Positions 1-64,000 of a DNA stretch of 64,000 nt are shown piece by piece; the stretch's first letter is position 1; every line of letters begins with the position of its first letter. Where the stretch lies: contig NZ_CP022163.1 in the NCBI RefSeq assembly GCF_002305855.1, positions 6,811,765 to 6,875,764 of the forward strand. The letters are read 5' to 3'. Under the pieces are notes generated by a model, which was given only the letters and a program-made list of their open reading frames with translations, had not been told where the DNA came from and did no database searches. Both the position numbers and the translations under genes were made by a program. The stretch is from Melittangium boletus DSM 14713 (GTDB lineage: Bacteria > Myxococcota > Myxococcia > Myxococcales > Myxococcaceae).

Positions 1-107
1 TGCAGCGGCTCCAGGAGGGCAATGCCAGGGTGACCCTCGTGCCGGAGAACCAGAAGAGCGATCTGCTCGTACAACTGCTGGCATCCTCGCAAACGGCTCC
101 CCGGTAA
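1..107 (+). CDS. 3' end of an unidentified CDS whose start lies upstream of the window (frame 3, stop TAA at 105-107)
   Basis: Open frame from the window edge, ...VTLVPENQKSDLLVQLLASSQTAPR*, with mostly G/C third positions. Confidence 0.25.
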   Translation, partial: QRLQEGNARVTLVPENQKSDLLVQLLASSQTAPR

Positions 108-299
108 CGCCTCCAGGACTGTCTTCTGATGCATCGCGGCACGGGCGCGTGCATCGTCAGTCAGCCGACACCTGGGGGGAATGCCTTCGGGGGTGGGAGG
201 TTTTCCCAATTTTTCTGTTTCTGAGATGGCTTGTGGCCGGGGGTTCCGTCACACTCGGATTGGAGTACGCAGAACCCCCCTTACCTCACGAGAACAACC

Positions 300-2582
300 A
301 TGCTCAGCAGATCCACGGGAATGGCCGCCGCGATGTTGGTGGCTGGCCTCCTGGCGGGAGAAGGGCAGGCCGCCGTCGATGGCGTGCAGCCCTCTGGCTC
401 CTCCGCCCTCTTCTACGTCAACACCACGTCATGGGCTGACATCCATTACAAGGTGAACAATGGCGGCCAGCTCAATGTCCGGATGACGGTCACCAACGGA
501 CGCAATCAATACACGGTGGGCAACCTGGTCCGTGGCGACACCATCGATTACAACTTCACCTATTGGGACATCTCCTGCAACTGTGCCCGGGACACGGCCC
601 AGACCCGCTATACCCATGGAAGCTCCACGGGGGGAGATGGCGGCGTGGATGCCGGAACGCCCGACTCGGGGACCGACGCGGGAACGCCGCCCGACGCGGG
701 CACTCCGGGTGACGCGGGGACTCCGCCCGTCCTGGGCGCCATCGTCCCCCTGTACAACAGCTCCACGCCGCTCGAGCCCTCCCAGGTGGAGAACACGTCC
801 CAGGCGTTGATCACCCGCGTGGGCGGACGCGTGCGCGACCGTCACGCCCGTGAATCTCAATACCAGGCCTATGACCATTACCTGTCGCTGTACTTCGTCA
901 ACCGGACCTTCTGGGTCGAGATCGTCGACGAGGTGGCCAAGGGCGGCAACCAGATCACCGTCAATCTGCACACGATCTACCCCTTTGATGGCCCGGACTT
1001 CCGCGCCTTCTTCCGGGGCATCAACACGGTGGCCGAGTATTGGCATAACGCGCGCTTCACCCGCGTGAATGACTATCTCTTCACGTCGAGCGTGAGCTAC
1101 AACGCCAAGGAAGGCCGCGCCATCCGCAATGGCGACCGCATGGAGATCGAGATCGGCGTCTTCCTCAAGCAGCCCGTGGAAGGCCGCTGGAACTACTACT
1201 CGGATGTGTGGCTGTACATGGTGGGCGGTGGCGGCATCGTGCCGTTCGAGGGCGTGGGAGCGCTCCGGGACTCCTTCCCCCTGCCGGAGACCGCGTGGAG
1301 CGGTGGCCGCGGCACCATGAACTACCCGTTCTCCGATGAGCCCGCCAGCCGCTTCAAGCAGATGGTGTTGAACATGGCGCCGGTGAACGCGCAGCCCTTC
1401 GTCGAGGGCCGCCGCCTGCACCACACCAACTTCCGGGATGGCACCCACTCCGAGTCCGGCAACCCTGTCTTCACCGAGCAGGTGGGCAAGCTGGGGACGA
1501 ACTACATCGAGGTCTCGTGCATCGCCTGCCACGTGAACAACGGCCGCGCGCTGCCTCCCGCCGTCAACACCTCGCTGACCCGGAGCGTGGTCAAGGTGGG
1601 CCGGGTCAATGGCAGCACCGTGACCGCGGATCCCGCCCTGGGCTCCAAGCTGCAGCCGCGCAGCACCAGCGGTACCCCCGAGGCGGATGTGCGCATCACC
1701 CAGTGGGTCAATAGCAGTGGCACGTACGCGGATGGCACGGCCTACCAGCTGCGCAAGCCCACCTACGGCTTCACCAACGTCATCCCCACCCACTTCTCCG
1801 CCCGCATCACGCCGCAGCTCATCGGCATGGGTCTGCTCGAGGCCATTCCCGAGAGCGCCATCGCCGCGCTGGCCGATCCGTCGGACACGAACAAGGATGG
1901 CGTCTCCGGCCGCATGCAGACGGTGCTCGATCCCCAGACGGGCCAGACGCGTCTGGGCCGCTTCGGCTGGAAGGCGAGCGCTTCGTCCGTGCGCCACCAG
2001 GTCGCCGATGCCTTCAATGGCGACATGGGCGTCACGTCGTCCCTGTTCAGGACCCTGGACTGTGGCTCGGCGCAGGCCGGCTGCTCGGGCTCCAGCACGG
2101 AGCTGAGCGACCAGGACCTGGACAAGATCGTGCGCTACATCTCCCTGCTGGGCGTGCCGGCGCGCCGCGATCTCAACGATGCCCAGGCCCTGCGCGGCGA
2201 GACGCTCTTCCAGAGCGCGGGCTGCGGCAAGTGCCACACGGCCACGCTGACGACGAGCGCGTACCACCCGAAGGCGGAGCTGCGCGGTCAGACGATCCAC
2301 CCCTACACGGACCTGCTCCTGCACGACATGGGCACGGGCCTGGCCGACAACCTGCCCGACGGCATCGCCACCGGCGCGGAGTGGCGCACGCCGCCGCTGT
2401 GGAGCATCGGCCTGACGCCGGCCATCAGCGGGGGCGAGGCCTACCTGCATGACGGCCGTGCCCGCACCCTCCAGGAGGCCATCCTCTGGCACGGGGGCGA
2501 GGCGCAGGCGGCCCAGCAGGCCTTCGTCAAGATGTCGAGCTCCGACCGGGATGCGTTGATCCGCTTCCTGAAGTCCATCTGA
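300..2582 (+). CDS. Secreted DUF1111-family di-haem cytochrome c peroxidase-like protein with an N-terminal carbohydrate-binding-like beta-sandwich region and a DAGTP-repeat linker
   Basis: Signal peptide MLSRSTGMAAAMLVAGLLAG. Two CXXCH motifs (CIACH, CGKCH). C-terminal ...ILWHGGEAQ...IRFLKSI is typical of DUF1111. The ATG at 300 was chosen inside the TTG-started ORF 231..2582. Confidence 0.6.
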   Translation: MLSRSTGMAAAMLVAGLLAGEGQAAVDGVQPSGSSALFYVNTTSWADIHYKVNNGGQLNVRMTVTNGRNQYTVGNLVRGDTIDYNFTYWDISCNCARDTAQTRYTHGSSTGGDGGVDAGTPDSGTDAGTPPDAGTPGDAGTPPVLGAIVPLYNSSTPLEPSQVENTSQALITRVGGRVRDRHARESQYQAYDHYLSLYFVNRTFWVEIVDEVAKGGNQITVNLHTIYPFDGPDFRAFFRGINTVAEYWHNARFTRVNDYLFTSSVSYNAKEGRAIRNGDRMEIEIGVFLKQPVEGRWNYYSDVWLYMVGGGGIVPFEGVGALRDSFPLPETAWSGGRGTMNYPFSDEPASRFKQMVLNMAPVNAQPFVEGRRLHHTNFRDGTHSESGNPVFTEQVGKLGTNYIEVSCIACHVNNGRALPPAVNTSLTRSVVKVGRVNGSTVTADPALGSKLQPRSTSGTPEADVRITQWVNSSGTYADGTAYQLRKPTYGFTNVIPTHFSARITPQLIGMGLLEAIPESAIAALADPSDTNKDGVSGRMQTVLDPQTGQTRLGRFGWKASASSVRHQVADAFNGDMGVTSSLFRTLDCGSAQAGCSGSSTELSDQDLDKIVRYISLLGVPARRDLNDAQALRGETLFQSAGCGKCHTATLTTSAYHPKAELRGQTIHPYTDLLLHDMGTGLADNLPDGIATGAEWRTPPLWSIGLTPAISGGEAYLHDGRARTLQEAILWHGGEAQAAQQAFVKMSSSDRDALIRFLKSI

Positions 2583-2726
2583 GCCGATGCGCCCCCCTCC
2601 GGAGCGAGGGAGGGGGGCGGGGGAGGCCGACCTCACGTGTCGGGTTGGCCACCCGATGGGAGACGTCATACTGACTTCCCCAGTCATGTCCTCTGAGGTA
2701 GGACGGGGCATCCGACTGGAGAAGAC

Positions 2727-3152
2727 ATGTCCACGACCGTCACCATCACCATGCATGAGCGCCGCTTCTTCGAGCGCATCTACCAAGTTGTCGAGCAGGT
2801 TCCTTCCGGCCAGGTCTCCACCTATGGAGACATCGCGATCATCGTGGGAGGAGGCTGCGACGCGCGCGTCGTGGGGCTCGCGATGGGCGACCTGGGGCCG
2901 CGCGCCGCCCAGGTCCCCTGGCAGCGCATCATCAACCGCTCGGGAGGCATCAGCACCCAGGAGGGCGTGGGCCAGCGCGAGCTGCTCCGGGCCGAGGGCG
3001 TCGAGTTCGACGACAAGGGCAAGGTGCTCCTGGAGCGCTTCCGCTGGGCGGGCCCCTCCGCGGAGTGGGCCGCGAAGCACGGTTTCACCCCATTGCCCGC
3101 TCGTGGCACCTCCAAGGATGAGGAGGACAAGTCACAACTGCGCTTGTTCTGA
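2727..3152 (+). CDS. MGMT-family DNA-binding domain protein without the PCHR catalytic cysteine (alkyltransferase-like, Atl-type)
   Basis: YGDIA...PWQRIINRSGGIS motif region with no PCHRV; 141 aa. Confidence 0.6.
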   Translation: MSTTVTITMHERRFFERIYQVVEQVPSGQVSTYGDIAIIVGGGCDARVVGLAMGDLGPRAAQVPWQRIINRSGGISTQEGVGQRELLRAEGVEFDDKGKVLLERFRWAGPSAEWAAKHGFTPLPARGTSKDEEDKSQLRLF

Positions 3153-3191
3153 GCCGTCCGGGCGGAGGTACGTGTTTATACTCCCGCCCCC

Positions 3192-4559
3192 ATGGAAGGC
3201 CGCCTCGTCCTCAAGAATTGCTCCATCTTCCGCGCGGATGGCCGCGGCCGCGCCGGAATGGCCGTTGTCGTCGAGGAGGGGTTGATCCGCCAGGTCGCCC
3301 CCGACGCGGAGGTGCCTGTTCTTCCCGGCGACTGGGAGGTGGCATGCCGTGGACGCCTGGTGATGCCCGGGCTCGTGGATTGCCACTCCCATCTGGTGGG
3401 GGATCTGCTCATGCCGTCCTCGGGTGAGCTGCTCCTCCACCCGCCGCATGTGCGATTCGATCACGAGCGCCTGCTGGCCTCGCACCTCACCCTCGAGGAC
3501 GTGGAGGTGCTGGCTTGTCATTCCATGGCCCGCGCGCTGCGCACGGGCGTCACGCTGGCGGTGGACCACCTGTCGTGTCCGGGAAACGTGTCCGGAGCGC
3601 TCGATGCCATGGCGCGCGCGGCGGAGCGGCTCGGCATGCGGCTGGTGGCGAGCCATGCCACCCACGGCCTGGATGGAGACGCACCGTCCCTTGCCCAGGC
3701 CGAGGCCAATGCCGATTTCGTGCGGCGCCAGCACTCCCATCCCCGGGTGCGGGGGGCGCTTGGCTTCCATGCCTCGTGGACGAGCGGGGACGCGTTGCTC
3801 GGGTTGCTGGGCCGGATGCGTGAGAAGTCGGGAGATCCGCTCATTTTCCACCTGTCCGAGGGGGACCATGATCTGGCCATGACGTGGGCGACCTACGGCC
3901 GACGCGTGGTGCCGCGCCTGGAGTCCTTTGGTCTGCTGGGGCCCTTGTCGGTGGCCGGGTTCGCGCGCTCCGTGGATGACGCCGAGTCCATCGTCCTGGC
4001 GCAGTCCGGCACCTGCGTGGCGCTCGGCCCGAGGACGGCGCTGCTCGTGGAGCCCAGTGGCCGCGCCCTGGAGACGCTGTATGGCCGCCAGAACCTGATC
4101 GGCCTGGGCAGCGCCGGGCACGGCAACCTCTGGGACTCCATGTCCTCCACGCTCGTCACCGCCCTGGCGGCCGCCCGGGGGTCTCGCCTGGTGGATCCCG
4201 ATGGCGTGGTCGCCCAGGTGTGCTCGGACGGTCCGGCGGAGCTGTGCTCGCGCCTCTTCGGTGTCCCCTCCGGCTCGGTGGAGGAGGGGCGGTTGGCGGA
4301 CCTGGTGGTGTTCGACTGCGTGCCGGCGCTGGACACGGACAGCGGGCAGGCCCCGTATCTGTTCGGTCAGCTGACGCGCTCGCGCGTGGCGTGGACCATC
4401 GTGGACGGCCGCGTCACCGTGCGGGAGGGCCAGTTGCTCGGCGTGGACGAGATGGCGCTGGCGCGTGAGGCCTCGCGCGTCCTGTCCCGGCTCTGGGCCC
4501 AGGCCCGCCTGCCCGAGCCTCCCGAAGGCCCCTCGCTCTCGCAAGAGCGCCGGTCATGA
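3192..4559 (+). CDS. Amidohydrolase-family protein (chlorohydrolase/deaminase-like)
   Basis: Metal-binding PGLVDCHSHL motif near the N-terminus; 455 aa. The antisense ORF 3132..4544 was rejected. Confidence 0.6.
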   Translation: MEGRLVLKNCSIFRADGRGRAGMAVVVEEGLIRQVAPDAEVPVLPGDWEVACRGRLVMPGLVDCHSHLVGDLLMPSSGELLLHPPHVRFDHERLLASHLTLEDVEVLACHSMARALRTGVTLAVDHLSCPGNVSGALDAMARAAERLGMRLVASHATHGLDGDAPSLAQAEANADFVRRQHSHPRVRGALGFHASWTSGDALLGLLGRMREKSGDPLIFHLSEGDHDLAMTWATYGRRVVPRLESFGLLGPLSVAGFARSVDDAESIVLAQSGTCVALGPRTALLVEPSGRALETLYGRQNLIGLGSAGHGNLWDSMSSTLVTALAAARGSRLVDPDGVVAQVCSDGPAELCSRLFGVPSGSVEEGRLADLVVFDCVPALDTDSGQAPYLFGQLTRSRVAWTIVDGRVTVREGQLLGVDEMALAREASRVLSRLWAQARLPEPPEGPSLSQERRS

Positions 4560-5542
4560 GCCTGTCGAGCGCGTCACTGGTGGAGTGCTTGCGCCAGGCC
4601 CGGGAGCGCAGGGCCCCGCTGCGGGAGGATCCACGGACCACCGCCTACCGGCTCGTCAATGGCGCGCCAGAGGGGGTGCCCGATGTGACGGTGGACGTCT
4701 TCGAGTCCCTGCACGTGGTGAGCCTCTACCGCGACTTCTCCTCCGAGGAGGAGGCGGCGCTGCTGGGGGCGATGGACAGCGCGTGGGCGCCTGCGCTCGT
4801 GTACCTCAAGCGCAGGCCCCGGGAGGCACGCCACCTGGCCAACGTGGCCCGGGACAAGCTCGCGCCGGAAGAAGCCGTGCGAGGCGCCTCGGTGGAATCG
4901 GTGGTGGCGCTGGAGAACGGGTGGCGTTTCCTCATCCGCCCGGCGCAGGGCCTGTCGGTGGGGCTGTACCTGGACATGCGCGACACGCGGGCGTGGCTGG
5001 CGGGGCAGGTGCGAGGCCTCACGGTGCTCAACCTCTTCTCCTATACGTGCGGCTTTGGCGTGGCGGCCCACGCGGGGGGGGCCCGGCGGGTGCTCAACGT
5101 GGACGCGAGCCGGCGCGTGCTGGACTGGGGCGAGGAGAACGCGCGCCTCAACGGACAGCTCGTGGAGCGCTACGACTACGTGGCGGGGGATGTCTTCGAT
5201 TGGCTCGAGCGGCTGGCGCGCAAGGGTGAGACCTTCGACGTGGTGGTGGCGGATCCTCCGTCCTTCGCCACCACGCGCACGAGCCGCTTCTCCGCCGCGA
5301 AGGACTATGCCTCCCTGGCCGAGGCCTGCGCGCGGGTGGTGGTTCCGGGGGGGCGGCTGGTGGCCTGCTGCAACCTGGCCACGCTGGCGCCGCGCCGCTT
5401 CGAGGCCATGGTGGCCGAGGGCGTCGCCCGGGCGGGCCGCCGGAGTCGGGGCGGGCCGAGCCTGGGGCCGTCGCCCGTGGACTTTCCGGCGTCGGCGGAG
5501 CACCCAGCGGCCCTCAAGGTACGGGTGCTCGAGCTGGCGTGA
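4556..5542 (+). CDS. Class I SAM-dependent rRNA methyltransferase (RlmI/RlmK-like)
   Basis: Motifs LNLFSYTCGFGVAA...VLNVDAS...DVVVADPPSF. Start overlaps the upstream gene as ATGA. Confidence 0.6.
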   Translation: MSLSSASLVECLRQARERRAPLREDPRTTAYRLVNGAPEGVPDVTVDVFESLHVVSLYRDFSSEEEAALLGAMDSAWAPALVYLKRRPREARHLANVARDKLAPEEAVRGASVESVVALENGWRFLIRPAQGLSVGLYLDMRDTRAWLAGQVRGLTVLNLFSYTCGFGVAAHAGGARRVLNVDASRRVLDWGEENARLNGQLVERYDYVAGDVFDWLERLARKGETFDVVVADPPSFATTRTSRFSAAKDYASLAEACARVVVPGGRLVACCNLATLAPRRFEAMVAEGVARAGRRSRGGPSLGPSPVDFPASAEHPAALKVRVLELA

Positions 5543-5599
5543 GGCGTGCCTCAACTCTCGTGGCCGCCAGGCCCGTGAAGGCGCTATCGTGGCACTCCC

Positions 5600-6793
5600 G
5601 TGCCTCCCGCCACCCCGCGCACCCCCGTGCCGTTTGGCCAGTACAAGCTGCTCGAGCGCCTCGCCGTGGGCGGTATGGCCGAGGTGTTCCTCGCCAACCA
5701 GCCCGGCCCGGACGGCTTCGAGAAGCCCGTGGTCATCAAGCGCATCCGGCCCCACCTGTCCAAGCAGCCGGCCTTCGTGCGCATGTTCCTCAACGAGGCG
5801 CGGCTCGCCGCCCAGCTCAACCACCCCAACATCGTGCAGATCCACGACCTGGGGAAGGTGGGGGAGAGCTACTACATCGGCATGGAGTACCTGTTCGGCC
5901 GGGACACGCGCCGGGTGGTGCCCAAGGCCGAGTCGCTCGGCATCTCCTTTCCCATGGTGTACGCGCTGAAGATCGCCTCGTCCGTCTGCGAGGGCCTGTA
6001 CTACGCGCACCAGAAGGTGGACCTGTACGGCTCGCCGCTCAACATCGTCCACCGGGACGTGACGCCGGAGAACATCTTCGTGTGCTTCGACGGCACGGTG
6101 AAGGTGCTCGACTTCGGCATCGCCAAGGCGGCCAATCGCGCCGAGCAGACGACGCGCGCCGGGGAGCTGCGCGGCAAGCTCAGCTACCTGAGCCCCGAGC
6201 AGTGCCTGGGCAAGCCGGTGGATCACCGCAGTGATTTGTTCTCCCTGGGCGCGGTGCTCTACGAGTGGTTGACGGGCTTCAAGCTCTTCACGGGCGAGTC
6301 GGATGTGGCGGTGATGCGCAGCATCGTGGACGGCAAGGTGTACGCGCCCTCCTACTTCCGCGCGGACATCCCCGAGCCCGTGGAAGCCATCCTCATGAAG
6401 GCGCTGGAGCGCGACCGGGACAAGCGCTACCCGACGGCCTGGCACTTCCAGCAGGACCTGGACCGCTTCCTCAACGCGTACGACTTCACCCCGACGAACC
6501 TCCACCTCTCCAACTTCCTCAAGCAGGTCTTCCTCGACGAGCTGGAGGAGGAGCAGCAGCGGATGCGGGCCCCGGCCGAGCCCGAGCCCGCCGTGGCTCC
6601 GCCCCCTCCCACGTTGGATCTGGAGCTGCCTCCGGACGACGCCGACAGCGCCCCCTCGGGTGGCGAGCGCATCGTCCCGGTGTCCGTCACCGCCGCCCAG
6701 CTCGAGACGCTGGAGGCGCTCGCGCGCAAGCACCACGTCCCCGTGGGGCGCATGGTGGGCGAACTCCTCACCGCCTGGCTCAAGTACCGCTGA
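5600..6793 (+). CDS. Serine/threonine protein kinase
   Basis: Hanks kinase motifs YKLLERLAVGGMAEVF, HRDVTPENIF, DFGIAKA; GTG start. Confidence 0.8.
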   Translation: MPPATPRTPVPFGQYKLLERLAVGGMAEVFLANQPGPDGFEKPVVIKRIRPHLSKQPAFVRMFLNEARLAAQLNHPNIVQIHDLGKVGESYYIGMEYLFGRDTRRVVPKAESLGISFPMVYALKIASSVCEGLYYAHQKVDLYGSPLNIVHRDVTPENIFVCFDGTVKVLDFGIAKAANRAEQTTRAGELRGKLSYLSPEQCLGKPVDHRSDLFSLGAVLYEWLTGFKLFTGESDVAVMRSIVDGKVYAPSYFRADIPEPVEAILMKALERDRDKRYPTAWHFQQDLDRFLNAYDFTPTNLHLSNFLKQVFLDELEEEQQRMRAPAEPEPAVAPPPPTLDLELPPDDADSAPSGGERIVPVSVTAAQLETLEALARKHHVPVGRMVGELLTAWLKYR

Positions 6794-6794
6794 C

Positions 6795-7589
6795 ATGCCC
6801 CGCATCAAGCTGACGGTCGAGTACCAGGGGACGCACTATGTCGGGTGGCAGGTGCAACCCAACGGCGTCTCCATCCAGGCCCGGTTGATGGACGCCGTGG
6901 AGCGGCTGCTCGGCGAGCGCGTGCCCGTGGAGGCGGCGGGCCGCACGGACGCGGGCGTGCACGCCACCGGACAGGTGGTGTGCCTGAGCACCGAGCGCGT
7001 CTTGCCACTCAAGGCGTACTGGATGGGGCTCAACAGCCTGCTGCCCGAGGACATCGCCGTGGTGCACGCCGAGGAGGTGCCCGCCGAGTTCGATCCGCGC
7101 CGCTGGTCGCTTGGCAAGCGCTACCGCTACCGGCTGAGCAATCGGCCCTCGCGCTCACCCCTGCTCCGCGCGACGCACTGGGAGGTGTTCACCCCTCTGG
7201 ACGTGGAGGCCATGCGGCGCGGCGCCGCGCACCTGCTGGGGCGGCATGACTTCTCCTCCTTCCGGGCCTCGGATTGTCAGGCCGCCCATGCCCTGCGTGA
7301 GGTGCGCCGGGTGGAGATTCAAGGGGAGCGGGGAGGGTCCCTCTCCATCGCCGTGGAGGGCACCGCCTTCCTCAAGCACATGGTGCGCAACCTCGTGGGC
7401 ACCCTGGTGGAGGTGGGCAAGGGGCGCCGCCCGGCGGATTGGGTGGCCGACGTGCTCGCCGCGAGGGACCGCAAACGCGCCGGCCCCACCGCGCCCGCCC
7501 AGGGACTCGTCCTGGAGGAGGTCTTCTATGGCGATGGCCCGCCCCCTCGCACGCCCGGCGGTATGGCGGACGGTGGCGACGAGGAGTGA
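6795..7589 (+). CDS. truA: tRNA pseudouridine(38-40) synthase TruA
   Basis: MPRIKLTVEYQGTHYVGWQVQPN...GRTDAGVHATGQVV; the start lies 2 nt after the kinase stop. Confidence 0.85.
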   Translation: MPRIKLTVEYQGTHYVGWQVQPNGVSIQARLMDAVERLLGERVPVEAAGRTDAGVHATGQVVCLSTERVLPLKAYWMGLNSLLPEDIAVVHAEEVPAEFDPRRWSLGKRYRYRLSNRPSRSPLLRATHWEVFTPLDVEAMRRGAAHLLGRHDFSSFRASDCQAAHALREVRRVEIQGERGGSLSIAVEGTAFLKHMVRNLVGTLVEVGKGRRPADWVADVLAARDRKRAGPTAPAQGLVLEEVFYGDGPPPRTPGGMADGGDEE

Positions 7590-7638
7590 GACGCGGGAGT
7601 GCCTGCCCGGCTCGGGTCTGCGCTAGGCTCGCCTTCCC

Positions 7639-8289
7639 GTGAACTCCTCGAAGCCCCTCCTCGAACCGCTGCGCGTCCGCATCCGCCGTTTCCAGTTCAT
7701 CGTGGGGCTTGGCTTCCTCGCGTTGATCCTCGGCTCCATCCTGAGCGTGGGCCTGTCCCAGCGGCTCGCGGGCCGGGTCCAGGCCCTGCCCTTCGACTGG
7801 CTTCGCTTCGCCATCGGCCTGGGCGTGCAGAAGCTGTGGGTGCTCGCCGTGCTGCCCGGGCTCTGCTACGGCGCCGCCCGCGTCATCGACTTGCGCGCGC
7901 TGCCCACGGCGCTCGGCGCCGCGGTCTCCGGCCAGGTGTTCATCCTCGCGCTGGAGTTCGTTCAGGACGGCGTCGATGGTTGGGTGGAGCGGGGCTGGAT
8001 TGTCATCGGCCTGGAGTGGGCCGTGTTCGCCCTGGGCGTGTGGCTCGGCCAGCTCGCCGTGAAGCGGGGCCGTGTCGCCGCGACCACCCGGGAAGCGCAG
8101 GTGCGGGAGCGTGCCTCCGTGCGTGCGGACGAGTACGCGGAATTCCTCCGGGAGGCGGAGCGCGCGGGAGAGAAGATCGCCCAGCGCGACGAGGCGAAGG
8201 CCTCGGAGGTGGCGGAGACTGCCGGTGCCTCCGCCCCTGAGTCGTCCGAGCCCGCGACGGGGGAGAAGTCCAAGACGCCCGCCGCCTGA
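7639..8289 (+). CDS. Hypothetical integral membrane protein (about 4 TM)
   Basis: Hydrophobic segments, high G/C at third positions, GTG start; no recognisable domain. Confidence 0.45.
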   Translation: MNSSKPLLEPLRVRIRRFQFIVGLGFLALILGSILSVGLSQRLAGRVQALPFDWLRFAIGLGVQKLWVLAVLPGLCYGAARVIDLRALPTALGAAVSGQVFILALEFVQDGVDGWVERGWIVIGLEWAVFALGVWLGQLAVKRGRVAATTREAQVRERASVRADEYAEFLREAERAGEKIAQRDEAKASEVAETAGASAPESSEPATGEKSKTPAA

Positions 8290-8291
8290 GC

Positions 8292-8660
8292 TCAGCCGTG
8301 GACCACGCGCTTGACGCCCCGGCGCAGCAACAGGTCCGGCAGCTTGAAGCGGTGATCTCCCCGGAGGACGAGCCGCTCGCCGTCGACCGAGCCCGTGCAC
8401 GCGAGACCGCGCTGGAGGGCCTGGAGCCACGCCTGGAGTTCCGGGGAGCTCAGGCCCAGGCCTTCCACCACCGTGACTTCCTCTCCACCGCGGGTGTTCT
8501 CCCTGCGGAGGGTGACGCGCTCGGGTCCATGGGGGGGTGGCGTGTCGGGAAAGTCCTCCGGACGTCTCTCGGGTTGGGAGGAAGGCAGGGTGTCGCGCAG
8601 ACCTTGTAACCGGGCGAATGGGTGGTGGAACCCCTCCGCCGTGTCCTCCTTCTTCGCCAT
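8292..8660 (-). CDS. yciH: SUI1/YciH-family translation initiation factor
   Basis: C-terminal VTLRRENTRGGEEVTVVEGL...ACTGSVDGERLVLRGDHRFKLPDLL matches the SUI1 fold. Start is MAKKED, located by amino-acid offset inside the longer ORF. Confidence 0.7.
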   Translation of the reverse strand: MAKKEDTAEGFHHPFARLQGLRDTLPSSQPERRPEDFPDTPPPHGPERVTLRRENTRGGEEVTVVEGLGLSSPELQAWLQALQRGLACTGSVDGERLVLRGDHRFKLPDLLLRRGVKRVVHG

Positions 8661-8944
8661 GGTCCGTCCCTCCTTCTCGGAAAACCCGCCGTTCGACCAG
8701 GAGGACGAGCCTATTCCAGGTGGTGATGCCTGCCTGCCCTTCGTCCCAGGGGGTGATTTGACACTGCCTCCGCTAAAACGGATATTGCGTCCGCCACCTT
8801 GGACGAACAAGGTTTGGTCATTGGAGATGACCCCCCCATGAGTCAGGCCGCCGAAGTCATCAACCTCGAGGAGTTCCGCAAACGGCGCGCGTCCAGGCAG
8901 GTGTCGACTGGCGCACTCGTGCCCATGCATCGCTGGACGCCGGT

Positions 8945-9712
8945 GTGGGTGTGGGTCATGGTCTGGCCCACGTGAAATCAGTCCGAGAAAACACCCCTGG
9001 TTCTTCCGAGGACGTGGAGTCTCCCGTGGCTCCCGCCGCCAAGGGCCGCAAGCGGGAGCAGGGTCCGAGGAAGTCGGAGCCACCCGCTCCCGAGGCGCCT
9101 TCCTCCGACGAGGCGTGGGCCTATGAAGTGGCGCACGCGGAGTCGTCGACCGATCTGGCGCCCCTCGTGGGCCGCAACCTGCGCCGTCTGCGCACCCAGC
9201 GAGGCCTGTCCCTGGAGCGGCTCGCCAAGGCGTCCGGGGTGAGCCGGGCGATGCTGGGGCAGATCGAGCTGGGCCAGAGCGCGCCCACCATCAACGTCAT
9301 CTGGAAGATCGCCCGGGCGCTGGGCATTCCTTTCTCGGCGCTCATCAGCACCACGGCCCAGAGCGGGACGCGGTTGATGCGCTCGCAGCAGTCCAAGCGG
9401 CTCGCCTCGCACGACGGCAGCTTCGTGTCGCGGGCGCTCTTTCCCTTCGACGAGCCCCGGCGCGTGGAGTTCTACGAGCTGCGGCTGGCCGCGAGGGCCG
9501 TGGAGGAGGCGGACGCCCACCCTCCTGGAACGATGGAGAACCTGGTGGTGACGTCGGGCTCGGTGGAGATCGAGCGGGGCGAGGAGCGCCACGTGCTGGC
9601 CGCGGGCGATGCCATCCTGTTCGAGGCGGACGTGGCCCATGTCTATCGCAACGTGGGTGACGTGGACGCCACCATGTACCTGGTGATGACGTACGCGGAG
9701 ACGGTCGGCTAA
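8945..9712 (+). CDS. XRE-family HTH transcriptional regulator with a C-terminal cupin domain; the start is uncertain (possible GTG near 9128)
   Basis: HTH LRRLRTQRGLSLERLAKASGVSRAMLGQIELGQSAP followed by a cupin segment (GDAILFEADVAHVYRNVGD). Stop TAA at 9710-9712. Confidence 0.7.
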   Translation: MGVGHGLAHVKSVRENTPGSSEDVESPVAPAAKGRKREQGPRKSEPPAPEAPSSDEAWAYEVAHAESSTDLAPLVGRNLRRLRTQRGLSLERLAKASGVSRAMLGQIELGQSAPTINVIWKIARALGIPFSALISTTAQSGTRLMRSQQSKRLASHDGSFVSRALFPFDEPRRVEFYELRLAARAVEEADAHPPGTMENLVVTSGSVEIERGEERHVLAAGDAILFEADVAHVYRNVGDVDATMYLVMTYAETVG

Positions 9713-9718
9713 CGCGAA

Positions 9719-9755
9719 GAGCCAGCGGACCCCGGGTGAGGGGACGCGCTGGCTC
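9719..9755. terminator. Hairpin (9-bp stem GAGCCAGCG/CGCTGGCTC) between two convergent genes; probable bidirectional terminator
   Basis: Perfect inverted repeat lying 7 nt after the regulator stop and about 30 nt after the Met-rich gene stop. Confidence 0.5.
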
Positions 9756-9787
9756 TCGTGCTCATGCTCCGGTGCGGAGCGGGGCGG

Positions 9788-10240
9788 CTACTTGGCGCTA
9801 CACATCATCATGGGCATGCCGTTGCACATCATCATCATCGGCATCCCCATGGCCATCATGGAGTTCATCGCCTCGCAGCAGTCCTTCATCATCTCCATCT
9901 GCCCGGCGTCCATGGGCATCATCCGACAGATCATCCCCTCCTTACCCATCTCGCACGTCATCCGGCTCATCATGGGCATGCGCATCATCATGGGCATCAT
10001 CATGGGCATACCTCCCATCATGGGGTTCATGCCCATCATCGGCATGCCACCCATCATGGGGTTCATGCCCATCATCGGCATGCCCATCATGCCACCCATC
10101 ATCGGCATCTGATTCATGCCCATCATCATGGGGTTCATGCCCATCATGGGATTCATGCCCATCATCGGCATCGGGTGCATTCCCATCATGGGGTTCATTC
10201 CGGGCTGCATCGGCATGTTCATCTGGGAAACAGGCGTCAT
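9788..10240 (-). CDS. Methionine-rich (about 40% Met) low-complexity protein with a Cys-containing C-terminal tail; possible Cu(I)/metal or oxidant buffer; no signal peptide
   Basis: (M-P/N/G-M-M-G-M) repeats, then C-terminal CEMGKEGMIC...KDCCEAMNSMM...MMMMCNGMPMMMCSAK. About 90% of non-Met third positions are G/C, whereas the mirror His frame uses only CAT. Hairpins flank both ends. Confidence 0.6.
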   Translation of the reverse strand: MTPVSQMNMPMQPGMNPMMGMHPMPMMGMNPMMGMNPMMMGMNQMPMMGGMMGMPMMGMNPMMGGMPMMGMNPMMGGMPMMMPMMMRMPMMSRMTCEMGKEGMICRMMPMDAGQMEMMKDCCEAMNSMMAMGMPMMMMCNGMPMMMCSAK

Positions 10241-10388
10241 GGTCTGATCCTCTCGTGGCGGCGACAGGGGTTGTTACTTCGAGGCCGCACGGTACGGAGA
10301 AGCTTGTTCACAGACAATACGTGCTCGTGTTTTCCTCCAGTGAAACGGATGCCCTGCTCCCGGTGGCGGATGCAGTGTGTCATTTAGC

Positions 10389-10427
10389 GAGCGGAGTTGG
10401 TATGTCTATGTATTCCCAACTCCGCTC
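10389..10427. terminator. 12-bp perfect-stem hairpin (GAGCGGAGTTGG/CCAACTCCGCTC) downstream of the minus-strand lipoprotein gene
   Basis: Inverted repeat about 22 nt after the stop of 10449..12071(-); it also insulates the Met-rich gene promoter region. Confidence 0.45.
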
Positions 10428-10448
10428 ATCGGATGTGTGTGTGTTCTG

Positions 10449-12071
10449 TCAGCGACACTGGGGCTGCTCGGAGGCCCCGGTGCTCGACGCCACCAGCCGC
10501 AGGAACTCGTCGGGCGGCGGCTCCGAGCCGCGCTCCCAGAGCGTGGCCTCCGCCCAGCACTGCACCCAGGGGGTGCCCCACTCCGCGGGGAGGCTGGCGC
10601 AGGAGGCCCGGCGCGCCGCGCCTCGCACCTGGGCGTCATGCTGCACCGCCGCGAAGACGTGGGGCGCGAGCTGTCCGAGGAAGGCCTCCGAATAGGCATG
10701 AGGGGGAGGGATCACCAGCGGATCCGCCTCCAGGCCCGCGGGCCGGAACCCCACGTGCTCCGCGTCCGCGAACCGCAGCTCTCCCGCCTGCCGCACCGGG
10801 AGCGAGGCGCCCGCGGTGTTCGTCTCGAGCGTGAACTGGAAGGGCGAGCTCCAGTGGTATGTCCGCACGGGGTAGGTGAAGGTGTCGTACACGTCCTCGG
10901 TCAACGTCTCGGGCGTGTCGTCCAGCTCACGGCCCGCCGCGTGACGCTCCCGGGCGCGCAAGTCCCGCTCCTGGGCGAGCTTCTTGGCGTCGTCGCAGGG
11001 AGAGCTCGTGGGCGCGGGCTTCGGGCAGCCGACGCAGCTCGCGTCGTGCGTGTCCTTCGCGTTCTTGCACTCGGACTCCTTGTTCGACAGGGCCTTCTCG
11101 GCCGCGCGCAGGGCGTGTTCGGCGTGGCCCACCCGCTCCCGGGCTTCGTCGTAGCGGCGATTGTGCACCTGGCGGGTTCCGCTCACGTAGTTCACGCTGT
11201 TGATGTCCTCGGACACCGTCTCCACGACGCGCTGGATGAGCGCGTCCACGTGGAGCTGGAGGGGCTCGGGCTGGCCGGGCATCGTTCCGGTCTCCGCGCA
11301 CCGGGCCCAGCGGGGCAGGCCCGAGGCCAGACTCATGCACGGCGAGGCGAGCCCCTGGGCGACGGGCGGCGGAATGCGGCCACCGAGCTCCGCCACGACC
11401 GGAATGGCGCTCTGGGCGAGGAAGCCCTCGCGGGACTGCTGCGCCTGGGCGTTCGTCGTGTCCGCGGGCGCCAGGCACTGCGCCGTGGTCCACAACACGG
11501 CGGCGGCGCCTTCCGTGCCCTGCGCGCGCGCGGTGGTGGCCAGGGTCACGAAGCGCGAGGAGAGCTCGCTCGCGCGCGCGGAGAGGAGATCCTGATAGGC
11601 GGCCACGGGCAGTTGGTGGCTTCGAGACTGGAGGCAGGCGAAGCCCGCCACCGCGGTGCCCACCTGGCCGTTGTTCTTCCACTGGTTGGCGCAGCGCTCG
11701 ATGTGGACCTGGCTGGCCGAGTCGAGCATCGAGTTGACCTCGGTGTGGGCGGGCAGCAGATCCCGGGCGTCGAGCAGGGGCGGCAGGCACCGGTCGAGGT
11801 CGCCAGCGTTACATGCCGGCCGGGCACTCAGGATGGCCTGATCCGTCGCCTTGACGGAGAAGAGGGGAACGCGGCTACAGGCGTCCTCGTCATCGGGCGC
11901 GGCGCGACAGGCGTCGCGGTAACCCCGGGCCGCGGTCAGGAAGTCACCCTTGAGCGCCGCTTCCTTGGCGCGGGCGAAGGCTTCTCGGTAGGCGGTGTTG
12001 CAACCGCTGTTCAACAGCAGGAGCGTGAGGACCGAGGCGAAACGAGGAAGGGATGGAAGAGGGGAACGCAT
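10449..12071 (-). CDS. Hypothetical lipoprotein (540 aa)
   Basis: Signal peptide plus lipobox (LLLLNSGC). The antisense ORF 10377..12215 was rejected. Confidence 0.55.
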   Translation of the reverse strand: MRSPLPSLPRFASVLTLLLLNSGCNTAYREAFARAKEAALKGDFLTAARGYRDACRAAPDDEDACSRVPLFSVKATDQAILSARPACNAGDLDRCLPPLLDARDLLPAHTEVNSMLDSASQVHIERCANQWKNNGQVGTAVAGFACLQSRSHQLPVAAYQDLLSARASELSSRFVTLATTARAQGTEGAAAVLWTTAQCLAPADTTNAQAQQSREGFLAQSAIPVVAELGGRIPPPVAQGLASPCMSLASGLPRWARCAETGTMPGQPEPLQLHVDALIQRVVETVSEDINSVNYVSGTRQVHNRRYDEARERVGHAEHALRAAEKALSNKESECKNAKDTHDASCVGCPKPAPTSSPCDDAKKLAQERDLRARERHAAGRELDDTPETLTEDVYDTFTYPVRTYHWSSPFQFTLETNTAGASLPVRQAGELRFADAEHVGFRPAGLEADPLVIPPPHAYSEAFLGQLAPHVFAAVQHDAQVRGAARRASCASLPAEWGTPWVQCWAEATLWERGSEPPPDEFLRLVASSTGASEQPQCR

Positions 12072-12263
12072 AAGGGGGTGGAGCAGGCAAGCGGGAATGG
12101 CACTCAGGACGTGGGCGCCGCCCCTCTATTCAGCCCCAAACAGTTCCCGACTTCCATCCACCCCCCTGTCCACCGGTCCACACCGGGCGCGTCCTTCTTT
12201 CCCAGGGCGACTTGACGCGATGCGGCATCAGACGCACCTTGTGGGGGAACCCGGAGGTTCACG

Positions 12264-12947
12264 ATGGCCACCCACCGCCGTTTTCATGCGCACTACCGGG
12301 AGCGGCTGATGCTCCTGGATGGGACGTGGGCGGAGGTGCGGATGGTGTGCCCCGAGGACGCGCCGCTGCTGAGCGAGGGGTTCGCGCGGCTGTCCGCGCG
12401 CTCGCGCTTCCAGCGCTTCTTGTCCGCCAAGTCCCGGTTGAGCGAGGAGGAATTGCGCTACCTCACGGCGGTGGATGGGGAGCGGCACGTGGCCATTGGC
12501 GCGGTGACCTGGGACGACACGGGCGAGGAGGTGGGGCTGGGCGTGGCCCGCTTCATCCGTCTGGAGGAGACACCCGAGGTGGCCGAGATGGCCATCACCG
12601 TGGTGGACGACGCCCAGGGCAAGGGCCTGGGCCGCGTGCTGATGGACATCCTGGTGGCGGCGGCACGGGAGCGGGGCGTGGAACGCTTCGAGGTTCGGGT
12701 GCTGGCGGGCAACGAGGCGATGTACCGGCTGGTGCAGGCGCTGGCTCCGTGCGAGCCCGAGAGGGAAGGCGAGGCGCTGTGCTTCAACGTACCGCTCAAC
12801 CCCGCGTTGAGCGGAGGCACCGAGCTGCTGCGGCCGTTGCTGGCGCTCGCGGCCCAGGGCGCGCTCACGCTCATCGGGCCCACGTGCCGCCGCAGATTCC
12901 TGCCGCTCGCACCGGGTGGGGCCCCTCCGGAAGCCCGCGCGTCCTGA
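12264..12947 (+). CDS. GNAT-family N-acetyltransferase
   Basis: Acetyl-CoA binding motif ...VVDDAQGKGLGRVLM...; 227 aa. Confidence 0.7.
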   Translation: MATHRRFHAHYRERLMLLDGTWAEVRMVCPEDAPLLSEGFARLSARSRFQRFLSAKSRLSEEELRYLTAVDGERHVAIGAVTWDDTGEEVGLGVARFIRLEETPEVAEMAITVVDDAQGKGLGRVLMDILVAAARERGVERFEVRVLAGNEAMYRLVQALAPCEPEREGEALCFNVPLNPALSGGTELLRPLLALAAQGALTLIGPTCRRRFLPLAPGGAPPEARAS

Positions 12948-12953
12948 GCGGGG
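12910..12953. repeat. Copy 1 of a 44-bp repeat (CACCGGGTGGGGCCCCTCCGGAAGCCCGCGCGTCCTGAGCGGGG); its near-palindromic core is CCGGGTGGGGCCCCTCCGG
   Basis: Identical to the sequence at 14386..14429; overlaps the last codons and stop of the GNAT gene. Confidence 0.5.
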
Positions 12954-13018
12954 AGGTTGTCGCCCTTGCTTGTGCTCGTCTGATAGGGTGGCGAGGACTC
13001 GCGAAAGGCCAATGACCC

Positions 13019-13765
13019 GTGAAACGTTGGGAGCTGTTGCTCGTCTTCTGCTTGGGTTGCGCGGGCCCCTCTTCGTCATCTCGTGCACGCGTTGTCGAGA
13101 TTCCCAAGGGTCCCTGGGCGGAAGTACCCGCTGTCGAATCGAGCACTGACGACACCTCCATTCCCATCGGATTGATCCGGGACATGGCCGACGCATTGCT
13201 CAAGCGTCCCGGTGCCAGGGTCTGTGACCCGGTGACGCACCTTCCCATCGTAGGTCTCTCAACGGAGTACTGCTCGACGGTCTACGTCGCTGGCTCCCAG
13301 GATTCCCTTTCCTGGCGGGTGACTGAGCCCGTGATGGGGAGCCATGGGTCGTGTAAGCCCTTCTCGCGCGTGGAAGACGATGACTACCCCGCATCCCAAG
13401 TATGGGTCGTGGGCTATATCCACAATCATCCTTGTGGGAGCCCTCCATCATCGGGGGACCTCGGGACATGGCCCACGGATGCATTCAACCCTTATGTGGC
13501 CATGGCGGAAGTGCGCCTGATTCCCGGCAATCCGATTCCCGCGGTTCACGGGAACGTCGCCGTCGAGATTGCCTCGGCGGTGGTTGCCGAGCGCCCTGAC
13601 GGCACACGAATCTTCCTGCGCTATTTCCCCACGGGTGAGATTCAACAGTGGAGCGATGCGAGGGCTCGGTGGGTCGCTCTGGGGCAATGCTCTCCCCGAG
13701 AGCGCGGCAGCCGATTCAAAACGCCTCGTTGTGAAAATGAACCCCTACGATTGCTGAGTGAGTAG
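13019..13765 (+). CDS. Lipoprotein with a RadC/JAB(MPN)-like HNHP...PS..D metalloprotease motif
   Basis: Lipobox LVFCLGCAG; VWVVGYIHNHPCGSPPSSGDL resembles the RadC-type JAMM motif HNHPSGxxxPSxxD; GTG start. Confidence 0.5.
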   Translation: MKRWELLLVFCLGCAGPSSSSRARVVEIPKGPWAEVPAVESSTDDTSIPIGLIRDMADALLKRPGARVCDPVTHLPIVGLSTEYCSTVYVAGSQDSLSWRVTEPVMGSHGSCKPFSRVEDDDYPASQVWVVGYIHNHPCGSPPSSGDLGTWPTDAFNPYVAMAEVRLIPGNPIPAVHGNVAVEIASAVVAERPDGTRIFLRYFPTGEIQQWSDARARWVALGQCSPRERGSRFKTPRCENEPLRLLSE

Positions 13766-13802
13766 CCATGGATTCCCGGCGCGGAGACACGAAGTGGACA
13801 AC

Positions 13803-14384
13803 ATGAACCCATTCGGAGGGCGCCGTTGCCTGTGGTGGATGCTGGTGGCCCTCTCCTTGGGGAACGGAGGCTGCGCCTGGCTGGGGCTGACCCCCAAGAG
13901 GCACATCGAGTGGCCGGACCCGGCTTCGACTCCCCTTGTCGGTGCGCCCATGGAGGCGGGCGCCGCGATCGCCGCTGCGGCCGCCGTTCGTGAGATGGTG
14001 CGCCAGAACGACGACGCGCGGTTGTTCGAGGGGTGCTCCAGTCCCGAGCAGGGGTTGGATGTCGCCGTTTTCAAGGATCCCAAATCGGGCCTGTACTTCG
14101 TGGTCTTGCATCAACGCTTCGACCGGTGCGGCGGCCCTGTCGGGCGTGTACTCGACTGGTCGTATGAGTACGCGGTGACGGCTCAAGGTGAGGTGGTGGG
14201 CGAGGCACCGCCCTCGGCTTGGGATGAGCCCTCGTCGCCCCTTGCTCCGGACGAACAACTCCCGGCTAGCTCCACTCCGTCGTCTACGTCCGAGGACTCG
14301 ACCTCCGCTGGACCACCGCCCGCGAGTGCTCCGGTGCCGGGTACTTCGGCGCCCGCGCTTGATACGGAGGCGAGCCCTCGCTGA
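13803..14384 (+). CDS. Hypothetical lipoprotein with a Pro/Ser-rich C-terminal tail
   Basis: MNPFGGRRCLWWMLVALSLGNGGC signal and lipobox; the start was chosen at the internal Met of ORF 13758..14384. Confidence 0.45.
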   Translation: MNPFGGRRCLWWMLVALSLGNGGCAWLGLTPKRHIEWPDPASTPLVGAPMEAGAAIAAAAAVREMVRQNDDARLFEGCSSPEQGLDVAVFKDPKSGLYFVVLHQRFDRCGGPVGRVLDWSYEYAVTAQGEVVGEAPPSAWDEPSSPLAPDEQLPASSTPSSTSEDSTSAGPPPASAPVPGTSAPALDTEASPR

Positions 14385-14385
14385 C

Positions 14386-14429
14386 ACCGGGTGGGGCCCC
14401 TCCGGAAGCCCGCGCGTCCTGAGCGGGGC
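14386..14429. repeat. Copy 2 of the 44-bp repeat, placed immediately after the stop of the lipoprotein gene
   Basis: Exact match to 12910..12953. It generates the identical spurious ORF N-termini MGPLRKPARPERGG at 12916 and 14391. Confidence 0.5.
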
Positions 14430-14521
14430 GGGGCCTGGAAAGACGACGGCCCGAGTGGCCCTGCTATGGAGCAGGTGCACACCCGGGCCGTTGGCACTTC
14501 CGCGAGGCGCGGAAGATGGGA

Positions 14522-17326
14522 CTACGGGTTCGGAGCCGGAGCCACGCCGCGGAAGGCGGAGTTGGCCGGCGCCGTGGCCACGGTGGTCACGGCCGCGGTG
14601 CTCGTTCCATCATCCACGAAGGTGACGAGCTTGTTCTCGTTCCCCTTCAGGGTTGCCACGACGTGCACGGTCGTGCCGTCCACGACGGCGGCCACGCCCA
14701 CGGCGGGACCGGGGTTGGTCAAGGTCGCCTGGCTCCAGTTGCCCGAGCCGTCCTTGGTGAACTTGAACACGCCGCCGCTGTTGCCATCGTCCGCGATGTA
14801 CAGCGTGGCATCGCCCACGAAGAAGAACTGGTAGGGCGACGTGAGCGTCGTGCCGACCGGAAGACCGGACAGCACCGTCGCGGTCTGACCCGAGGCCGTG
14901 GGCAGGCCCGTGCCCACCGCGGAGACGGCCCGGTAGTCACCGCTGCCCGTGCTCAAGTAGAGCTGTCCGCCGAAGACGCTGACCACGCGCGAGTTGTTGG
15001 GATCCTTGAGGACCTGCGTGGACACGCCCGTGGAGCCCGCGGTGACGTAGTGGACGCCTCCACTGGCAGAGGCGCCGTTGCCCGCGACCCAGTAGGCGGA
15101 TCCATCCACCGTGGTGGCCGAACGCACGTTGCTGGTGTTGAAGGCGGCGTCCAACGTCGCGACGACGGAGGCGCTGCCCGCGCTATCGATGCGACCCACC
15201 ACGCGGGGCGTCGCGCTCGAGGTAGTGCCCGCCACGCTGGCCGTACCGGCGGGGGCGCTGTAGCCCGCGAACACCACGTAACGGCTGTCCGCCGACCGGC
15301 TCAGGAATCCCTCGGAGCCAGAGGAACCGGCGATGGTCAGACCCGTGACGGGCGTCGTGGCGGTGCGCGTGCCGGAGACCACGTCGTAGGTATCGATGGT
15401 CACGGCGGCGGCGGCGCCGCTGAGCGCGGCGGCGCCATCACCGACGCGCAGCACGGACACCCGGGTGGGTGATACGACGCAGGTGACCGACACGGTCGTC
15501 ACGTTGGCGGACGCCACCGTCCCGCTGCCATTGGCCACCGTGCAGTTGAGCCCCACGGGCTGCGTCTTCACGGCCACGGCGTAGGCCGCGCCGCTCAACA
15601 GGCCCGTGGTGAAGGTGAAGGTCGTGCTGCCGCCCGCGACGGACAGGTCATTCCCGCCGTTGTTGGTGAGCACCAGCGTCTTGCCGCTCGACAGGCCCGT
15701 CACGGTGCCGCCCACCGTGTACAGGTTGGCGCAGGTCACGGCCACGTTGGTGACATTCGCGCTCAGGTTGGTCCCACTGCCATTGGCCACCGTGCAGTGC
15801 TGGCCCGTGGGCTGCGCGGAGACGGTGACGGTGTAGCCACCGCCCTCGGCCACGGGGGTGGCGAAGGTGAACCCGCCGTCCGCCGTCAGGGTCAACTCGT
15901 CGCCGCCGTTGTTGCGCAGCTTCACGGTGCCGCCGGTGGCGAGTCCGCTCAGGTTGCCGCCCACGGTGTACGTGGTGGCCGAGCACGCCACGATCACGTT
16001 CGTCACGTCGGCGCCGCCCACGGTGCCCGAGCCGTTGGCCACGCTGCACTGCTTGCCCGCGGGGGCCGTCTTCACCGCCACGTCATAGGCCGCGCCCTGA
16101 TCCACCTTCTGGGTGAACTGGAAGGCGCCATTCGCGCTGACGGGCAGTTCTTCCGCGCCGTTGGTCAGCGTCACGGTCTCACCCGTGCCGAGGCCGCTCG
16201 CCGTGCCGCCCACGAAGAACTGATTGGTCACACAGGTGACCTTCACCGTCACATCCGAGGTGCCGATGGGCGCGGACGCGGTCTGCTCCGAGGTGCACGT
16301 CTGGGTCTCGGGCTGGGTGCCCACGGTGACGAAGTAGCTTCCGCCCTCGGTCACGCGGTTGTTGAAGGCCTTGGTCTCGTTCGTCGTGAAGGTGAGCGAA
16401 TCCGAGTCGTTGTTCTTGACGACCACCGAGCCCACCAGACCGCTCACCGTCACGTTCACGAGGTACGCGCGGGTCGTGCACGTCACGGCGATGTTGGTGA
16501 TGTTCGCGCTGCCCACCGTGCCCGTGCCCCGGGAGATGGTGCAGTTCTGGCTCTCCGGAGGCGTCTTCACCTTCACGTCATAGGGGGTGCCCGCCTCGAC
16601 TCCCGTCGGGAAGGCGAACGAGGTGTTGCCAGCCGAGCCCGTGCCCGTGAGGGTCACCGTCTGCTCCTGGGCCCCACTGCCAGTGCTCAGCACCAGGGTG
16701 CCGTTGAGTCCGCTGACGAATCCGCCCACCGTGAACTTCGAGGTGTCGCAGTTGACGGTGATGCTGGTCACGTCGGCACTGCCCACGGTGCCCTCGCCGC
16801 CGGACACGGTGCAGCGCTGCGCGGGGCCGGTGGGCTGGGTGGCCACGGTGACGGCATATGCCGCGCCGCTCTCCACGGGGGTGGCGAACTGGAAGGCGCC
16901 ATTGGCCGTCACGTTCAGCGTCTCCGCCCCGTTCCTGAGCTTCAGGCCCGTGCCCACGAGCCCCGTCACGGTGCCGCCCACCTTGAAGGCCGGAACACCA
17001 CACGTCACGGTGACGTCCGTGACATTGGCGGTGTAGATGAAGCCCACGCCATGGGTCACGATACATTCCTGGGTGGGTTCGGCGGGGTGGGTCGCTACCT
17101 TGACCACGTAGGTGCTGCCCGTGGATGCCTTGCGCTCGAAGGTGAAGGCGCCGTCACTGGAGATCGCCAGGGTCTCGCCGCCATACTCCAACACCAGTCC
17201 GCTGCCCTCGAGGCCCGTCACGGTGCCGCCCACCGTGTACTCCTGCGGAGCCGGTTCTGGGTCGGAGCAGCGCGCGAGCGCCAGTGGCAGAAGAAGCGTC
17301 AACACCAGTCGGAATGACAATCGCAT
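14522..17326 (-). CDS. Large secreted or cell-surface protein (935 aa) with seven tandem ~84-aa beta-sandwich repeats (GG-TVTGL...NG...ANGAF-F...QP..C.V..G.GTV....VT.V.V.C) and a ~330-aa C-terminal beta-rich domain
   Basis: Signal peptide MRLSFRLVLTLLLPLALARCS. The repeat periodicity is visible in both protein and DNA. Each repeat has two conserved Cys. The antisense ORF 15797..17317 was rejected. Confidence 0.65.
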   Translation of the reverse strand: MRLSFRLVLTLLLPLALARCSDPEPAPQEYTVGGTVTGLEGSGLVLEYGGETLAISSDGAFTFERKASTGSTYVVKVATHPAEPTQECIVTHGVGFIYTANVTDVTVTCGVPAFKVGGTVTGLVGTGLKLRNGAETLNVTANGAFQFATPVESGAAYAVTVATQPTGPAQRCTVSGGEGTVGSADVTSITVNCDTSKFTVGGFVSGLNGTLVLSTGSGAQEQTVTLTGTGSAGNTSFAFPTGVEAGTPYDVKVKTPPESQNCTISRGTGTVGSANITNIAVTCTTRAYLVNVTVSGLVGSVVVKNNDSDSLTFTTNETKAFNNRVTEGGSYFVTVGTQPETQTCTSEQTASAPIGTSDVTVKVTCVTNQFFVGGTASGLGTGETVTLTNGAEELPVSANGAFQFTQKVDQGAAYDVAVKTAPAGKQCSVANGSGTVGGADVTNVIVACSATTYTVGGNLSGLATGGTVKLRNNGGDELTLTADGGFTFATPVAEGGGYTVTVSAQPTGQHCTVANGSGTNLSANVTNVAVTCANLYTVGGTVTGLSSGKTLVLTNNGGNDLSVAGGSTTFTFTTGLLSGAAYAVAVKTQPVGLNCTVANGSGTVASANVTTVSVTCVVSPTRVSVLRVGDGAAALSGAAAAVTIDTYDVVSGTRTATTPVTGLTIAGSSGSEGFLSRSADSRYVVFAGYSAPAGTASVAGTTSSATPRVVGRIDSAGSASVVATLDAAFNTSNVRSATTVDGSAYWVAGNGASASGGVHYVTAGSTGVSTQVLKDPNNSRVVSVFGGQLYLSTGSGDYRAVSAVGTGLPTASGQTATVLSGLPVGTTLTSPYQFFFVGDATLYIADDGNSGGVFKFTKDGSGNWSQATLTNPGPAVGVAAVVDGTTVHVVATLKGNENKLVTFVDDGTSTAAVTTVATAPANSAFRGVAPAPNP

Positions 17327-17499
17327 GGGCAGGCCCTGGGTGTGGCGCACCGGCGGACGGCCCCCGAAGGCGAGGCCGCCATCAGCACGTGCTCCCGGCA
17401 TGGGAGTCCTTGCCCGTCTACCGTGCCCGCCGGGGGTCGTGCACGGAGGTTCTGTGACAGTCTGGCTTCATTTTTACAGGAGAAGCCGTATTCCCAGAA

Positions 17500-17533
17500 C
17501 AGACGGACCGCTCTATCCCGTCTGGCCTTTTTT
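17500..17533 (+). terminator. Plus-orientation intrinsic-terminator-like hairpin (CAGACGG-11nt-CCGTCTG then GCC TTTTTT) in an AT-rich intergenic island
   Basis: Stem plus T6 tract seen in sequence, but no plus-strand gene lies upstream, so the function is unclear. Confidence 0.35.
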
Positions 17534-17561
17534 CCATGGCTGCCTTTGGTCCGGCTCGCGA

Positions 17562-18161
17562 TCAGGGTGTTTCGGTGGGGGTCTCCACCTGCTGGTATTG
17601 GAACGAGAGCCGCGCCGGGGTGCCCGCGCTGTCGTAATACGAGAGCATCCGCAGCTTGAAGTAGCGCGCCTGGCTGCTGCGGACCACGTACAGCAGGGAC
17701 TCGCGCGGCAGGAGCTGGTGCTTCACGAGATCGTAGCCGTACCAGCCGCCCTGGACGCCGTTGAAGACCGTCTCCGAGGCGTCCTGTTGATAGCCCTCGG
17801 CGGGAGCGGTCGTGAGGGCATCCCAATCATTGTTCTGGAGCACCGCCACGCGCACCTCGCCCGTGGGGTTGCCGCCGCCTCCATTCGACGTGACGGTGAA
17901 GCGTTGGAACGCGAGATCCCACCCATTGCTGTCCAGGGCCTCGTCGGTCTTCATCTCCCGGCCCTCGTCGAGGTCGAAGTAGACCGTGCCCGACTTGCTC
18001 GTCGCGTCGACGAGGACGATGGCGCTGCCATCCTCTCGGGGCGTCACCTCGACGAGCGGCCCGGCGGAGATCTGCCCATCGAAGGGGTAGTCCTCGCGCA
18101 GGTCCGGCGCGCAGCCCGCCATCAGGAGCGCCAGCCAGGGCACCATGTCGTGTCGCCGCAT
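17562..18161 (-). CDS. HmuY-like lipoprotein (accessory of a TonB-dependent receptor)
   Basis: Lipobox WLALLMAGCAP; about 199 aa; immediately downstream of the receptor with a TGATG stop/start overlap. Confidence 0.5.
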   Translation of the reverse strand: MRRHDMVPWLALLMAGCAPDLREDYPFDGQISAGPLVEVTPREDGSAIVLVDATSKSGTVYFDLDEGREMKTDEALDSNGWDLAFQRFTVTSNGGGGNPTGEVRVAVLQNNDWDALTTAPAEGYQQDASETVFNGVQGGWYGYDLVKHQLLPRESLLYVVRSSQARYFKLRMLSYYDSAGTPARLSFQYQQVETPTETP

Positions 18162-20125
18162 CAGTAGTCCCATTGGATGCCGCCCAGGACGCCTCGCGGC
18201 GGGCGGGGGTTGAACTGTTGATCGCCCGCGTTGAGCAGGTTGTACCCGTTGACGAAGAGCTCGATTCCCGATGAGCGGAACCGGTAGGTCACCTGCGCCT
18301 CGAGGTCCACGTACGCGGGCGCCCCGGTCGGGGTGTCCTCCCCATAGCCAATCACATTGGCCATGCCACCCCCCACGCCCAGGAAGTACGTCCGGCAGCT
18401 CACCCAGGAGCCACGCACCACGGCCTCGAGGTTCAGCGGGCGGTAGCGCGTGGTGAGCTGCGCGTTGACGCGATGCCGGGAGCGGCCCTCCAGCGGGCGG
18501 TCGCGGGTGAGATCCCTCGCGTCCAGGAACGTGTACGCCAGATCCAGGTACGTCGAGCGCACGGGCAGCTTGACGCGGCCATTGAGCTCGATGCCCTGGG
18601 TGTAGGCGCGCGCCACGTTCTCGTAATTGAAGGTCACCGGATCGTCGGGATTCGGCACCCCGCCGGCGGTGACGTTGATGAGGTCGCGCAGCCGGGTATG
18701 GAAGGCGCTCGCGGAGAAGAGCCAGCCGGAGAGGGGTGGCCGCCAGTCCACGCCGACGTTCACCGCCGCGGAGTGCTCGGCCGTGAGGTCGGGGTTGCCC
18801 GACACCACGTAGCCGATGCCCGTGTTGGTGAAGCGCAGGTACAGCTCCTGGAAGGACGGCGGACGGAAGCCCAGCCCCGCGGACGCGCGCACCGTGAGGG
18901 CCGGGCTCGGGTCCAGCTTGATCGCGAGCCGGGGCGAGGGCGCGCCACCAAATTGGGAATCCAGGTCGAAGCGCAGGCCCGGCGCCACCTTCAAGCGGAG
19001 GCCTTCGCCGTCCGTGCCCGGGAGCACGTCCCACTCGTCCTGGAGGAACACGCCGCCGCGAATCCGGGACACGGGGCTGCGCTCCAACCGCGCGGAGTTG
19101 AGCCGTTCGCCGAGCACTTCCACGCCTCCGGTGAGCGCATGGGCGCCGAGGCGATGGTCTCCTTGCACCAGGCCCTCGTAGAGGCGGGTGAAGTTCTGGG
19201 AGTAGTCATCGAGCGCCCGGGAGCCGCGCTGATCCTGCAGGAGTTGTTCCCGGAACAGCCCGAAGTGTCCCCGGACGAGCAGGGAGGGGCCATCCGCGAG
19301 CTGATGCCGGCTCCCCAGCGAGACGTCGAACTGCTCCTGCCGCTGGCGCCGGTCCAGCACGGCGCCCGAGGGGTTGAGATCCACGGCGTTCTCGTCGCGC
19401 CGGGCGTATCCCCCGCGCAGCCAGACGCGCGTCCGTTCATCCGGCGCGTAGGCGAGTGACAGGTCTCCATCGAACCGCTGGAGTGCCGCGCCGCTCGTGG
19501 CCGCGTCCTCGGGTTGCCAGTCATAGGCATCGCGCCGGCGGAAGCCACCGCCCACCCTCAGCTCGAACGGGCCCTGCTTCGTGCCGGCGTTCGCGCGCGC
19601 GTCCCCCTCCAGCAGGGTTCCGAACATGCCCCGGCCTCCCAGTTCCAGGGGACGTTGGACGCGCCGCGTGATGAGGTTCACCACGCCGCCCATCGCATCC
19701 GCGCCGTAGAGCGCCGCGGCGGGACCCTTGACGATCTCCACCCGCTCCACTTCCCGCAGGCTGAAGCGTCCCAGGTCGAGGGTCGTGCCCACCCGGCCAC
19801 TCACCCGCTCGCCGTCGACGAGCACGAGCACGTACTCGGGGTCCAATCCCTGCAGGCGCAGCCCCACGCCCCGGAAGGTGTAGACGAGCTCCACGCCCGG
19901 TTGCTGCTGGAGCAACTGTCCCAGGTCCCTCACGCCGAGTGCGTCGATCTGTTCCCGGGTGATGACCTCGGTGGCCACCACCACGTCCTCCAGCTTGCGC
20001 TCCGCGCGCGAGGCCGTGACGACCGTCTGCTGGCGGCGGTTGGGCTCCTCGGGTTCGTTCGGTCCCGGAGCTGGGGCGGGAGGGGACTGGCTTGTCAGGA
20101 ACGCGGCCACCAGGGGGAGGATCAC
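18161..20125 (-). CDS. TonB-dependent outer-membrane receptor (haem/siderophore type); start uncertain
   Basis: Plug and barrel motifs ([15 protein letters not shown]..., [30 protein letters not shown]) and a C-terminal ...GGIQWDY with terminal aromatic. An in-frame GTG at 20125 was preferred over 20239, which would overlap the divergent gene. Confidence 0.7.
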
Positions 20126-20237
20126 GGGGCCATCTCTGCCCGGGATGCCGCGGACCGTCAATGGAACGGAGTTTGGAACCCGGGCCGCGAGGAGACCATT
20201 GCCGCTTCCAGTCCCTCGGCTTAAGTACGGAGCGGCC

Positions 20238-21359
20238 ATGACCGATACGTCCCAAGGTTTCGACCCGAAGAAGTTTGAAGCACTGGTGGCTCAGGTCCGA
20301 CAGGAGGCGCAGCGCGCCGGACCCTCCAAGCCCGCGGTGGAACTCCGCCCCTTGGATCCCTCCGACATCGAGGCCGTGCCCCAGGCGGGCACGCCCCTCT
20401 ACGAAGAGTGTTACCGGTTGGGTTCGGAGGCCCTGCGGCGCGGAGAGGTCTCCATGCTCATCCTGGTGGGGGGCGCGGGGACGCGCTTCGGTGGCGCGGT
20501 CAAGGCGCTGGCGCCCCTGCTCGACGATCGCACCTTCCTGGAACTGCGGTTGGAGAACATCCGAGGAGTCGCCCAGCGTCATGGGGCCTCGGTCCCCGTG
20601 GTGCTGATGACCTCCCCGCTCACGCACGAGGGCATCGAGGCCTACGTGAAGCCTCGGGGTCTGGGCCAGGACATCTTGCTGTTCCAGCAGCGCATGCTGC
20701 CGAGGCTCACGCCGAACTGGGAGCTGTTCCGCGACGCTGACGGGGAGTTGTCCTTCGCACCCTCCGGACACGGAGACTTCATCCGCGCCCTGCGCGAGAG
20801 CGGCACGGGAGCGCTCCTGCGCCAGCGCGGTGTGCGCCACGTGTTCTTCTCCAACGTGGACAACATGGGCGCGACGCTGGACCCCATCATCATCGGCCTT
20901 CATCTCAAGCTCGGCCGGGAGATGACGATCGAGGTGACGCCGCGCGCGAACCAGAATGGCACGCTCGACACGGGCGCGGCGCCGGTGCGCATCGGCGACC
21001 ATCCCCAGCTCGTCGAGCACGTGGACTCCAAGCAGCACCGGCTCATCAACACCAACAACCTCGCCTTCACGCTGGCGGCCCTGCTCGACAAGGACATCCA
21101 GCTGCCCTTCCAGGTGGCGAAGAAGAAGGTGGACGGGCAGGAGGTCATCCAGCTCGAGCAGATCACGAGCGAGGCCAGCGCGCTCGTGGGTCCCGACGGC
21201 CGCGCCCTGCTGTCGGTGGCTTTCATCGAGGTGCCTCGGGACAACCCCGTCACCTCGCGCTTCGAGCCCGTGAAGGCGCCCGAGGATCTGTCCTACGTCG
21301 TTCCCCGGTTGAGGCAGCGGCTGCAGGCGGCCGCCCAGGAAGGAAAGGGCTCCAAGTGA
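20238..21359 (+). CDS. UDPGP-family nucleotide-sugar pyrophosphorylase (eukaryote-type UTP-sugar-1-phosphate uridylyltransferase)
   Basis: [13 protein letters not shown] and APSGHGDF motifs; 373 aa. Confidence 0.7.
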
Positions 21360-22435
21360 ACGAGCTGGAAACGAAGCTGGCGCGCGTGCGCGAGGCCCTG
21401 GTGAAGCACGGTCTGGGCGCGGTTCGCTTGCGCGGCGTGGACTGGTTCGGCTGGGCCACCTGCGGCGGCTCGAACGTCGTCCTGCTCACGACCGATGTGG
21501 GCGTGGCCGAGGTGCTCATCACCCGGGAGGATGCCTGGGTGCTCACGGACGCCATCGAGGCGGCCCGGCTGGAGGAGGAGGAAGTGCCTCCGGGGTTGAA
21601 GATCTGGTCCGGCCCCTGGGCGGACAAGGCCCAGCGCGAGTCCTTCGTGGAGACGCACCGGAACGGGGCCCGGGTGGCGTCCGATCGGCCCGTCCTGGGT
21701 GAACTCCCCCTGCCCGTCGAACTGATCCATGCCCGCTGGTCCCCGCTGCCCCAGGAGTTGGAGCGCTACCGGGTGCTCGGACGGGACGCGGCCGAGGCGA
21801 TGACGGAGGTGTTGCTCGCGGCCCGGCCGGAGTGGACGGGCTGGGAACTGGCGGGCGCTGGCGCCGAGGCGTTGTGGGCCCGGGGCATCCACCCCGCGCT
21901 GACGCTGGTGGGGGAAGAGCGGCGTCTGCCCTTGCACCGCCACGCCACCGCGAGCCACGAGAAGCTGGGCGAGCGCGCCATGCTCGTCTTCTGCGGCCGC
22001 CGGCATGGGCTGTTCGCCAACCTCACCCGCTTCGTCTACTTCCGCCAACCCACCCCCACCGAGCGGCACCTGGTGGCGGACGTGGCCCGTGTCGAGGCCG
22101 CGGCCTTCGACGCCTCGCGTCCGGGCGAGACGCTGGGGGCCGTGTACGCGGCCATCGTGAAGGCCTACGCGGCGCTGGGCCACAAGGGCGCCGAGGCCTA
22201 CCATCACCAGGGCGGCTCGTGTGGCTACCTGTCCCGCGACGTCGTCGCGGGCCCGGACTCCTCCGAGGTGCTCCAGCCGCACAACGCCGTGGCATGGAAC
22301 CCGTCCCTGCCGGGTGCGAAGATCGAGGACACCGTCATCGTGGGAGAGCAGGGCGTGGAGATCCTCACGGTGGATCCGCGCTGGCCCACCGTGAGCATCG
22401 AGGGCCGCGCGCGGCCCGACCTCCTGGTGCGCTAG
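21356..22435 (+). CDS. Creatinase/prolidase-fold (M24-like) protein
   Basis: N-terminal creatinase_N-like region and C-terminal pita-bread-like segment (HHQGGSCGY...[15 protein letters not shown]). GTGA overlap with the upstream gene. Confidence 0.5.
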
Positions 22436-23562
22436 GCGCCGGTGGGTTGTGGCAGGAGGATCGCCGGGCGCTGGCCGGAACGGGCCGCGTAGCGCTCGGA
22501 GATCCTCTGGGCCACGGCGGTGCCGGTGCCGTCACGCGCCAGCATCACGACGGAGCCACCGAAGCCTCCGCCCGTGAGGCGCGCGCCATAGACGTCCGAG
22601 TCCTCGCGGGCCAGGTCCACGAGCAGATCGATCTCGGGGACGGACACCTCGTAGTCGAGGCGCTGCGAGTCATGCGAGGCGTAGAAGAGCTGGCCGAGCC
22701 GTTTCAAGTCGCCCGCGCGCAGGGCCTCCACCGTGGCGAGCACGCGCGCGTTCTCCGTCACGACGTGCCGCGTGCGCCGGCCCAGGGGATCGGGCAGACG
22801 CTCGGTCCGGGCAAGCTCCGCCTCGGGCAGGTCGCGCAACTGGGGAACGCCGAGGAGGGCCGCTGCGCGCTCACACTCCGCGCGGCGCACCCGGTAATCA
22901 CCCGCCGAGTGGTTGTGCGCGACGCCCGAGTTGATGATGACGACGTCCACGCCTGGGGGGAGGGGAACGCGCTCGAAGTTCATGTGTCGCGTGTCCAGGA
23001 AGAGCGCGACGCCGAGCCCCGCGATGCTGGCGGCCATGGGGTCCATCACGCCCACGGGAGCGCCCACGAAGTCCACCTCCACGCGCTGGCCGAGCAGCGC
23101 GAGCTGAACGTCGTCCAGGGGAAGGGAGAACGCGGCACGCAGCGCGCGCAGCAGGCCCACGTCCAGGGACGCACTCGAGGACAGCCCGCTGCCGAGCGGC
23201 ACCTCGGAGGAGATGCGCAGCTCCACCCCCGACAGCGTGTGACCCTCGCGCTGGAGCACGTGGGTGACACCCTGCACGTAGTCGAGCCAGCCCTTGCCGG
23301 CGGCTTCGGCGCCCAGCTCGAACTCGAGGATTTCGCCGGCCTGGCTCTTGTTGGCGCTGAAGGCCCGCACGCGCCGGTCGTCCCGCCGCCGCAACTCGAC
23401 GTGGGTCTGCTGGGGAATGGCCATGGGCAGCACGAAGCCGCCGTTGTAGTCGGTGTGCTCGCCAATGAGGTTCACCCGCCCGGGGGCATGCACGGCGACT
23501 TGGGCGGGGTGACCGAACAACTCTTGGAAGGATGGATTCACGTCAGGGCTCATCGATCTCAT
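22432..23562 (-). CDS. galK: Galactokinase (GHMP kinase)
   Basis: Galactokinase signature PGRVNLIGEHTDYNGG and GHMP motif SGLSSSASL...GGGFGGSVV. ATGA overlap with the upstream GH43 gene. Confidence 0.85.
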   Translation of the reverse strand: MRSMSPDVNPSFQELFGHPAQVAVHAPGRVNLIGEHTDYNGGFVLPMAIPQQTHVELRRRDDRRVRAFSANKSQAGEILEFELGAEAAGKGWLDYVQGVTHVLQREGHTLSGVELRISSEVPLGSGLSSSASLDVGLLRALRAAFSLPLDDVQLALLGQRVEVDFVGAPVGVMDPMAASIAGLGVALFLDTRHMNFERVPLPPGVDVVIINSGVAHNHSAGDYRVRRAECERAAALLGVPQLRDLPEAELARTERLPDPLGRRTRHVVTENARVLATVEALRAGDLKRLGQLFYASHDSQRLDYEVSVPEIDLLVDLAREDSDVYGARLTGGGFGGSVVMLARDGTGTAVAQRISERYAARSGQRPAILLPQPTGA

Positions 23563-25193
23563 TCAGGGGTGATGCGCAGCGAATCGAACCGGGCGGAGGC
23601 ACCCAGGGCCCCACCCACGGTGAGCCCCACGCGCACGCCGCGATCCCATAGAGGCAGGAAGTCACCGTTCTGCTCTTCTCCCACGTCCGTCCAGGTGGTG
23701 CCATCCGCGCTCACCGCGAAGTGGAACAGGTGGCCGTCCCTCGCGGTCATGCGCAGGTGGTACGTGTTGCCCGGTGCCGTGGGCGCGTCGGCGGTGGCGA
23801 CCGTCTCCTGCTTGCCACCCTGGCGGCGCCAGACCTCCACCCGGCCCTCGCGCAGCCCCACGCCGATGGCGTTCTCCGGGTCTCCCACCGCCGCGAGTCC
23901 CGTCTGGGCTCCCCCGGTGAGTCCGGAGACATCCACGCGGGTCTCGGCCCGATAGGCGCCGCTCTGGGTGGAGCGGGCGAGGATCGCCCCCACGGGGTTG
24001 TCCGCCCGGGCCTCGTTGGGCGCCAGCGTCAACTGCTCCTCGGCGAGGGTGACGGTGGGCTTCTGGCCATGAGGCCACTGCCAGCCGACCGCGAGCGTGG
24101 GGGTGGTGAACTCATCCGCGAAGGCGGCGGGCCTGGTCAGCACCTTGCCGCCTGGACCCCGGCGGGAGTTGAGGGTGGGCCAGCCGTCCTCGCCCCAGGT
24201 GATGACGTCCAGCATGCCCTGGCGCCCGACGTACACGGAGTCCGTGGCGCGGTAGGCGTGATAGAGCAGGTAGTCCCGTCCCTGGGCATCCGTCACCACG
24301 CTGCCGTGGCCGGGGCACTTGAAGGACTCGTTGTTCCTCATGATGGGGTTGAGCGGGTTCTTCTCCCAGCCCCCGAGCAGCGTGCGCGAGCGGGCCACGC
24401 CCATCCCGTAGTTGCAATCGCGGCCGCAGCACCCGCTGCCCGCGTAGAACAGATAGAACCAGCCGTTGCGCTTGAGGACGTAGGGCCCCTCGACGAGCTG
24501 TCCCTCCCAGGGCACGTCGTTGATGATGAGCTGGGTCTTCTCCCCGGTGAGCTTGTACCCGGTGCCGTCCTCGGACAGGGGTTGAGCCCAGATGGGAGTG
24601 GGCAGCCCCCGGCTGTTGCCGTCCATCTTCCATAAGAGGAAGAGCTTGTCGTTCTCGTCGCGGATGAGCGCGCCGTCGATGGAGCCGAGCTCCTCGCAGA
24701 CCAGCGGCCCATGGTCGGTGTACGGCCCCTGGACCTGGGCGGCGGTGGCCACGGCCACGCAGAGCGGGCCCCCCTTCTTCTTGGCCGTGTAGAGGACGAA
24801 GTAGCGGCCCCGGTCGACCGCCAGCTCCGGCGCCCAGTAATTGGCCTCGGACCAGGCGGGCGGCTCCTGGAAGACGGAGCCCACCTGCTCCCAGTGGAGC
24901 AGATCCGGCGAGCGCAGCAGCGGGTAGTGCGGCGCCCACTCGGAGGAGGTCGTCGAGGCCCAGTACTCCGTGCCCACCTTGATGACGGACGGGTCGGCGA
25001 AGTCCCCGGAGAGCACCGGGTTGATCACCTCCAGCGGGGGCACGGAAGGGGGCGGTTCGGGAGGTACTGGCTCCGGGGTGGGTTCCACCGGCGTGGGAGG
25101 CGGGTTGTTCTGGGTACAGCCCGGCGCGCAGAGCGCCGCGAGCGTGACCCATGAAAGCAATGCCGCGGAACGGAGTACACCGCGTGAGCGCAT
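23559..25193 (-). CDS. Lipoprotein glycoside hydrolase family 43 (beta-xylosidase/arabinofuranosidase-like) with a C-terminal beta-sandwich domain
   Basis: Lipobox LAALCAPGC; GH43 motifs DPSVIKVGTEYW, GPYVLKRNGWFYLFY. Confidence 0.8.
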   Translation of the reverse strand: MRSRGVLRSAALLSWVTLAALCAPGCTQNNPPPTPVEPTPEPVPPEPPPSVPPLEVINPVLSGDFADPSVIKVGTEYWASTTSSEWAPHYPLLRSPDLLHWEQVGSVFQEPPAWSEANYWAPELAVDRGRYFVLYTAKKKGGPLCVAVATAAQVQGPYTDHGPLVCEELGSIDGALIRDENDKLFLLWKMDGNSRGLPTPIWAQPLSEDGTGYKLTGEKTQLIINDVPWEGQLVEGPYVLKRNGWFYLFYAGSGCCGRDCNYGMGVARSRTLLGGWEKNPLNPIMRNNESFKCPGHGSVVTDAQGRDYLLYHAYRATDSVYVGRQGMLDVITWGEDGWPTLNSRRGPGGKVLTRPAAFADEFTTPTLAVGWQWPHGQKPTVTLAEEQLTLAPNEARADNPVGAILARSTQSGAYRAETRVDVSGLTGGAQTGLAAVGDPENAIGVGLREGRVEVWRRQGGKQETVATADAPTAPGNTYHLRMTARDGHLFHFAVSADGTTWTDVGEEQNGDFLPLWDRGVRVGLTVGGALGASARFDSLRITPE

Positions 25194-25525
25194 GAAGATG
25201 TCCTTGAAGGGGAGCGGCAGCCTAGGGCGGCGCGAATTGGCTGGTCAACGAAGGATGCCTTCACGCAACCACTCGCAGTGGGAGTTGCTGGAACGTGTCA
25301 GCCTCTTCACACTTCACCTGGAGTCAGGACGCCAACCCGTGCAATCATTGACGCAATGCATTGTCATGGAATTCGAGGAGAACGTGCAACGGCCCTGAAT
25401 GGCCCTTGGGAACACATGCAAGGCTGTCAAGGCTGTGCTTGACACCTCGCAGTCGCGTGTATCAGATGCGCTGCTCCTTGTTTGGCGCCCGTGGTAACGC
25501 CGCCCGAGAGTCATGAGTTAGATCT

Positions 25526-25546
25526 TCAATTTGTTCAATTTGTCGG
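25526..25546. promoter_or_regulatory. AT-rich direct-repeat motif TCAATTTGT-TCAATTTGTCGG just upstream of the GH43 start codon, in a divergent intergenic region
   Basis: A near-identical 18-mer (AATTTGTTNNRTTTGTCG, 16/18 positions) recurs at 33405..33423 upstream of the second sugar ABC operon. Confidence 0.35.
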
Positions 25547-25562
25547 AAAGGGAGCAGTGCTG

Positions 25563-27437
25563 ATGCGGAGAGGTCCGTCTTCGTCTTGGGGTTGGCGTCC
25601 CCTGCGTGCGCTGTTCCCCCTGCTTGGATTGCTGTCCCTCTCGGCCTGTCAGGGCAAGCCCTCCGAGACCCTTCCTCCCGTGACGGAGCCCGAGCCGCCG
25701 ACTCCCGCGCCGACTCCCGTGGAGGGGACCTTCACCAACCCCATGAAGATCTCCATTCCTGGCGGGAGCCTCGTGGAGAACTGCCCGGATCCAACGATCA
25801 TCCAGGGGCAGGGGCGCGACACCGCCTGGTATTTATTGTGCACGGCGGACCCGCTGAACGACGAGGACCGGGATGTCTCGCGCGAGTACAAGCAGCGCTT
25901 GATTCCCATCCTCAAGTCCGAGGATCTCGTCGAATGGAATTACATCGGGGATGCGCTGAGCACACGGCCCTCGTGGGCAAAGGCTGACTCCGATATCTGG
26001 GCTCCCGAGATCGCCTACTTCAACGACAAATATCATCTCTATTTCACGGTCGTGGAGACGAAGGCGGGCGGCAGCGCCATTGGCGTCGCCACCAGCGACA
26101 GCCCGGCCGGGCCCTGGGTCATCGCGGAGCGGCCCGCCGTGGAGCCCCACGAAGCGCCCTGCTGTGGAAACTCCAAGCGGTGGACGTATGATCCGGAAGT
26201 CCTCATCACCGCCAACGGTGACAAGTATATCTATTACGGCAGCTATTACGGTGGCGTGTCGGTGCGCGCGCTCTCGGAGGATGGACTCACCTCGGATCCG
26301 TACACCCAGGTGGAGGTCACCGTCGCCAATCGTTACGAGGCGCCCAGCATCGTCCAGCACGACGGGTACTATTACCTGCTGGTGTCCTCGGCGAACTGCT
26401 GCAACGGCCCCCTGACGGGCTATGGCGTCTTCGCCGGCCGTTCCAAGAGTCCTTACGGACCCTTCGTGGATCGCGAGGGCGTGCGTCTCACCCTCAACCG
26501 CGTGGGCGGCACGCCCGTGCTGGGCGCCAATGGCAACCGGTGGGTGGGAACGGGTCACAATTCCGTGTTCACCGACCCGGGTGGCCAGGACTGGATTGTC
26601 TATCACGCCATCGATCGATCCGAGCCCTACCTCGCGCCCGCCCCCAATGGCGAATTGCCTCCCAAGCGGCAGGCGCTGATGGACGCGCTGGACTGGGTGG
26701 AGGGCTGGCCCGTGGTGCGCGGAGGCCAGGGCCCCTCGGACAGCCCACAGCCGGCTCCCGCGGCTCGCGCCAACGAGAAGAGCCGCTACCTGCCCACCTA
26801 CGTGGAGCACGACGCTCCGGGTGCGCTCCTGGAATCGGACGAGTTCGAGGGCACCTCGCTGGGCTCTCCCTGGTCCTGGACGCGGGAGTCGAAGGCTGTC
26901 CATGGCGTGGGTGAGGGGGTCTTGCGCTTCGACACCCAGGCCGCGGATCTGCACGAGAACGACAACAGTGCCTCCATCCTCTGGAGGCCCGCGCCCGTGG
27001 GCAACTTCCTCGTCGAGACGAAGATGTCCCTGAACCTGCCGCCCGTGAGCTGCTGTCACAACTACGTACAGGCCGGGCTCCTCGTCCACACGGACGATGA
27101 CAACTACGTGCGGCTGACCCACGTGTCGAGCTGGGAGACGCGGCAGATCGCCTTCTCCAAGGAGCAGGGCCCCGTGGTGCCCGCGGGCCATCCGCGCTTT
27201 GGCGAGACGTTCGGCGGCCCCGCGGACGAGACCGTCTGGCTGCGGATCGCCCGGCGCGTTCAGGGCGCCGAGGAGCTGTACACGGCGTATTCGAGCCGGG
27301 ATGGCGCCACGTGGAGCCGGACCGCGACCTGGACCCACTCGCTGGGCGCGAGCGCCCGTCTGGGTCTGGTGTCGATGGGGGGCGCGGGCTTCACCGCCAC
27401 CTTCGATTACGTGCGTGTTCATGAGTTGAGGCCGTAA
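25563..27437 (+). CDS. Lipoprotein GH43-family glycoside hydrolase (arabinanase/xylosidase-like) with a C-terminal LamG/beta-sandwich domain
   Basis: Lipobox LLGLLSLSAC; RBS GGAAAGGGAG. GH43 five-bladed-propeller motifs (DPTII..., WAPEIAYFNDKYHLYFT, YYYLLVSS). Confidence 0.8.
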   Translation: MRRGPSSSWGWRPLRALFPLLGLLSLSACQGKPSETLPPVTEPEPPTPAPTPVEGTFTNPMKISIPGGSLVENCPDPTIIQGQGRDTAWYLLCTADPLNDEDRDVSREYKQRLIPILKSEDLVEWNYIGDALSTRPSWAKADSDIWAPEIAYFNDKYHLYFTVVETKAGGSAIGVATSDSPAGPWVIAERPAVEPHEAPCCGNSKRWTYDPEVLITANGDKYIYYGSYYGGVSVRALSEDGLTSDPYTQVEVTVANRYEAPSIVQHDGYYYLLVSSANCCNGPLTGYGVFAGRSKSPYGPFVDREGVRLTLNRVGGTPVLGANGNRWVGTGHNSVFTDPGGQDWIVYHAIDRSEPYLAPAPNGELPPKRQALMDALDWVEGWPVVRGGQGPSDSPQPAPAARANEKSRYLPTYVEHDAPGALLESDEFEGTSLGSPWSWTRESKAVHGVGEGVLRFDTQAADLHENDNSASILWRPAPVGNFLVETKMSLNLPPVSCCHNYVQAGLLVHTDDDNYVRLTHVSSWETRQIAFSKEQGPVVPAGHPRFGETFGGPADETVWLRIARRVQGAEELYTAYSSRDGATWSRTATWTHSLGASARLGLVSMGGAGFTATFDYVRVHELRP

Positions 27438-27484
27438 GCAGGTCTGTCTTGGCTTGAAACGCTGTTCGTCGTCTGGAGAAACCC

Positions 27485-28462
27485 ATGAGATGGATGTGGA
27501 TGGTCGCGCTGATCGCGCTGATGGGCTGTAAGTCCGAGAACAAGGCCCCGGCGGCCGAGGGAGGCACGGCCGCCGCTCCCTCCGCGGAGAAGAAGCTCTC
27601 GGTGGGCTTTTCCCAGGTGGGTGCCGAGAGTGCCTGGCGCACGGCGGAGACCAAGTCCATCCGGGGCGAGGCCGAGAAGCGCGGCGTGGATCTCAAGTTC
27701 GCGGATGCCCAGGGCAAGCAGGCCCAGCAGATCCAGGCCCTCACGTCCTTCATCGCGCAGAAGGTGGACTTCATCGTGCTCGCGCCGGTCGTCGAGACGG
27801 GCTGGGAAGTCGTCCTGCGCCAGGCCAAGGAGGCCAACATCCCGGTCATCCTGGTGGACCGGGGCATCAAGGTGAGCGACGACAGCCTCTACACCACGCT
27901 CATCGCCAGTGATTTCGTGGCCGAGGGGCGCATGGCGGCCGAGTGGCTGGCGAAGCAGACCAACGGCAAGGCCAACATCTACGAGCTGCAGGGCTCCACG
28001 GGCGCCGCTCCGGCGATTGACCGGAAGAAGGGCTTCGAGGAGGGCATCCAGCAGTACCCCGAGATGAAGATCGTCAAGAGCCAGAGCGCCGACTTCACCC
28101 GCGCCAAGGGCAAGGAAGTCATGGAGGCGTTCATCAAGTCGGATCGCGATCAGATCCAGGCCGTCTACGCCCACAACGACGACATGGCCCTGGGTGCCAT
28201 CCAGGCCCTGGACGAGGCCGGAATGAAGCCGGGCGAGCAGGTCACCGTCATCTCGGTGGACGCGGTGAAGGGAGCCTTCGAGGCGATGGTCGCCGGCAAG
28301 CTCAACGCCACCGTCGAGTGCAACCCGCTCATGGGTCCGCTCGTCTTCGACACGATCAACAAGCTGCGCGCTGGAGAGAAGGTCGAGAAGTTCATCCAGA
28401 GCAAGGACCAGCTCTTCGAGAAGACGAGCGCGGCGCAGGTCATTGGTTCGCGTGAGTACTGA
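27485..28462 (+). CDS. Periplasmic sugar-binding lipoprotein of an ABC transporter (YtfQ-like furanose-binding, PBP1 family)
   Basis: Lipobox ALIALMGC; ribose/galactofuranose-binding-like sequence. Confidence 0.75.
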   Translation: MRWMWMVALIALMGCKSENKAPAAEGGTAAAPSAEKKLSVGFSQVGAESAWRTAETKSIRGEAEKRGVDLKFADAQGKQAQQIQALTSFIAQKVDFIVLAPVVETGWEVVLRQAKEANIPVILVDRGIKVSDDSLYTTLIASDFVAEGRMAAEWLAKQTNGKANIYELQGSTGAAPAIDRKKGFEEGIQQYPEMKIVKSQSADFTRAKGKEVMEAFIKSDRDQIQAVYAHNDDMALGAIQALDEAGMKPGEQVTVISVDAVKGAFEAMVAGKLNATVECNPLMGPLVFDTINKLRAGEKVEKFIQSKDQLFEKTSAAQVIGSREY

Positions 28463-29936
28463 GCCCGTCCTCGTCGCGCGCGGGGTGCAGAAGCGGTTTC
28501 CCGGGGTCCACGCGCTGGCGGGCGTGGACCTCGAGGTTCGGCCCGGTGAAGTGCATGCCTTGATGGGGCAGAACGGCGCCGGGAAGTCGACGCTCATCAA
28601 GATCCTGACGGGTGTCTACTCGAGGGACGGTGGGACGCTGACCCTCGAGGGTCGCGACTTCCACCCCAGCTCGCCCGGCGATGCCCAGAAGAAGGGCATC
28701 AGCACCATCTACCAGGAACTCAGCCTCATCCCGACCCTGACGGTGGCGGAGAACCTGTTCCTGGGCCGCGCGCCCCGCCGTTGGTTCGGGATCGACTGGC
28801 GCTCCATGCGGCGTCAGGCGGAAGAACTCCTCGCGACCTTCGATCTGCGCGTCGACGTGACCCAGCCCCTGGGTTCCCTGTCGGCCGCCGTGCAACAGCT
28901 CGTGGCGATCGCCCGCGCGGTGCACACCCAGGCCCGTGTCCTCATCATGGACGAGCCGACCTCGAGCCTCGACAGTCACGAGACGGAGGTGTTGCTCGAC
29001 ACCATCGTGCGGCTCAAGGAGCGGGGACTGGGGATCGTCTTCGTCACCCACTTCCTGGATCAGGTGTACCGCGTCAGTGACCGGATCACCGTCCTGCGCA
29101 ACGGCGCGCACGTGGGCACGTACGAGGCCTCCCAGCTGTCGCGGCTGGAGCTGGTCTCCCACATGCTGGGCAAGGTTCCCGATGAAGTGGAGCCCATGCT
29201 TCGCGAGCACGTGGAGGTGCCCAGGCCCGTGGTCGTGTCCGCTCAGGGGCTGGCGCGCCGGGGGGTGCCATCGTTCGATCTGACCCTGCACGCGGGCGAG
29301 GTCGTCGGCTTCGCGGGCCTGCTCGGCTCGGGCCGGACGGAGGCCGCGCGGCTGCTCTTTGGCGCGGATCACGCCCGGAGCGGCACCCTCAACGGGGAGT
29401 CCCCCAAGAGCCCCCGCCACGCGATCGCCATGGGAATGGCCTTCTGCCCCGAGGATCGGAAGGCGGAAGGCATCTTCCCGGAACTGTCCGTGCGCGAGAA
29501 CATCGCCGTGGTGGTTCAGCGCAAGTGGGGCTTCTTCGTGTCCCGCGCGCGCCAGGAAGCGCTCGCCCAGGAGTTCGTGACGAAGCTGGGCATCAAGACG
29601 CCTTCGGTCGAGCAGCCCATCCGCCTGCTCAGTGGAGGCAACCAGCAGAAGGTCATCCTCGCCCGGTGGCTCGCCTACGAGCCCCGCCTGCTCATCCTCG
29701 ATGAGCCCACGCGAGGCATCGACGTGGGGGCCAAGGGGGAGATCGAACGGCTCATCCACCAACTCTCCGCCAGGGGACTCGCGGTGCTCTTCATCTCGGC
29801 GGCGTTGGAGGAAGTGCTGCGCCTGTCTCATCGCATCGCCGTCTTCCGGGATCGCAAGAAGGTGGGCGAGTTGTCCCAGACGACGCTTCCGGAGGTCATG
29901 AAGGTGATTGCCAGTGAGGATTCCCATGCGCCCTAG
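28443..29936 (+). CDS. Sugar ABC transporter ATP-binding protein with two ABC domains (YtfR/RbsA-like)
   Basis: Two Walker A motifs and two signature (LSGGNQQKV) motifs; 497 aa. Confidence 0.85.
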   Translation: MVRVSTEPVLVARGVQKRFPGVHALAGVDLEVRPGEVHALMGQNGAGKSTLIKILTGVYSRDGGTLTLEGRDFHPSSPGDAQKKGISTIYQELSLIPTLTVAENLFLGRAPRRWFGIDWRSMRRQAEELLATFDLRVDVTQPLGSLSAAVQQLVAIARAVHTQARVLIMDEPTSSLDSHETEVLLDTIVRLKERGLGIVFVTHFLDQVYRVSDRITVLRNGAHVGTYEASQLSRLELVSHMLGKVPDEVEPMLREHVEVPRPVVVSAQGLARRGVPSFDLTLHAGEVVGFAGLLGSGRTEAARLLFGADHARSGTLNGESPKSPRHAIAMGMAFCPEDRKAEGIFPELSVRENIAVVVQRKWGFFVSRARQEALAQEFVTKLGIKTPSVEQPIRLLSGGNQQKVILARWLAYEPRLLILDEPTRGIDVGAKGEIERLIHQLSARGLAVLFISAALEEVLRLSHRIAVFRDRKKVGELSQTTLPEVMKVIASEDSHAP

Positions 29937-30906
29937 GAACTTCTGGCCGTGGGTGGCGTTGGGATCGTTGTTGATCTTCAACCTCTTCTTCACCCAGGGC
30001 TTCGCGCGGCTCGAGTTCCGCGACGGCAGGCTCTTTGGCACGCTCGTGGACATCTTCCAGAACGGCGCGCCCGTCATGCTCCTGGCGGTGGGCATGACGC
30101 TCGTCATCGCCCTGGGTGGAATCGATCTGTCCGTGGGCTCGGTGATGGCGCTGTCGGGCGCGGTCGCGGCGCTGCTGATGACGGAGCACGCGCAGCCGGT
30201 GCCCGTGGCGGTGGCGCTCGCGCTGGCGGTGGCGCTCGGAATCGGAGCCCTCAATGGCGCGCTCGTCACCTATGGGGGCGTCCAACCCATCATCGTGACG
30301 CTGGTGTTGTTGGTGATGGGGCGGGGTGTGGCGCAGACGCTCACCCAGGATCAGAAGGTCCGCTTCGAGGTGCCGGCCTTCGAGTTCATCGGCAACGGGA
30401 CGGTCTTGGGCCTGCCGTTCCCCGTGCTCCTGGTGGCGGCGGTGGCCCTGCTCGTGGGGCTGCTGCTGCGCAACACGGCGACGGGTCTCTACCTGGAGGC
30501 CATGGGGAGCAATCCGCGAGCGGCCCGGCTCTGTGGCCTGCGGGTGCATGTCATCCAGATGCTGGCCTTCATGGCGTCGTCGCTGTGCGCGGGCCTCGCG
30601 GGGCTCATCGCCGCGGCGGACATCAAGGAAGCGGATGTGGCCAATGCCGGACTCTACCTGGAATTGGACGCCATCCTCGCCGTCGTCCTGGGCGGCACCA
30701 GCCTGACGGGGGGCCGCGCCAACCTGGTGGGCTCGCTCATTGGCGCCACCTTCATCCAGACCCTCACCACCATGCTCCAGATGCGCGGAGTCATCACCGA
30801 GCACACGCTCATCATCAAGGCCGCCGTGGCGCTCGGCGTGTGTTTCATGCAGACCCCCGCCTTCGAGCGGTTGACCCGGCGGGTCCGGTCCGCGGAGGCC
30901 GCGTGA
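29926..30906 (+). CDS. Sugar ABC transporter permease (YtfT-like)
   Basis: Polytopic membrane protein. An ATG start at 29926 was preferred over the TTG at 29908. Confidence 0.8.
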   Translation: MRPRNFWPWVALGSLLIFNLFFTQGFARLEFRDGRLFGTLVDIFQNGAPVMLLAVGMTLVIALGGIDLSVGSVMALSGAVAALLMTEHAQPVPVAVALALAVALGIGALNGALVTYGGVQPIIVTLVLLVMGRGVAQTLTQDQKVRFEVPAFEFIGNGTVLGLPFPVLLVAAVALLVGLLLRNTATGLYLEAMGSNPRAARLCGLRVHVIQMLAFMASSLCAGLAGLIAAADIKEADVANAGLYLELDAILAVVLGGTSLTGGRANLVGSLIGATFIQTLTTMLQMRGVITEHTLIIKAAVALGVCFMQTPAFERLTRRVRSAEAA

Positions 30907-31865
30907 ACTTCCTGCGCAAGCACGTCACCGTCCTGGCGGGAGGGCTCGTCTACCTCCTGCTCTACGCGATCGCGGCCATGCGGTACGACGGCTTCTTCTC
31001 GCTGCCGGTCTTCATCAACTTCCTGTCCAACAACGCGGTGCTCGGCATCGTCGCGGTGGGCATGACGTTCGTCATCCTCTCGGGCGGAATCGACTTGTCC
31101 GTGGGCGCCGTCATGTCGTTCTCCAGCGTGCTCATCGGCGTGCTCATCATGAAGCATGGCTGGAACGTGTACGCCGCCATCGCCGCGTCGCTCGTGTGTG
31201 GCGCCACGTTGGGGACGTTGATGGGCGCCATCATCCACTCGACGGGCATCAAGCCCTTCATCGTCACGCTCGCGGGCATGTTCTTCGTGCGGGGCCTCGC
31301 GTTCCTCATCCACCTGGAGTCCATCGCCATCTCGGATGCGCGGCATACGGCGCTCGCCATCGCCCGGGTGGGTCCCCTGCCGCTCATCGCCGTCCTGTTC
31401 CTGGGGTTCGTCGCCGTGGGCTGGTACGTGGCGGTGCTCACGCCCTTTGGCCGCAACGTGTACGCGCTGGGGGGAGGGGAGGATGCGGCACTGCTCATGG
31501 GCCTGCCCGTGCGGCGCACGCGGATCGCCGTCTACGCGGTGAGCGGCTTCTGCGCGTCCTTCGCCGGAGCGGCGCTGTCCTTCTACTTGTCGAGCGGCAG
31601 CCACCTGGAGGGCGTGGGCATGGAGCTGGATGCCATCGCCACCGTGGTGATTGGCGGCACGCTGCTCGCGGGTGGGGTGGGCTCGGTGTTCGGCACGCTC
31701 ATTGGCGTGCTGATGCTGGGGCTCATCCTCACGTCCATCACCACCTACGAGGGGATGATGAGCTCGGGGATGACCCGGGTGGCCATCGGCGCGCTGCTGC
31801 TCGCGTTCGTGCTCCTGCAGAAGGTGCTGACGCGGCGGGTGGCGGGCGTGGGCCGCGCCACCTGA
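30903..31865 (+). CDS. Sugar ABC transporter permease (YjfF-like)
   Basis: GTGA overlap with the upstream permease. Only the 3' two-thirds of track ORF 29949..31865 is real. Confidence 0.8.
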   Translation: MNFLRKHVTVLAGGLVYLLLYAIAAMRYDGFFSLPVFINFLSNNAVLGIVAVGMTFVILSGGIDLSVGAVMSFSSVLIGVLIMKHGWNVYAAIAASLVCGATLGTLMGAIIHSTGIKPFIVTLAGMFFVRGLAFLIHLESIAISDARHTALAIARVGPLPLIAVLFLGFVAVGWYVAVLTPFGRNVYALGGGEDAALLMGLPVRRTRIAVYAVSGFCASFAGAALSFYLSSGSHLEGVGMELDAIATVVIGGTLLAGGVGSVFGTLIGVLMLGLILTSITTYEGMMSSGMTRVAIGALLLAFVLLQKVLTRRVAGVGRAT

Positions 31866-31871
31866 AGAAGA

Positions 31872-31916
31872 AAAGGCCCGCTTCCGGACGGTGGTGAGCC
31901 ACCGGGAAGCGGGCCT
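31872..31916. terminator. Strong hairpin (AAGGCCCGCTTCCGG...CCGGGAAGCGGGCCTT) between convergent genes
   Basis: 15-bp near-perfect stem with an A-run 5' and TT 3'; lies 7 nt after the permease stop. Confidence 0.6.
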
Positions 31917-31940
31917 TGGGAGCCAGGGCTCGGGCGGTGG

Positions 31941-33341
31941 TTAGAACCACCACTCGACGCGGGCACCCGCGTAGTGGCCGACCTTCTTGTTCACGTCCTT
32001 GTAGAGCTGCTGGTAGGGCGAGTAGAGGCCCAGGGCGGCGGCATCGTTGTAGAAGGCCGCCGTATAGAACACGCGGAAGTGGGGGCGGTTCCAGAGGCTG
32101 TTGCCCGCGATGGGGATGAAGGTGGGGATGATGGACAACTTCGTGACCGTGGCCAGGTCTCCCACGTGGGGCTTGAGACCCGAGTAGTGCGCCTCGGCGA
32201 GCAGGTGGAAGTTCTGGTGCAGGTAGTAGGCACCACGCGCGCCCACGCCGAAGTCCAGGGAGCTGTCGTCAAACCACGTGCCCGCCCCGATGTTCCGGCC
32301 CTCGCCCTTGTTGTAGTGCACCATGCCGTAGGCGTTGAGGCTGAACTGGGTGCCGAAGTTGTAGAGGAAGTGCTCCACGAACTGGAGGCCCGCGGCCTCG
32401 TCATACCGGCCCTGGGCGTTCGGCGCGCCGAACGGGTCGAACGTCTGCGCACCGGCGCGGCTGCCGCTGGAGGCGCGGGTGCCATAGCGGATGGACATGT
32501 CGTTGAAGCTGCCGTTGCCCAGGTCCAGGTGGCCCTTCACGCCCACCACCCAGCCGTAGTCATCATTGAGACCCACCTGCGAGCCATCCGTCAGGGTGCG
32601 CTTCGTCTGCGGCAGCAGGTGGAGCTCGGCCAGTCCGTGCAGCGAGTGGCCGGCCTCGAACTTGTGCGCGTACTGCGCGACGAACACCGTGCGCTGACGG
32701 CGCAGGTCCAGCACGCCGTCACCGTCGGTGTCGTAGTTGTACTGGGCGGTGTTGGTGGTGGTGTTCATGATGATGGCGAGATCCCAGTCGCCATACGCCA
32801 GACCACCGCCCTGTCCGGCCAGGTTGTTGAAGTAGAACGTATCCGCGATGTGCACGTCCGTGCCGCGGTAGAAGCGGGCGCCGCCCCACACACGCAGACC
32901 CTGGATGCCGATGTTGCCCGACTCCATGTAGGCCTGGAACACCTCGATATCGAGCGCATCCGTGGAGCGATCGCTGATGACGCCGAGGAACAGGCCGGCC
33001 TTCATGTACATGGCCGGCGTGAGCACGAAGTCCACGTAGGGCTGCGTGGGATCCGTGGTGCGCTCTAGCAGGTGGAGCTTGATGGTCGGCTCGAGATAGT
33101 CGCCTTCCTCCAGACGGCCGCCGACGGCGCTGCCGGTCAGGTTCATGCGGTTGCCGTTCACGTACCGGCCCGAGGTCAAATCCCAGGCCGTTCCAACACG
33201 GCCATACATCGACACTTCCAGGCGATCCGCCAGGAGACTCGCGTGGGCCGTCGTCGAAACGGACGCCAACGCGATGACGCACAGCATCAAACAGACACGC
33301 CAGGAGGCACGGGGCAAGGTGGAGGGGGGGGCAACTGTCAT
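31941..33341 (-). CDS. Carbohydrate-selective outer-membrane porin (OprB/LamB-like)
   Basis: Signal peptide; beta-rich with alternating aromatic residues; C-terminal ...GARVEWWF with terminal Phe. Confidence 0.5.
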   Translation of the reverse strand: MTVAPPSTLPRASWRVCLMLCVIALASVSTTAHASLLADRLEVSMYGRVGTAWDLTSGRYVNGNRMNLTGSAVGGRLEEGDYLEPTIKLHLLERTTDPTQPYVDFVLTPAMYMKAGLFLGVISDRSTDALDIEVFQAYMESGNIGIQGLRVWGGARFYRGTDVHIADTFYFNNLAGQGGGLAYGDWDLAIIMNTTTNTAQYNYDTDGDGVLDLRRQRTVFVAQYAHKFEAGHSLHGLAELHLLPQTKRTLTDGSQVGLNDDYGWVVGVKGHLDLGNGSFNDMSIRYGTRASSGSRAGAQTFDPFGAPNAQGRYDEAAGLQFVEHFLYNFGTQFSLNAYGMVHYNKGEGRNIGAGTWFDDSSLDFGVGARGAYYLHQNFHLLAEAHYSGLKPHVGDLATVTKLSIIPTFIPIAGNSLWNRPHFRVFYTAAFYNDAAALGLYSPYQQLYKDVNKKVGHYAGARVEWWF

Positions 33342-33404
33342 GGATTCAATCTCACAATGGGTCCGCAGGGCAGTTCGCACTCTGCTGCACATACTCTGAC
33401 ACCG

Positions 33405-33423
33405 AATTTGTTGGGTTTGTCGA
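33405..33423. promoter_or_regulatory. Second copy of the AATTTGTT-NN-RTTTGTCG motif (AATTTGTTGGGTTTGTCGA), flanked by two CTGCTGCAC 9-mers
   Basis: Sits in the divergent porin/ABC-operon intergenic region, 59 nt upstream of the binding-protein start. Confidence 0.35.
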
Positions 33424-33481
33424 GAAAATTAGAGATGCTGCTGCACGCCGTCCTTACCCCCCCACTGGAGGCAGAACCGAC

Positions 33482-34746
<1,265 letters not shown>

Positions 34747-34753
<7 letters not shown>

Positions 34754-35679
34754 GCATGGAGGAGAGCGCTTCACCCACTCCCGCGCCGGGCTCCATGCTT
34801 GCCCGGCAGCGGGTGCGCTCGGCGTGGTTGTTCCTGCTGCCCACGCTGGTCGTCTTGGCGGGGGTGGCGGGGTGGCCGCTGTTCCGGACCTTCTGGTTCG
34901 CCTTCACCAACGCGAGCCTGGCGGATCCCGGACCGCCCGAGTACGTGGGGATGGAGAACTTCGCCACCATCTGGGACGACCCCGATTGGTGGCAATCGGT
35001 GCGCAACACCTTTCTCTTCACGGGGGTGTCCGTGACGCTGGAGACGGTGTTGGGGATGGTCATCGCGCTCACGCTCAACACGCGCTTCAGGGGCCGGGGC
35101 GTGCTCCGGGCGGCGGTGCTCGTGCCGTGGGCCATTCCCACCGTGGTGTCCGCGAAGATGTGGGGATGGATGTTCCATGACGTCTACGGCGTCATCAACG
35201 AGATGCTGTTGCATGTCGGGTGGATCTCCGGGCCCATCGCCTGGACGGTGGATCCGAAGCTGTCCATGGTGGCGATCATCGCCGTGGACGTGTGGAAGAC
35301 GACGCCCTTCATGACGCTGCTGCTGCTGGCCGCGCTGCAGATGCTTCCGGAGGAGTTGTACGAGGCGGCGAAGCTGGATGGGGCCCATCCCGTGATGGTC
35401 TTCTTCCGGATCACCCTGCCGCTCATCCGTGGGCCGATGATGGTGGCCATCATCTTCCGCGTGCTGGACGCGCTGCGCGTGTTCGACCTCTTCTACATCC
35501 TCACGAGCAACAGCAGCGAGTCCATGTCCATGGCCGTCTACGCCCGGCAGCAGATGTTCGAGTTCCAGGATCTGGGGCTCGGTGCCGCGGCGGCGTCGTT
35601 GCTCTTCGGGCTCATCGCGCTGTTCACCGTGGTCTACCTGGTGTTGGGGCGGGACTCGGTGGCGCAGGAGGCCGCATGA
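34747..35679 (+). CDS. Carbohydrate ABC transporter permease (MalF-type)
   Basis: EAA-loop-type membrane permease; start overlaps the upstream gene by 7 nt. Confidence 0.8.
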
Positions 35680-36512
35680 GGCAGGTGCTCTCCTGGTTGA
35701 AGAAGCTTGGCTTCGGGCTCCTGGTGACGGTCATCATCGTCTACACGCTCTTCCCGTTCTATTGGGCGGTGGTGTCCTCGCTCAAGCAGGGCACCGCGCT
35801 CTTCGTGGTGGATGCGTGGCCCCGGAATCCGGCGTGGCACAACTACGTGGCGGTGTTCACCGAGCAGCCGTTCGGCAGGAACCTGCTCAACTCGGTGATC
35901 GTGGCCACGTCGGTGGTGCTGGTGTCGCTCTTCCTGGCGGTCACCGCGTCCTTCGCCCTGGCGCGCATCCAGTTCCGGGGCCGCACGCTGCTGATGCTGA
36001 TGATCCTCGCCGTGTCCATGTTCCCGCAGATCGCGGTGCTCTCGGGCATGTACGAGCTCGTGCGCGCGCTGGGCCTGTACAACACGCTGCCGGCCCTGAC
36101 GCTCTCCTACATGCTCTTCACGCTGCCGTTCACCGTGTGGGTGATGACGACCTTCATGCGGGAGCTGCCCAAGGAGCTGGAGGAGGCGGCGGTGGTGGAT
36201 GGGGCCACGCCGTGGATGATCTGCTTCAACGTCTTCCTGCCGCTGCTCAAGCCGGCGCTGGTGACGACGGGGCTGCTGGCGTTCATCGCGGCGTGGAACG
36301 AGTTCCTCTTCGCGCTCACGTTCACGCTGTCGCAGGAGGCGCGCACGGTGCCGGTGGCCATCGCGCTGATGAGCGGGGCGAGCCAGCACGAGCTGCCCTG
36401 GGGCCTCATCATGGCGGCCTCCGTCATCGTGACGGTGCCCCTCATCGCGCTGGTGCTCATCTTCCAGCGCAGCATCGTCTCCGGCCTCACGGCGGGAGCG
36501 GTGAAGGGCTAG
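35676..36512 (+). CDS. Carbohydrate ABC transporter permease (MalG-type)
   Basis: ATGA overlap with the upstream permease. Start placed at the internal Met of track ORF 35220..36512. Confidence 0.8.
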
Positions 36513-36522
36513 GAACACGAAG

Positions 36523-36555
36523 CCCCGCACGGTCGCGTCGCCGGACCGTGCGGGG
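36523..36555. terminator. Hairpin CCCCGCACGGTC-8nt-GACCGTGCGGGG between the convergent permease and clpB genes
   Basis: 12-bp perfect stem seen in sequence. Confidence 0.55.
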
Positions 36556-36563
36556 CTGGAAGG

Positions 36564-39167
<2,604 letters not shown>

Positions 39168-39255
39168 GGAGCCAACGTAAGGGTCGAAGACCCCTTGGCA
39201 AGGACGCGCGGGCCCACCCCGTTTCACTCTTCGCGGACTTCCGGTTTCTCCTGAG

Positions 39256-39873
39256 TTGCCTCCCTGGCCGAGTCCGGGTATATGCGGCCCCTCCAACCCG
39301 GGGGGCACCCAACTGGACGCGCACGGCGGTTACCTCATTCGAGTCGAGTCCCTGGGCCGCTTGAACCTCGCGGCGCTTGCCCGGCAAGCGCTCGTCGAGG
39401 ATGGCGCCCCTCCGGACACCATTCTGGCCCTGTCCATCCATGACCGGCGGAAGATCGTCCGGCTGGCGCTGGAGTGCCCCCTGACGGAGGGCCCCCAGGG
39501 GGCCCGCTGGTACAGCGCGCATCAGTCACTCGCGCGCAACCTGTCCCGCTCGACCGGGGTCACCGTTCACGCCTACGTGTACGATCCCCAGGAGTACGAG
39601 GAAGTGCAGGCGTTCGGCCGGGGGCAGCACGTCGGGGGCGAGCGCTTGATCTACAAAGAGGTGGAGCTGCCGGAGTCGCTGGACGGCGAGTTCGACGATC
39701 GGGCGTTCGCGCGGATGCAGTCGCGCTGGCCCCTGGGCCACCTGGCGTGGGTGTTCGGTGTGGAACGGGAGCAGTTGCTGGGGTTGCGCCAGTTGCCGAC
39801 GACGCGGCTGCGGCTCGATGGCGCGGCGGCGGAGATTCCCCTGGAGAGCCTGCTGCGCGGCATCGCCGCCTGA
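39256..39873 (+). CDS. Hypothetical protein
   Basis: ORF with G/C-biased third positions and no recognisable motif; start uncertain. Confidence 0.35.
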
Positions 39874-39875
39874 GC

Positions 39876-40523
39876 CTATTCCTCTTCCTCGGCGAGGGCG
39901 CCGTCCTGCGCGTGGATGGCGTGACGGACGGAGTCGCTCTGGAAGTATTGGCCCAGGACGACGAAGGTGCCGGCGACGAAGGCCGTGAACGCCATGGAGA
40001 TGGCGGGCATGAGCCAGATCATCACTTGCAGCTCCTCGGAGGCCACGCCCTGGAAGGAGGGCAGGGTCTTCATGGCGTCGACGATGACGGGGGCCATGCG
40101 CTTGGCGACCACGGCCCATTGAGCGCCGTCGACGGTGCGCAGCACGGCCACGACGAGCGCGGAGCCCGAGAGCATCCGGCGCATGCGCTCCAGGGGAAGC
40201 CCATCGGGCCGGAGGATCCGGCCGGCGGACACGAAGACGAAGGCACAGGCCACCGAGAGCGCTCCGAGCACGAGGGCGCGTGATTCGCGCTGGGGCTCGA
40301 GGGCGTTGTACTGCGCCTGGGTGATGCGCGCGTCGATGGAGGGATCGCCCACGATGGAGAAGGGCGAGGAGCTCATGGCCTCCCGGTGCTCCGCGAGCTG
40401 GCCGAGCCCCAGGGACTCACTCAGGGCGAGAAAGCCCGTGGGGGCGGAGAACAAGAGGCTCACGATGGCCGCCAGACGCAGGCCTCGCGGCAGACTCGGA
40501 GCGGGAGACACGGGACGCGTCAC
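39876..40523 (-). CDS. Hypothetical membrane protein
   Basis: Several hydrophobic segments; 4-nt overlap with the downstream DUF1844 gene. Confidence 0.4.
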   Translation of the reverse strand: MTRPVSPAPSLPRGLRLAAIVSLLFSAPTGFLALSESLGLGQLAEHREAMSSSPFSIVGDPSIDARITQAQYNALEPQRESRALVLGALSVACAFVFVSAGRILRPDGLPLERMRRMLSGSALVVAVLRTVDGAQWAVVAKRMAPVIVDAMKTLPSFQGVASEELQVMIWLMPAISMAFTAFVAGTFVVLGQYFQSDSVRHAIHAQDGALAEEEE

Positions 40524-40831
40524 CGCTTGTTCGCCTCCACGAAGCGCAGGCGGAGGTCGGCCAGCAGGTTGTCGAAGAGTTGCTTCTCCTCGGCCGTGAG
40601 GTTGCCGCGCGTCTTGTCCTGCAACATCCCCAACAGATCCAGGCTCTGGCGGGCGAGCACCAGATCGCGCTCGGCCTTGCCCGTCTCCGGGTTGGGCGCC
40701 ACCCCCAGGTGGATGAGGGCACTGGAGGCCAGGCCGACGAGGAAGGTGCTGAAGGTGATGGGGGCCTCGGGCGCGCTCGTCGTGGGCTCGCCCCGCATCA
40801 CGAAGGTCTCTCCGCGCTTCTCCTCGCTCAT
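40520..40831 (-). CDS. DUF1844 domain protein
   Basis: TFSTFLVGLASSALIHLG...LLGMLQDKTRGNL pattern. Confidence 0.6.
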   Translation of the reverse strand: MSEEKRGETFVMRGEPTTSAPEAPITFSTFLVGLASSALIHLGVAPNPETGKAERDLVLARQSLDLLGMLQDKTRGNLTAEEKQLFDNLLADLRLRFVEANKR

Positions 40832-40835
40832 GGCA

Positions 40836-41084
40836 TCACTCGGCCGACCCGGTGTCCTCGTCCTCGTCGCCCTCGTCCTCGTCGCCCTCGTCCTCGAAGT
40901 CCTCGTCCTCGTCGTCCTCGAAATCCTCGTCCTGCATCAGCGTTTCCACCGGGACGGACTTCTCGGAGACGTCCTCCAGGCCAGCGATGTGGCGCTTGTA
41001 GTCCTCCTCGGACACATGGCCGCTGCGCTGGTAGCGCTCGGTGGTTCGCTTGTCGAGGTACTTGGGGTTCACCGGGTCTGCCAT
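40836..41084 (-). CDS. Small, highly acidic protein (82 aa, C-terminal poly D/E tail)
   Basis: MADPVNPKYLDKRTTERYQRSGHVSEEDYKRH...DEDFEDDEDEDFEDEGDEDEGDEDED; GAGGAG RBS. Confidence 0.45.
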   Translation of the reverse strand: MADPVNPKYLDKRTTERYQRSGHVSEEDYKRHIAGLEDVSEKSVPVETLMQDEDFEDDEDEDFEDEGDEDEGDEDEDTGSAE

Positions 41085-41181
41085 GCTCAACTCCTCGGAA
41101 TCTCTTGGAAAAGGGCGCGCCACCTTATAGCAGGGCTCCCCCCTGTCAACGCCGCTCAACCCCCTGCCTCTCCAGGATCTG

Positions 41182-41859
41182 ATGAACGCCCCCGTTTCGT
41201 CGCCTCTTCCCCGCGGACTGTACGTCCTGTGTGATGACACGCTCCGTCCCGACGTGCCCCTGGCGCGCAAGGCGGAGCTCCTGCTCGCGGGCGGGGCGAG
41301 GGTGATGCAACTGCGCATGAAGCGCACCCCCTTGCGCGAGGCGCTCGCCGTGGCGCGGGAGGTGGTGGCGGCCTGCCGGCGGGCGGGGGCGGTGTGCCTC
41401 ATCAATGATCGGGTGGACTTGGCGCTGCTGACGGGGGCGCATGGCGTGCATGTGGGGGAGGAGGACCTTCCTCCGGAGGCGGCGAGGCGCCTGCTGGGGC
41501 CCCAAGGGGTGGTGGGGGTGACGGTGCGGGACGTGGCGGGGGCGCGCGCGGCCCGGGACGCCGGGGCGGACTACGTGGGCCTGGGGCCGCTCTTTGGCAC
41601 CACGACCAAGCAGGTGAATGCCCCGGTGCTGGGGCTCGAGGGATTCGCCGCGGTGGTGCGCGACAGCCCCCTGCCCGTGGTGGGCATTGGTGGGGTGACG
41701 CTGGAGAACATCGCGCGGGTCGCGGCCGCGGGGGCGCATGGGGGCGCGGTGGCCTCGGATGCGCTGCTCGCCGCGGACGTCGCCGAACGGGTCCGGCTCC
41801 TGGCCGTTGCTTTTGACAGGGGCGTCCAAGGGACTAGCCTCGCCGATGGAGGCGTATGA
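41182..41859 (+). CDS. thiE: Thiamine-phosphate synthase
   Basis: ThiE signature regions (GARVMQLRMK, VGVTVRDVAGARAARDAGADYVGLGPLFGTTTK). Confidence 0.8.
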   Translation: MNAPVSSPLPRGLYVLCDDTLRPDVPLARKAELLLAGGARVMQLRMKRTPLREALAVAREVVAACRRAGAVCLINDRVDLALLTGAHGVHVGEEDLPPEAARRLLGPQGVVGVTVRDVAGARAARDAGADYVGLGPLFGTTTKQVNAPVLGLEGFAAVVRDSPLPVVGIGGVTLENIARVAAAGAHGGAVASDALLAADVAERVRLLAVAFDRGVQGTSLADGGV

Positions 41860-42617
41860 CGCACAAACCCCATGGCCAGGCCCCCCGCCGGCCCAACATC
41901 GGCATCACCCCGGACTTCAGCGCCAGCCGGCCGGATGCTCCGTTTCCCGCCTATGAGTTGAAGGCGGCCTACGCGGAGGCGGTGCTGCGCGCGGGGGGAC
42001 TGCCGCTGGTGCTGCCGTACTCGGAGGACCTGTCGTGCGTGGAGGCCTACCTGGACCGCATCTCCGGTCTGCTCGTCACCGGCGGTGCCTTCGACATTCC
42101 TCCCGAGGCCTATGGCGACACGGCGCGCGAGGGCATGGGGCCGACGAAGCTGTCGCGCACGGCGTTCGAGTCCGCGCTGATGCGGGGGGCCCTCAAGCGC
42201 AACATGCCGGTGCTGGGCATCTGTGGGGGCATGCAACTGCTCAACGTGGTGCTGGGCGGCACGCTGTTCCAGGACATCGGCCGCGAGATCCCGGGCGCGC
42301 ACGGCCACGAACAGGCGCATGATCGCACCCAGCCCCAGCACCCGGTGGAGATCCGCGATGGCTCGCTGCTGGCGGAGGCGCTCGGCCGGGGTCAGCTGAT
42401 GGTGAACTCCACCCACCACCAGTCGGTGAACAAGACGGGTGAACAGGTGATGGTGAGCGCGGTGGCGCCGGATGGCGTGGTGGAGGCGATCGAGTCCACC
42501 CAGTACATCTTCGCGCTGGGCGTGCAGTGGCATCCGGAGCTGATGCTGCACACCGTTCCCGTGAGTGTGGGGGTGTACCGGCTGCTGGTGCAGAAGGCGC
42601 GAGAACATCGGCGGTGA
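41856..42617 (+). CDS. Class I glutamine amidotransferase of the gamma-glutamyl-GABA hydrolase (PuuD/peptidase C26) family
   Basis: GICGGMQLLNVVLGGTL nucleophile elbow and catalytic HH; ATGA overlap with thiE. Confidence 0.7.
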   Translation: MTHKPHGQAPRRPNIGITPDFSASRPDAPFPAYELKAAYAEAVLRAGGLPLVLPYSEDLSCVEAYLDRISGLLVTGGAFDIPPEAYGDTAREGMGPTKLSRTAFESALMRGALKRNMPVLGICGGMQLLNVVLGGTLFQDIGREIPGAHGHEQAHDRTQPQHPVEIRDGSLLAEALGRGQLMVNSTHHQSVNKTGEQVMVSAVAPDGVVEAIESTQYIFALGVQWHPELMLHTVPVSVGVYRLLVQKAREHRR

Positions 42618-42674
42618 GCGCCGGCGCTGTCAGACCGACATGGCAGAGAGGAAGGGCCGCGCTGATGAGGAGCC

Positions 42675-43328
42675 ATGGCCATTCCGAACGAACAACGCCT
42701 GCGCGAGTTGCTTCAACTCACCGAGTCCGTCCCTCCCGCCAACGTGGCCCGGCCCGAGTACTGGGACGAGACCTTCATCCGTCTCGGACGGGGGTATGGC
42801 TTCGAGCCGGAGGCGGGTGAGTACCCCGTGGATCACTCGGAACTGCTGAACGCGCTCCTGCCCTTCGTGTCGCCCTGGCTGGACGGGGCCCGGTTCACCC
42901 AGGTGCTGCCCGGCGAGAACGACGCGGCGGGGGACTTCCGCGAGGCCGACGAGGAGGAGGGAGGACCTGGCAACCGCTACACGTTGCGCCTCACCCTGGC
43001 GGGCCATCGCTACGGCGTCACGTTCCGCGACATCTCGGAGTACTACAACGTCAACGCGGTGCTCGCGCTGTTGAACGCGGCCCTGGAGACGAGCGGGACG
43101 CCCTTGCGGTTCTTCGGCCTGGGGGACGTGGTCGTCGTGGGGCCGCTGCGCGGCGTGCAGCAGGCCATCCGCGAGGGCTTCATCCCGGGCTTCGAGGGGG
43201 AGGGCATCCACGAGCCCTGGGAGTTGGAGGCGATCGACGCCTGGAGTGAGTCCGGCGACACGCCCGAGTCCCTGGCGCGCCAGCTCGAGAAGGGCCGGCG
43301 GCGCGTCCAGGTCTCGCTCGTGGTGTAG
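42675..43328 (+). CDS. Hypothetical protein
   Basis: 217-aa ORF with good codon bias and no recognisable motif. Confidence 0.4.
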   Translation: MAIPNEQRLRELLQLTESVPPANVARPEYWDETFIRLGRGYGFEPEAGEYPVDHSELLNALLPFVSPWLDGARFTQVLPGENDAAGDFREADEEEGGPGNRYTLRLTLAGHRYGVTFRDISEYYNVNAVLALLNAALETSGTPLRFFGLGDVVVVGPLRGVQQAIREGFIPGFEGEGIHEPWELEAIDAWSESGDTPESLARQLEKGRRRVQVSLVV

Positions 43329-44729
43329 CTATTCCAAGCGCGCCCGGCTCTCGAAGCGCGTGTACTCGGCCAGGAAGACCAGGTCGATGTCGCCGATGGG
43401 GCCGTTGCGCTGTTTGGCGATGACGAGCTGCACGGGGATGGCCGTGGTCCCTCCGCCGCCTCCACCACCACCGCCGCCACCACCGCCTCCGGCGCCGCCC
43501 TCGCCCTCGCCCTGGTCCTCGCGGTGGATGAACATCACCACGTCGGCGTCCTGCTCGATGGCGCCCGACTCACGAAGGTCCGAGAGCATGGGCTTGCCGC
43601 CCTTGCGCTCCTCCACCTTACGGCTGAGCTGCGAGAGCGCGACGATGGGCACCTCCAGCTCCTTGGACAGTTGCTTGAGCGAGCGGGAGATCTCCGAGAT
43701 TTCCAGCTGACGGCTCTCCACCTTGCCCTTCTGATGCATGAGCTGGAGGTAGTCGATGATGATGAGGGACAGCCGGGGATCCCGCTGCTTGAGCCGCCGC
43801 GCCTTGGCGCGCAGGTCGAAGGGAGACAGGCCGCCCGAGTCGTCGATGTAGAGCGGGGCGTTGTAGAGCCTGCCCGCCATCTCCTGGAACTTCTCCTCGT
43901 CATGGGGGGTGAGCCGGCCACCGCGCAGCTTCTTCATGTCCACGCGCGCGCACGAGGCGAGCAGACGCATGAGGAGCTGATCCGCGGGCATTTCCAGGCT
44001 GAAGATGGCGGCCGCCTTGGCCTCTTCCTGGAGCGCCACGTGGGTGGCGATGTTCATCGCGAAGGACGTCTTGCCCACGCCGGGACGCGCCGCGAGGATG
44101 ATGAGCTCTCCGGGGTGCAGACCCGTGAGCTGGTTGTCCAGATCGACGTAGCCCGTGGACAGGCCGGTGATGCCCGTCGTGGCGGTCTTCATCTTGTCGA
44201 GCAGATCGAGCGTGTGCTCCATCAGCTCGCTGACGGGCCGCAGGTCTCCCTCGCGCTTCTTCTCCGCGAGCAGGAAGACCTTGCGCTCGGCCTCGTCGAG
44301 CAGCACCTCCAGCTCGCCCGTGTCCTGGCTGGCCAGGTCCTGGATCTCCCGGCCCACGCCCGCGAGCCTGCGGCGCAGGGCTTGATCCTTGACGATCTTC
44401 GCGTACTGGACGGCGTTGCCCGGTACGGGCACCACCTGATCCAGGCTCATCAGGTAGGCGGGGCCGCCCACCGCGGCGAGATGGCCGAGGACCTTGAGCT
44501 CCTCGGCCAGGGTGAGGTGATCCACCTGGCGGGAGGAGCCGTCCAGTTTGATCATCGCGGCGAAGATCTGCGCGTGCGCGGGGCTCGCGAAGTCGTCGGT
44601 ACTCACCACCTCCGCGAGGCTGGCGAAGATGCTGTTGTCCGCGAGCACGGCACCCAGCACCGCGCGCTCGGCGGCGAGATCCTCATGATTCCGCCGCCCT
44701 CCCGTCCGAATGTCGAGGATGTTGTCCAT
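43329..44729 (-). CDS. dnaB: Replicative DNA helicase DnaB with a 20-residue poly-Gly insertion
   Basis: N-terminal DnaB domain plus RecA-like domain (GVGKTSFAMN..., IAKQRNGP). A Gly run is encoded by a (GGN)n tract at about 43448..43515. Confidence 0.9.
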   Translation of the reverse strand: MDNILDIRTGGRRNHEDLAAERAVLGAVLADNSIFASLAEVVSTDDFASPAHAQIFAAMIKLDGSSRQVDHLTLAEELKVLGHLAAVGGPAYLMSLDQVVPVPGNAVQYAKIVKDQALRRRLAGVGREIQDLASQDTGELEVLLDEAERKVFLLAEKKREGDLRPVSELMEHTLDLLDKMKTATTGITGLSTGYVDLDNQLTGLHPGELIILAARPGVGKTSFAMNIATHVALQEEAKAAAIFSLEMPADQLLMRLLASCARVDMKKLRGGRLTPHDEEKFQEMAGRLYNAPLYIDDSGGLSPFDLRAKARRLKQRDPRLSLIIIDYLQLMHQKGKVESRQLEISEISRSLKQLSKELEVPIVALSQLSRKVEERKGGKPMLSDLRESGAIEQDADVVMFIHREDQGEGEGGAGGGGGGGGGGGGGGTTAIPVQLVIAKQRNGPIGDIDLVFLAEYTRFESRARLE

Positions 44730-44822
44730 GTGTCCCGGCCAGTCTCCGCGCTACAGACGTGGGGTGCAACCCTGGCATCCGGCCCTGACACCCGCCCGGA
44801 CGCCTGGTCGCACCAAAGCGAA

Positions 44823-44852
44823 GGGCCGCCCGGGAGTGCTCCCGGGCGGCCC
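44823..44852. terminator. Perfect palindrome GGGCCGCCCGGGAG-TG-CTCCCGGGCGGCCC between rplI and dnaB
   Basis: Seen in sequence; may attenuate read-through from the ribosomal operon into dnaB. Confidence 0.5.
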
Positions 44853-44880
44853 TGGAACTTCACGCGAAGCGGAAGAAGTC

Positions 44881-45327
44881 CTACGCCTCGGCGGCGACCT
44901 CGACCTTGATCTTGGCCGTCACGTCGCGGTGCAGACGCAGCTCCACCTCGTACTGACCGGTGGCCTTGATGGGCTCGGCCAGGTGCAGCTGGCGGCGGTC
45001 CACCGTCTGGCCCTGGGCGGCGAGCGCCTCGGCGATGTCCAGCACGGTGACGGAGCCGTAGAGCTTGTCCTGCTCACCCACCTTGCGGCGGATGGTGACC
45101 TTCACGGCGCCGAGCTTCTTGGCCTGCTCCTCGGCGGCGCCCTTGAGCTTGGCGTTGCGAGCGGTGATGACCGCGCGCTCGTGCTCGAGCTGACGCACGT
45201 TCTGCTCGGTGGCCGCCACGGCCAGCTTGCGCGGCAGCAGGTAGTTGCGGCCGAAGCCGTCCTTCACCGTCACGAGCTCCCCGGACTTGCCCAGGTTCGC
45301 GACGTCCTCACGAAGAATGACCTTCAT
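44881..45327 (-). CDS. rplI: 50S ribosomal protein L9
   Basis: [32 protein letters not shown]. Confidence 0.9.
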
Positions 45328-45357
45328 AGTGATGTCTCCGTTGGTTGGGCCGGGTGA

Positions 45358-45690
45358 CTAGCCGACCATCGCGTTGTAGGGGAGCAGGGCCAGACCGCGG
45401 GCGCGCTTGATGGCGACCGCCACCTCGCGCTGGTGCTTGGCGCAGTTGCCGGAGATGCGGCGGGGGATGATCTTGCCGCGCTCGGTGACGAAGTACTTCA
45501 GGGTCGCCTGATCCTTGAAGTCCACCTTGGCGTTCTTCTCGGCGCAGAAGCGGCAGACCTTCTTGCGGCCAAAGCCGCGGCCTCCGCCACGCTTCTCGTC
45601 ATCACCGCCAGCGCCACCCCGGCCGCCGTCACGGTCACCCCGGTCCCGATCACCACCGCGGGAGGAATTCCTGTCGTTGTTGCCAATCAT
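45358..45690 (-). CDS. rpsR: 30S ribosomal protein S18 with an about 40-aa N-terminal RG/RD-rich extension
   Basis: KVCRFC...[27 protein letters not shown] core, preceded by [19 protein letters not shown]. Confidence 0.9.
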
Positions 45691-45741
45691 GAGCGTTCTC
45701 GTTTTTCTCTGGAGAGTGGATCCGTGGAGGACCGGGTGGCG

Positions 45742-46203
45742 CTAGGCCTCCTCGGTGCTCTCCTCCTCAGCCTCGGCGGACTCCTCGACGGAGCCCGCGC
45801 GCTCGGGCGCCGCGATCCCCGGACGGGTCTCCTCGACGTCACCGGCCAGCTTCACGTCCTCGAGCACCGGACGGGTCTCGGGATCCACCTCTTCGGCGAT
45901 CTTCGTGGACAGGTAGCGCGTCACCTCGTCCAGGTTGCGCAGGTTGCGCTCGATCTCCGCCACCAGCTTGGTGCCGCCCAGGTAGTGCGCGTGGATGTAG
46001 ATGGCGCGGGGCTGCTTGGCGATGGGGTAGAGCGTCTTCTTCTTGCCCCACACCGTGAAGCGGATGACCTTGCCACCCTCACGGCCAACGATGCCACGGA
46101 CGCGCTCCTTGAGCTTGTCCACGTTGTCGTCGGTGAGGTCCGGCTTGACCAGGAAAATGGTCTCGTACTCACGAAGCCGCTTGGCGGCCTGCGTCTCAGC
46201 CAT
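45742..46203 (-). CDS. rpsF: 30S ribosomal protein S6 with an acidic C-terminal tail
   Basis: MAETQAAKRLREYETIFLVKPDL... Confidence 0.9.
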   Translation of the reverse strand: MAETQAAKRLREYETIFLVKPDLTDDNVDKLKERVRGIVGREGGKVIRFTVWGKKKTLYPIAKQPRAIYIHAHYLGGTKLVAEIERNLRNLDEVTRYLSTKIAEEVDPETRPVLEDVKLAGDVEETRPGIAAPERAGSVEESAEAEEESTEEA

Positions 46204-46406
46204 GTTTCTCTCCCCTTGGGGTTTGGAGCCCCCCGGGGAAACCGGGGAGCGGGGAAACGGTCGGACGGTCCAAGGGGGACCTTCCGCCGGGGACGGGAAA
46301 CCGCGCGCCCGTCACCCTCGCGCGATGAAAAAGAACAGCTCCCCTCCCTCCCAGGCTTCCCGGGGGGGCGGGGAACGGGCCTTCTAAGGGGGGGCCCGCC
46401 CCGAAG

Positions 46407-46985
46407 TCAAGGTGCTCGCTTGTTGAACCGGTTCATCGCCGTGGACAAGCCGTCGCGGACCCAGGTTTCCGCCGCGTCCGCCGCCTGGGCGAGCAGCTCG
46501 TCGAGCTGGCGGCGCTCGGCGTCGTCGAAGTTGGACAGCACGTAGCCGGCCACCCGCTCCTTGGCGTTGGGACCCTGGGGCTTGCCGATGCCCAGGCGCA
46601 GCCGGATGAAGCCGTCCGACCCCAGGCTGGACACCGTGCTCTTGAGGCCGTTGTGGCCGCCGCTGCCGCCGCCCGCCTTGAGCTGGAGCCGGCCGAAGCC
46701 CAGATCCAGTTCGTCATGGATGACGAGCACGTCCTCCACCGCCACTTTATAGAAGCGCGCCGCCTCGGCCACCGAGCGGCCCGACAGGTTCATGTAGGTC
46801 TGCGGCTCGAGGAAGATGACCTTCTCGCCGCCCAGGGTGCCCTGGCCCACGCGGGCCTGGAACTTCTCCTGATGCAGCTCGGCGCGCGCGCGGGGCAGCA
46901 GGGCCTCCACCGCCATGAAGCCGATGTTGTGCCGGTGGCGCTCGTACTCGCGCCCGGGATTGCCCAGTCCACAGATGAGCTTCAT
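46407..46985 (-). CDS. pth: Peptidyl-tRNA hydrolase
   Basis: [23 protein letters not shown]. Confidence 0.85.
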
Positions 46986-47060
46986 GCCCGATGCTCCCAA
47001 AAAGCAGACGGGGCCAGCCCCCTTGGGCCGGCCCCGCGCATACCGCAGGAAGGAGGAAGA

Positions 47061-47747
47061 CTACTTCTTTCCGCCGGCCGCGGGCTTGGCCGCCGCACCG
47101 GCCGCGGGCTTGGCCGCACCCGCCGCGGGCTTGGCCGCCGCCGCGGGAGCCGCCGCCGCCGCCGCGGGAGCCGCCTCCGCCGCACCCTCGGGCGGGCTGA
47201 GGACCGCGATGGTGAAGTTGACGTTCGACTTCACCACCACGCCCTCGGGCGTCTTCACGTCGTTGATGTGCAGCGCCTGGTTGATCTTCATCGACGTCAC
47301 GTCCACCTCGATCTTCTCGGGGATGGCGTTCGGCTTGGCGAAGACCTCGATCTCACGGCGGGCCTGGGTGAGCAGACCACCGTCCGCCACGCCCTCGGCC
47401 TTGCCGGTGAGCACGAGCGGCACGTTCACCTTCACCAGCTCGCCCTCGCGCACGGCGATGAAGTCCACGTGGAGGATCTGCCGGGTGACGGGATCCTGCT
47501 GGTAGTCCTTGAAGAGCACCTGCTGGGCCGCGCCCACGCCCTGCAGCGTGAGCAGGGTGTTGAACTTGTGGGGGGTGTTGATGGCCTGGCGGACCGCCTT
47601 GGGATCGACGGCGATGGACAGGGGCTTCTCCAGGTGCTTGCCGTAGATGACGGCGGGCACCAGGCCCTGGGCGCGCAGACGGCGGGCGGCGCCCTTGCCG
47701 TGGCCCTCGCGCGACTTCACCTCGAGCGTGCGGTTGTCAGTGGACAT
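47061..47747 (-). CDS. rplY: 50S ribosomal protein L25 / general stress protein Ctc, with an Ala/Lys/Pro-rich tail
   Basis: MSTDNRTLEVKSREGHGKGAARRLRAQGLVPAVIYG... Confidence 0.85.
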   Translation of the reverse strand: MSTDNRTLEVKSREGHGKGAARRLRAQGLVPAVIYGKHLEKPLSIAVDPKAVRQAINTPHKFNTLLTLQGVGAAQQVLFKDYQQDPVTRQILHVDFIAVREGELVKVNVPLVLTGKAEGVADGGLLTQARREIEVFAKPNAIPEKIEVDVTSMKINQALHINDVKTPEGVVVKSNVNFTIAVLSPPEGAAEAAPAAAAAAPAAAAKPAAGAAKPAAGAAAKPAAGGKK

Positions 47748-47921
47748 GGAATTTCCTCGGTGTGGACTGCGTGTGGACCCCACCGGCGTCCCGGCGCCTC
47801 TGGCATCCCGCCCCCGTGGCGGGCCCCAAGAGCAGCGCCTCGTTCCTCGTGAACAGGACCGGCGGGGTGTGGACGCCACATGCCAGCGCGGGCGGCTGGA
47901 GTCAAGGCCGCCCTCGCCTGG

Positions 47922-48872
47922 CTACACGAAGAGCGAGCTGAGCGAGTCGGCCCGGTGGATGCGCGCGATGGCCTCGCCAAAGAGCCGGTCCGTGTTGATG
48001 ACGCGCAGCTTGCCGCTGGCCTGGGCGGCGGGCGACAGGGGCACGGTGTCGGTGAAGACGACCTCCTCCAGGGGCGAGTCCTGGATGCGCTGGATGGCGG
48101 GTCCGGAGAGCACGGGGTGCACGGCGTAGGCGAGCACCCGGCGCGCGCCCCGCTCCTTGAGGGCGATGGCCGCCTGGGTGAGGGTGCCCGCGGTGTCCAC
48201 CATGTCGTCGACCAGCAGCGCGTCCTTGCCCGTCACGTCGCCAATGAGGTTCATCACCTCGGAGGAGTTGGGCCGCGGCCGGCGCTTGTCGATGATGGCC
48301 AGGCCGCAGTTGAGCCGTTTGGAGTAGGCGCGCGCCCGCTCCACGCCGCCCGCGTCCGGCGACACGATGACGAGCTCCTGCGTGTCCGGGAACTGCTTGC
48401 GCACGTCCTCGAGGAACACGGGCGAGGCGTAGAGGTGATCCGTGGGGATGTTGAAGAAGCCCTGGATCTGCCCGGCGTGCATGTCCATGGACACCACGCG
48501 CGTGGCACCCGCTCCCTCGAGCAGATCGGCGATCAGCTTGGCGGTGATGGGCGTGCGCGGCGCCACCTTCCGGTCCTGTCGTGCGTAGCCGTAGTAGGGG
48601 ATGACCGCGTTGATGGAGGCCGCGCTCGCGCGCTTGAGCGCGTCGCACATGATGAGCAGCTCCATCAGGTGATCATTGGCGGGTGGACACGTGGACTGGA
48701 CGATGAAGATGTCCAGTCCGCGCACGTTCTCGCCGATCTCGATGTGGATTTCTCCATCCGAGAAGCGGCCCACATGGGCCTTGCCCAACGGGCGTTTGAG
48801 ATAATCGCAGATACGCTGGGCCAGGGCCGGGTTGGAGCTTCCGGCGAACACCTTGAAGTCGCGAGCGTCCAT
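47922..48872 (-). CDS. prs: Ribose-phosphate pyrophosphokinase
   Basis: FAGSSNPALAQ..., PYYGYARQDRK, DLHAGQIQGFF-like motifs. Confidence 0.9.
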   Translation of the reverse strand: MDARDFKVFAGSSNPALAQRICDYLKRPLGKAHVGRFSDGEIHIEIGENVRGLDIFIVQSTCPPANDHLMELLIMCDALKRASAASINAVIPYYGYARQDRKVAPRTPITAKLIADLLEGAGATRVVSMDMHAGQIQGFFNIPTDHLYASPVFLEDVRKQFPDTQELVIVSPDAGGVERARAYSKRLNCGLAIIDKRRPRPNSSEVMNLIGDVTGKDALLVDDMVDTAGTLTQAAIALKERGARRVLAYAVHPVLSGPAIQRIQDSPLEEVVFTDTVPLSPAAQASGKLRVINTDRLFGEAIARIHRADSLSSLFV

Positions 48873-48919
48873 GAGGCGCGCTCCTAGCGCGCCCCGTGGC
48901 GGAAGGGAAGTGCCTTCCC

Positions 48920-49222
48920 TCAATCCGCTTCGGCCGCGCTCAGGAAGGAGCCCATCGCTCCCATCCCCGTCTGCTGGTGCCGCTCATACTCTTGGAGGAT
49001 GGCACGCTCCATCTGGGTGCGTGTGTCGGCGTTGAGCGGATGGGCGATGTCCTTGTAGGTCCCGTCCTTGCGACGCTTGGCTGGCATCGCGATGAACAGA
49101 CCCGAGGCGCCGTGGATCACCTTCAGGTCCCGAATGACGAAGCAATGGTCCAGGGTGATGGTCACGTAGGCTTTCAGCTTATCTTCTTCAACCGGGTACA
49201 CCTTCACGTCGGTGATGTTCAT
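48920..49222 (-). CDS. spoVG: SpoVG-family protein
   Basis: MNITDVKVYPVEEDKLKAYVTITLDHCFVIRDLKVIHGASGLFIAMP. Confidence 0.8.
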   Translation of the reverse strand: MNITDVKVYPVEEDKLKAYVTITLDHCFVIRDLKVIHGASGLFIAMPAKRRKDGTYKDIAHPLNADTRTQMERAILQEYERHQQTGMGAMGSFLSAAEAD

Positions 49223-49314
49223 GGTCCCCCCAAGGACCTTCCAGGTCCAAGCACTGGGGGAAGCCTGAGACAGACGGGGCTGGAAAAGCAAGCCTGTCGG
49301 GGCTTGGATGTGCG

Positions 49315-49677
49315 TCAGGCGACGCTCAAGTGCACCAGGTGGCTCATGAAGGCCAAGTGGTAGATATCAATGACGGTGTAGAGCGCCGCCCCCGCCTGGA
49401 TCGCCCGCTGGCTCATGTTCATGGAGCGGTGCAGGCACAGCAGCACCAGCCCCAGGCTCACGATGGCGAGCTTGACGGCCATGAAGGAGAGGGGCGAGTG
49501 GGCGTAGGCCACCCGCATCAGCGGGTTGAGCTCCTCGGCGACGTTCAGCTGTAAAAAGGTGAGGGTGAAGAGCCCATCCAATAGGTTGAGCACGAGGAGC
49601 AGCACGGCCGCCGGTGTGATGTGGAACGATGCGCCTTCGATACCCCAGTCCGCCACCTGCGTCGTCGTCGCCGCCAC
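49315..49677 (-). CDS. Small hypothetical membrane protein
   Basis: Three hydrophobic helices; G/C-biased third positions. Confidence 0.4.
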   Translation of the reverse strand: MAATTTQVADWGIEGASFHITPAAVLLLVLNLLDGLFTLTFLQLNVAEELNPLMRVAYAHSPLSFMAVKLAIVSLGLVLLCLHRSMNMSQRAIQAGAALYTVIDIYHLAFMSHLVHLSVA

Positions 49678-49840
49678 CCGCGACCTCCCCGGTTCGAGTC
49701 CGAGGGGAGTCTTTCAAGATGCTTGCCACGGGCCTCGGGCCCGGCGCGCGGCGTGGTCCGGCCGCGGAAAGTTGACGTCCCAGGAGGGGCGTGACAGAGG
49801 TGACCCGCGCTTCAATCCCCGCTCCGATCGAGTCCCTCGC

Positions 49841-50443
49841 GTGCATCAATTCCCCAAAGACATCGGGTGGATAGAGGTCATCTGCGGGTCGATGTTCTCC
49901 GGAAAAACGGAAGAACTCATCCGTCGCGTCAAGCGCGCGGTCTACGGCAAGCAAGCGGTCCAGGTCTTCAAGCCGAGGATCGACAACCGCTACGACGAGA
50001 CCCAGGTGGTCAGCCACTCCCAGTTGAAATTGACCTCCATTCCCATTGAACGGGCTGAAGAAATTTTCCGTCACCTGTCTCCCCACACGCAGGTGGTGGG
50101 GATCGACGAGGTCCAGTTCTTTGGCAGCGAGGTGGTGGCCGTATGTGAGGCGCTCGCTCACCGGGGCCTGCGGGTCATCCTCGCGGGGTTGGATCAGGAC
50201 TACCAGGGCCGCCCCTTCGAGCCGATGCCGCAACTGCTGGCGATCGCCGAGTATGTGACGAAGCAACTGGCCATCTGCGTCGTGTGCGGCAATCCGGCCA
50301 ACCGCTCGCAGCGGCTCGTGGACCGGGGCGAGCGCGTGGTGGTGGGCGCCGCCGGGGCCTACGAGGCGCGCTGCCGCAAGTGCCACAGCGCCGAGCCCAC
50401 CGAGGCCACGCCTCCCCAGACGCTCGAGCTGTTCGACAACTGA
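49841..50443 (+). CDS. tdk: Thymidine kinase
   Basis: P-loop GSMFSGKTEE and C-terminal Zn ribbon (CVVCG...CRKCH); GTG start. Confidence 0.8.
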   Translation: MHQFPKDIGWIEVICGSMFSGKTEELIRRVKRAVYGKQAVQVFKPRIDNRYDETQVVSHSQLKLTSIPIERAEEIFRHLSPHTQVVGIDEVQFFGSEVVAVCEALAHRGLRVILAGLDQDYQGRPFEPMPQLLAIAEYVTKQLAICVVCGNPANRSQRLVDRGERVVVGAAGAYEARCRKCHSAEPTEATPPQTLELFDN

Positions 50444-50516
50444 GCAAGGATCCTCGTCCCCGAGGGCGGCGGCCCCGGGGCGATCATGAACAACGCGTAC
50501 GTGTAGGGGTCAACCC

Positions 50517-51050
50517 GTGGCTTTCTACGAGCAGGACGTCGGCATCCACATCGATGAGCAGAAGCTCCAGGCGCGCGTGCGCGAACTGGGTGCGCAGATC
50601 ACCCGCGACTACCAGGGCAAGGAGCTCACGCTCATCTGTGTGCTCAAGGGCTCCGCGTTCTTCGCCATGGACCTGGCGCGGTACGTGGACCTGCCCCTGA
50701 CGATCGAATTCCTCGGGGTGTCGTCCTACCAGGGCGGCACCGAGACGACCGGTGAGGTGCGCATCACCACCGACGTGAGCAAGCCCATGGCGGGCAAGCA
50801 CCTGCTCGTCATCGAGGACATCATCGATACGGGGCTCACCATGAGCTTCCTCCTGGAGAACCTGCGCGCCCGCCACCCGGCGTCGCTCAAGGTGTGCTCC
50901 CTCCTGGAGAAGCCCTCGCGGGCCCGCACCCAGGTGCCCATCGACTACAAGGGCTTCGTCATCGACGACGTCTTCGTGGTGGGCTACGGGCTCGACTACG
51001 CCGAGCGCTACCGCAACCTGCCCTTCATCGGGTTGATGAAGGGCAAGTAG
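50517..51050 (+). CDS. hpt: Hypoxanthine phosphoribosyltransferase
   Basis: PRPP-binding motif LLVIEDIIDTGLT; GTG start. Confidence 0.85.
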   Translation: MAFYEQDVGIHIDEQKLQARVRELGAQITRDYQGKELTLICVLKGSAFFAMDLARYVDLPLTIEFLGVSSYQGGTETTGEVRITTDVSKPMAGKHLLVIEDIIDTGLTMSFLLENLRARHPASLKVCSLLEKPSRARTQVPIDYKGFVIDDVFVVGYGLDYAERYRNLPFIGLMKGK

Positions 51051-51987
51051 GCGAGCGGGCGGCCCGGGCCAGACCCCGGGCGAGGTGTCCCAGGATGTCC
51101 GTGCCCGCCCGGGCATCGAAGCCGAGGAACATGGGCGAGTCGTTGAGCTCCAGGAACCGCAAGGTGCCCTCCGCGTCGCGCTTGAGATCCATTCCCGTCC
51201 AGCGCAGGCCCAGCACCCGCGTGGCCTGGAGGCATTGGCGTGCCACTTTGGGAGGCAGCTCGAAGGGTTCCACGCGCTCCTCGTTGCGCCGGAAGTCGAG
51301 CGCGTGCGAGAGGATGCGCACGCTGGCGATGATTTCCCCGTCGAGCACGTAGACGCGGATGTCCTCGCCGGGGAGCAGCGTCTGGAAGGTCACCGGCGCG
51401 GCCTCCAGCGCGGCGAGGCGGGCATCGGTCAGATCTCCTGGGCCGAGTTCCAGCGTGGCCCCGCCTCCCTCCACGGGTTTGTAGGCCACGCGCCTGCCGG
51501 CGGCGAACCGGCGCACCGCCGAGGGATCGTTCGTCCAGAGCGTTTCGGGGACGGGCAGCCCCGCCTGTTCGAGCAGCGCGAGCTGGACCGGTTTGGGCAT
51601 GCGCCAGCTCGTGGACTCGGGGTTGTAGATGGGGACGCCCATCGCCTCCCAGCGGCCCAGCAGGCCGCGCAGCAGCGTGGACTTCTCCCGGAACGCCACC
51701 AGCGTGGTGCGCCAGTCGGCGTCCATCTCGTCGCGGACATCCACCCCGAAGGCGAGGGGGTGGGCATGGTAGCCGCGCAGGTAGACGGCCCCAGGGGTCT
51801 TGAGCGGACCGCCATTCACGTGGATGCCGTCGAGTTGCTCCGTCAGCGCCAGGTGCGTTTCCTCGGGGAAGGTGAGGGTGTCCACGACGTGGGCCACCAC
51901 TCCCTCCTGCCCAAGCCGTTGGGCGAGCTGTGACACGTGGGCATCATCGCGAGCGCCCATGAGCACCACGGGCCGGATGTGAGTCAT
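51025..51987 (-). CDS. ATP-grasp-like domain protein (RimK/glutathione-synthetase-like fold), tentative
   Basis: Start MTHIRPVVLMG; its 3' end overlaps the hpt 3' end by 26 nt (convergent). Confidence 0.45.
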   Translation of the reverse strand: MTHIRPVVLMGARDDAHVSQLAQRLGQEGVVAHVVDTLTFPEETHLALTEQLDGIHVNGGPLKTPGAVYLRGYHAHPLAFGVDVRDEMDADWRTTLVAFREKSTLLRGLLGRWEAMGVPIYNPESTSWRMPKPVQLALLEQAGLPVPETLWTNDPSAVRRFAAGRRVAYKPVEGGGATLELGPGDLTDARLAALEAAPVTFQTLLPGEDIRVYVLDGEIIASVRILSHALDFRRNEERVEPFELPPKVARQCLQATRVLGLRWTGMDLKRDAEGTLRFLELNDSPMFLGFDARAGTDILGHLARGLARAARSPTCPSSTR

Positions 51988-52499
51988 GATTTCCTGGCCA
52001 CCTTCTTGGTGGCCGGAGCCTTCTTGGCGGCGGGAGTCTTCTTGGTGGCCGGGGTCTTCTTGGCCGCCGGGGTCTTCTTGCTCGGCGCGCGGCCGGGGGC
52101 GCCGGGCGGAGCTCCCGCGGCTCCCAGTTGTGCCACGAGCTTCTTGGGCGCCACCGCGCGGTAGCTCTCGTCCAGCCACCGGCGCAGCAGCTCCATGGGG
52201 GGCGTGTCCTTGGCACCGAAGCTCGCGGACACCCAGCCGCTCTTGCCCAGGCCGTACCCCGTGGGCTGGGCGAACGGCAGCATCAGCGCCGCTCCATTCG
52301 AGTGGGGCAGCTTGACGGACAGGGACAGGCCCTCTCCGCTGAGTGAGAAGAACACGAAGGCCTTGCCCTTGACCTTCACCGTGGGGTGACCCCAGGGAAA
52401 GTCCTCCGTGGTCTCGGGGTAGGCGCGGGCCGCCTCTCGCAGGGCCTGCACGAAGGGCTCGAGCCTCTTCATCTCGGGGGGAACCGGCGTCATCGTCAT
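51984..52499 (-). CDS. MmcQ/YjbR-family putative DNA-binding protein with a histone-H1-like (AKKTPAAKK) C-terminal tail
   Basis: YjbR core (FPWGHPTVKVKGKAFVFFS...GYGLGKSGWVSASF); GAGGAG RBS 9 nt upstream of the ATG; ATGA overlap with the downstream gene. Confidence 0.6.
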   Translation of the reverse strand: MTMTPVPPEMKRLEPFVQALREAARAYPETTEDFPWGHPTVKVKGKAFVFFSLSGEGLSLSVKLPHSNGAALMLPFAQPTGYGLGKSGWVSASFGAKDTPPMELLRRWLDESYRAVAPKKLVAQLGAAGAPPGAPGRAPSKKTPAAKKTPATKKTPAAKKAPATKKVARKS

Positions 52500-52551
52500 C
52501 GGGCACATCTCCTCGCGGCGCCCGGCGACCATACCGCGCGAGGGCTTCCCC

Positions 52552-53349
52552 TCAGCGCCCCGTTTCCGTGGGGCCGGTGTCCGTGGCTCCCGGTGTCGTC
52601 TGGCCTTCGGGAGTCGTACCTGGAGTCCGCGTGGGTGCTGGCTCCTGGCGCGTGTTCGCGGGAGTTCCGGCTCCGGGCTCACCCAGGCTGGCCTCGGCGG
52701 CGCGCAGGGCCTGCTCCAGGGCCTGGGCTGCCGGGCCCACCGTGGAGAGGAACTGGTTGGCCAGATGGGTGTTGCGGTTGCGGCTCTCCGCCGCGAGCTT
52801 GAGCTGGTTCATCGCCTCGCTCACCCCCCGGCGCGCCTCCTCCAGCTTCTGCTTCGCCTGGAAGAAGGCCACGTCCGCCTTCATCGCCGCCAGGGAGCGG
52901 CGCTGCTCGTCCGTCAAGCCGGAGAGGAGCTCGGCCCGCCGCAGGTAGTAGAGCCCCTTGTCCAGCAGGGCCGGGTCGTCGGACAGCACCTTGGAGCCGG
53001 CGAGCCGTTCCAGGAGGGGGAAGAGCGCCCGGTCCAATTCGTCCCGCTCGGTGAACTTCTGGGTGAGCAGTCCGGAGACGTCCTGGCCCTCCACGGACAG
53101 GGGGGCATAGGCGTCCGCCTGGCGTGCGTCCCCGGGGCGGTAGGGCAGGGCCCCCATCGGCAGCATCCGGCCCTTCATCACCACGAGCTGGCCGTTTTCC
53201 TGGGCCAGGGAAAAGGTGCGCGCGTTGAGCTGCGACAGGAGGAAGGCCACCGCCCCGCCCAGGCCGAGCACGAGGAGGAAGACGAGCAGCCGGGTGAAGG
53301 CGCTCGCGGCCCGGCGGCCGAAGCCCGGGGGATTCGTCATGGAATTCAT
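52552..53349 (-). CDS. Hypothetical membrane-anchored protein (N-terminal TM, Thr/Pro-rich C-terminus)
   Basis: Start MNSMTNPP; single hydrophobic helix LLVFLLVLGLGGAVAFLL. Confidence 0.4.
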   Translation of the reverse strand: MNSMTNPPGFGRRAASAFTRLLVFLLVLGLGGAVAFLLSQLNARTFSLAQENGQLVVMKGRMLPMGALPYRPGDARQADAYAPLSVEGQDVSGLLTQKFTERDELDRALFPLLERLAGSKVLSDDPALLDKGLYYLRRAELLSGLTDEQRRSLAAMKADVAFFQAKQKLEEARRGVSEAMNQLKLAAESRNRNTHLANQFLSTVGPAAQALEQALRAAEASLGEPGAGTPANTRQEPAPTRTPGTTPEGQTTPGATDTGPTETGR

Positions 53350-53450
53350 GTGCTTGCTCTCCCCTCGTCCGGGCGGTGAGGCGATTTCCCGGCGCTGGTG
53401 CATTCCTTAGGGACAACCCTCCCCGGGGCTATACTCGGCCGCTCTACCTC

Positions 53451-56400
53451 ATGCATCCTACATTCCGCCGCCTGGGGACCAGTGAGCTGTTGCCCCGGTA
53501 CATCTTCGCGGAGAGCCTCTTCGCCCGCCGCCGTGTCCTGGAAGTGGACGCGGTCGCCACCACGGGGGGTGAGAGCGCGCGCTTCCTCCTCGAGCGGGGC
53601 GCCCGCTCCGTGGTGGCCTGCGATGCCAACCTCCAGGCCGTGGAGGCCGCTCACAAGGCCCATGGTGGCCCCACGCTGCGCTACCGCGCCAATGTCTACG
53701 ACGACCTCGAGCCCGGCAGCTTCGATCTGGTGCTCGTGGCGGACCTGGCGCCTTACGTGCGCGCGCCCCTGCTGCTCGCCGAGCTGACGCGCCTGGTGGG
53801 CCGGCAGGGTCATCTGATCGGCGGCCTGCGCAACGTGGCGGGCCTGGCCCTCTGGCAGTTGATGGAGGTGGAGGAGGGCGCGCCGCCCACGTACGGGCAA
53901 CTGCTCGACGCGCTCTCGCCGCACTTCCCCCACGTGGAAGTGGCCACCCAGTCCCCGGTGCTGGGCTACCAGCTCGCCTTCGAGAAGGGGGACGGCCTGC
54001 AGGTGGATGGCACCCTCATCCGTGGCGGCGAGGCGGCCTATTTCGTCGTGGTGGCGGGGCAAGACCCGGCCCGGGTCGTGGACCCCACCTGGGTGCAGCT
54101 GCCCCCCGAGCCCCTGGCCTTCACGCGCGGCAAGCTCGATGAAGTGGCCCAGCGCGGCAAGGGGTGGGAGGAGCGCGCCGGACGGCTCAAGGAATCCCTC
54201 ACCCGGGTGCGCGCGGAGCTGACCGAGCGCGAGGCCGAGGTCGTCGAGCTCAAGCCCGCCCTGGAGGTCGCCCGGGAGGACGTGGCCCGGCTCTCCGCCC
54301 AGCTCGAACTGGCGCGGGGCTCGCCCGAGTCCGCGCGCGAGCGGGACGAGCTGTCCTCGCGCCTGCGCCGCACGGGCCTGGAGCTGCAGGTGGCCCAGGA
54401 GCGCCTGGCGGACGCGGACCGGCGCCTCGCCCAGCAGCGGCTGGAGGTGGAGTCCGCCGAGCGCGCCCGCAAGGAGTCCGAGGTCCAGGCCCTGGCCGCC
54501 CAGGAGGGCGTGCGTCTGGAGCGCGCGCGCCGCGAGGAGTTGAACGCCTCGCTGGAGGAAGTCCGCGAACGGCTCACCCAGGCCTATGCCGAGCAGCGCG
54601 AGCTGCGCGACGAGCTGGCGGGGCTCCGCGTGGATCGGGAGAAGGATCGACTGGCGGCGGAGCGCGCGCGCGAGCAGGCCGAGGCGCTGCGGCGGGACAT
54701 GGAGTCGGCTCGGGAGCGCGAGGTGCGCCTCGCCGAGCAGCACTCGGCGGCGCTCGCCGCGGTGGAACTGCTCAAGTCGGACGTGGCCCGGGCCGAGCAG
54801 GCGCGCGAGGAGTCGGAGAAGTCGCTGCGTCTGCAGGACGCGGATGTGTCCCGGCTGACGCGAGAGGTGGATTCGCTGGCCCGGCGGGCCTCCGCCGCGG
54901 AGGCGGCCCGGGGCGAGGCGGAGGTGAGCCTCACGGCGCGCGAGGCCGAGCTGCGCGGACTCACGACGGAGCTCACGTCGGCGCGCGCCGAGCGCGAGCG
55001 GTTGTCGGCCGAGGTCCAGGACGGCGCTCGCACCCAGGCGCATGCGCGCGCGATGGCGGCGCGGCTCGAACAGGAGCTGCACGAGGCCCGGGCCCAGCTC
55101 TCCTCCCAGGAGGAGGCGCGGGTGCGCGCCGCGGTGGAGCTGGAGGAGACCCTCGAGGAGGAGCGCCAACAAGCGGAGGAGCGGCTGGCGCGGGCGCTCA
55201 CCGAGGAGCGGGCGCGGACGGAGGAGGCCTCGGCCGAGGCGTCTCGGGAGCGGGCCGCCCGCGAGGCTCTGGAACAGCGGGAGGCGGAGCTCGAGCAGCG
55301 GTTGCGAGTCGCGGAGGCCTCGCGCGAGGAGACCCTGCGCGCCGTTTCCACCCTGAAGGCGCAGCGGCAGGGCTGGCTCGACGAGCACGGCAAGCTGCGG
55401 CGGCGCGTGGCGGAGGCCGAGGCGACGCTCGCGGAGCTGGAGCGGGCGCGCGCCGTGGACATGGAGTCCATCTCCCGGCTCGATACGGAGCTCCAGGCGA
55501 CCCAGGGCCGTATCACCGCCGAACAGGAGGCCCGGGTGGGGGCCGAGGTAGAGCGGGACCAGGCTCAACTGGAGCTCACCCAGGAGCAGGAGGCCCGGGC
55601 TCGTCTGGAAGATTCGCTCGCCCAGGGCCAGTCCGAGCTCGCCGTCGAGCGTCAGCGGTTGTTCGAACTCCAGGCGACGGTGTCTAGCGCCCGTGCCGAG
55701 TTGAAGGCCGAGCATCAGCGGCGCGTGCAGGCGGAGGAGGCGGGGGCGAACAGTCTGGCGGCGCTCGAAGCGGAGCGTCAACAGCGCACCCAGGTGGACG
55801 AGACCCTGGCCGAGACGCGGATCGCGCTGGAGGCGGAGCAGGGGGCCCGGAGCGCTTCCGAGGGAGCCCTCCTCCAGGCGCGGGAGGAAGCCGAGGCCGC
55901 GCGCGAGCACCGGGAGCGGATCGCGCGCGAACTGGAGCGTATCCAGGACGAACTCGAGGCCGAGCAGCAACAGCGCTCGGGGACCGAGGTGTCCCTGGCG
56001 GGCACGGAAGGTGAACTCGAGGCCGAGCGCGAGCGCCGGACCTTCGCGGAAGAGTCCCTGGCGGGGGTTCGCGCGGAGCTGGAGTCCGAGCGCGAGCAGC
56101 GGTCCCGGTCCGAGCAGGCGCTGGCGCATGTCCGAGCGGAGGTGGAGGCCGGGCAGCAACGGCTCGCCGAGGTCGAGGCGTCGCTGGCGGAGAAGGACGC
56201 GGAGGTGGAGGCCGGGCAGAAGCGGCTCGTCGAAGTCGAGGCGTCCCTGGCGGAGAAGGACGCGGAGGTGGAGGTCGGGCAGCAACGGTTCGCCGAGGTC
56301 GAGGCGTCGCTGGCCGAGAAGGACGCGGAGGTGGAGGCCGGCCAGAGGCGGCTCGCCGAGGTCGAGGTGGCCTTGGCCGAGAAGGACGCGGAGGTGGAAT

Positions 56401-57917
56401 CCGAGCGCGAGCTGCGGGCCTTCGCGGAAGAGTCCCTGACGGGAGCCCGCGCGGAGGCGGAGTCCGAGCGCGAGCAGCGGGCCGGAATCGCCCGGTCCCT
56501 GGCCTTCCTCCAGGAAGAGCTCGGCGCCGAGCAGCGGCGGCGCGTCGAGTCCGAGGCGTCGCTGGCGGAGAAGGACGCGGAGCTGGAATCCGAGCGTGAA
56601 CAGCGCGCCCGCGCCGAGGAGTCGCTGTCGCTCCTCCAGACGGAGCTGAGCGACGAGCGGCGTCAGCGCTCGGACGCGGGAGATTCCCTGGCGACGCTGG
56701 AGATGGGGCTGGCGCGGGAGCGCGAGGCCCGGGCCCGTGCCGAGCAGGCCCTGGCGGCCGTCCAGGGCGAACTGGACGCGGAGCGAGCGACCCTCGGCGC
56801 ACAGCTCGATTCGGAGCGGGCGGGCAAGGCGCGCGTCGAAGCGTCCCGGGCCAAGGTCCAGGCGGAGCTGGGGGCCGAGCGGAAGCAGCGGGCCGAGCTC
56901 GAGGAATCGCTCGCCTCCATGAGCGCCGCGTGGGACGTGGAGCGCGAGGCGAGGGCGCGGGCCGAGGAGTCGTTGGGCGTCGCCAAGGCGGACCTGGAGG
57001 CCGCGCTCGCGGCCTCGGCGGCCCGGGCGCGGGAGTCGCTGGAGCTCGTCCAGGCGGAGTTGGAGACCGAGCGGCGGCAGCGCGCCGAAATGGAGGGGCT
57101 GTTCGCGGCGGAGCGGGAGGAGGCCGACACGCTCCTGTCCTCGGTTCGCGCCGAACTGGAGTCCGCCCGGAGCGAGCGGCCCGTGCTGGAGGCGTCGTTG
57201 GCGGAGCGGAAGCAGCTCGTCGAATCGCTCCAGGCCCGTCTGGCGTCGGAGCAGGAGACCCTCGCCGCCACCCAGGCGCGCGAAGCCGCCACCGCCGCCG
57301 AGCGCGAGGCCCGCAAGCGCGAAGCGGTGGAGTACCGGATGGATCTGGAGGGACTGCGGGAGGACCTGGCCAAGAAGGACGCGGAGGTCGCGGCGCTGCG
57401 CCCCCAACTGGCCGAACTCGATGCCTTCCGGTTCCAGGCCCACCAGGCCTCGATGGCGCTCCAGCAGGCCCACATGGGCCTGCGCGAGCGGGATCTGCTC
57501 GTCCAGAACCTCCAGAAGGAGCTGTCCGAGACCCAGGCCCGGCTGTCCTCGGAGACCGAGCACCTGGACCTGCTCTCGGTGAAGCTCGAGGCCGCGCGCC
57601 GCATCGCGGGCAAGGCCACCTCGCTGGAGACCGCGCTGGAGGAGGAGCGCGCGGCGCTCGGTTCCACGCGGGAACTGCTCGCGGGGCTCGAGGTGGAGAA
57701 CGCCCGGCTCGTCTCCGAGCTCGCGGCGGCCGAGGAGGCCCGGGCCCGGGCGGAACAGGACACGGTGAGGCCGGCGCGGGAGGCGGATTCCGTCCAGGAC
57801 ATCTACGCGCGGGCCCACGCCGAGATCAACGCGGTGAAGAATGAGTTGCTTCGCCGCCCCAAGGGGGGCACACCGCCCACTACCGCCGCCTCCTCGAAAC
57901 CCGAGGAACCAGGCTGA
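53451..57917 (+). CDS. Giant coiled-coil protein (1488 aa): N-terminal degenerate class-I methyltransferase-like domain followed by about 1230 aa of E/A/R/L-rich heptad-repeat coiled coil
   Basis: N-terminal VLEVDAVATTGGESARFLLERGARSVVACDANL...FDLVLVADL, Rossmann-like but lacking GxGxG. The remainder is continuous coiled-coil-type sequence with internal tandem repeats. The antisense ORF 53346..58490 was rejected. Confidence 0.7.
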   Translation: MHPTFRRLGTSELLPRYIFAESLFARRRVLEVDAVATTGGESARFLLERGARSVVACDANLQAVEAAHKAHGGPTLRYRANVYDDLEPGSFDLVLVADLAPYVRAPLLLAELTRLVGRQGHLIGGLRNVAGLALWQLMEVEEGAPPTYGQLLDALSPHFPHVEVATQSPVLGYQLAFEKGDGLQVDGTLIRGGEAAYFVVVAGQDPARVVDPTWVQLPPEPLAFTRGKLDEVAQRGKGWEERAGRLKESLTRVRAELTEREAEVVELKPALEVAREDVARLSAQLELARGSPESARERDELSSRLRRTGLELQVAQERLADADRRLAQQRLEVESAERARKESEVQALAAQEGVRLERARREELNASLEEVRERLTQAYAEQRELRDELAGLRVDREKDRLAAERAREQAEALRRDMESAREREVRLAEQHSAALAAVELLKSDVARAEQAREESEKSLRLQDADVSRLTREVDSLARRASAAEAARGEAEVSLTAREAELRGLTTELTSARAERERLSAEVQDGARTQAHARAMAARLEQELHEARAQLSSQEEARVRAAVELEETLEEERQQAEERLARALTEERARTEEASAEASRERAAREALEQREAELEQRLRVAEASREETLRAVSTLKAQRQGWLDEHGKLRRRVAEAEATLAELERARAVDMESISRLDTELQATQGRITAEQEARVGAEVERDQAQLELTQEQEARARLEDSLAQGQSELAVERQRLFELQATVSSARAELKAEHQRRVQAEEAGANSLAALEAERQQRTQVDETLAETRIALEAEQGARSASEGALLQAREEAEAAREHRERIARELERIQDELEAEQQQRSGTEVSLAGTEGELEAERERRTFAEESLAGVRAELESEREQRSRSEQALAHVRAEVEAGQQRLAEVEASLAEKDAEVEAGQKRLVEVEASLAEKDAEVEVGQQRFAEVEASLAEKDAEVEAGQRRLAEVEVALAEKDAEVESERELRAFAEESLTGARAEAESEREQRAGIARSLAFLQEELGAEQRRRVESEASLAEKDAELESEREQRARAEESLSLLQTELSDERRQRSDAGDSLATLEMGLAREREARARAEQALAAVQGELDAERATLGAQLDSERAGKARVEASRAKVQAELGAERKQRAELEESLASMSAAWDVEREARARAEESLGVAKADLEAALAASAARARESLELVQAELETERRQRAEMEGLFAAEREEADTLLSSVRAELESARSERPVLEASLAERKQLVESLQARLASEQETLAATQAREAATAAEREARKREAVEYRMDLEGLREDLAKKDAEVAALRPQLAELDAFRFQAHQASMALQQAHMGLRERDLLVQNLQKELSETQARLSSETEHLDLLSVKLEAARRIAGKATSLETALEEERAALGSTRELLAGLEVENARLVSELAAAEEARARAEQDTVRPAREADSVQDIYARAHAEINAVKNELLRRPKGGTPPTTAASSKPEEPG
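56136..56400. repeat. 60-bp tandem repeat, about 4.4 copies, encoding AEVEAGQQRLAEVEASLAEKD units inside the coiled-coil gene
   Basis: Near-identical consecutive 60-mers (GAGGTGGAGGCCGGGCAGCAACGGCTCGCCGAGGTCGAGGCGTCGCTGGCGGAGAAGGACGCG) seen in sequence. Confidence 0.6.
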
Positions 57918-57932
57918 CGCGGGTCTCCGCCC

Positions 57933-58784
<852 letters not shown>

Positions 58785-58823
58785 CCTGCGGGTCTTCCAC
58801 TCCTGATCGCCGAGTCCCCCTCC

Positions 58824-60674
58824 GTGGCCGGTCCCATCCTCGTCGTCGACGACGACAACTTCTTCCGGCAGCTCGCCTCCGACATGCTCACCAAGCGGGG
58901 CTACCGCGTCGTCACCGCGGAGAGCGCCGCCCAGGCACTGGAGGAGGTGGGCCGTACGCCCTTCGATCTCGTCATCACCGATGTGGTGATGCCGGGCATG
59001 GACGGCATCGCGCTCACCGAGAAGCTGCGCGAGCGCGATCCTGAACAGGAGGTGGTGCTCGTCAGCACGCGCACGGACGTGAAGGGCTCCGCCATGGCCT
59101 TGAGCGTGGGCGTGTCCGTCGTGCTCACCAAGCCCGTGGACGAGGCGGATCTCCTCCTGGCCGCCGAGCGCTGCACGGAGCGCGCCCAGCTGCGCCGCGA
59201 GCGCGCCCAGCTCCAGAACGAGAACCTGGAGTTCACCCGCTACCAGGACCTGCACCAGCGCTGCCTGGAGTTCCTGTCCCAGCCGGACCTCGAGTGGTTG
59301 CAGGAGCGCGTGGCCGCCGAGCTGGCCTCCGTGTGCGACGCCCAGAGCGCCGCCCTGTGGATCGCCGACGATCGGGGCAACCTGATGCTGCGCGCCTACC
59401 GGGGCCTGTTGGATCGCCACTTCCTCGCGGAGCGGCTCAGCACGGAAGGTCCGCTCGGCAACCGCATGCGCGAGGCCCTGCCCTGGGTCGCCCGCGACGG
59501 CAAGTCCCCCATCCTCTATGTGCCCTTCATCAGCAATGGCGAGCTGATGGGCCTGGCGCAGCTGTCGGATCCGCTCGCCGGGGACTTCCGCATCGAGCAC
59601 CTGCGCTACGCGAAGATCCTCGGGGACTCCGCCGCGGTGGGCGTGAAGAACGGCCGGCGGATGCTGGCGTTGCAGCGGCTGGGCCTGCGCGATCGCGACA
59701 CCGCCGCGTACAACCTCAGCTACTTCACCGACTACGCCTCCAAGGAAATCTACAAGGCGCGCCGCTACGGGCGCATGTTCTCGCTCTTGACGTTCTCCGT
59801 GGACAACCTGCCGCTCGTGCGTCTGCGCCTGGGGCCCACGGAGGCCAAGCTCGCGGTGCGCGGCATCATCAAGGCGCTCTCGCGCATCGTCCGGGACTCG
59901 GACGTCATCGCCAAGGCGAGCGAACAGGAGTTCTACCTGCTCCTGCCGGAGACGGACTTCTTCGGGGCCATGATGTTCGTGCGCCGCGCGCTGGCCGCCG
60001 TGCGCGAGGAGCCCGAGGCCCAGGAAGTGGAGGCGCGGCTGCCGCTCGCGCTGGTGGGTGGGGCGAGCACCTTCCCCAAGGATGGCGAGGACTTCGACGA
60101 GTTGATGTACCGCTGCCGCCGGCGCATGGACGAGCGCCGGGCGTCCCTGCAGCGCAAGCTGATGCTCGACACGCTGCCCTTCTGGGACGAGGTGGAGCTG
60201 CTGTTGGGCAATGCCTCCAGTCCCAAGCTGCCGGTGGAGGAGCACGCCGAGCCCTCGCGCCGGGGCAAGGTGTCCGACGTGCTCTTCGACGAGCTGCAGG
60301 CGGAGATCGCCCGCGAGCTGATGCGCGACCCGAGTTCTCGCGGACTGCTCTACGTGGGCGGGCCGGAGATCCGCTCGGATCTGCCCATCGCGCAGGGGCT
60401 GGAGTCGGCCTCGCCCGACATGGCCTCGCGCATCTACCTGCTGGGGCGGCGCGTGGACCTGGAGTCGCACCGCGCCCTCACGCCCGTGTTCCTGGAGGGG
60501 GACGAGCGCATGGGCCGCCATGAGTTCATCCTCTGGCTGTCGGAGAACGCCGCCTACGCGCTCATCCAGCGCCGCGGACTCGGCGCCACCTGGGGCTTCC
60601 ACTCGTCCGACACCGCCGTGGTGGATGGGCTCATCACCCGCCTGCAGGCCGAATACGACCTGCAGCCGTACTGA
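58824..60674 (+). CDS. Response regulator with REC, GAF and degenerate GGDEF (SEQEF) domains
   Basis: REC ILVVDDD...DLVITDVVMPGMDG; the GGDEF-like region has its signature replaced by ...AKASEQEF; GTG start. Confidence 0.7.
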   Translation: MAGPILVVDDDNFFRQLASDMLTKRGYRVVTAESAAQALEEVGRTPFDLVITDVVMPGMDGIALTEKLRERDPEQEVVLVSTRTDVKGSAMALSVGVSVVLTKPVDEADLLLAAERCTERAQLRRERAQLQNENLEFTRYQDLHQRCLEFLSQPDLEWLQERVAAELASVCDAQSAALWIADDRGNLMLRAYRGLLDRHFLAERLSTEGPLGNRMREALPWVARDGKSPILYVPFISNGELMGLAQLSDPLAGDFRIEHLRYAKILGDSAAVGVKNGRRMLALQRLGLRDRDTAAYNLSYFTDYASKEIYKARRYGRMFSLLTFSVDNLPLVRLRLGPTEAKLAVRGIIKALSRIVRDSDVIAKASEQEFYLLLPETDFFGAMMFVRRALAAVREEPEAQEVEARLPLALVGGASTFPKDGEDFDELMYRCRRRMDERRASLQRKLMLDTLPFWDEVELLLGNASSPKLPVEEHAEPSRRGKVSDVLFDELQAEIARELMRDPSSRGLLYVGGPEIRSDLPIAQGLESASPDMASRIYLLGRRVDLESHRALTPVFLEGDERMGRHEFILWLSENAAYALIQRRGLGATWGFHSSDTAVVDGLITRLQAEYDLQPY

Positions 60675-60688
60675 CTCGCGGAGCTTCC

Positions 60689-62194
60689 TTGGCCCAGGTC
60701 CGAAAAATCCTCATCGCCGACCCCGACCTCGAGTCCGTCCGCCCCCTGTCGCGCGCCCTGCGCACCCGGGGCTACCAGGTGCACTACGCGCCGGATGGCT
60801 CGCGGGCCCTGGAGGTCGCCGTGCTGCGCCACCCGGATCTCATCCTCTTCGATGAGGCGTGCCGGATGCTGGACGCGCGCACCTTCATCAACATCCTGCA
60901 CACCAACCCGCGCACGGATGACATCCCCGTCGTGGTCTCCACCAGCCAGCTCGAGGCCGACAAGATGCGCGGCCTGCGCGATGGCTTCCTGCGCAAGCCC
61001 TTCAACCTGGATGAAGTGCTCTCGCGCATCGAGCACGTCTTCCGGCGCAGCGAGGCGGCCAAGGATCTCAAGAGCGAGGTCCAGGAGATCGAAGGCTCGC
61101 TCAGTCAGCTGAGCATCCCGGACCTGATGCAGATCCTCGGGATGAACAAGCGCAGCGGGAAGCTGACGCTGGAGAAGGGCAACGATCGCGGGGAGATCGT
61201 CGTGGTGGAGGGCCGCCCGTTCAACGCCCGGGCCGGCCGCGCCGAGGGCGAGAAGGCCCTCTTCCGGCTCCTGGTGTGGACCGAGGGCACGTTCACCTTC
61301 GCGCCCGGCAACACGTCCGGCAAGCCCCGCATCCAGCGCCCCATGGACAGCGCCCTGCTGGAGGCGATGCGGCAGGCGGACGAGGTGAACCGGCTGCTGC
61401 CCGGACTGCCGCCGCGCAACACCCGGCTGGTGCTCGCGCCGGACGCGGATCTGCAACAGGACCAGCACCCGGTGACGGCGCAGGTGGTGGAGCTGCTGCG
61501 CCAGCCCCGCGCCGTGAGCGAGGTGTTGGACCTGGCGCCCGCCACGGATCTGGAAGTGGTGGGGGTGCTGCACACGCTCCTGCAGAAGGGCGTGGCCCGC
61601 ATGGCCGAGGGCGATGCCGACGCGGGGGTCAGCGCGCCCCTGCTCGCGCCCGCCGAGCTGCACGCGCTGCGCGGCCGCATCCTCCGGGGCCGGGGCGTGT
61701 CGCGCGATGCCACGGCGAAGCTCTTCGTGTGTGGCAGTGGTCCGGCGGTGGCCCGGCGGGTGCTCTCCCAGTTGGCGGAGCTCGCCGCGGTGGCCGCCGA
61801 GCCGCCCGCGGTGCGCAGTGGTTTCGGCACGCTGGGCCGCATGGAGCTCAACGAGCTGCTGCACCTGGACTTCTGCGTGCTGCCCCCGGCGGAGGCGGCC
61901 CGGCCCTTGTGGCGGCCGTTCAGCGCCGGGGCGGTGGGGGCGCTCTTGTTCGACACCACGGAGGCGGCGGTGAAGCTGGCCCACTTCCTGGCGTGGGACA
62001 TCCGCCTGCCCGTGGTGGTGCTGGGCCACGAGGTGCCCCAGGAACTCCAGGACGCGCCCGCGGGCTCCGTCAGCGTGGGGGAGGATCTCAAGGACGCCCT
62101 GCGCAGCCTGCTCGTCCTGGCGCTCAACCCCACGCCCCTGTCGCCCGGCATTCCGCTGCCGCCGTCCGCGCGCTCCGCGTCCACGGCGCCGTAG
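60689..62194 (+). CDS. Response-regulator receiver plus PATAN/DUF4388 domain protein with a C-terminal degenerate P-loop/Roadblock-like region
   Basis: REC KILIADPD...; DUF4388-like SLSQLSIPDLMQILGMNKRSGKLTL...GEIVVVEGRPFNA...LLVWTEGTFTF; C-terminal KLFVCGSGPAVARRV; TTG start. Confidence 0.6.
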   Translation: MAQVRKILIADPDLESVRPLSRALRTRGYQVHYAPDGSRALEVAVLRHPDLILFDEACRMLDARTFINILHTNPRTDDIPVVVSTSQLEADKMRGLRDGFLRKPFNLDEVLSRIEHVFRRSEAAKDLKSEVQEIEGSLSQLSIPDLMQILGMNKRSGKLTLEKGNDRGEIVVVEGRPFNARAGRAEGEKALFRLLVWTEGTFTFAPGNTSGKPRIQRPMDSALLEAMRQADEVNRLLPGLPPRNTRLVLAPDADLQQDQHPVTAQVVELLRQPRAVSEVLDLAPATDLEVVGVLHTLLQKGVARMAEGDADAGVSAPLLAPAELHALRGRILRGRGVSRDATAKLFVCGSGPAVARRVLSQLAELAAVAAEPPAVRSGFGTLGRMELNELLHLDFCVLPPAEAARPLWRPFSAGAVGALLFDTTEAAVKLAHFLAWDIRLPVVVLGHEVPQELQDAPAGSVSVGEDLKDALRSLLVLALNPTPLSPGIPLPPSARSASTAP

Positions 62195-62215
62195 GGGCGC
62201 CAGGGCGGGGTCCTC

Positions 62216-62551
62216 TCAGAGGTCGCCCTTCAGGGCCTCGCTCACGCCGGGGAGCTGGGCGAGCAGTTCCAGCTCCGCCTTCTTGAGATGGGACACGCGG
62301 CGGCCCGCGATGCGCTCGAAGTGCAGCTCGATGCGGTGCTCGCCCGCGGGGTCGACGTGACGGAAGAGCCGGGCCCGCCGCCCCTCGCGCACGCACGCGA
62401 GGATGTCCTGGTGGAGGCTCTTCAAGCGTCTCGACACCTTGAGCGCCAGGCGGCCCTCGGGCGTGTCGAACGTGTGGAAGTGGCGGTTGCGCGACAGGGG
62501 ACGCGCTGGGTCATGGAGCCTCTCCACGAGGCGCCGCACGAATGGGTCCAT
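62216..62551 (-). CDS. Hypothetical small protein
   Basis: Start at the internal Met MDPFVRRL of ORF 62216..62665; good codon bias. Confidence 0.35.
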   Translation of the reverse strand: MDPFVRRLVERLHDPARPLSRNRHFHTFDTPEGRLALKVSRRLKSLHQDILACVREGRRARLFRHVDPAGEHRIELHFERIAGRRVSHLKKAELELLAQLPGVSEALKGDL

Positions 62552-62591
62552 CGACGAGGCAGGATAACATCCGCTACCCTGTATCTCAGCG

Positions 62592-63914
62592 ATGCATTTG
62601 AGACTCCTTCGCCCGTTCTGGGCCCTACCACTGTTGCTGTCGCTCGCCTGCAAGGACGCCGACACCCGCTCCGCCAGCTCCCAGGAGCAGAAGTTCCAAG
62701 CGAAGATGGACGAGGGGCGCGCCCTGATGGCCAGCGATCAGCCCGCGCTGGCCGCGAAGTCCTTCATGCAGGCCTCGGGGATGGCGCCGGACCGCACCGA
62801 GCCCCTGCTCCAGCTGTCCGAGGCCCACCACCGCGCGGGCAACTCGGGCGCGGCCATCCTGGCGCTCAAGCAGGCCATGTCCGTCAACCCCGCGGAGACG
62901 CCCGACATCAAGCGCAAGCTGGCCGATCGCTACGAGCGGGACGGCCTTCCGCGCCAGGCCATCGCCGTCCTGCTGGAGATGCGCGAGGCGGAGCAGCTCG
63001 GGGACCTGGACCTGTTGCGGCTGGCGCACCTGCAGACGCGGGACGGCCAGCATGACGCCGCCTTCAAGACGCTGGAGCGCATCCAGAAGAACCGTCCGGA
63101 CGACGTGGACGCCAAGGTGGTGGAGGCGGAGATCCTCCTGGCCAAGGGCGAGGAGGTGCTGGCCGCCAAGCTGATGGACAGGCTCCTGCAGGAGCAGCCG
63201 GGGCTGACGGCGGCGCGGGTGCTGCGCGCGCGCTACTTCCTGCGCAGTGGTTACGCGGAGTACGCCCAGCAGGACCTGGAGCAGCTCGCGCCCGAGGTCT
63301 CCTTGCGCCCGGAGATCGTCACCCTGCGGGTGGAAGTGCTCTCGGCGTTGGATCGCCGTCCGGACGCGGAGAAGTTGCTCGTCCAGGCGGTGGGCCAGTA
63401 CCCGCAGAACGCGGACCTCCTCGCCCGGCTCGCCCAGACGCAGTTGGAGCTGGGCAACCCGACCGAGGCCCTGGCGCGAGTGGAGCAGGCGCTCCGGGCC
63501 CAACCCGGCTCCGCCCGGGCCCTGTATGTCCGGGGCCTCATCGCGGAGGCCGGGGGCGATCTCCCGCGCGCGAAGCGGGACTTCGGCATGGCGCTCGACG
63601 AGAACGGCCGCTTCATCCCCGCGCTCAACAAGCTCTGGCGCATCCACCGGCAGGCGGGCGAGCTGAACCTGGCGCGCGAGTCCCTGGAAAAGCTCGTGCT
63701 TCTGGGCGAGGGCTCCCTGGAGGACAAGGTGACGCTCGCGGAGATGTACGCGCAGAGCCGCACGCGCACGGACCAGGGCCTCAAGCTCATCGCCGAGGCG
63801 CTCAAGCAGGACTCCAAGAACGCGCACTACCTGGCCATCCAGCGGGACTTGAAGAAGGCGCTGCCCTCGAAGAAGCCCTCGGGGCCGGTCATCATGCGGG
63901 GCGGACGGCGCTGA
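62592..63914 (+). CDS. TPR-repeat lipoprotein
   Basis: Lipobox LLLSLAC; multiple TPR-like helical repeats. Confidence 0.6.
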   Translation: MHLRLLRPFWALPLLLSLACKDADTRSASSQEQKFQAKMDEGRALMASDQPALAAKSFMQASGMAPDRTEPLLQLSEAHHRAGNSGAAILALKQAMSVNPAETPDIKRKLADRYERDGLPRQAIAVLLEMREAEQLGDLDLLRLAHLQTRDGQHDAAFKTLERIQKNRPDDVDAKVVEAEILLAKGEEVLAAKLMDRLLQEQPGLTAARVLRARYFLRSGYAEYAQQDLEQLAPEVSLRPEIVTLRVEVLSALDRRPDAEKLLVQAVGQYPQNADLLARLAQTQLELGNPTEALARVEQALRAQPGSARALYVRGLIAEAGGDLPRAKRDFGMALDENGRFIPALNKLWRIHRQAGELNLARESLEKLVLLGEGSLEDKVTLAEMYAQSRTRTDQGLKLIAEALKQDSKNAHYLAIQRDLKKALPSKKPSGPVIMRGGRR

Positions 63915-63935
63915 GAGAGGACTCGGGTGCCGTGC

Positions 63936-64000
63936 TCAGCCGAGCGCGGCGAAGGGCCGCGCGTAGGCGACGGCGCCCTCGCGGGGAGACAGCTCCGGGC
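63936..64000 (-). CDS. 3' end of an unidentified minus-strand CDS that continues beyond the window
   Basis: Open frame ...PELSPREGAVAYARPFAALG*, with 19/20 G/C third positions; convergent with the TPR gene. Confidence 0.3.
   Translation of the reverse strand, partial: PELSPREGAVAYARPFAALG

Follow-up and report, generated by a model that had tools for sequence, protein, structure and literature searches.

Organization of the locus

The window, the 64-kb stretch of soil-myxobacterial DNA analyzed here, carries adjoining genes for a UDPGP-family nucleotidyltransferase, an M24-fold protein and a galactokinase (GalK), with two GH43 enzymes and a sugar importer beside them:

20238..21359, + strand, UDPGP-family nucleotidyltransferase of group A, 373 aa (PF01704, E 5.6e-42)
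21356..22435, + strand, M24-fold (pita-bread) protein (PF00557, E 6.6e-13; GC3 0.93)
22432..23562, - strand, galactokinase GalK (TIGR00131, PF10509, PF00288, PF08544), second gene of the GH43-GalK operon
23559..25193, - strand, GH43 enzyme with a C-terminal ConA-like domain (PF04616, E 5.4e-68; PF17851), first gene of the GalK operon
25482..27437, + strand, second secreted GH43 enzyme (PF04616, E 2.1e-49), heading the transporter operon
27485..31865, + strand, four-gene sugar ABC importer, closest to the E. coli galactofuranose system YtfQ/YtfR/YtfT/YjfF
27485-28462, + strand, importer binding protein
28443-29936, + strand, importer ATPase
29908-30906, + strand, importer permease 1
30903-31865, + strand, importer permease 2 (located with the A. 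minus homolog as tblastn query, 85% identity)

An earlier note on this DNA had reported the UDPGP gene with its motifs, the M24 gene and a canonical galactokinase, with GH43 enzymes and a furanose transporter adjacent. All of these are present, the first three at the coordinates that it gave. The UDPGP gene starts with an ATG at 20238, preceded 8 nt upstream by GGAG, ends with a stop codon at 21359 and has a GC3 of 0.89. It overlaps the M24 gene by GTGA, and the two are translationally coupled. The GH43 and GalK genes overlap by ATGA on the opposite strand, and a palindromic CTAG supplies the stop codons of both the M24 and GalK genes. UDPGP-M24 and GH43-GalK are convergent transcription units, not one operon. 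The "pair" described in the earlier note does not hold here in the sense of a shared operon, but it does in the sense of the recurrent linkage and fusions described below.

By sequence, the kinase is a canonical galactokinase. It scores 297 bits against the equivalog model TIGR00131 (cutoff, 226.65) and 82 bits against PF10509, carries the galactose-binding signature NLIGEHTDYNGG, matches Pyrococcus furiosus GalK (PDB 1s4e, E 1e-65) and is 43% identical to E. coli GalK. The GH43 enzyme encoded with it has an N-terminal signal/lipobox-like sequence, and among solved structures it comes closest to GH43 xylosidases and arabinofuranosidases, though at no better than E 1e-28. The second GH43 enzyme combines an endo-arabinanase-like core with a ConA-like/DUF1349 C terminus and, among solved structures, is nearest to endo-1,5-alpha-L-arabinanases (E 1e-30). 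The best NCBIfam families for the importer are YtfQ (384 of 510 bits), YtfR (631 of 850) and YtfT (302 of 535), all below their cutoffs.

The M24-fold protein is highly conserved in its family (64 to 96% identity), and its gene adjoins the UDPGP gene in five loci with three arrangements. We compared it with P. furiosus prolidase 1pv9, whose metal ligands are D209, D220, H284, E313 and E327. The first three align to C, N and S, a gap stands opposite E313, and E327 is retained. The protein lacks the five-ligand set (D, D, H, E, E) of M24 metallopeptidases and, judging from these residues, is probably not a metallopeptidase. The substitutions do not vary across the family, and C213, N222, H283, H284 and E324 are invariant in 12 homologs. 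We considered the protein as a component of the sugar pathway, which is disfavored by its Chloroflexota homologs, as these have neither UDPGP nor GalK genes nearby, and we read its gene as a probable bystander.

A short UGPase-like subfamily

PF01704 matches the 373-aa protein at 144.3 bits (cutoff, 22) across profile positions 52 to 344 of 413, and no NCBIfam model matches it. The glycine-rich motif spans G78 to G86, and SGHGDF spans S176 to F181. The glycine-rich loop, the GHGD His, the NxD motif and the C-terminal RFxPVK Lys (K346) all align with Arabidopsis UGPase (AtUGP). Across 40 family members, residues G78, G79, T82, R83, K89, H178, D180, N206, D208, E260, R341 and K346 do not vary. 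Two residues that contact the sugar, E260 and N273, are shared with UGPases. As read from these alignments, the catalytic apparatus (GGxGTR loop, H178, N206/D208, E260 and K346) is intact and family invariant.

The alignment with AtUGP stops at residue 374 of 469, and the protein lacks the three-domain architecture. In its AF2 model (pLDDT, 90.2), a single helix, residues 348 to 371, stands in place of the C-terminal domain. Foldseek matches the model to UGP and UAP folds with TM scores of 0.70 to 0.81 and ranks the two about equally, so that fold alone does not separate these clades.

We judged clade affiliation from the bit scores of a family profile against PDB sequences, which are 198 to 210 for UGPases, 97 to 138 for UAPs and 48 to 70 for USPs. 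A UGPase is the top PDB match both for the single sequence (E 2e-23) and for the profile (E 5e-61), and searching with the single sequence brought none of the USPs (Leishmania major 3ogz, 8tg2 and MbUSP) to E 0.01. The UAPs score below every UGPase, which argues against the strict UAP placement that the earlier note had named as one outcome refuting its reading. Its own label, a "plant/protist-type" USP, has to be dropped: USPs are the weakest PDB matches, the protein has no C-terminal domain, and its relatives are bacterial (Myxococcota and Actinomycetota), so nothing indicates a eukaryotic origin. By sequence, the 373-aa enzyme is a member of a distinct short (~370 aa) bacterial UGPase-like subfamily that lacks the C-terminal domain.

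The UGPase-A enzymes (Arabidopsis thaliana 1z90/2icy, sugarcane 5weg and human 3r2w) belong to the same Pfam family at ~25% identity. They share the Rossmann-like core, the GHGD His, the NxD motif, the E260 equivalent and the RFxPVK Lys. The window enzyme differs from them in being ~100 aa shorter, with one helix for the C-terminal domain, in its nucleotide-binding loop (GGAGTRFGG versus LNGGLGTTMG) and in its sugar/phosphate loop (T-G-A versus K-G-G, with six residues deleted after a conserved Glu). Unlike UGPase-A, the short subfamily is also linked or fused to GalK.

The protein is publicly annotated as a UTP--glucose-1-phosphate uridylyltransferase, and almost every source-named protein in the 240 subfamily matches listed bears the same label. 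Our literature searches found no paper on the short subfamily or on natural GalK-UDPGP fusions and no biochemical data for any subfamily member. The nearest characterized enzymes by sequence are Glc-1-P-specific or Glc-1-P-preferring UGPases. Together with the conserved E260, N273 and catalytic residues, these matches favor a plain UDP-glucose pyrophosphorylase (EC 2.7.7.9), serving either as the UGPase of the organism or as the UDP-Glc supplier to a GalT encoded elsewhere, with GalK proximity or fusion delivering both GalT substrates. No group-B paralog that could be the housekeeping enzyme was seen in cultured Archangiaceae or Myxococcaceae among the 120 best group-B matches listed; this would fit the same reading but says little, as all 120 are metagenomic. 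Such a paralog would have pointed to subfunctionalization. A plain UGPase fits less well with a distribution that looks patchy rather than housekeeping. Myxococcus xanthus, M. fulvus and Stigmatella are absent among the 120 matches listed, while sister genera score 420 to 440 bits, and the UDPGP gene is present twice in A. minus and also in C. exercitus. For the reasons given in the following sections as well, we regard a plain UGPase as rather unlikely.

Several family members have unusual architectures: P0180 appears as a "fusion" of RNase J with UDPGP, whereas extra N-terminal sequence precedes the domain in P0141, P0144 and P0186.

Recurrent linkage and fusion to GalK

We surveyed 44 loci of group A, the subgroup of the window enzyme, for GalK within 10 kb of the UDPGP gene, as far as flanks were available. 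GalK is present in 10 of the 44, in at least five arrangements. UDPGP-M24 faces GalK-GH43 convergently in the window, A. primigenium (GCA_016904885.1) and H. minutum, whereas GH43-GalK-UDPGP is codirectional in A. minus (CP043494). A GalK-GT4-Glf-epimerase-GalE cluster lies beside UDPGP in Myxococcus sp. Y35, at the second copy of A. minus and in Pyxidicoccus. GalK and UDPGP are divergent and 138 bp apart in L042 and L043, and a GalM-GalK unit lies ~8 kb from UDPGP in L016. In L027, GalE directly adjoins the UDPGP gene. We estimate that chance would place a GalK gene this close in ~0.2% of loci in a ~10-Mb genome.

The two activities also occur on one polypeptide. We found five natural fusions, P0128 in the order GalK-UDPGP and P0129, P0152, P0168 and P0212 in the order UDPGP-GalK, which sit on at least three separate tree branches and are publicly annotated only as "galactokinase." P0212 (MDP2342565.1) and P0129 are each identical in an NCBI metagenome-assembled genome and an independent Logan assembly.

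The adjacency exceeds chance and recurs in varied arrangements and as fusions. Functional coupling of the UDPGP enzyme to GalK is well supported, and the functional tie proposed in the earlier note is upheld by these relatives. The adjacency could still be meaningless, an inherited synteny of Archangiaceae, with the UDPGP-M24 operon acting in some other process. The operons are indeed convergent rather than shared, and the M24 gene is also syntenic even though its homologs elsewhere occur in unrelated contexts. Inherited synteny cannot explain at least five arrangements and five fusions with both domain orders on separate branches, and the recurrence of two fusions in independent assemblies speaks against fusion artifacts. 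We consider this explanation highly improbable.

The available flanks of the other 34 of the 44 loci contain no GalK, and their neighbors are variable; this counts in favor of a plain UGPase. An alpha-amylase-family neighbor occurs in six loci and replaces GalK in one subclade, which would fit a Glc-1-P substrate. A search for conserved neighbors among Myxococcota found nothing commoner than GalK. Contexts in Actinomycetota resemble those of housekeeping genes (IF-2B family and AdoHcy hydrolase).

GalT and the Leloir genes

Leloir genes normally cluster, and the Leloir pathway needs merely catalytic amounts of UDP-Glc. The scanned open reading frames of the window contain no GalT, GalE or GalM Pfam domain, and among them no Leloir operon, with GalT and GalE/GalM encoded alongside GalK, is seen. 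A tblastn search with E. coli GalT gave no match in the window or in ~90 related loci, 14 of which carry GalK, and no GalT appears in the Pfam annotation of the loci retrieved. Neither GalT nor GalE lies near the P0212 and P0129 fusion genes. The expectation in the earlier note that galT would be missing nearby is borne out across this sample. For a UGPase that supplies GalT, the lack of GalT beside 14 GalK-bearing loci and the fusion genes is awkward given this clustering, as is the catalytic requirement for UDP-Glc.

The sugar-binding loop and substrate range

In the UGPase of Trypanosoma brucei (TbUGP), Lys256 of the K-G-G loop contacts the beta-phosphate and the backbone of Gly258 binds OH-4 of glucose (PMC3270307). 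The corresponding position in the window protein is T245-G246-A247. The loop reads T/A/V-G-A in nearly all group-A proteins, with G-G in a few, and K-G-G is altered in all five GalK-UDPGP fusions. Group B keeps x-G-G, mostly K-G-G, in 41 of 41 proteins, and none of the 41 is GalK linked. The altered loop is a further point against a plain UGPase. The substitution tracks phylogeny, and because of this correlation it is weak evidence of specificity.

A broader substrate range would make the enzyme a UDP-sugar pyrophosphorylase that accepts Gal-1-P, Glc-1-P, L-Ara-1-P, Xyl-1-P and others and salvages both sugars, galactose and arabinose, that the GH43 enzymes would release. The GH43 neighbors are related to arabinanases and arabinofuranosidases, and YtfQ of E. 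coli reportedly binds Galf as well as Araf. USPs of bacteria and plants take L-Ara-1-P and Xyl-1-P (PMC5974040), and xylose salvage by a promiscuous bacterial GalK and uridylyltransferase has been described (PMC11267548). On the other side, USPs are the most distant clade, and the kinase is an equivalog galactokinase with a canonical galactose-binding signature. We found no feature specific to arabinokinases and no gene that would use UDP-Ara, and the genes that cluster with the enzyme in relatives (Glf, GalE and GalM) are galactose directed. Broad specificity thus appears improbable, and the arabinose and UDP-Ara role raised in the earlier note finds no specific support.

A candidate GalT-independent route for galactose

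We propose, with moderate confidence drawn from gene content and sequence comparison, that the locus encodes GalT-independent (Isselbacher-type) galactose activation, from Gal through Gal-1-P to UDP-Gal. The secreted GH43 enzymes would release a furanosyl or pyranosyl sugar, which the YtfQRT/YjfF-like ABC system would import. GalK, a galactokinase by family membership, is predicted to convert galactose to alpha-D-Gal-1-P. The 373-aa enzyme would then convert Gal-1-P and UTP to UDP-Gal and PPi, as suggested by gene linkage, the natural fusions and the intact catalytic apparatus; some UGPase-type enzymes, such as the mammalian one, do accept Gal-1-P (PMC3270307). UDP-Gal would pass to glycosyltransferases or, in relatives with the respective genes, which are absent from the window, to Glf for UDP-Galf or to GalE for UDP-Glc. 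We accordingly propose the 373-aa protein as a putative UTP:galactose-1-phosphate uridylyltransferase (UDP-Gal pyrophosphorylase).

More tentatively, the subfamily as a whole may consist of dedicated UDP-Gal pyrophosphorylases that form with GalK a GalT-independent bacterial pathway, fused into bifunctional enzymes in some Myxococcota. The switch from Glc to Gal would then lie in the change from K-G-G to x-G-A at the OH-4 loop.

Relation to known systems and implications

Bacterial galactose metabolism is usually described as following the Leloir (GalK-GalT-GalE) or tagatose-6-phosphate pathway, and activation by a kinase plus a pyrophosphorylase is ascribed to plants and trypanosomatids. In M. 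xanthus, killing of galK-bearing cells by galactose serves for counterselection (PMC8963815). A bacterial UDPGP-family enzyme known to act with GalK is BLUSP, the USP of Bifidobacterium longum/infantis, a full-length protein of ~500 aa. This promiscuous enzyme has been paired with GalK in vitro for one-pot UDP-sugar synthesis (PMC5974040; PMC11399408). The USPs (EC 2.7.7.64) of plants and of Leishmania and Trypanosoma follow the same Isselbacher logic proposed here, with GalK followed by a UDPGP-family enzyme and without GalT (PMC3270307; PMC6329318). They differ in size and architecture (~600 to 640 aa and three domains for the PDB USPs, versus 373 aa) and are not orthologous to the window enzyme.

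Fusion of a GHMP kinase to the nucleotidyltransferase of the next step, as in the GalK-UDPGP proteins, is also found in FKP of Bacteroides fragilis (fucokinase/GDP-fucose pyrophosphorylase) and in the zebrafish glucuronokinase/pyrophosphorylase. These act on other sugars, and the window has separate genes. In Solitalea canadensis, GalK and a promiscuous glucose-1-phosphate uridylyltransferase provide bacterial UDP-xylose salvage (PMC11267548). The S. canadensis fusion is engineered and measures ~70 kDa, which leaves ~30 kDa for the partner and suggests that it is GalU type and not a PF01704 protein.

If the proposed route is correct, the blanket annotation "UTP--glucose-1-phosphate uridylyltransferase" would need correction for these proteins. 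UDP-Gal synthesis would also gain compact enzymes from the subfamily, among them natural GalK-UDPGP proteins made as a single polypeptide, where chemists now combine separate GalK and BLUSP. In 2013, PF01704 was linked statistically to genomes of lignocellulose degraders, a finding left unexplained (PMC3585893) for which the route would offer an explanation. Predatory and polysaccharide-degrading Myxococcota would then possess a kinase-plus-pyrophosphorylase route of their own, based on another UDPGP-family branch whose members are far shorter.

Gene organization around the UDPGP and GalK genes

The window has a high GC content (0.64 to 0.75), and its closest protein matches lie in the Archangiaceae (Archangium primigenium, 85%; Cystobacter fuscus, 81%). 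All three genes recognized in the earlier note are found within 20238-23562, namely a UDPGP-family enzyme with both motifs named there and a canonical galactokinase, with an M24-fold gene between them.

20238-21359, + strand: UDPGP-family protein, 373 aa (PF01704, E = 5.6e-42; GC3, 0.89)
21356-22435, + strand: M24-fold protein, 359 aa (PF00557; GC3, 0.93)
22432-23562, - strand: galactokinase GalK, 376 aa (TIGR00131, 297 bits; cutoff, 226.65)

The UDPGP gene carries a GGAG 8 nt 5' of its ATG, and the galactokinase matches P. furiosus GalK (E = 1e-65). A GTGA overlap joins the UDPGP and M24 genes, indicating one operon, and an ATGA overlap joins a GH43 gene (23559-25193) to GalK, indicating a second operon on the opposite strand. 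The M24-like and GalK genes converge on a CTAG palindrome (22432-22435) that supplies both stop codons and leaves no space for a terminator. UDPGP and GalK are thus adjacent but not cotranscribed, since these junctions place them in separate convergent operons. The stop overlap recurs in A. primigenium, while H. minutum has a spacer of ~95 nt instead.

17562-20239, - strand: TonB-dependent receptor and HmuY-like lipoprotein (haem-uptake type), upstream of and divergent from the UDPGP gene
25482-27437: second secreted GH43, beyond the GH43 partner of GalK
27485-31865: four-gene ABC importer, best NCBIfam matches to the E. coli galactofuranose system YtfQ/R/T/YjfF

Every one of the importer matches falls under the equivalog cutoff. 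A LamB-type porin and then a MalE-type ABC system follow the importer. The receptor start as mechanically called (20239) overlaps the UDPGP ATG (20238), and the real start is probably further downstream.

Three other window proteins stand out. A 959-aa protein (14522-17401, - strand) gives a subthreshold DUF4369 match in Pfam and nothing significant, and its A. primigenium counterpart (934 aa) is kept beside the HmuY/TonB-receptor pair. At 225-2582 (+ strand), one protein combines a CBM56 module with a di-haem oxidoreductase/peroxidase-like domain (PF06537); CBM56 is a beta-1,3-glucan-binding family, and its union with a haem enzyme is unusual for a carbohydrate-binding module. An ORF of ~1,500 aa without a Pfam match (53298-57917, + strand) sits where window GC and GC skew peak. 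Behind its methyltransferase-like N-terminal region, a coiled coil of ~1,200 aa, rich in A, E, R, and L, contains near-identical repeats of AEVEASLAEKDAEVEAGQ.

A short UGPase-like subfamily of UDPGP enzymes

No NCBIfam model matches the 373-aa UDPGP protein. A single-sequence search of the PDB placed a plant UDP-glucose pyrophosphorylase (UGPase) on top (E = 2e-23) and UDP-GlcNAc pyrophosphorylases (UAPs) next, with no UDP-sugar pyrophosphorylase (USP) at E <= 0.01. We ranked the clades by bit score using a profile from 40 family members.

Clade scores against the family profile
UGPases of plants, fungi, and animals: 198-210 bits
Trypanosomatid UGPs: 142-150 bits
UAPs: 97-138 bits
USPs: 48-70 bits

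The plant/protist-type USP identity proposed in the earlier note is therefore wrong, as USPs form the weakest clade and the relatives are bacterial. The profile alignment of A. thaliana UGP stops at residue 374 of 469. UGP and UAP structures superpose at TM 0.70-0.81 with a confident AlphaFold model of the protein (pLDDT, 90.2; pTM, 0.90), but where they have a C-terminal domain the model has a single helix (348-371). Exhaustive HMMER searching of 1.84 billion representatives returned 131 clusters at E <= 1e-30, mostly of 355-390 aa, so that these short proteins form a subfamily of their own. When one genome per species was scanned, Myxococcota and Actinomycetota (Thermoleophilia, Gaiellaceae) yielded at least 545 loci. 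The catalytic residues common to UGPases are intact and invariant (G78, G79, T82, R83, H178, D180, N206, D208, E260, and K346). Within the UDPGP family, the enzyme thus belongs to a truncated bacterial branch that is UGPase-like.

Coupling of the UDPGP gene to GalK

Gene neighborhood, fusions, and the absence of GalT all speak for a coupling of the UDPGP gene to GalK. We surveyed neighborhoods by tblastn with window proteins against 84 related loci and from gene tables of fetched loci. GalK lies within 10 kb in 10 of the 44 group-A loci and in 0 of the 41 group-B loci, and among the Myxococcota loci compared, no other neighbor family is as widespread. At least five arrangements occur.

A. primigenium, H. 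minutum: window-type arrangement
A. minus: GH43-GalK-UDPGP, codirectional
Myxococcus sp. Y35, second A. minus copy, Pyxidicoccus: GalK-GT4-Glf-epimerase-GalE cluster beside UDPGP
L042, L043: GalK and UDPGP divergent, 138 bp between
C. exercitus, second copy: GalM-GalK ~8 kb from UDPGP

At one further locus (L027), GalE directly adjoins the UDPGP gene. Five longer homologs are GalK fusions, in the order GalK-UDPGP in P0128 and UDPGP-GalK in P0129, P0152, P0168, and P0212. These single polypeptides of 779-840 aa come from Myxococcota ("Deltaproteobacteria") MAGs, are publicly annotated as "galactokinase" only, and fall on at least three distinct branches in a neighbor-joining tree (fusion genes at L088, 10001-12523, and L090, 10001-12340). 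P0212 and P0129 are each identical in an NCBI MAG and an independent Logan assembly, and both stand alone, with no GalT or GalE nearby. It is very improbable that the UDPGP/GalK adjacency is meaningless synteny, since fusions and rearranged loci contradict this.

GalT is also missing locally, as the reading in the earlier note requires: E. coli GalT as a tblastn query gave 0 matches in the window and ~90 loci, 14 of them with GalK, and no GalT domain appears in the Pfam tables of fetched loci. Within the window, ~56 ORFs spread over the 64 kb were scanned with Pfam, and none matched GalT, GalE, GalM, or Glf.

The relatives' Glf-type cluster (L003, 1043-6681; L087, 8285-13898; also L014 and L041) encodes GalK, GT4, Glf (UDP-galactopyranose mutase), an unusual GH1-like/epimerase fusion of ~780 aa, and GalE, which suggests that these relatives make a galactofuranose-containing glycan from salvaged galactose. 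Some genomes hold two group-A paralogs (A. minus, L006 and L014; C. exercitus, L008 and L016). Each A. minus copy has its own GalK, one in a catabolic-looking GH43/ABC-transporter cluster and the other in a biosynthetic-looking Glf/GT4 cluster.

A candidate specificity loop

Sequence features of the two groups
Members: A, window and L001-L044 (Myxococcaceae, Archangiaceae, Anaeromyxobacteraceae); B, L045-L085
Nucleotide-binding loop: A, GGAGTRFGG; B, GGMATRFGG
Sugar/phosphate loop: A, LD[A/T/V]GAAP; B, GD[K/M/L/T]GGAP
Past the conserved Glu: A, six-residue deletion; B, EGFRFP

Group B keeps the UGPase K-G-G triplet as x-G-G, most often K-G-G; the triplet is altered in nearly all group-A proteins, including T245-G246-A247 in the window, and in all five GalK fusions. 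In the trypanosome enzyme TbUGP, Lys256 contacts the beta-phosphate and the Gly258 backbone binds glucose OH-4, the position that tells glucose from galactose (PMC3270307). The altered triplet, which occurs in the group with GalK linkage, is a candidate specificity feature; the association is correlative and confounded by phylogeny.

The M24-like gene

In alignment with P. furiosus prolidase (1pv9), the M24-fold protein has replacements at four of the five usual metal-ligand positions (C213, N222, a serine, and a gap at the E313 position). The substitutions are invariant in the family, as judged from 12 homologs, and its invariant residues are C213, R215, R216, N222, H283, H284, and E324. This family of ~360 aa (homologs P0271-P0390; loci L086 and L087), with 64-96% identity across Myxococcota and Chloroflexota, is annotated as "M24 family metallopeptidase," yet by its residues it is probably not one. 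The gene repeatedly adjoins UDPGP in Myxococcaceae and Archangiaceae. Near the Chloroflexota homologs, a Peptidase_C26/GATase gene often adjoins, and no UDPGP or GalK was found; the window also has a Peptidase_C26 gene (41838-42617). The M24-like gene is a probable bystander of the sugar pathway.

Proposed pathway and significance

Family memberships, intact catalytic residues, linkage, fusions, and the lack of GalT nearby are observations; which substrates the enzymes use, and which way flux runs, we infer as follows. The GH43 enzymes and YtfQRT-like importer would bring in galactose, which may arrive as galactofuranose and then equilibrate; GalK would convert it to Gal-1-P, and the short UDPGP enzyme would yield UDP-Gal and PPi. 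UDP-Gal could then feed glycosyltransferases, or else Glf and GalE; the relatives' equivalent clusters encode these two enzymes, and the window does not. We moderately favor this route from Gal through Gal-1-P to UDP-Gal as the most likely mechanism. Gal-1-P is accepted by mammalian UGPases and not by TbUGP (PMC3270307). Galactose kills M. xanthus given galK (PMC8963815), and the 120 matches listed for the UDPGP protein include sister genera but no M. xanthus homolog. These observations, like the acceptance of Gal-1-P by mammalian UGPases, fit a GalT-independent route, the absence being suggestive only.

The rival reading of a plain UGPase, which sequence similarity favors, as do the numerous loci without a GalK link, six of them with an alpha-amylase-family neighbor, is plausible but rather unlikely. 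That the enzyme acts as a broad-range USP and serves arabinose salvage as well is improbable; nothing specific was found in favor of the arabinose salvage raised in the earlier note.

Pairing of a sugar-1-kinase with a UDPGP-family pyrophosphorylase, the same kind of pairing as in the window, is known from plants, Leishmania, and GalK with BLUSP in vitro (PMC6329318, PMC5974040). The literature searched holds no description of a truncated, UGPase-like, GalK-linked variant. The truncated bacterial subfamily, its altered OH-4 loop, the recurrent GalK linkage, and the natural bifunctional fusions appear to be new. They provide a credible, readily testable pathway prediction of some biocatalytic value rather than a new principle. 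A 2013 machine-learning study singled out PF01704 ("transferases") as enriched among the genomes of bacteria that degrade lignocellulose, without explaining why (PMC3585893); sugar-1-phosphate salvage beside glycoside hydrolases, as in the window, could explain this enrichment.

Follow-up and report, generated by a model that had tools for sequence, protein, structure and literature searches.

The 64,000-nucleotide stretch of Melittangium boletus DSM 14713 DNA analyzed here (the window) carries, on its forward strand, a gene for a 1488-residue protein in which an N-terminal head is joined by a short linker to a long coiled-coil rod (Table 1). A membrane-protein gene diverges from it on one side, and dapF and two response-regulator genes follow it on the other. 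The start codon is an ATG at 53451, backed by orthologues that open with MHPTFRRLG, and the stop codon ends at 57917. Third-position GC is 0.90, and the codon-position pattern is that of the real genes in the window. Because of this codon bias and the conservation of the gene, an ORF artefact or pseudogene was ruled out, and the reading frame given in a preliminary description made from the sequence was borne out by translation, codon bias, and orthologue starts. A tblastn search of the window found no second copy, the single match being the gene itself. Consensus scans around the gene returned no promoter or terminator; such scans are expected to miss in a myxobacterium of 70% GC. Pfam and NCBIfam detected no ATPase, receiver, or other catalytic domain in the protein. 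Neither a signal peptide nor a transmembrane segment is visible in its sequence, from which we infer a cytoplasmic location.

Table 1 Features of the head-and-rod gene and its neighbors, in window positions.
Feature	Residues	Position	Strand	Basis
Whole coding sequence, head-and-rod protein	1488 aa + stop	53451..57917	+	ORF translation, GC3, orthologues
Head, predicted class I SAM-methyltransferase fold, opening with family motif SELLPRY	1-225	53451..54125	+	Pfam, AlphaFold2, Foldseek
Remodelled motif I, VLEVDAVATTGGESARFLL	29-47	53535..53591	+	Alignment with canonical relatives; orthologue conservation
Kept methyltransferase motifs, SVVACD (beta-2, ending in acidic D58, motif II) to FDLVLVADL (motif IV, D92 and D98)		53607..53747	+	Conservation, alignment to 4isc
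Head-rod linker motif, DPTWVQLPPEPLAF	211-224	54081..54122	+	Near-invariant in orthologues
Conserved proximal rod (neck)	228-400	54132..54650	+	Orthologue identity; AlphaFold2 helix
Variable distal rod, heptad coiled coil, E/A/R/L/Q-rich	401-1440	54651..57770	+	Periodicity, register runs
Tandem array of 63 bp (21 aa, three heptads), ~8.8 degenerate copies		56072..56627	+	Tandem Repeats Finder
Array core, 4.2 copies at 88% identity, unit AEVEAGQQRLAEVEASLAEKD		56136-56398	+	Tandem Repeats Finder
C-terminal motif, SVQDIYARAHAEINAVKNELLRRPK	1447-1471	57789..57863	+	Seen in 22 of 62 full-length sequences
Short Pro/Thr/Ser-rich tail	1472-1488	57864..57914	+	Translation
Divergent single-pass membrane protein, auto-named "IF-2 protein"	266 aa from MNSM start (ORF open to 53403)	52552..53352	-	
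dapF		57933-58784	+	Pfam
REC-GAF-degenerate GGDEF		58824-60674	+	Pfam
REC-PATAN		60689-62194	+	Pfam

Methyltransferase-fold head and SAM loop

Residues 1-225 are, by Pfam and structure prediction, a class I SAM-methyltransferase fold. Searched alone, residues 1-250 score 29.1 bits with Pfam Methyltransf_11 (E 1.6e-6), above the cut-off of 21.2; over its full length the protein stays below threshold with this model. AlphaFold2 models residues 1-262 with an alternating beta/alpha layout and core pLDDT values above 90. Foldseek returned 722 PDB matches to the head model at E<=1e-3, of which the best 50 are all class I SAM-methyltransferase-fold proteins, led by ToxA (5je6, E 1.7e-9). Sequence comparisons of the head and its profile with the PDB produced only weak methyltransferase matches (E 0.003-0.1) plus coiled-coil noise, so the fold assignment rests on Pfam and on AlphaFold2 with Foldseek. 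NCBIfam likewise gave only weak methyltransferase matches and sub-threshold SMC-type coiled-coil matches for the full protein. The methyltransferase-like N terminus of ~200 residues in the preliminary description is thus upheld as a fold of 225 residues. With class I methyltransferases (Methyltransf_11/25; ToxA 5je6/5jdz, XrdM 8rdl, 3l8d) the head shares a Rossmann-like fold, the order of motifs, the acidic residue of beta-2, and the FD of motif IV. It differs in its rebuilt motif I, in its 12-18% identity to solved enzymes, and in being fused to a coiled coil and tail that add ~1260 residues.

Motif II of class I methyltransferases closes beta-2 with an acidic residue that binds SAM through its ribose hydroxyls, and the head supplies this residue as D58 in SVVACD. 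Orthologues conserve D58 and D92 to at least 90% and D98 without exception, and this region aligns to the same motifs in the methyltransferase 4isc; E31 is also kept. In active class I methyltransferases, the glycine-rich loop of motif I, (D/E)xGxGxG, contacts SAM, and this pattern is missing from the head. Relative to the LEVG---CGDGIGA of canonical relatives, three residues are inserted in VLEVDAVATTGGESARFLL and glycines are lost, such that the loop reads EVDAVATTGGE where the relatives read EVG---CGDGIG. Val, Ala, and Thr stand in place of the lost glycines, the first Gly being Asp in the genus of Melittangium. The rebuilt loop type is held constant across the clade, with V29, L30, E31, A34, V35, and G40 invariant, whereas more distant family members keep canonical GCGxGxG (138 representatives surveyed); the absence of GxGxG remarked on earlier therefore holds. 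That distant members are canonical and that the insertion and glycine loss are conserved within the clade argue that the missing GxGxG is a derived, selected feature. The loop is under strong purifying selection, which would also fit SAM or another ligand bound in a new way.

The head belongs to a wider group of proteins. A search with its profile recovered at least 100 clusters (built at 50% identity) at E<=1e-30, the head being N-terminal in all of them and the tails consisting of 60-80% E/A/R/L/Q/K. The 1488-residue protein has each element by which we define the family, namely (S/G)(E/D)(L/I)LPRY, a methyltransferase core, Q(S/T)x(F/L)(L/V)G, VQLP, and a long E/A/R/L/Q/K-rich tail; the (V/A)(Q/A)LP core of the linker DPTWVQLPPEPLAF is kept even in the most distant members. 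Relatives with a canonical loop (for example P0146, P0165, P0178, P0187, and P0203 from a Polyangia MAG) have homologous heads, with E values of 1e-20 to 1e-33 against the profile and 28-36% identity by tblastn. These heads, too, carry an N-terminal LPRY, Q(S/T)xFLG, and the VQLP linker and continue into 300-1700 residues of coiled-coil-like tail; they differ in having kept the GCGxGxG SAM loop. In the one Polyangia case examined, the gene adjoins rho, L31, and RF-1, unlike the Myxococcaceae locus. Our word-indexed homologue search covered short or partial proteins only (longest, 443 residues), with generic methyltransferases creeping in below about E 1e-25, and the distant relatives it found were labeled solely as "Polyangia bacterium" or "Myxococcota bacterium". 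One candidate, P0211, was set aside because it proved to be an ordinary methyltransferase encoded within a glycosyltransferase cluster. The head-plus-rod architecture is covered by no Pfam or NCBIfam model in the libraries searched, which did not include PF28019, a Pfam entry assigned to orthologue P0004; a literature search found no paper on the family, on MXAN_5055, 5052, or 5056, or on a methyltransferase with a coiled coil in Myxococcus. To this extent the domain combination is undescribed, as had been proposed; with at least 100 clusters, it is not a one-off. The protein belongs to a sizeable uncharacterized family of methyltransferase-headed coiled-coil proteins, roughly 100-485 clusters in size.

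These comparisons bear on whether the protein could be an active SAM-dependent methyltransferase, with an unusual but functional loop, that its coiled-coil stalk places at a cellular site. The fold and the acidic residues of motifs II and IV are kept, and no part of the protein is better conserved than the head. In distant members a fully canonical loop sits on the same architecture, which makes an enzymatic ancestor of the head probable. We nevertheless regard present-day activity as unlikely: the glycine loop that normally packs against SAM is lengthened by three residues and has Val, Ala, and Thr for glycines, the Pfam score is marginal, profile-to-PDB sequence matches are weak (E 0.003-0.04), and neither a substrate-binding lid nor a candidate substrate is evident.

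Coiled-coil rod and its conservation

The rod spans ~1210 residues (~228-1440) and consists of 19.8% E, 19.5% A, 13.9% R, and 12.0% L. Its assignment as coiled coil comes from periodicity and register statistics computed on the sequence. In every 105-residue window from 211 to 1435, hydrophobicity repeats most strongly at 3.45-3.55 residues, heptad periodicity reaches a z of 6.8 relative to shuffles, and the mean best-register score is 0.41, compared with 0.23 for shuffled rod sequence. Heptad registers run for up to ~220 residues, with ~15-20 register shifts along the rod, and just five prolines (269, 292, 1244, 1318, and 1441) occur in its length. Sustained heptads with few helix breakers, as found here, characterize a long coiled-coil rod, which is probably dimeric. 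The AlphaFold2 model is helical from residue 228 on. Where the preliminary description had ~1230 residues of uninterrupted coiled coil, the heptad character stands throughout, the length is slightly shorter, and the register shifts and prolines count against "uninterrupted". Its tandem duplications are likewise real, with a unit of 63 bp, or 21 residues, instead of 20.

Downstream of the rod, SVQDIYARAHAEINAVKNELLRRPK lies 36-82 residues before the C terminus (221 in L052) in the sequences that carry it, which come from Melittangium, Archangium, Cystobacter, some Myxococcus and Pyxidicoccus, and two deep MAGs; among the 62 full-length sequences, it is missing in Corallococcus and Hyalangium. 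The Pro/Thr/Ser-rich tail differs in length and sequence among orthologues. Pfam found only coiled-coil noise in the C-terminal 271 residues.

About 60 of the 66 Myxococcaceae loci that hold the whole gene have it intact, in close and distant relatives alike, so that disruption in relatives, which would have spoken against a real protein, is not seen; in five broken copies the coiled coil continues in another frame. Conservation falls from the head (above 90%) through the neck (about 80%) to the distal rod (~30-45%, with indels). Head identity is 82-92% to named genera and 64-72% to deeper MAGs. For the neck, the values are ~80-87% in Archangium and Cystobacter, ~70-78% in Myxococcus and Corallococcus, and ~47-53% in deep MAGs. 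Beyond about residue 800, identity drops to ~30-45% with many indels. The distal rod diverges fast, and tandem repeats that differ from lineage to lineage alter its length, the arrays of orthologues having periods of 7, 14, 18, 21, 25, 36, and 42 residues, multiples of heptads and hendecads; orthologues range from 1009 to 2293 residues, and the rod reaches about 2000 residues in Corallococcus.

Database matches to the distal rod are coiled-coil cross-matches to SMC, tropomyosin, and crescentin only. Relatives carry the automatic names "methyltransferase domain-containing protein", "chromosome segregation ATPase", "HCR", and "plectin", and the second of these would make the protein an SMC-like chromosome organizer. 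Besides the JGI names of relatives, a 69.7-bit match to NCBIfam SMC_prok_B points that way. The cut-off of this model is 567.35 bits, however, and all matched stretches lie inside the coiled coil. The protein has no Walker A/B head of the ABC-type ATPase, no hinge, and no antiparallel fold-back, and its N terminus is instead a predicted methyltransferase fold. SMC identity is thus effectively refuted.

Gene neighborhood

The coiled-coil gene, dapF, the REC-GAF-GGDEF gene, and the REC-PATAN gene are separated by 15, 39, and 14 bp, and a consensus scan found no terminator-like site between them. The dapF/REC-GAF-GGDEF/REC-PATAN block is syntenic across the Archangium-Myxococcus-Corallococcus clade. 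The upstream housekeeping genes (PRPP synthetase, tdk, and a phosphoribosyltransferase) are equally syntenic, and therefore the order may simply have been inherited, which is what synteny at this locus looks like. Deeper lineages either have a PDZ-protein gene between the coiled-coil gene and dapF or lack dapF at this locus. The neighbor most persistently linked is the membrane-protein gene (presumed M. xanthus counterpart, MXAN_5056), down to 45% identity. We found no recognizable fold or domain in the membrane protein, and Pfam gave no match to the C-terminal regions of the two downstream regulators. We regard dapF and the regulators as context, and their functional partnership with the coiled-coil protein as putative.

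AglZ and FrzS of Myxococcus xanthus consist of a pseudo-receiver head and a long coiled coil. Like them, the protein described here comes from the Myxococcaceae and carries at its N terminus a signaling- or enzyme-fold domain whose active-site features are degenerate, with a very long coiled coil behind it. Its head, however, is of the methyltransferase and not the receiver type, and no sequence homology to them is known. Pfam Response_reg has no match in it, whereas both downstream genes match that model clearly. On the pattern of AglZ and FrzS, the protein might serve as the structural component of a module for polarity or motility with the two response regulators, a reading we find very doubtful. 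The tight spacing and the synteny of the four genes would suit it, as would the GAF-GGDEF gene that is also near in the 45% outgroup (L077), and cyanobacterial PATAN-REC proteins take part in the control of pilus-based motility (PMC11181946). Against it, deletion of M. xanthus MXAN5053, the orthologue of the adjacent GGDEF gene, left growth, gliding, and type IV pilus motility unaffected (PMC4686200). In addition, dapF and the regulators are displaced or absent in the deeper lineages that have the PDZ-protein gene directly downstream, and our literature search found no paper mentioning MXAN_5055 or MXAN_5052. The earlier proposal that placement beside dapF and two response regulators marks a cytoskeletal or polarity module is thus weak, given inherited-looking synteny and a deletion that leaves motility intact.

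The deep conservation of the membrane-protein neighbor hints at a role more specific than "scaffold" and linked to the envelope. The dapF product makes meso-diaminopimelate, a peptidoglycan precursor, and PDZ proteins with CarboxypepD_reg-like repeats are typically located in the envelope. An envelope or cell-wall cytoskeletal element of the crescentin, FilP, or Scy type, acting with the divergent membrane protein and co-expressed with dapF, would accord with the persistence of the membrane-protein linkage, with the short distance from the stop codon to dapF, with the next gene in deep lineages being a PDZ protein with CarboxypepD_reg-like repeats (assigned by eye), and with weak, sub-threshold matches of orthologue rods to the crescentin rod model. 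These proteins also have a long, segmented, E/A/R/L-rich heptad rod with repeat-driven length variation. Their heads, however, are short and unstructured, whereas this one is an enzyme-fold domain of 225 residues, and bacterial intermediate filament-like proteins lack such globular heads. The Rod_CreS matches of orthologues (24.7-26.9 bits, cut-off 100) amount to generic coiled-coil similarity, and the window protein has no match at E<=1. As the association is one of gene order and the membrane protein has no recognizable fold, we consider this role quite unlikely.

A putative head-and-rod scaffold

We put at roughly 0.5 the probability that the protein is a cytoplasmic head-and-rod scaffold or tether of Myxococcaceae whose head binds rather than catalyzes. 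Its parts are the ~225-residue methyltransferase-fold head, the linker, a coiled-coil neck of ~170 residues, and a fast-evolving heptad rod of ~1040 residues that would measure ~180 nm at full extension; a short helix motif and a Pro-rich tail complete the C terminus. The protein descends from the wider family of methyltransferase-headed coiled coils, in whose distant members the loop is still canonical; in this clade the loop was rebuilt, with an insertion and the loss of glycines, and then held constant. Head and neck would form a specific binding or assembly module and not a methyl-transferring enzyme, and the distal rod a length-tolerant spacer or self-association element, so that the whole would act as a scaffold or tether. 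Loss of catalysis in the head is likely on this account, and a scaffold or tether role plausible. With E31, D58, and D92 retained, the head may still bind SAM. The preliminary term, a pseudo-enzyme-headed scaffold, is reasonable insofar as the remodelled loop is conserved while distant relatives keep GxGxG, and is tempered by the retained D58 and D92.

A globular N-terminal head with a long coiled-coil tail is also found in KfrA-type plasmid proteins (PMC7821693). The KfrA head binds DNA, and these proteins are plasmid-encoded, much shorter, and without homology to the 1488-residue protein.

Myxobacteria organize motility, division, and development with long coiled-coil scaffolds that bear degenerate signaling-domain heads. 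With the head-and-rod protein, a third and unstudied type of head would join them, namely a rebuilt methyltransferase fold conserved across Myxococcaceae. More speculatively, the family may represent a new bacterial class of cytoskeletal or tethering proteins, in which a methyltransferase-derived head has turned into a sensor of a ligand or partner (for example, SAM/SAH or the membrane-protein neighbor) and an evolvable rod of 150-300 nm sets distance in the cell; if true, this would link metabolic or envelope state to spatial organization in myxobacteria. Within the family, SAM loops range naturally from canonical to remodelled on one architecture, which would offer a clean system for the passage of an enzyme fold into a structural or binding module, and the range of orthologue lengths would permit a direct test of whether rod length matters. 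The immediate value lies in a defined, testable family with a presumed orthologue, MXAN_5055 (so assigned from its adjacency to dapF, MXAN_5054, and to MXAN_5053), in the genetically tractable M. xanthus.

Head domain and its SAM loop

The coiled-coil gene has a GC3 of 0.90 and the codon-position pattern of real genes in a window of ~70 % GC. Its frame extends upstream without a stop as far as a GTG at 53376, yet orthologues begin at the same MHPTFRRLG, which makes 53451 the likely start. The protein encoded by a neighbouring gene shows 100 % identity to a Melittangium boletus entry, placing the window in this species or one very close to it, within the Myxococcaceae. Scanning one genome per species yielded 79 loci, of which 78 belong to Myxococcaceae or related Myxococcota MAGs (genera include Archangium, Cystobacter, Vitiosangium, Hyalangium, Citreicoccus, Myxococcus, Pyxidicoccus and Corallococcus); the exception, L078 from a Thermoleophilaceae MAG, matches weakly and only in part. 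An uninterrupted ORF of 1009–2293 aa (median ~1750) is present in ~60 loci that hold the whole gene. In five seemingly truncated orthologues (L022, L032, L056, L067 and L076), high-GC3, E/A/R/L-rich coiled coil resumes in another frame; each probably reflects a single frameshift, for which misassembly or recent pseudogenisation may be the reason.

Residues 1–250 scanned alone match Pfam Methyltransf_11 at 29.1 bits (cut-off 21.2), a signal that is sub-threshold when the full-length protein is scanned, and by sequence alone the head gives weak matches to PDB chains (E 0.003–0.1). An AlphaFold2 model of residues 1–262, built on 33 homologues, has a core pLDDT above 90, alternating strands and helices, and a long helix from residue 228. 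In a Foldseek search of the PDB with this model, the 50 best matches listed are all class I SAM-methyltransferase-fold proteins, led by ToxA (5je6, E 1.7e-9), with 722 matches at E<=1e-3. The Pfam match, model and Foldseek matches bear out the methyltransferase-like N-terminus of the preliminary description and run counter to the refuting condition set there, an absence of similarity to the methyltransferase fold; the class I methyltransferase fold of the head is confirmed. An SMC-like protein was also considered, and is effectively refuted by the Pfam and NCBIfam scans and the methyltransferase-fold head found by Foldseek.

Classed by fold, the window protein belongs with the class I methyltransferases; classed by motif I, it does not, this motif reading VLEVDAVATTGGESARFLL and lacking GxGxG, as had been noticed initially. 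Orthologue alignments show that the motif has not decayed at random: it has invariant positions (V29, L30, E31, A34, V35 and G40) and nearly invariant ones (T38, S42 and A43). The beta-2 acidic residue D58, the motif IV FD (D92) and D98 are retained. Set beside both these residues and the altered loop, an active methyltransferase carried on a stalk seems an unlikely description of the protein.

A profile of the head, searched against 1.84 billion cluster representatives, matched 100 clusters at E<=1e-30 and 485 at E<=1e-10; in the 150 best matches listed, fragments excepted, the head lies at the N-terminus or within ~40 residues. We surveyed the loop in 138 newly retrieved representatives of these 150, the other 12 having already been found. 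The closer relatives carry the remodelled loop LE[VI]GA(V/A)xxTxGxSA, and ~25 more distant ones have a canonical LE[VI]GCGxGxGA loop in the same architecture, with tails of 60–80 % E/A/R/L/Q/K and total lengths up to 1985 aa. Aligned with these canonical-loop relatives, the glycine loop of the window's clade holds a 3-residue insertion. With the remodelled loop conserved and the canonical loop kept by distant relatives, the missing GxGxG is a derived, clade-wide and selected feature; the ancestral head was probably an ordinary SAM-binding domain. One canonical-loop relative, in a Polyangia MAG, adjoins rho, L31 and RF-1.

Periodicity and length variation of the rod

The rod (~228–1440) is composed of E (19.8 %), A (19.5 %), R (13.9 %) and L (12.0 %), among others. 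Between residues 211 and 1435, each 105-aa window has its strongest hydrophobic period at 3.45–3.55 residues (z up to 6.8 versus shuffles); in the head this period is not the strongest. Heptad register tracking gave one-register runs of up to ~220 residues and ~15–20 register shifts, with a mean best-register score of 0.41 versus 0.23 once the rod sequence was shuffled. The a and d positions are mostly Leu, and prolines in the rod region occur only at 269, 292, 1244, 1318 and 1441. The coiled coil initially called continuous is thus essentially so in its periodicity, but it is segmented by register shifts and prolines. Fully extended, the ~1210 residues would span ~180 nm at a rise of 0.1485 nm per residue.

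The tandem repeats first described as 20-aa units are present, but the unit is 63 bp, that is, 21 aa or three heptads. In the distal rod (residues 401–1440 of the window protein), orthologues have arrays of their own, with periods of 7, 14, 18, 21, 25, 36 and 42 aa, so that tandem duplication drives the evolution of rod length. Relative to the window protein, identity drops from >90 % in the head to ~80 % over residues 200–400, ~60 % by 500–700 and ~30–45 % beyond 800, where indels are many. Of 62 full-length sequences, 22 retain a C-terminal motif, (S/T)VQDIYARA(N/H)AE(L/I)NAVKN(E/D)LLRRPK. Head and neck (residues 228–400) together are the conserved functional unit; in its behaviour the distal rod resembles a spacer tolerant of length change.

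Coordinates of features in the window and in outgroup locus L077
Feature	Sequence	Position	Strand	Remarks
ATP-grasp ORF	window	51025-52506	-	493 aa
Single-pass membrane protein gene	window	52552-53352		divergent, upstream of coiled-coil gene
Coiled-coil gene	window	53451-57917	+	ATG to stop, 1488 aa
Degenerate 63-bp array around core	window	56072-56627	+	~8.8 copies
63-bp tandem core	window	56136-56398	+	4.2 copies at 88 %
REC-GAF-GGDEF protein	window	58824-60674	+	616 aa, orthologue of M. xanthus MXAN5053
REC-PATAN (DUF4388) response regulator	window	60689-62194	+	
PDZ-protein gene	L077	11779-14064		

Gene neighbourhood

The most persistent neighbour of the coiled-coil gene is the membrane-protein gene. 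Even L077, an outgroup at 45 % identity, has it, upstream in the same orientation as the coiled-coil gene and separated from it by a single ORF on the other strand. Its product gave no Pfam match and no specific fold; databases call it 'IF-2 protein', probably on account of its Pro/Thr/Glu-rich tail. Many short-read Myxococcus and Corallococcus contigs (L025, L026, L032, L036, L044, L045, L047 and others) break off in or just past this gene, some hundreds of bases before the coiled-coil gene starts, probably because the 3′ end of the 'IF-2 protein' gene is repetitive, GC-rich and Pro/Thr-coding. The ATP-grasp ORF has a RimK-like domain only at its C-terminal end and is found at the matching position in only some Archangium loci.

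Downstream lie dapF, the REC-GAF-GGDEF gene and the REC-PATAN gene, with gaps of 15, 39 and 14 bp; no terminator-like site was found between the coiled-coil gene and these three. The GGDEF signature is degenerate (SEQEF) and the RxxD I-site (RDSD) is intact exactly five residues upstream, features that suggest a response regulator able to bind c-di-GMP but not catalytic; the last ~170 aa of this protein gave no match in the Pfam scan. The C-terminal ~170–200 aa of the REC-PATAN protein (KLFVCGSGPAVARRVL ... LDFCVLPP) were likewise empty in the Pfam scan and by eye resemble a degenerate P-loop or small-GTPase-like domain.

MXAN_5054 is the dapF of M. xanthus (PMC11980068), and MXAN5053, a 617-codon GGDEF gene, matches the 616-aa REC-GAF-GGDEF protein of the window; by this adjacency, MXAN_5055 is presumably orthologous to the coiled-coil gene. 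Our literature search found no mention of MXAN_5055, 5052 or 5056. Deletion of MXAN5053 left growth, gliding and T4P-dependent motility unaffected (PMC4686200). The block from dapF to the REC-PATAN gene is syntenic in the Archangium–Myxococcus–Corallococcus clade, and the upstream housekeeping genes are equally so. In deeper lineages (L052, L054, L059, L061, L068, L070 and L077), the gene directly 3′ of the coiled-coil gene encodes a ~700–760-aa protein with carboxypeptidase-regulatory-like repeats and a C-terminal PDZ domain; it precedes dapF in L052, and in the other deeper loci no dapF was found. In L070 a single 2555-aa ORF runs through both the coiled-coil and the PDZ gene, perhaps as a genuine fusion or else through a frameshift.

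The gene order stated in the preliminary description holds, but the polarity module drawn from it is weak, because the MXAN5053 deletion left growth and motility unchanged, upstream genes are equally syntenic and deeper lineages differ. A motility or polarity module with the downstream response regulators is the more doubtful placement; a cytoskeletal element tied to the envelope or peptidoglycan, which would work with the membrane neighbour and dapF, is slightly less improbable, though still short of the stalked enzyme. These estimates are not exclusive, because both placements are sub-cases of where a scaffold acts.

Proposed role and wider family

AglZ and FrzS of myxobacteria combine a degenerate signalling-fold head with a long coiled coil and are functionally the nearest design. 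The window protein is not of their type, being without a receiver domain in the Pfam scan. Intermediate filament-like coiled-coil-rich proteins resemble it in the rod only, and orthologues score 24.7–26.9 bits against the crescentin-rod model (cut-off 100). We would rate it a coiled-coil scaffold of the head-and-rod kind whose type of head is new. The reading we favor, at a probability of ~0.5 as a whole, is a cytoplasmic scaffold or tether in which the methyltransferase-derived head and neck would serve as a specific binding or assembly module and the distal rod as an evolvable spacer or self-association element. Of the pseudo-enzyme-headed scaffold proposed initially, the fold, remodelled loop and long heptad rod were observed, as were the conservation gradient and repeat dynamics; that the protein dimerises, has lost catalysis and acts as a scaffold is our inference.

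The protein's true family, as defined here by profile search, is an unnamed methyltransferase-headed coiled-coil group. Pfam, NCBIfam and literature searches returned no description of the architecture, in keeping with the early view of an undescribed combination, but the Pfam accession PF28019.1, which the Pfam version scanned does not contain, is listed for one orthologue, and a recent curated family may exist. Three metagenome relatives from a related subfamily (P0111, P0122 and P0134) end in ...LKAKGLGKIFR or ...LKSKGLGKFFSR, a tail that resembles the amphipathic, membrane-targeting ends of the MinD/FtsA type and that the window protein is without. The methyltransferase-headed family is real, conserved and unstudied, with a clear evolutionary story and good experimental handles.
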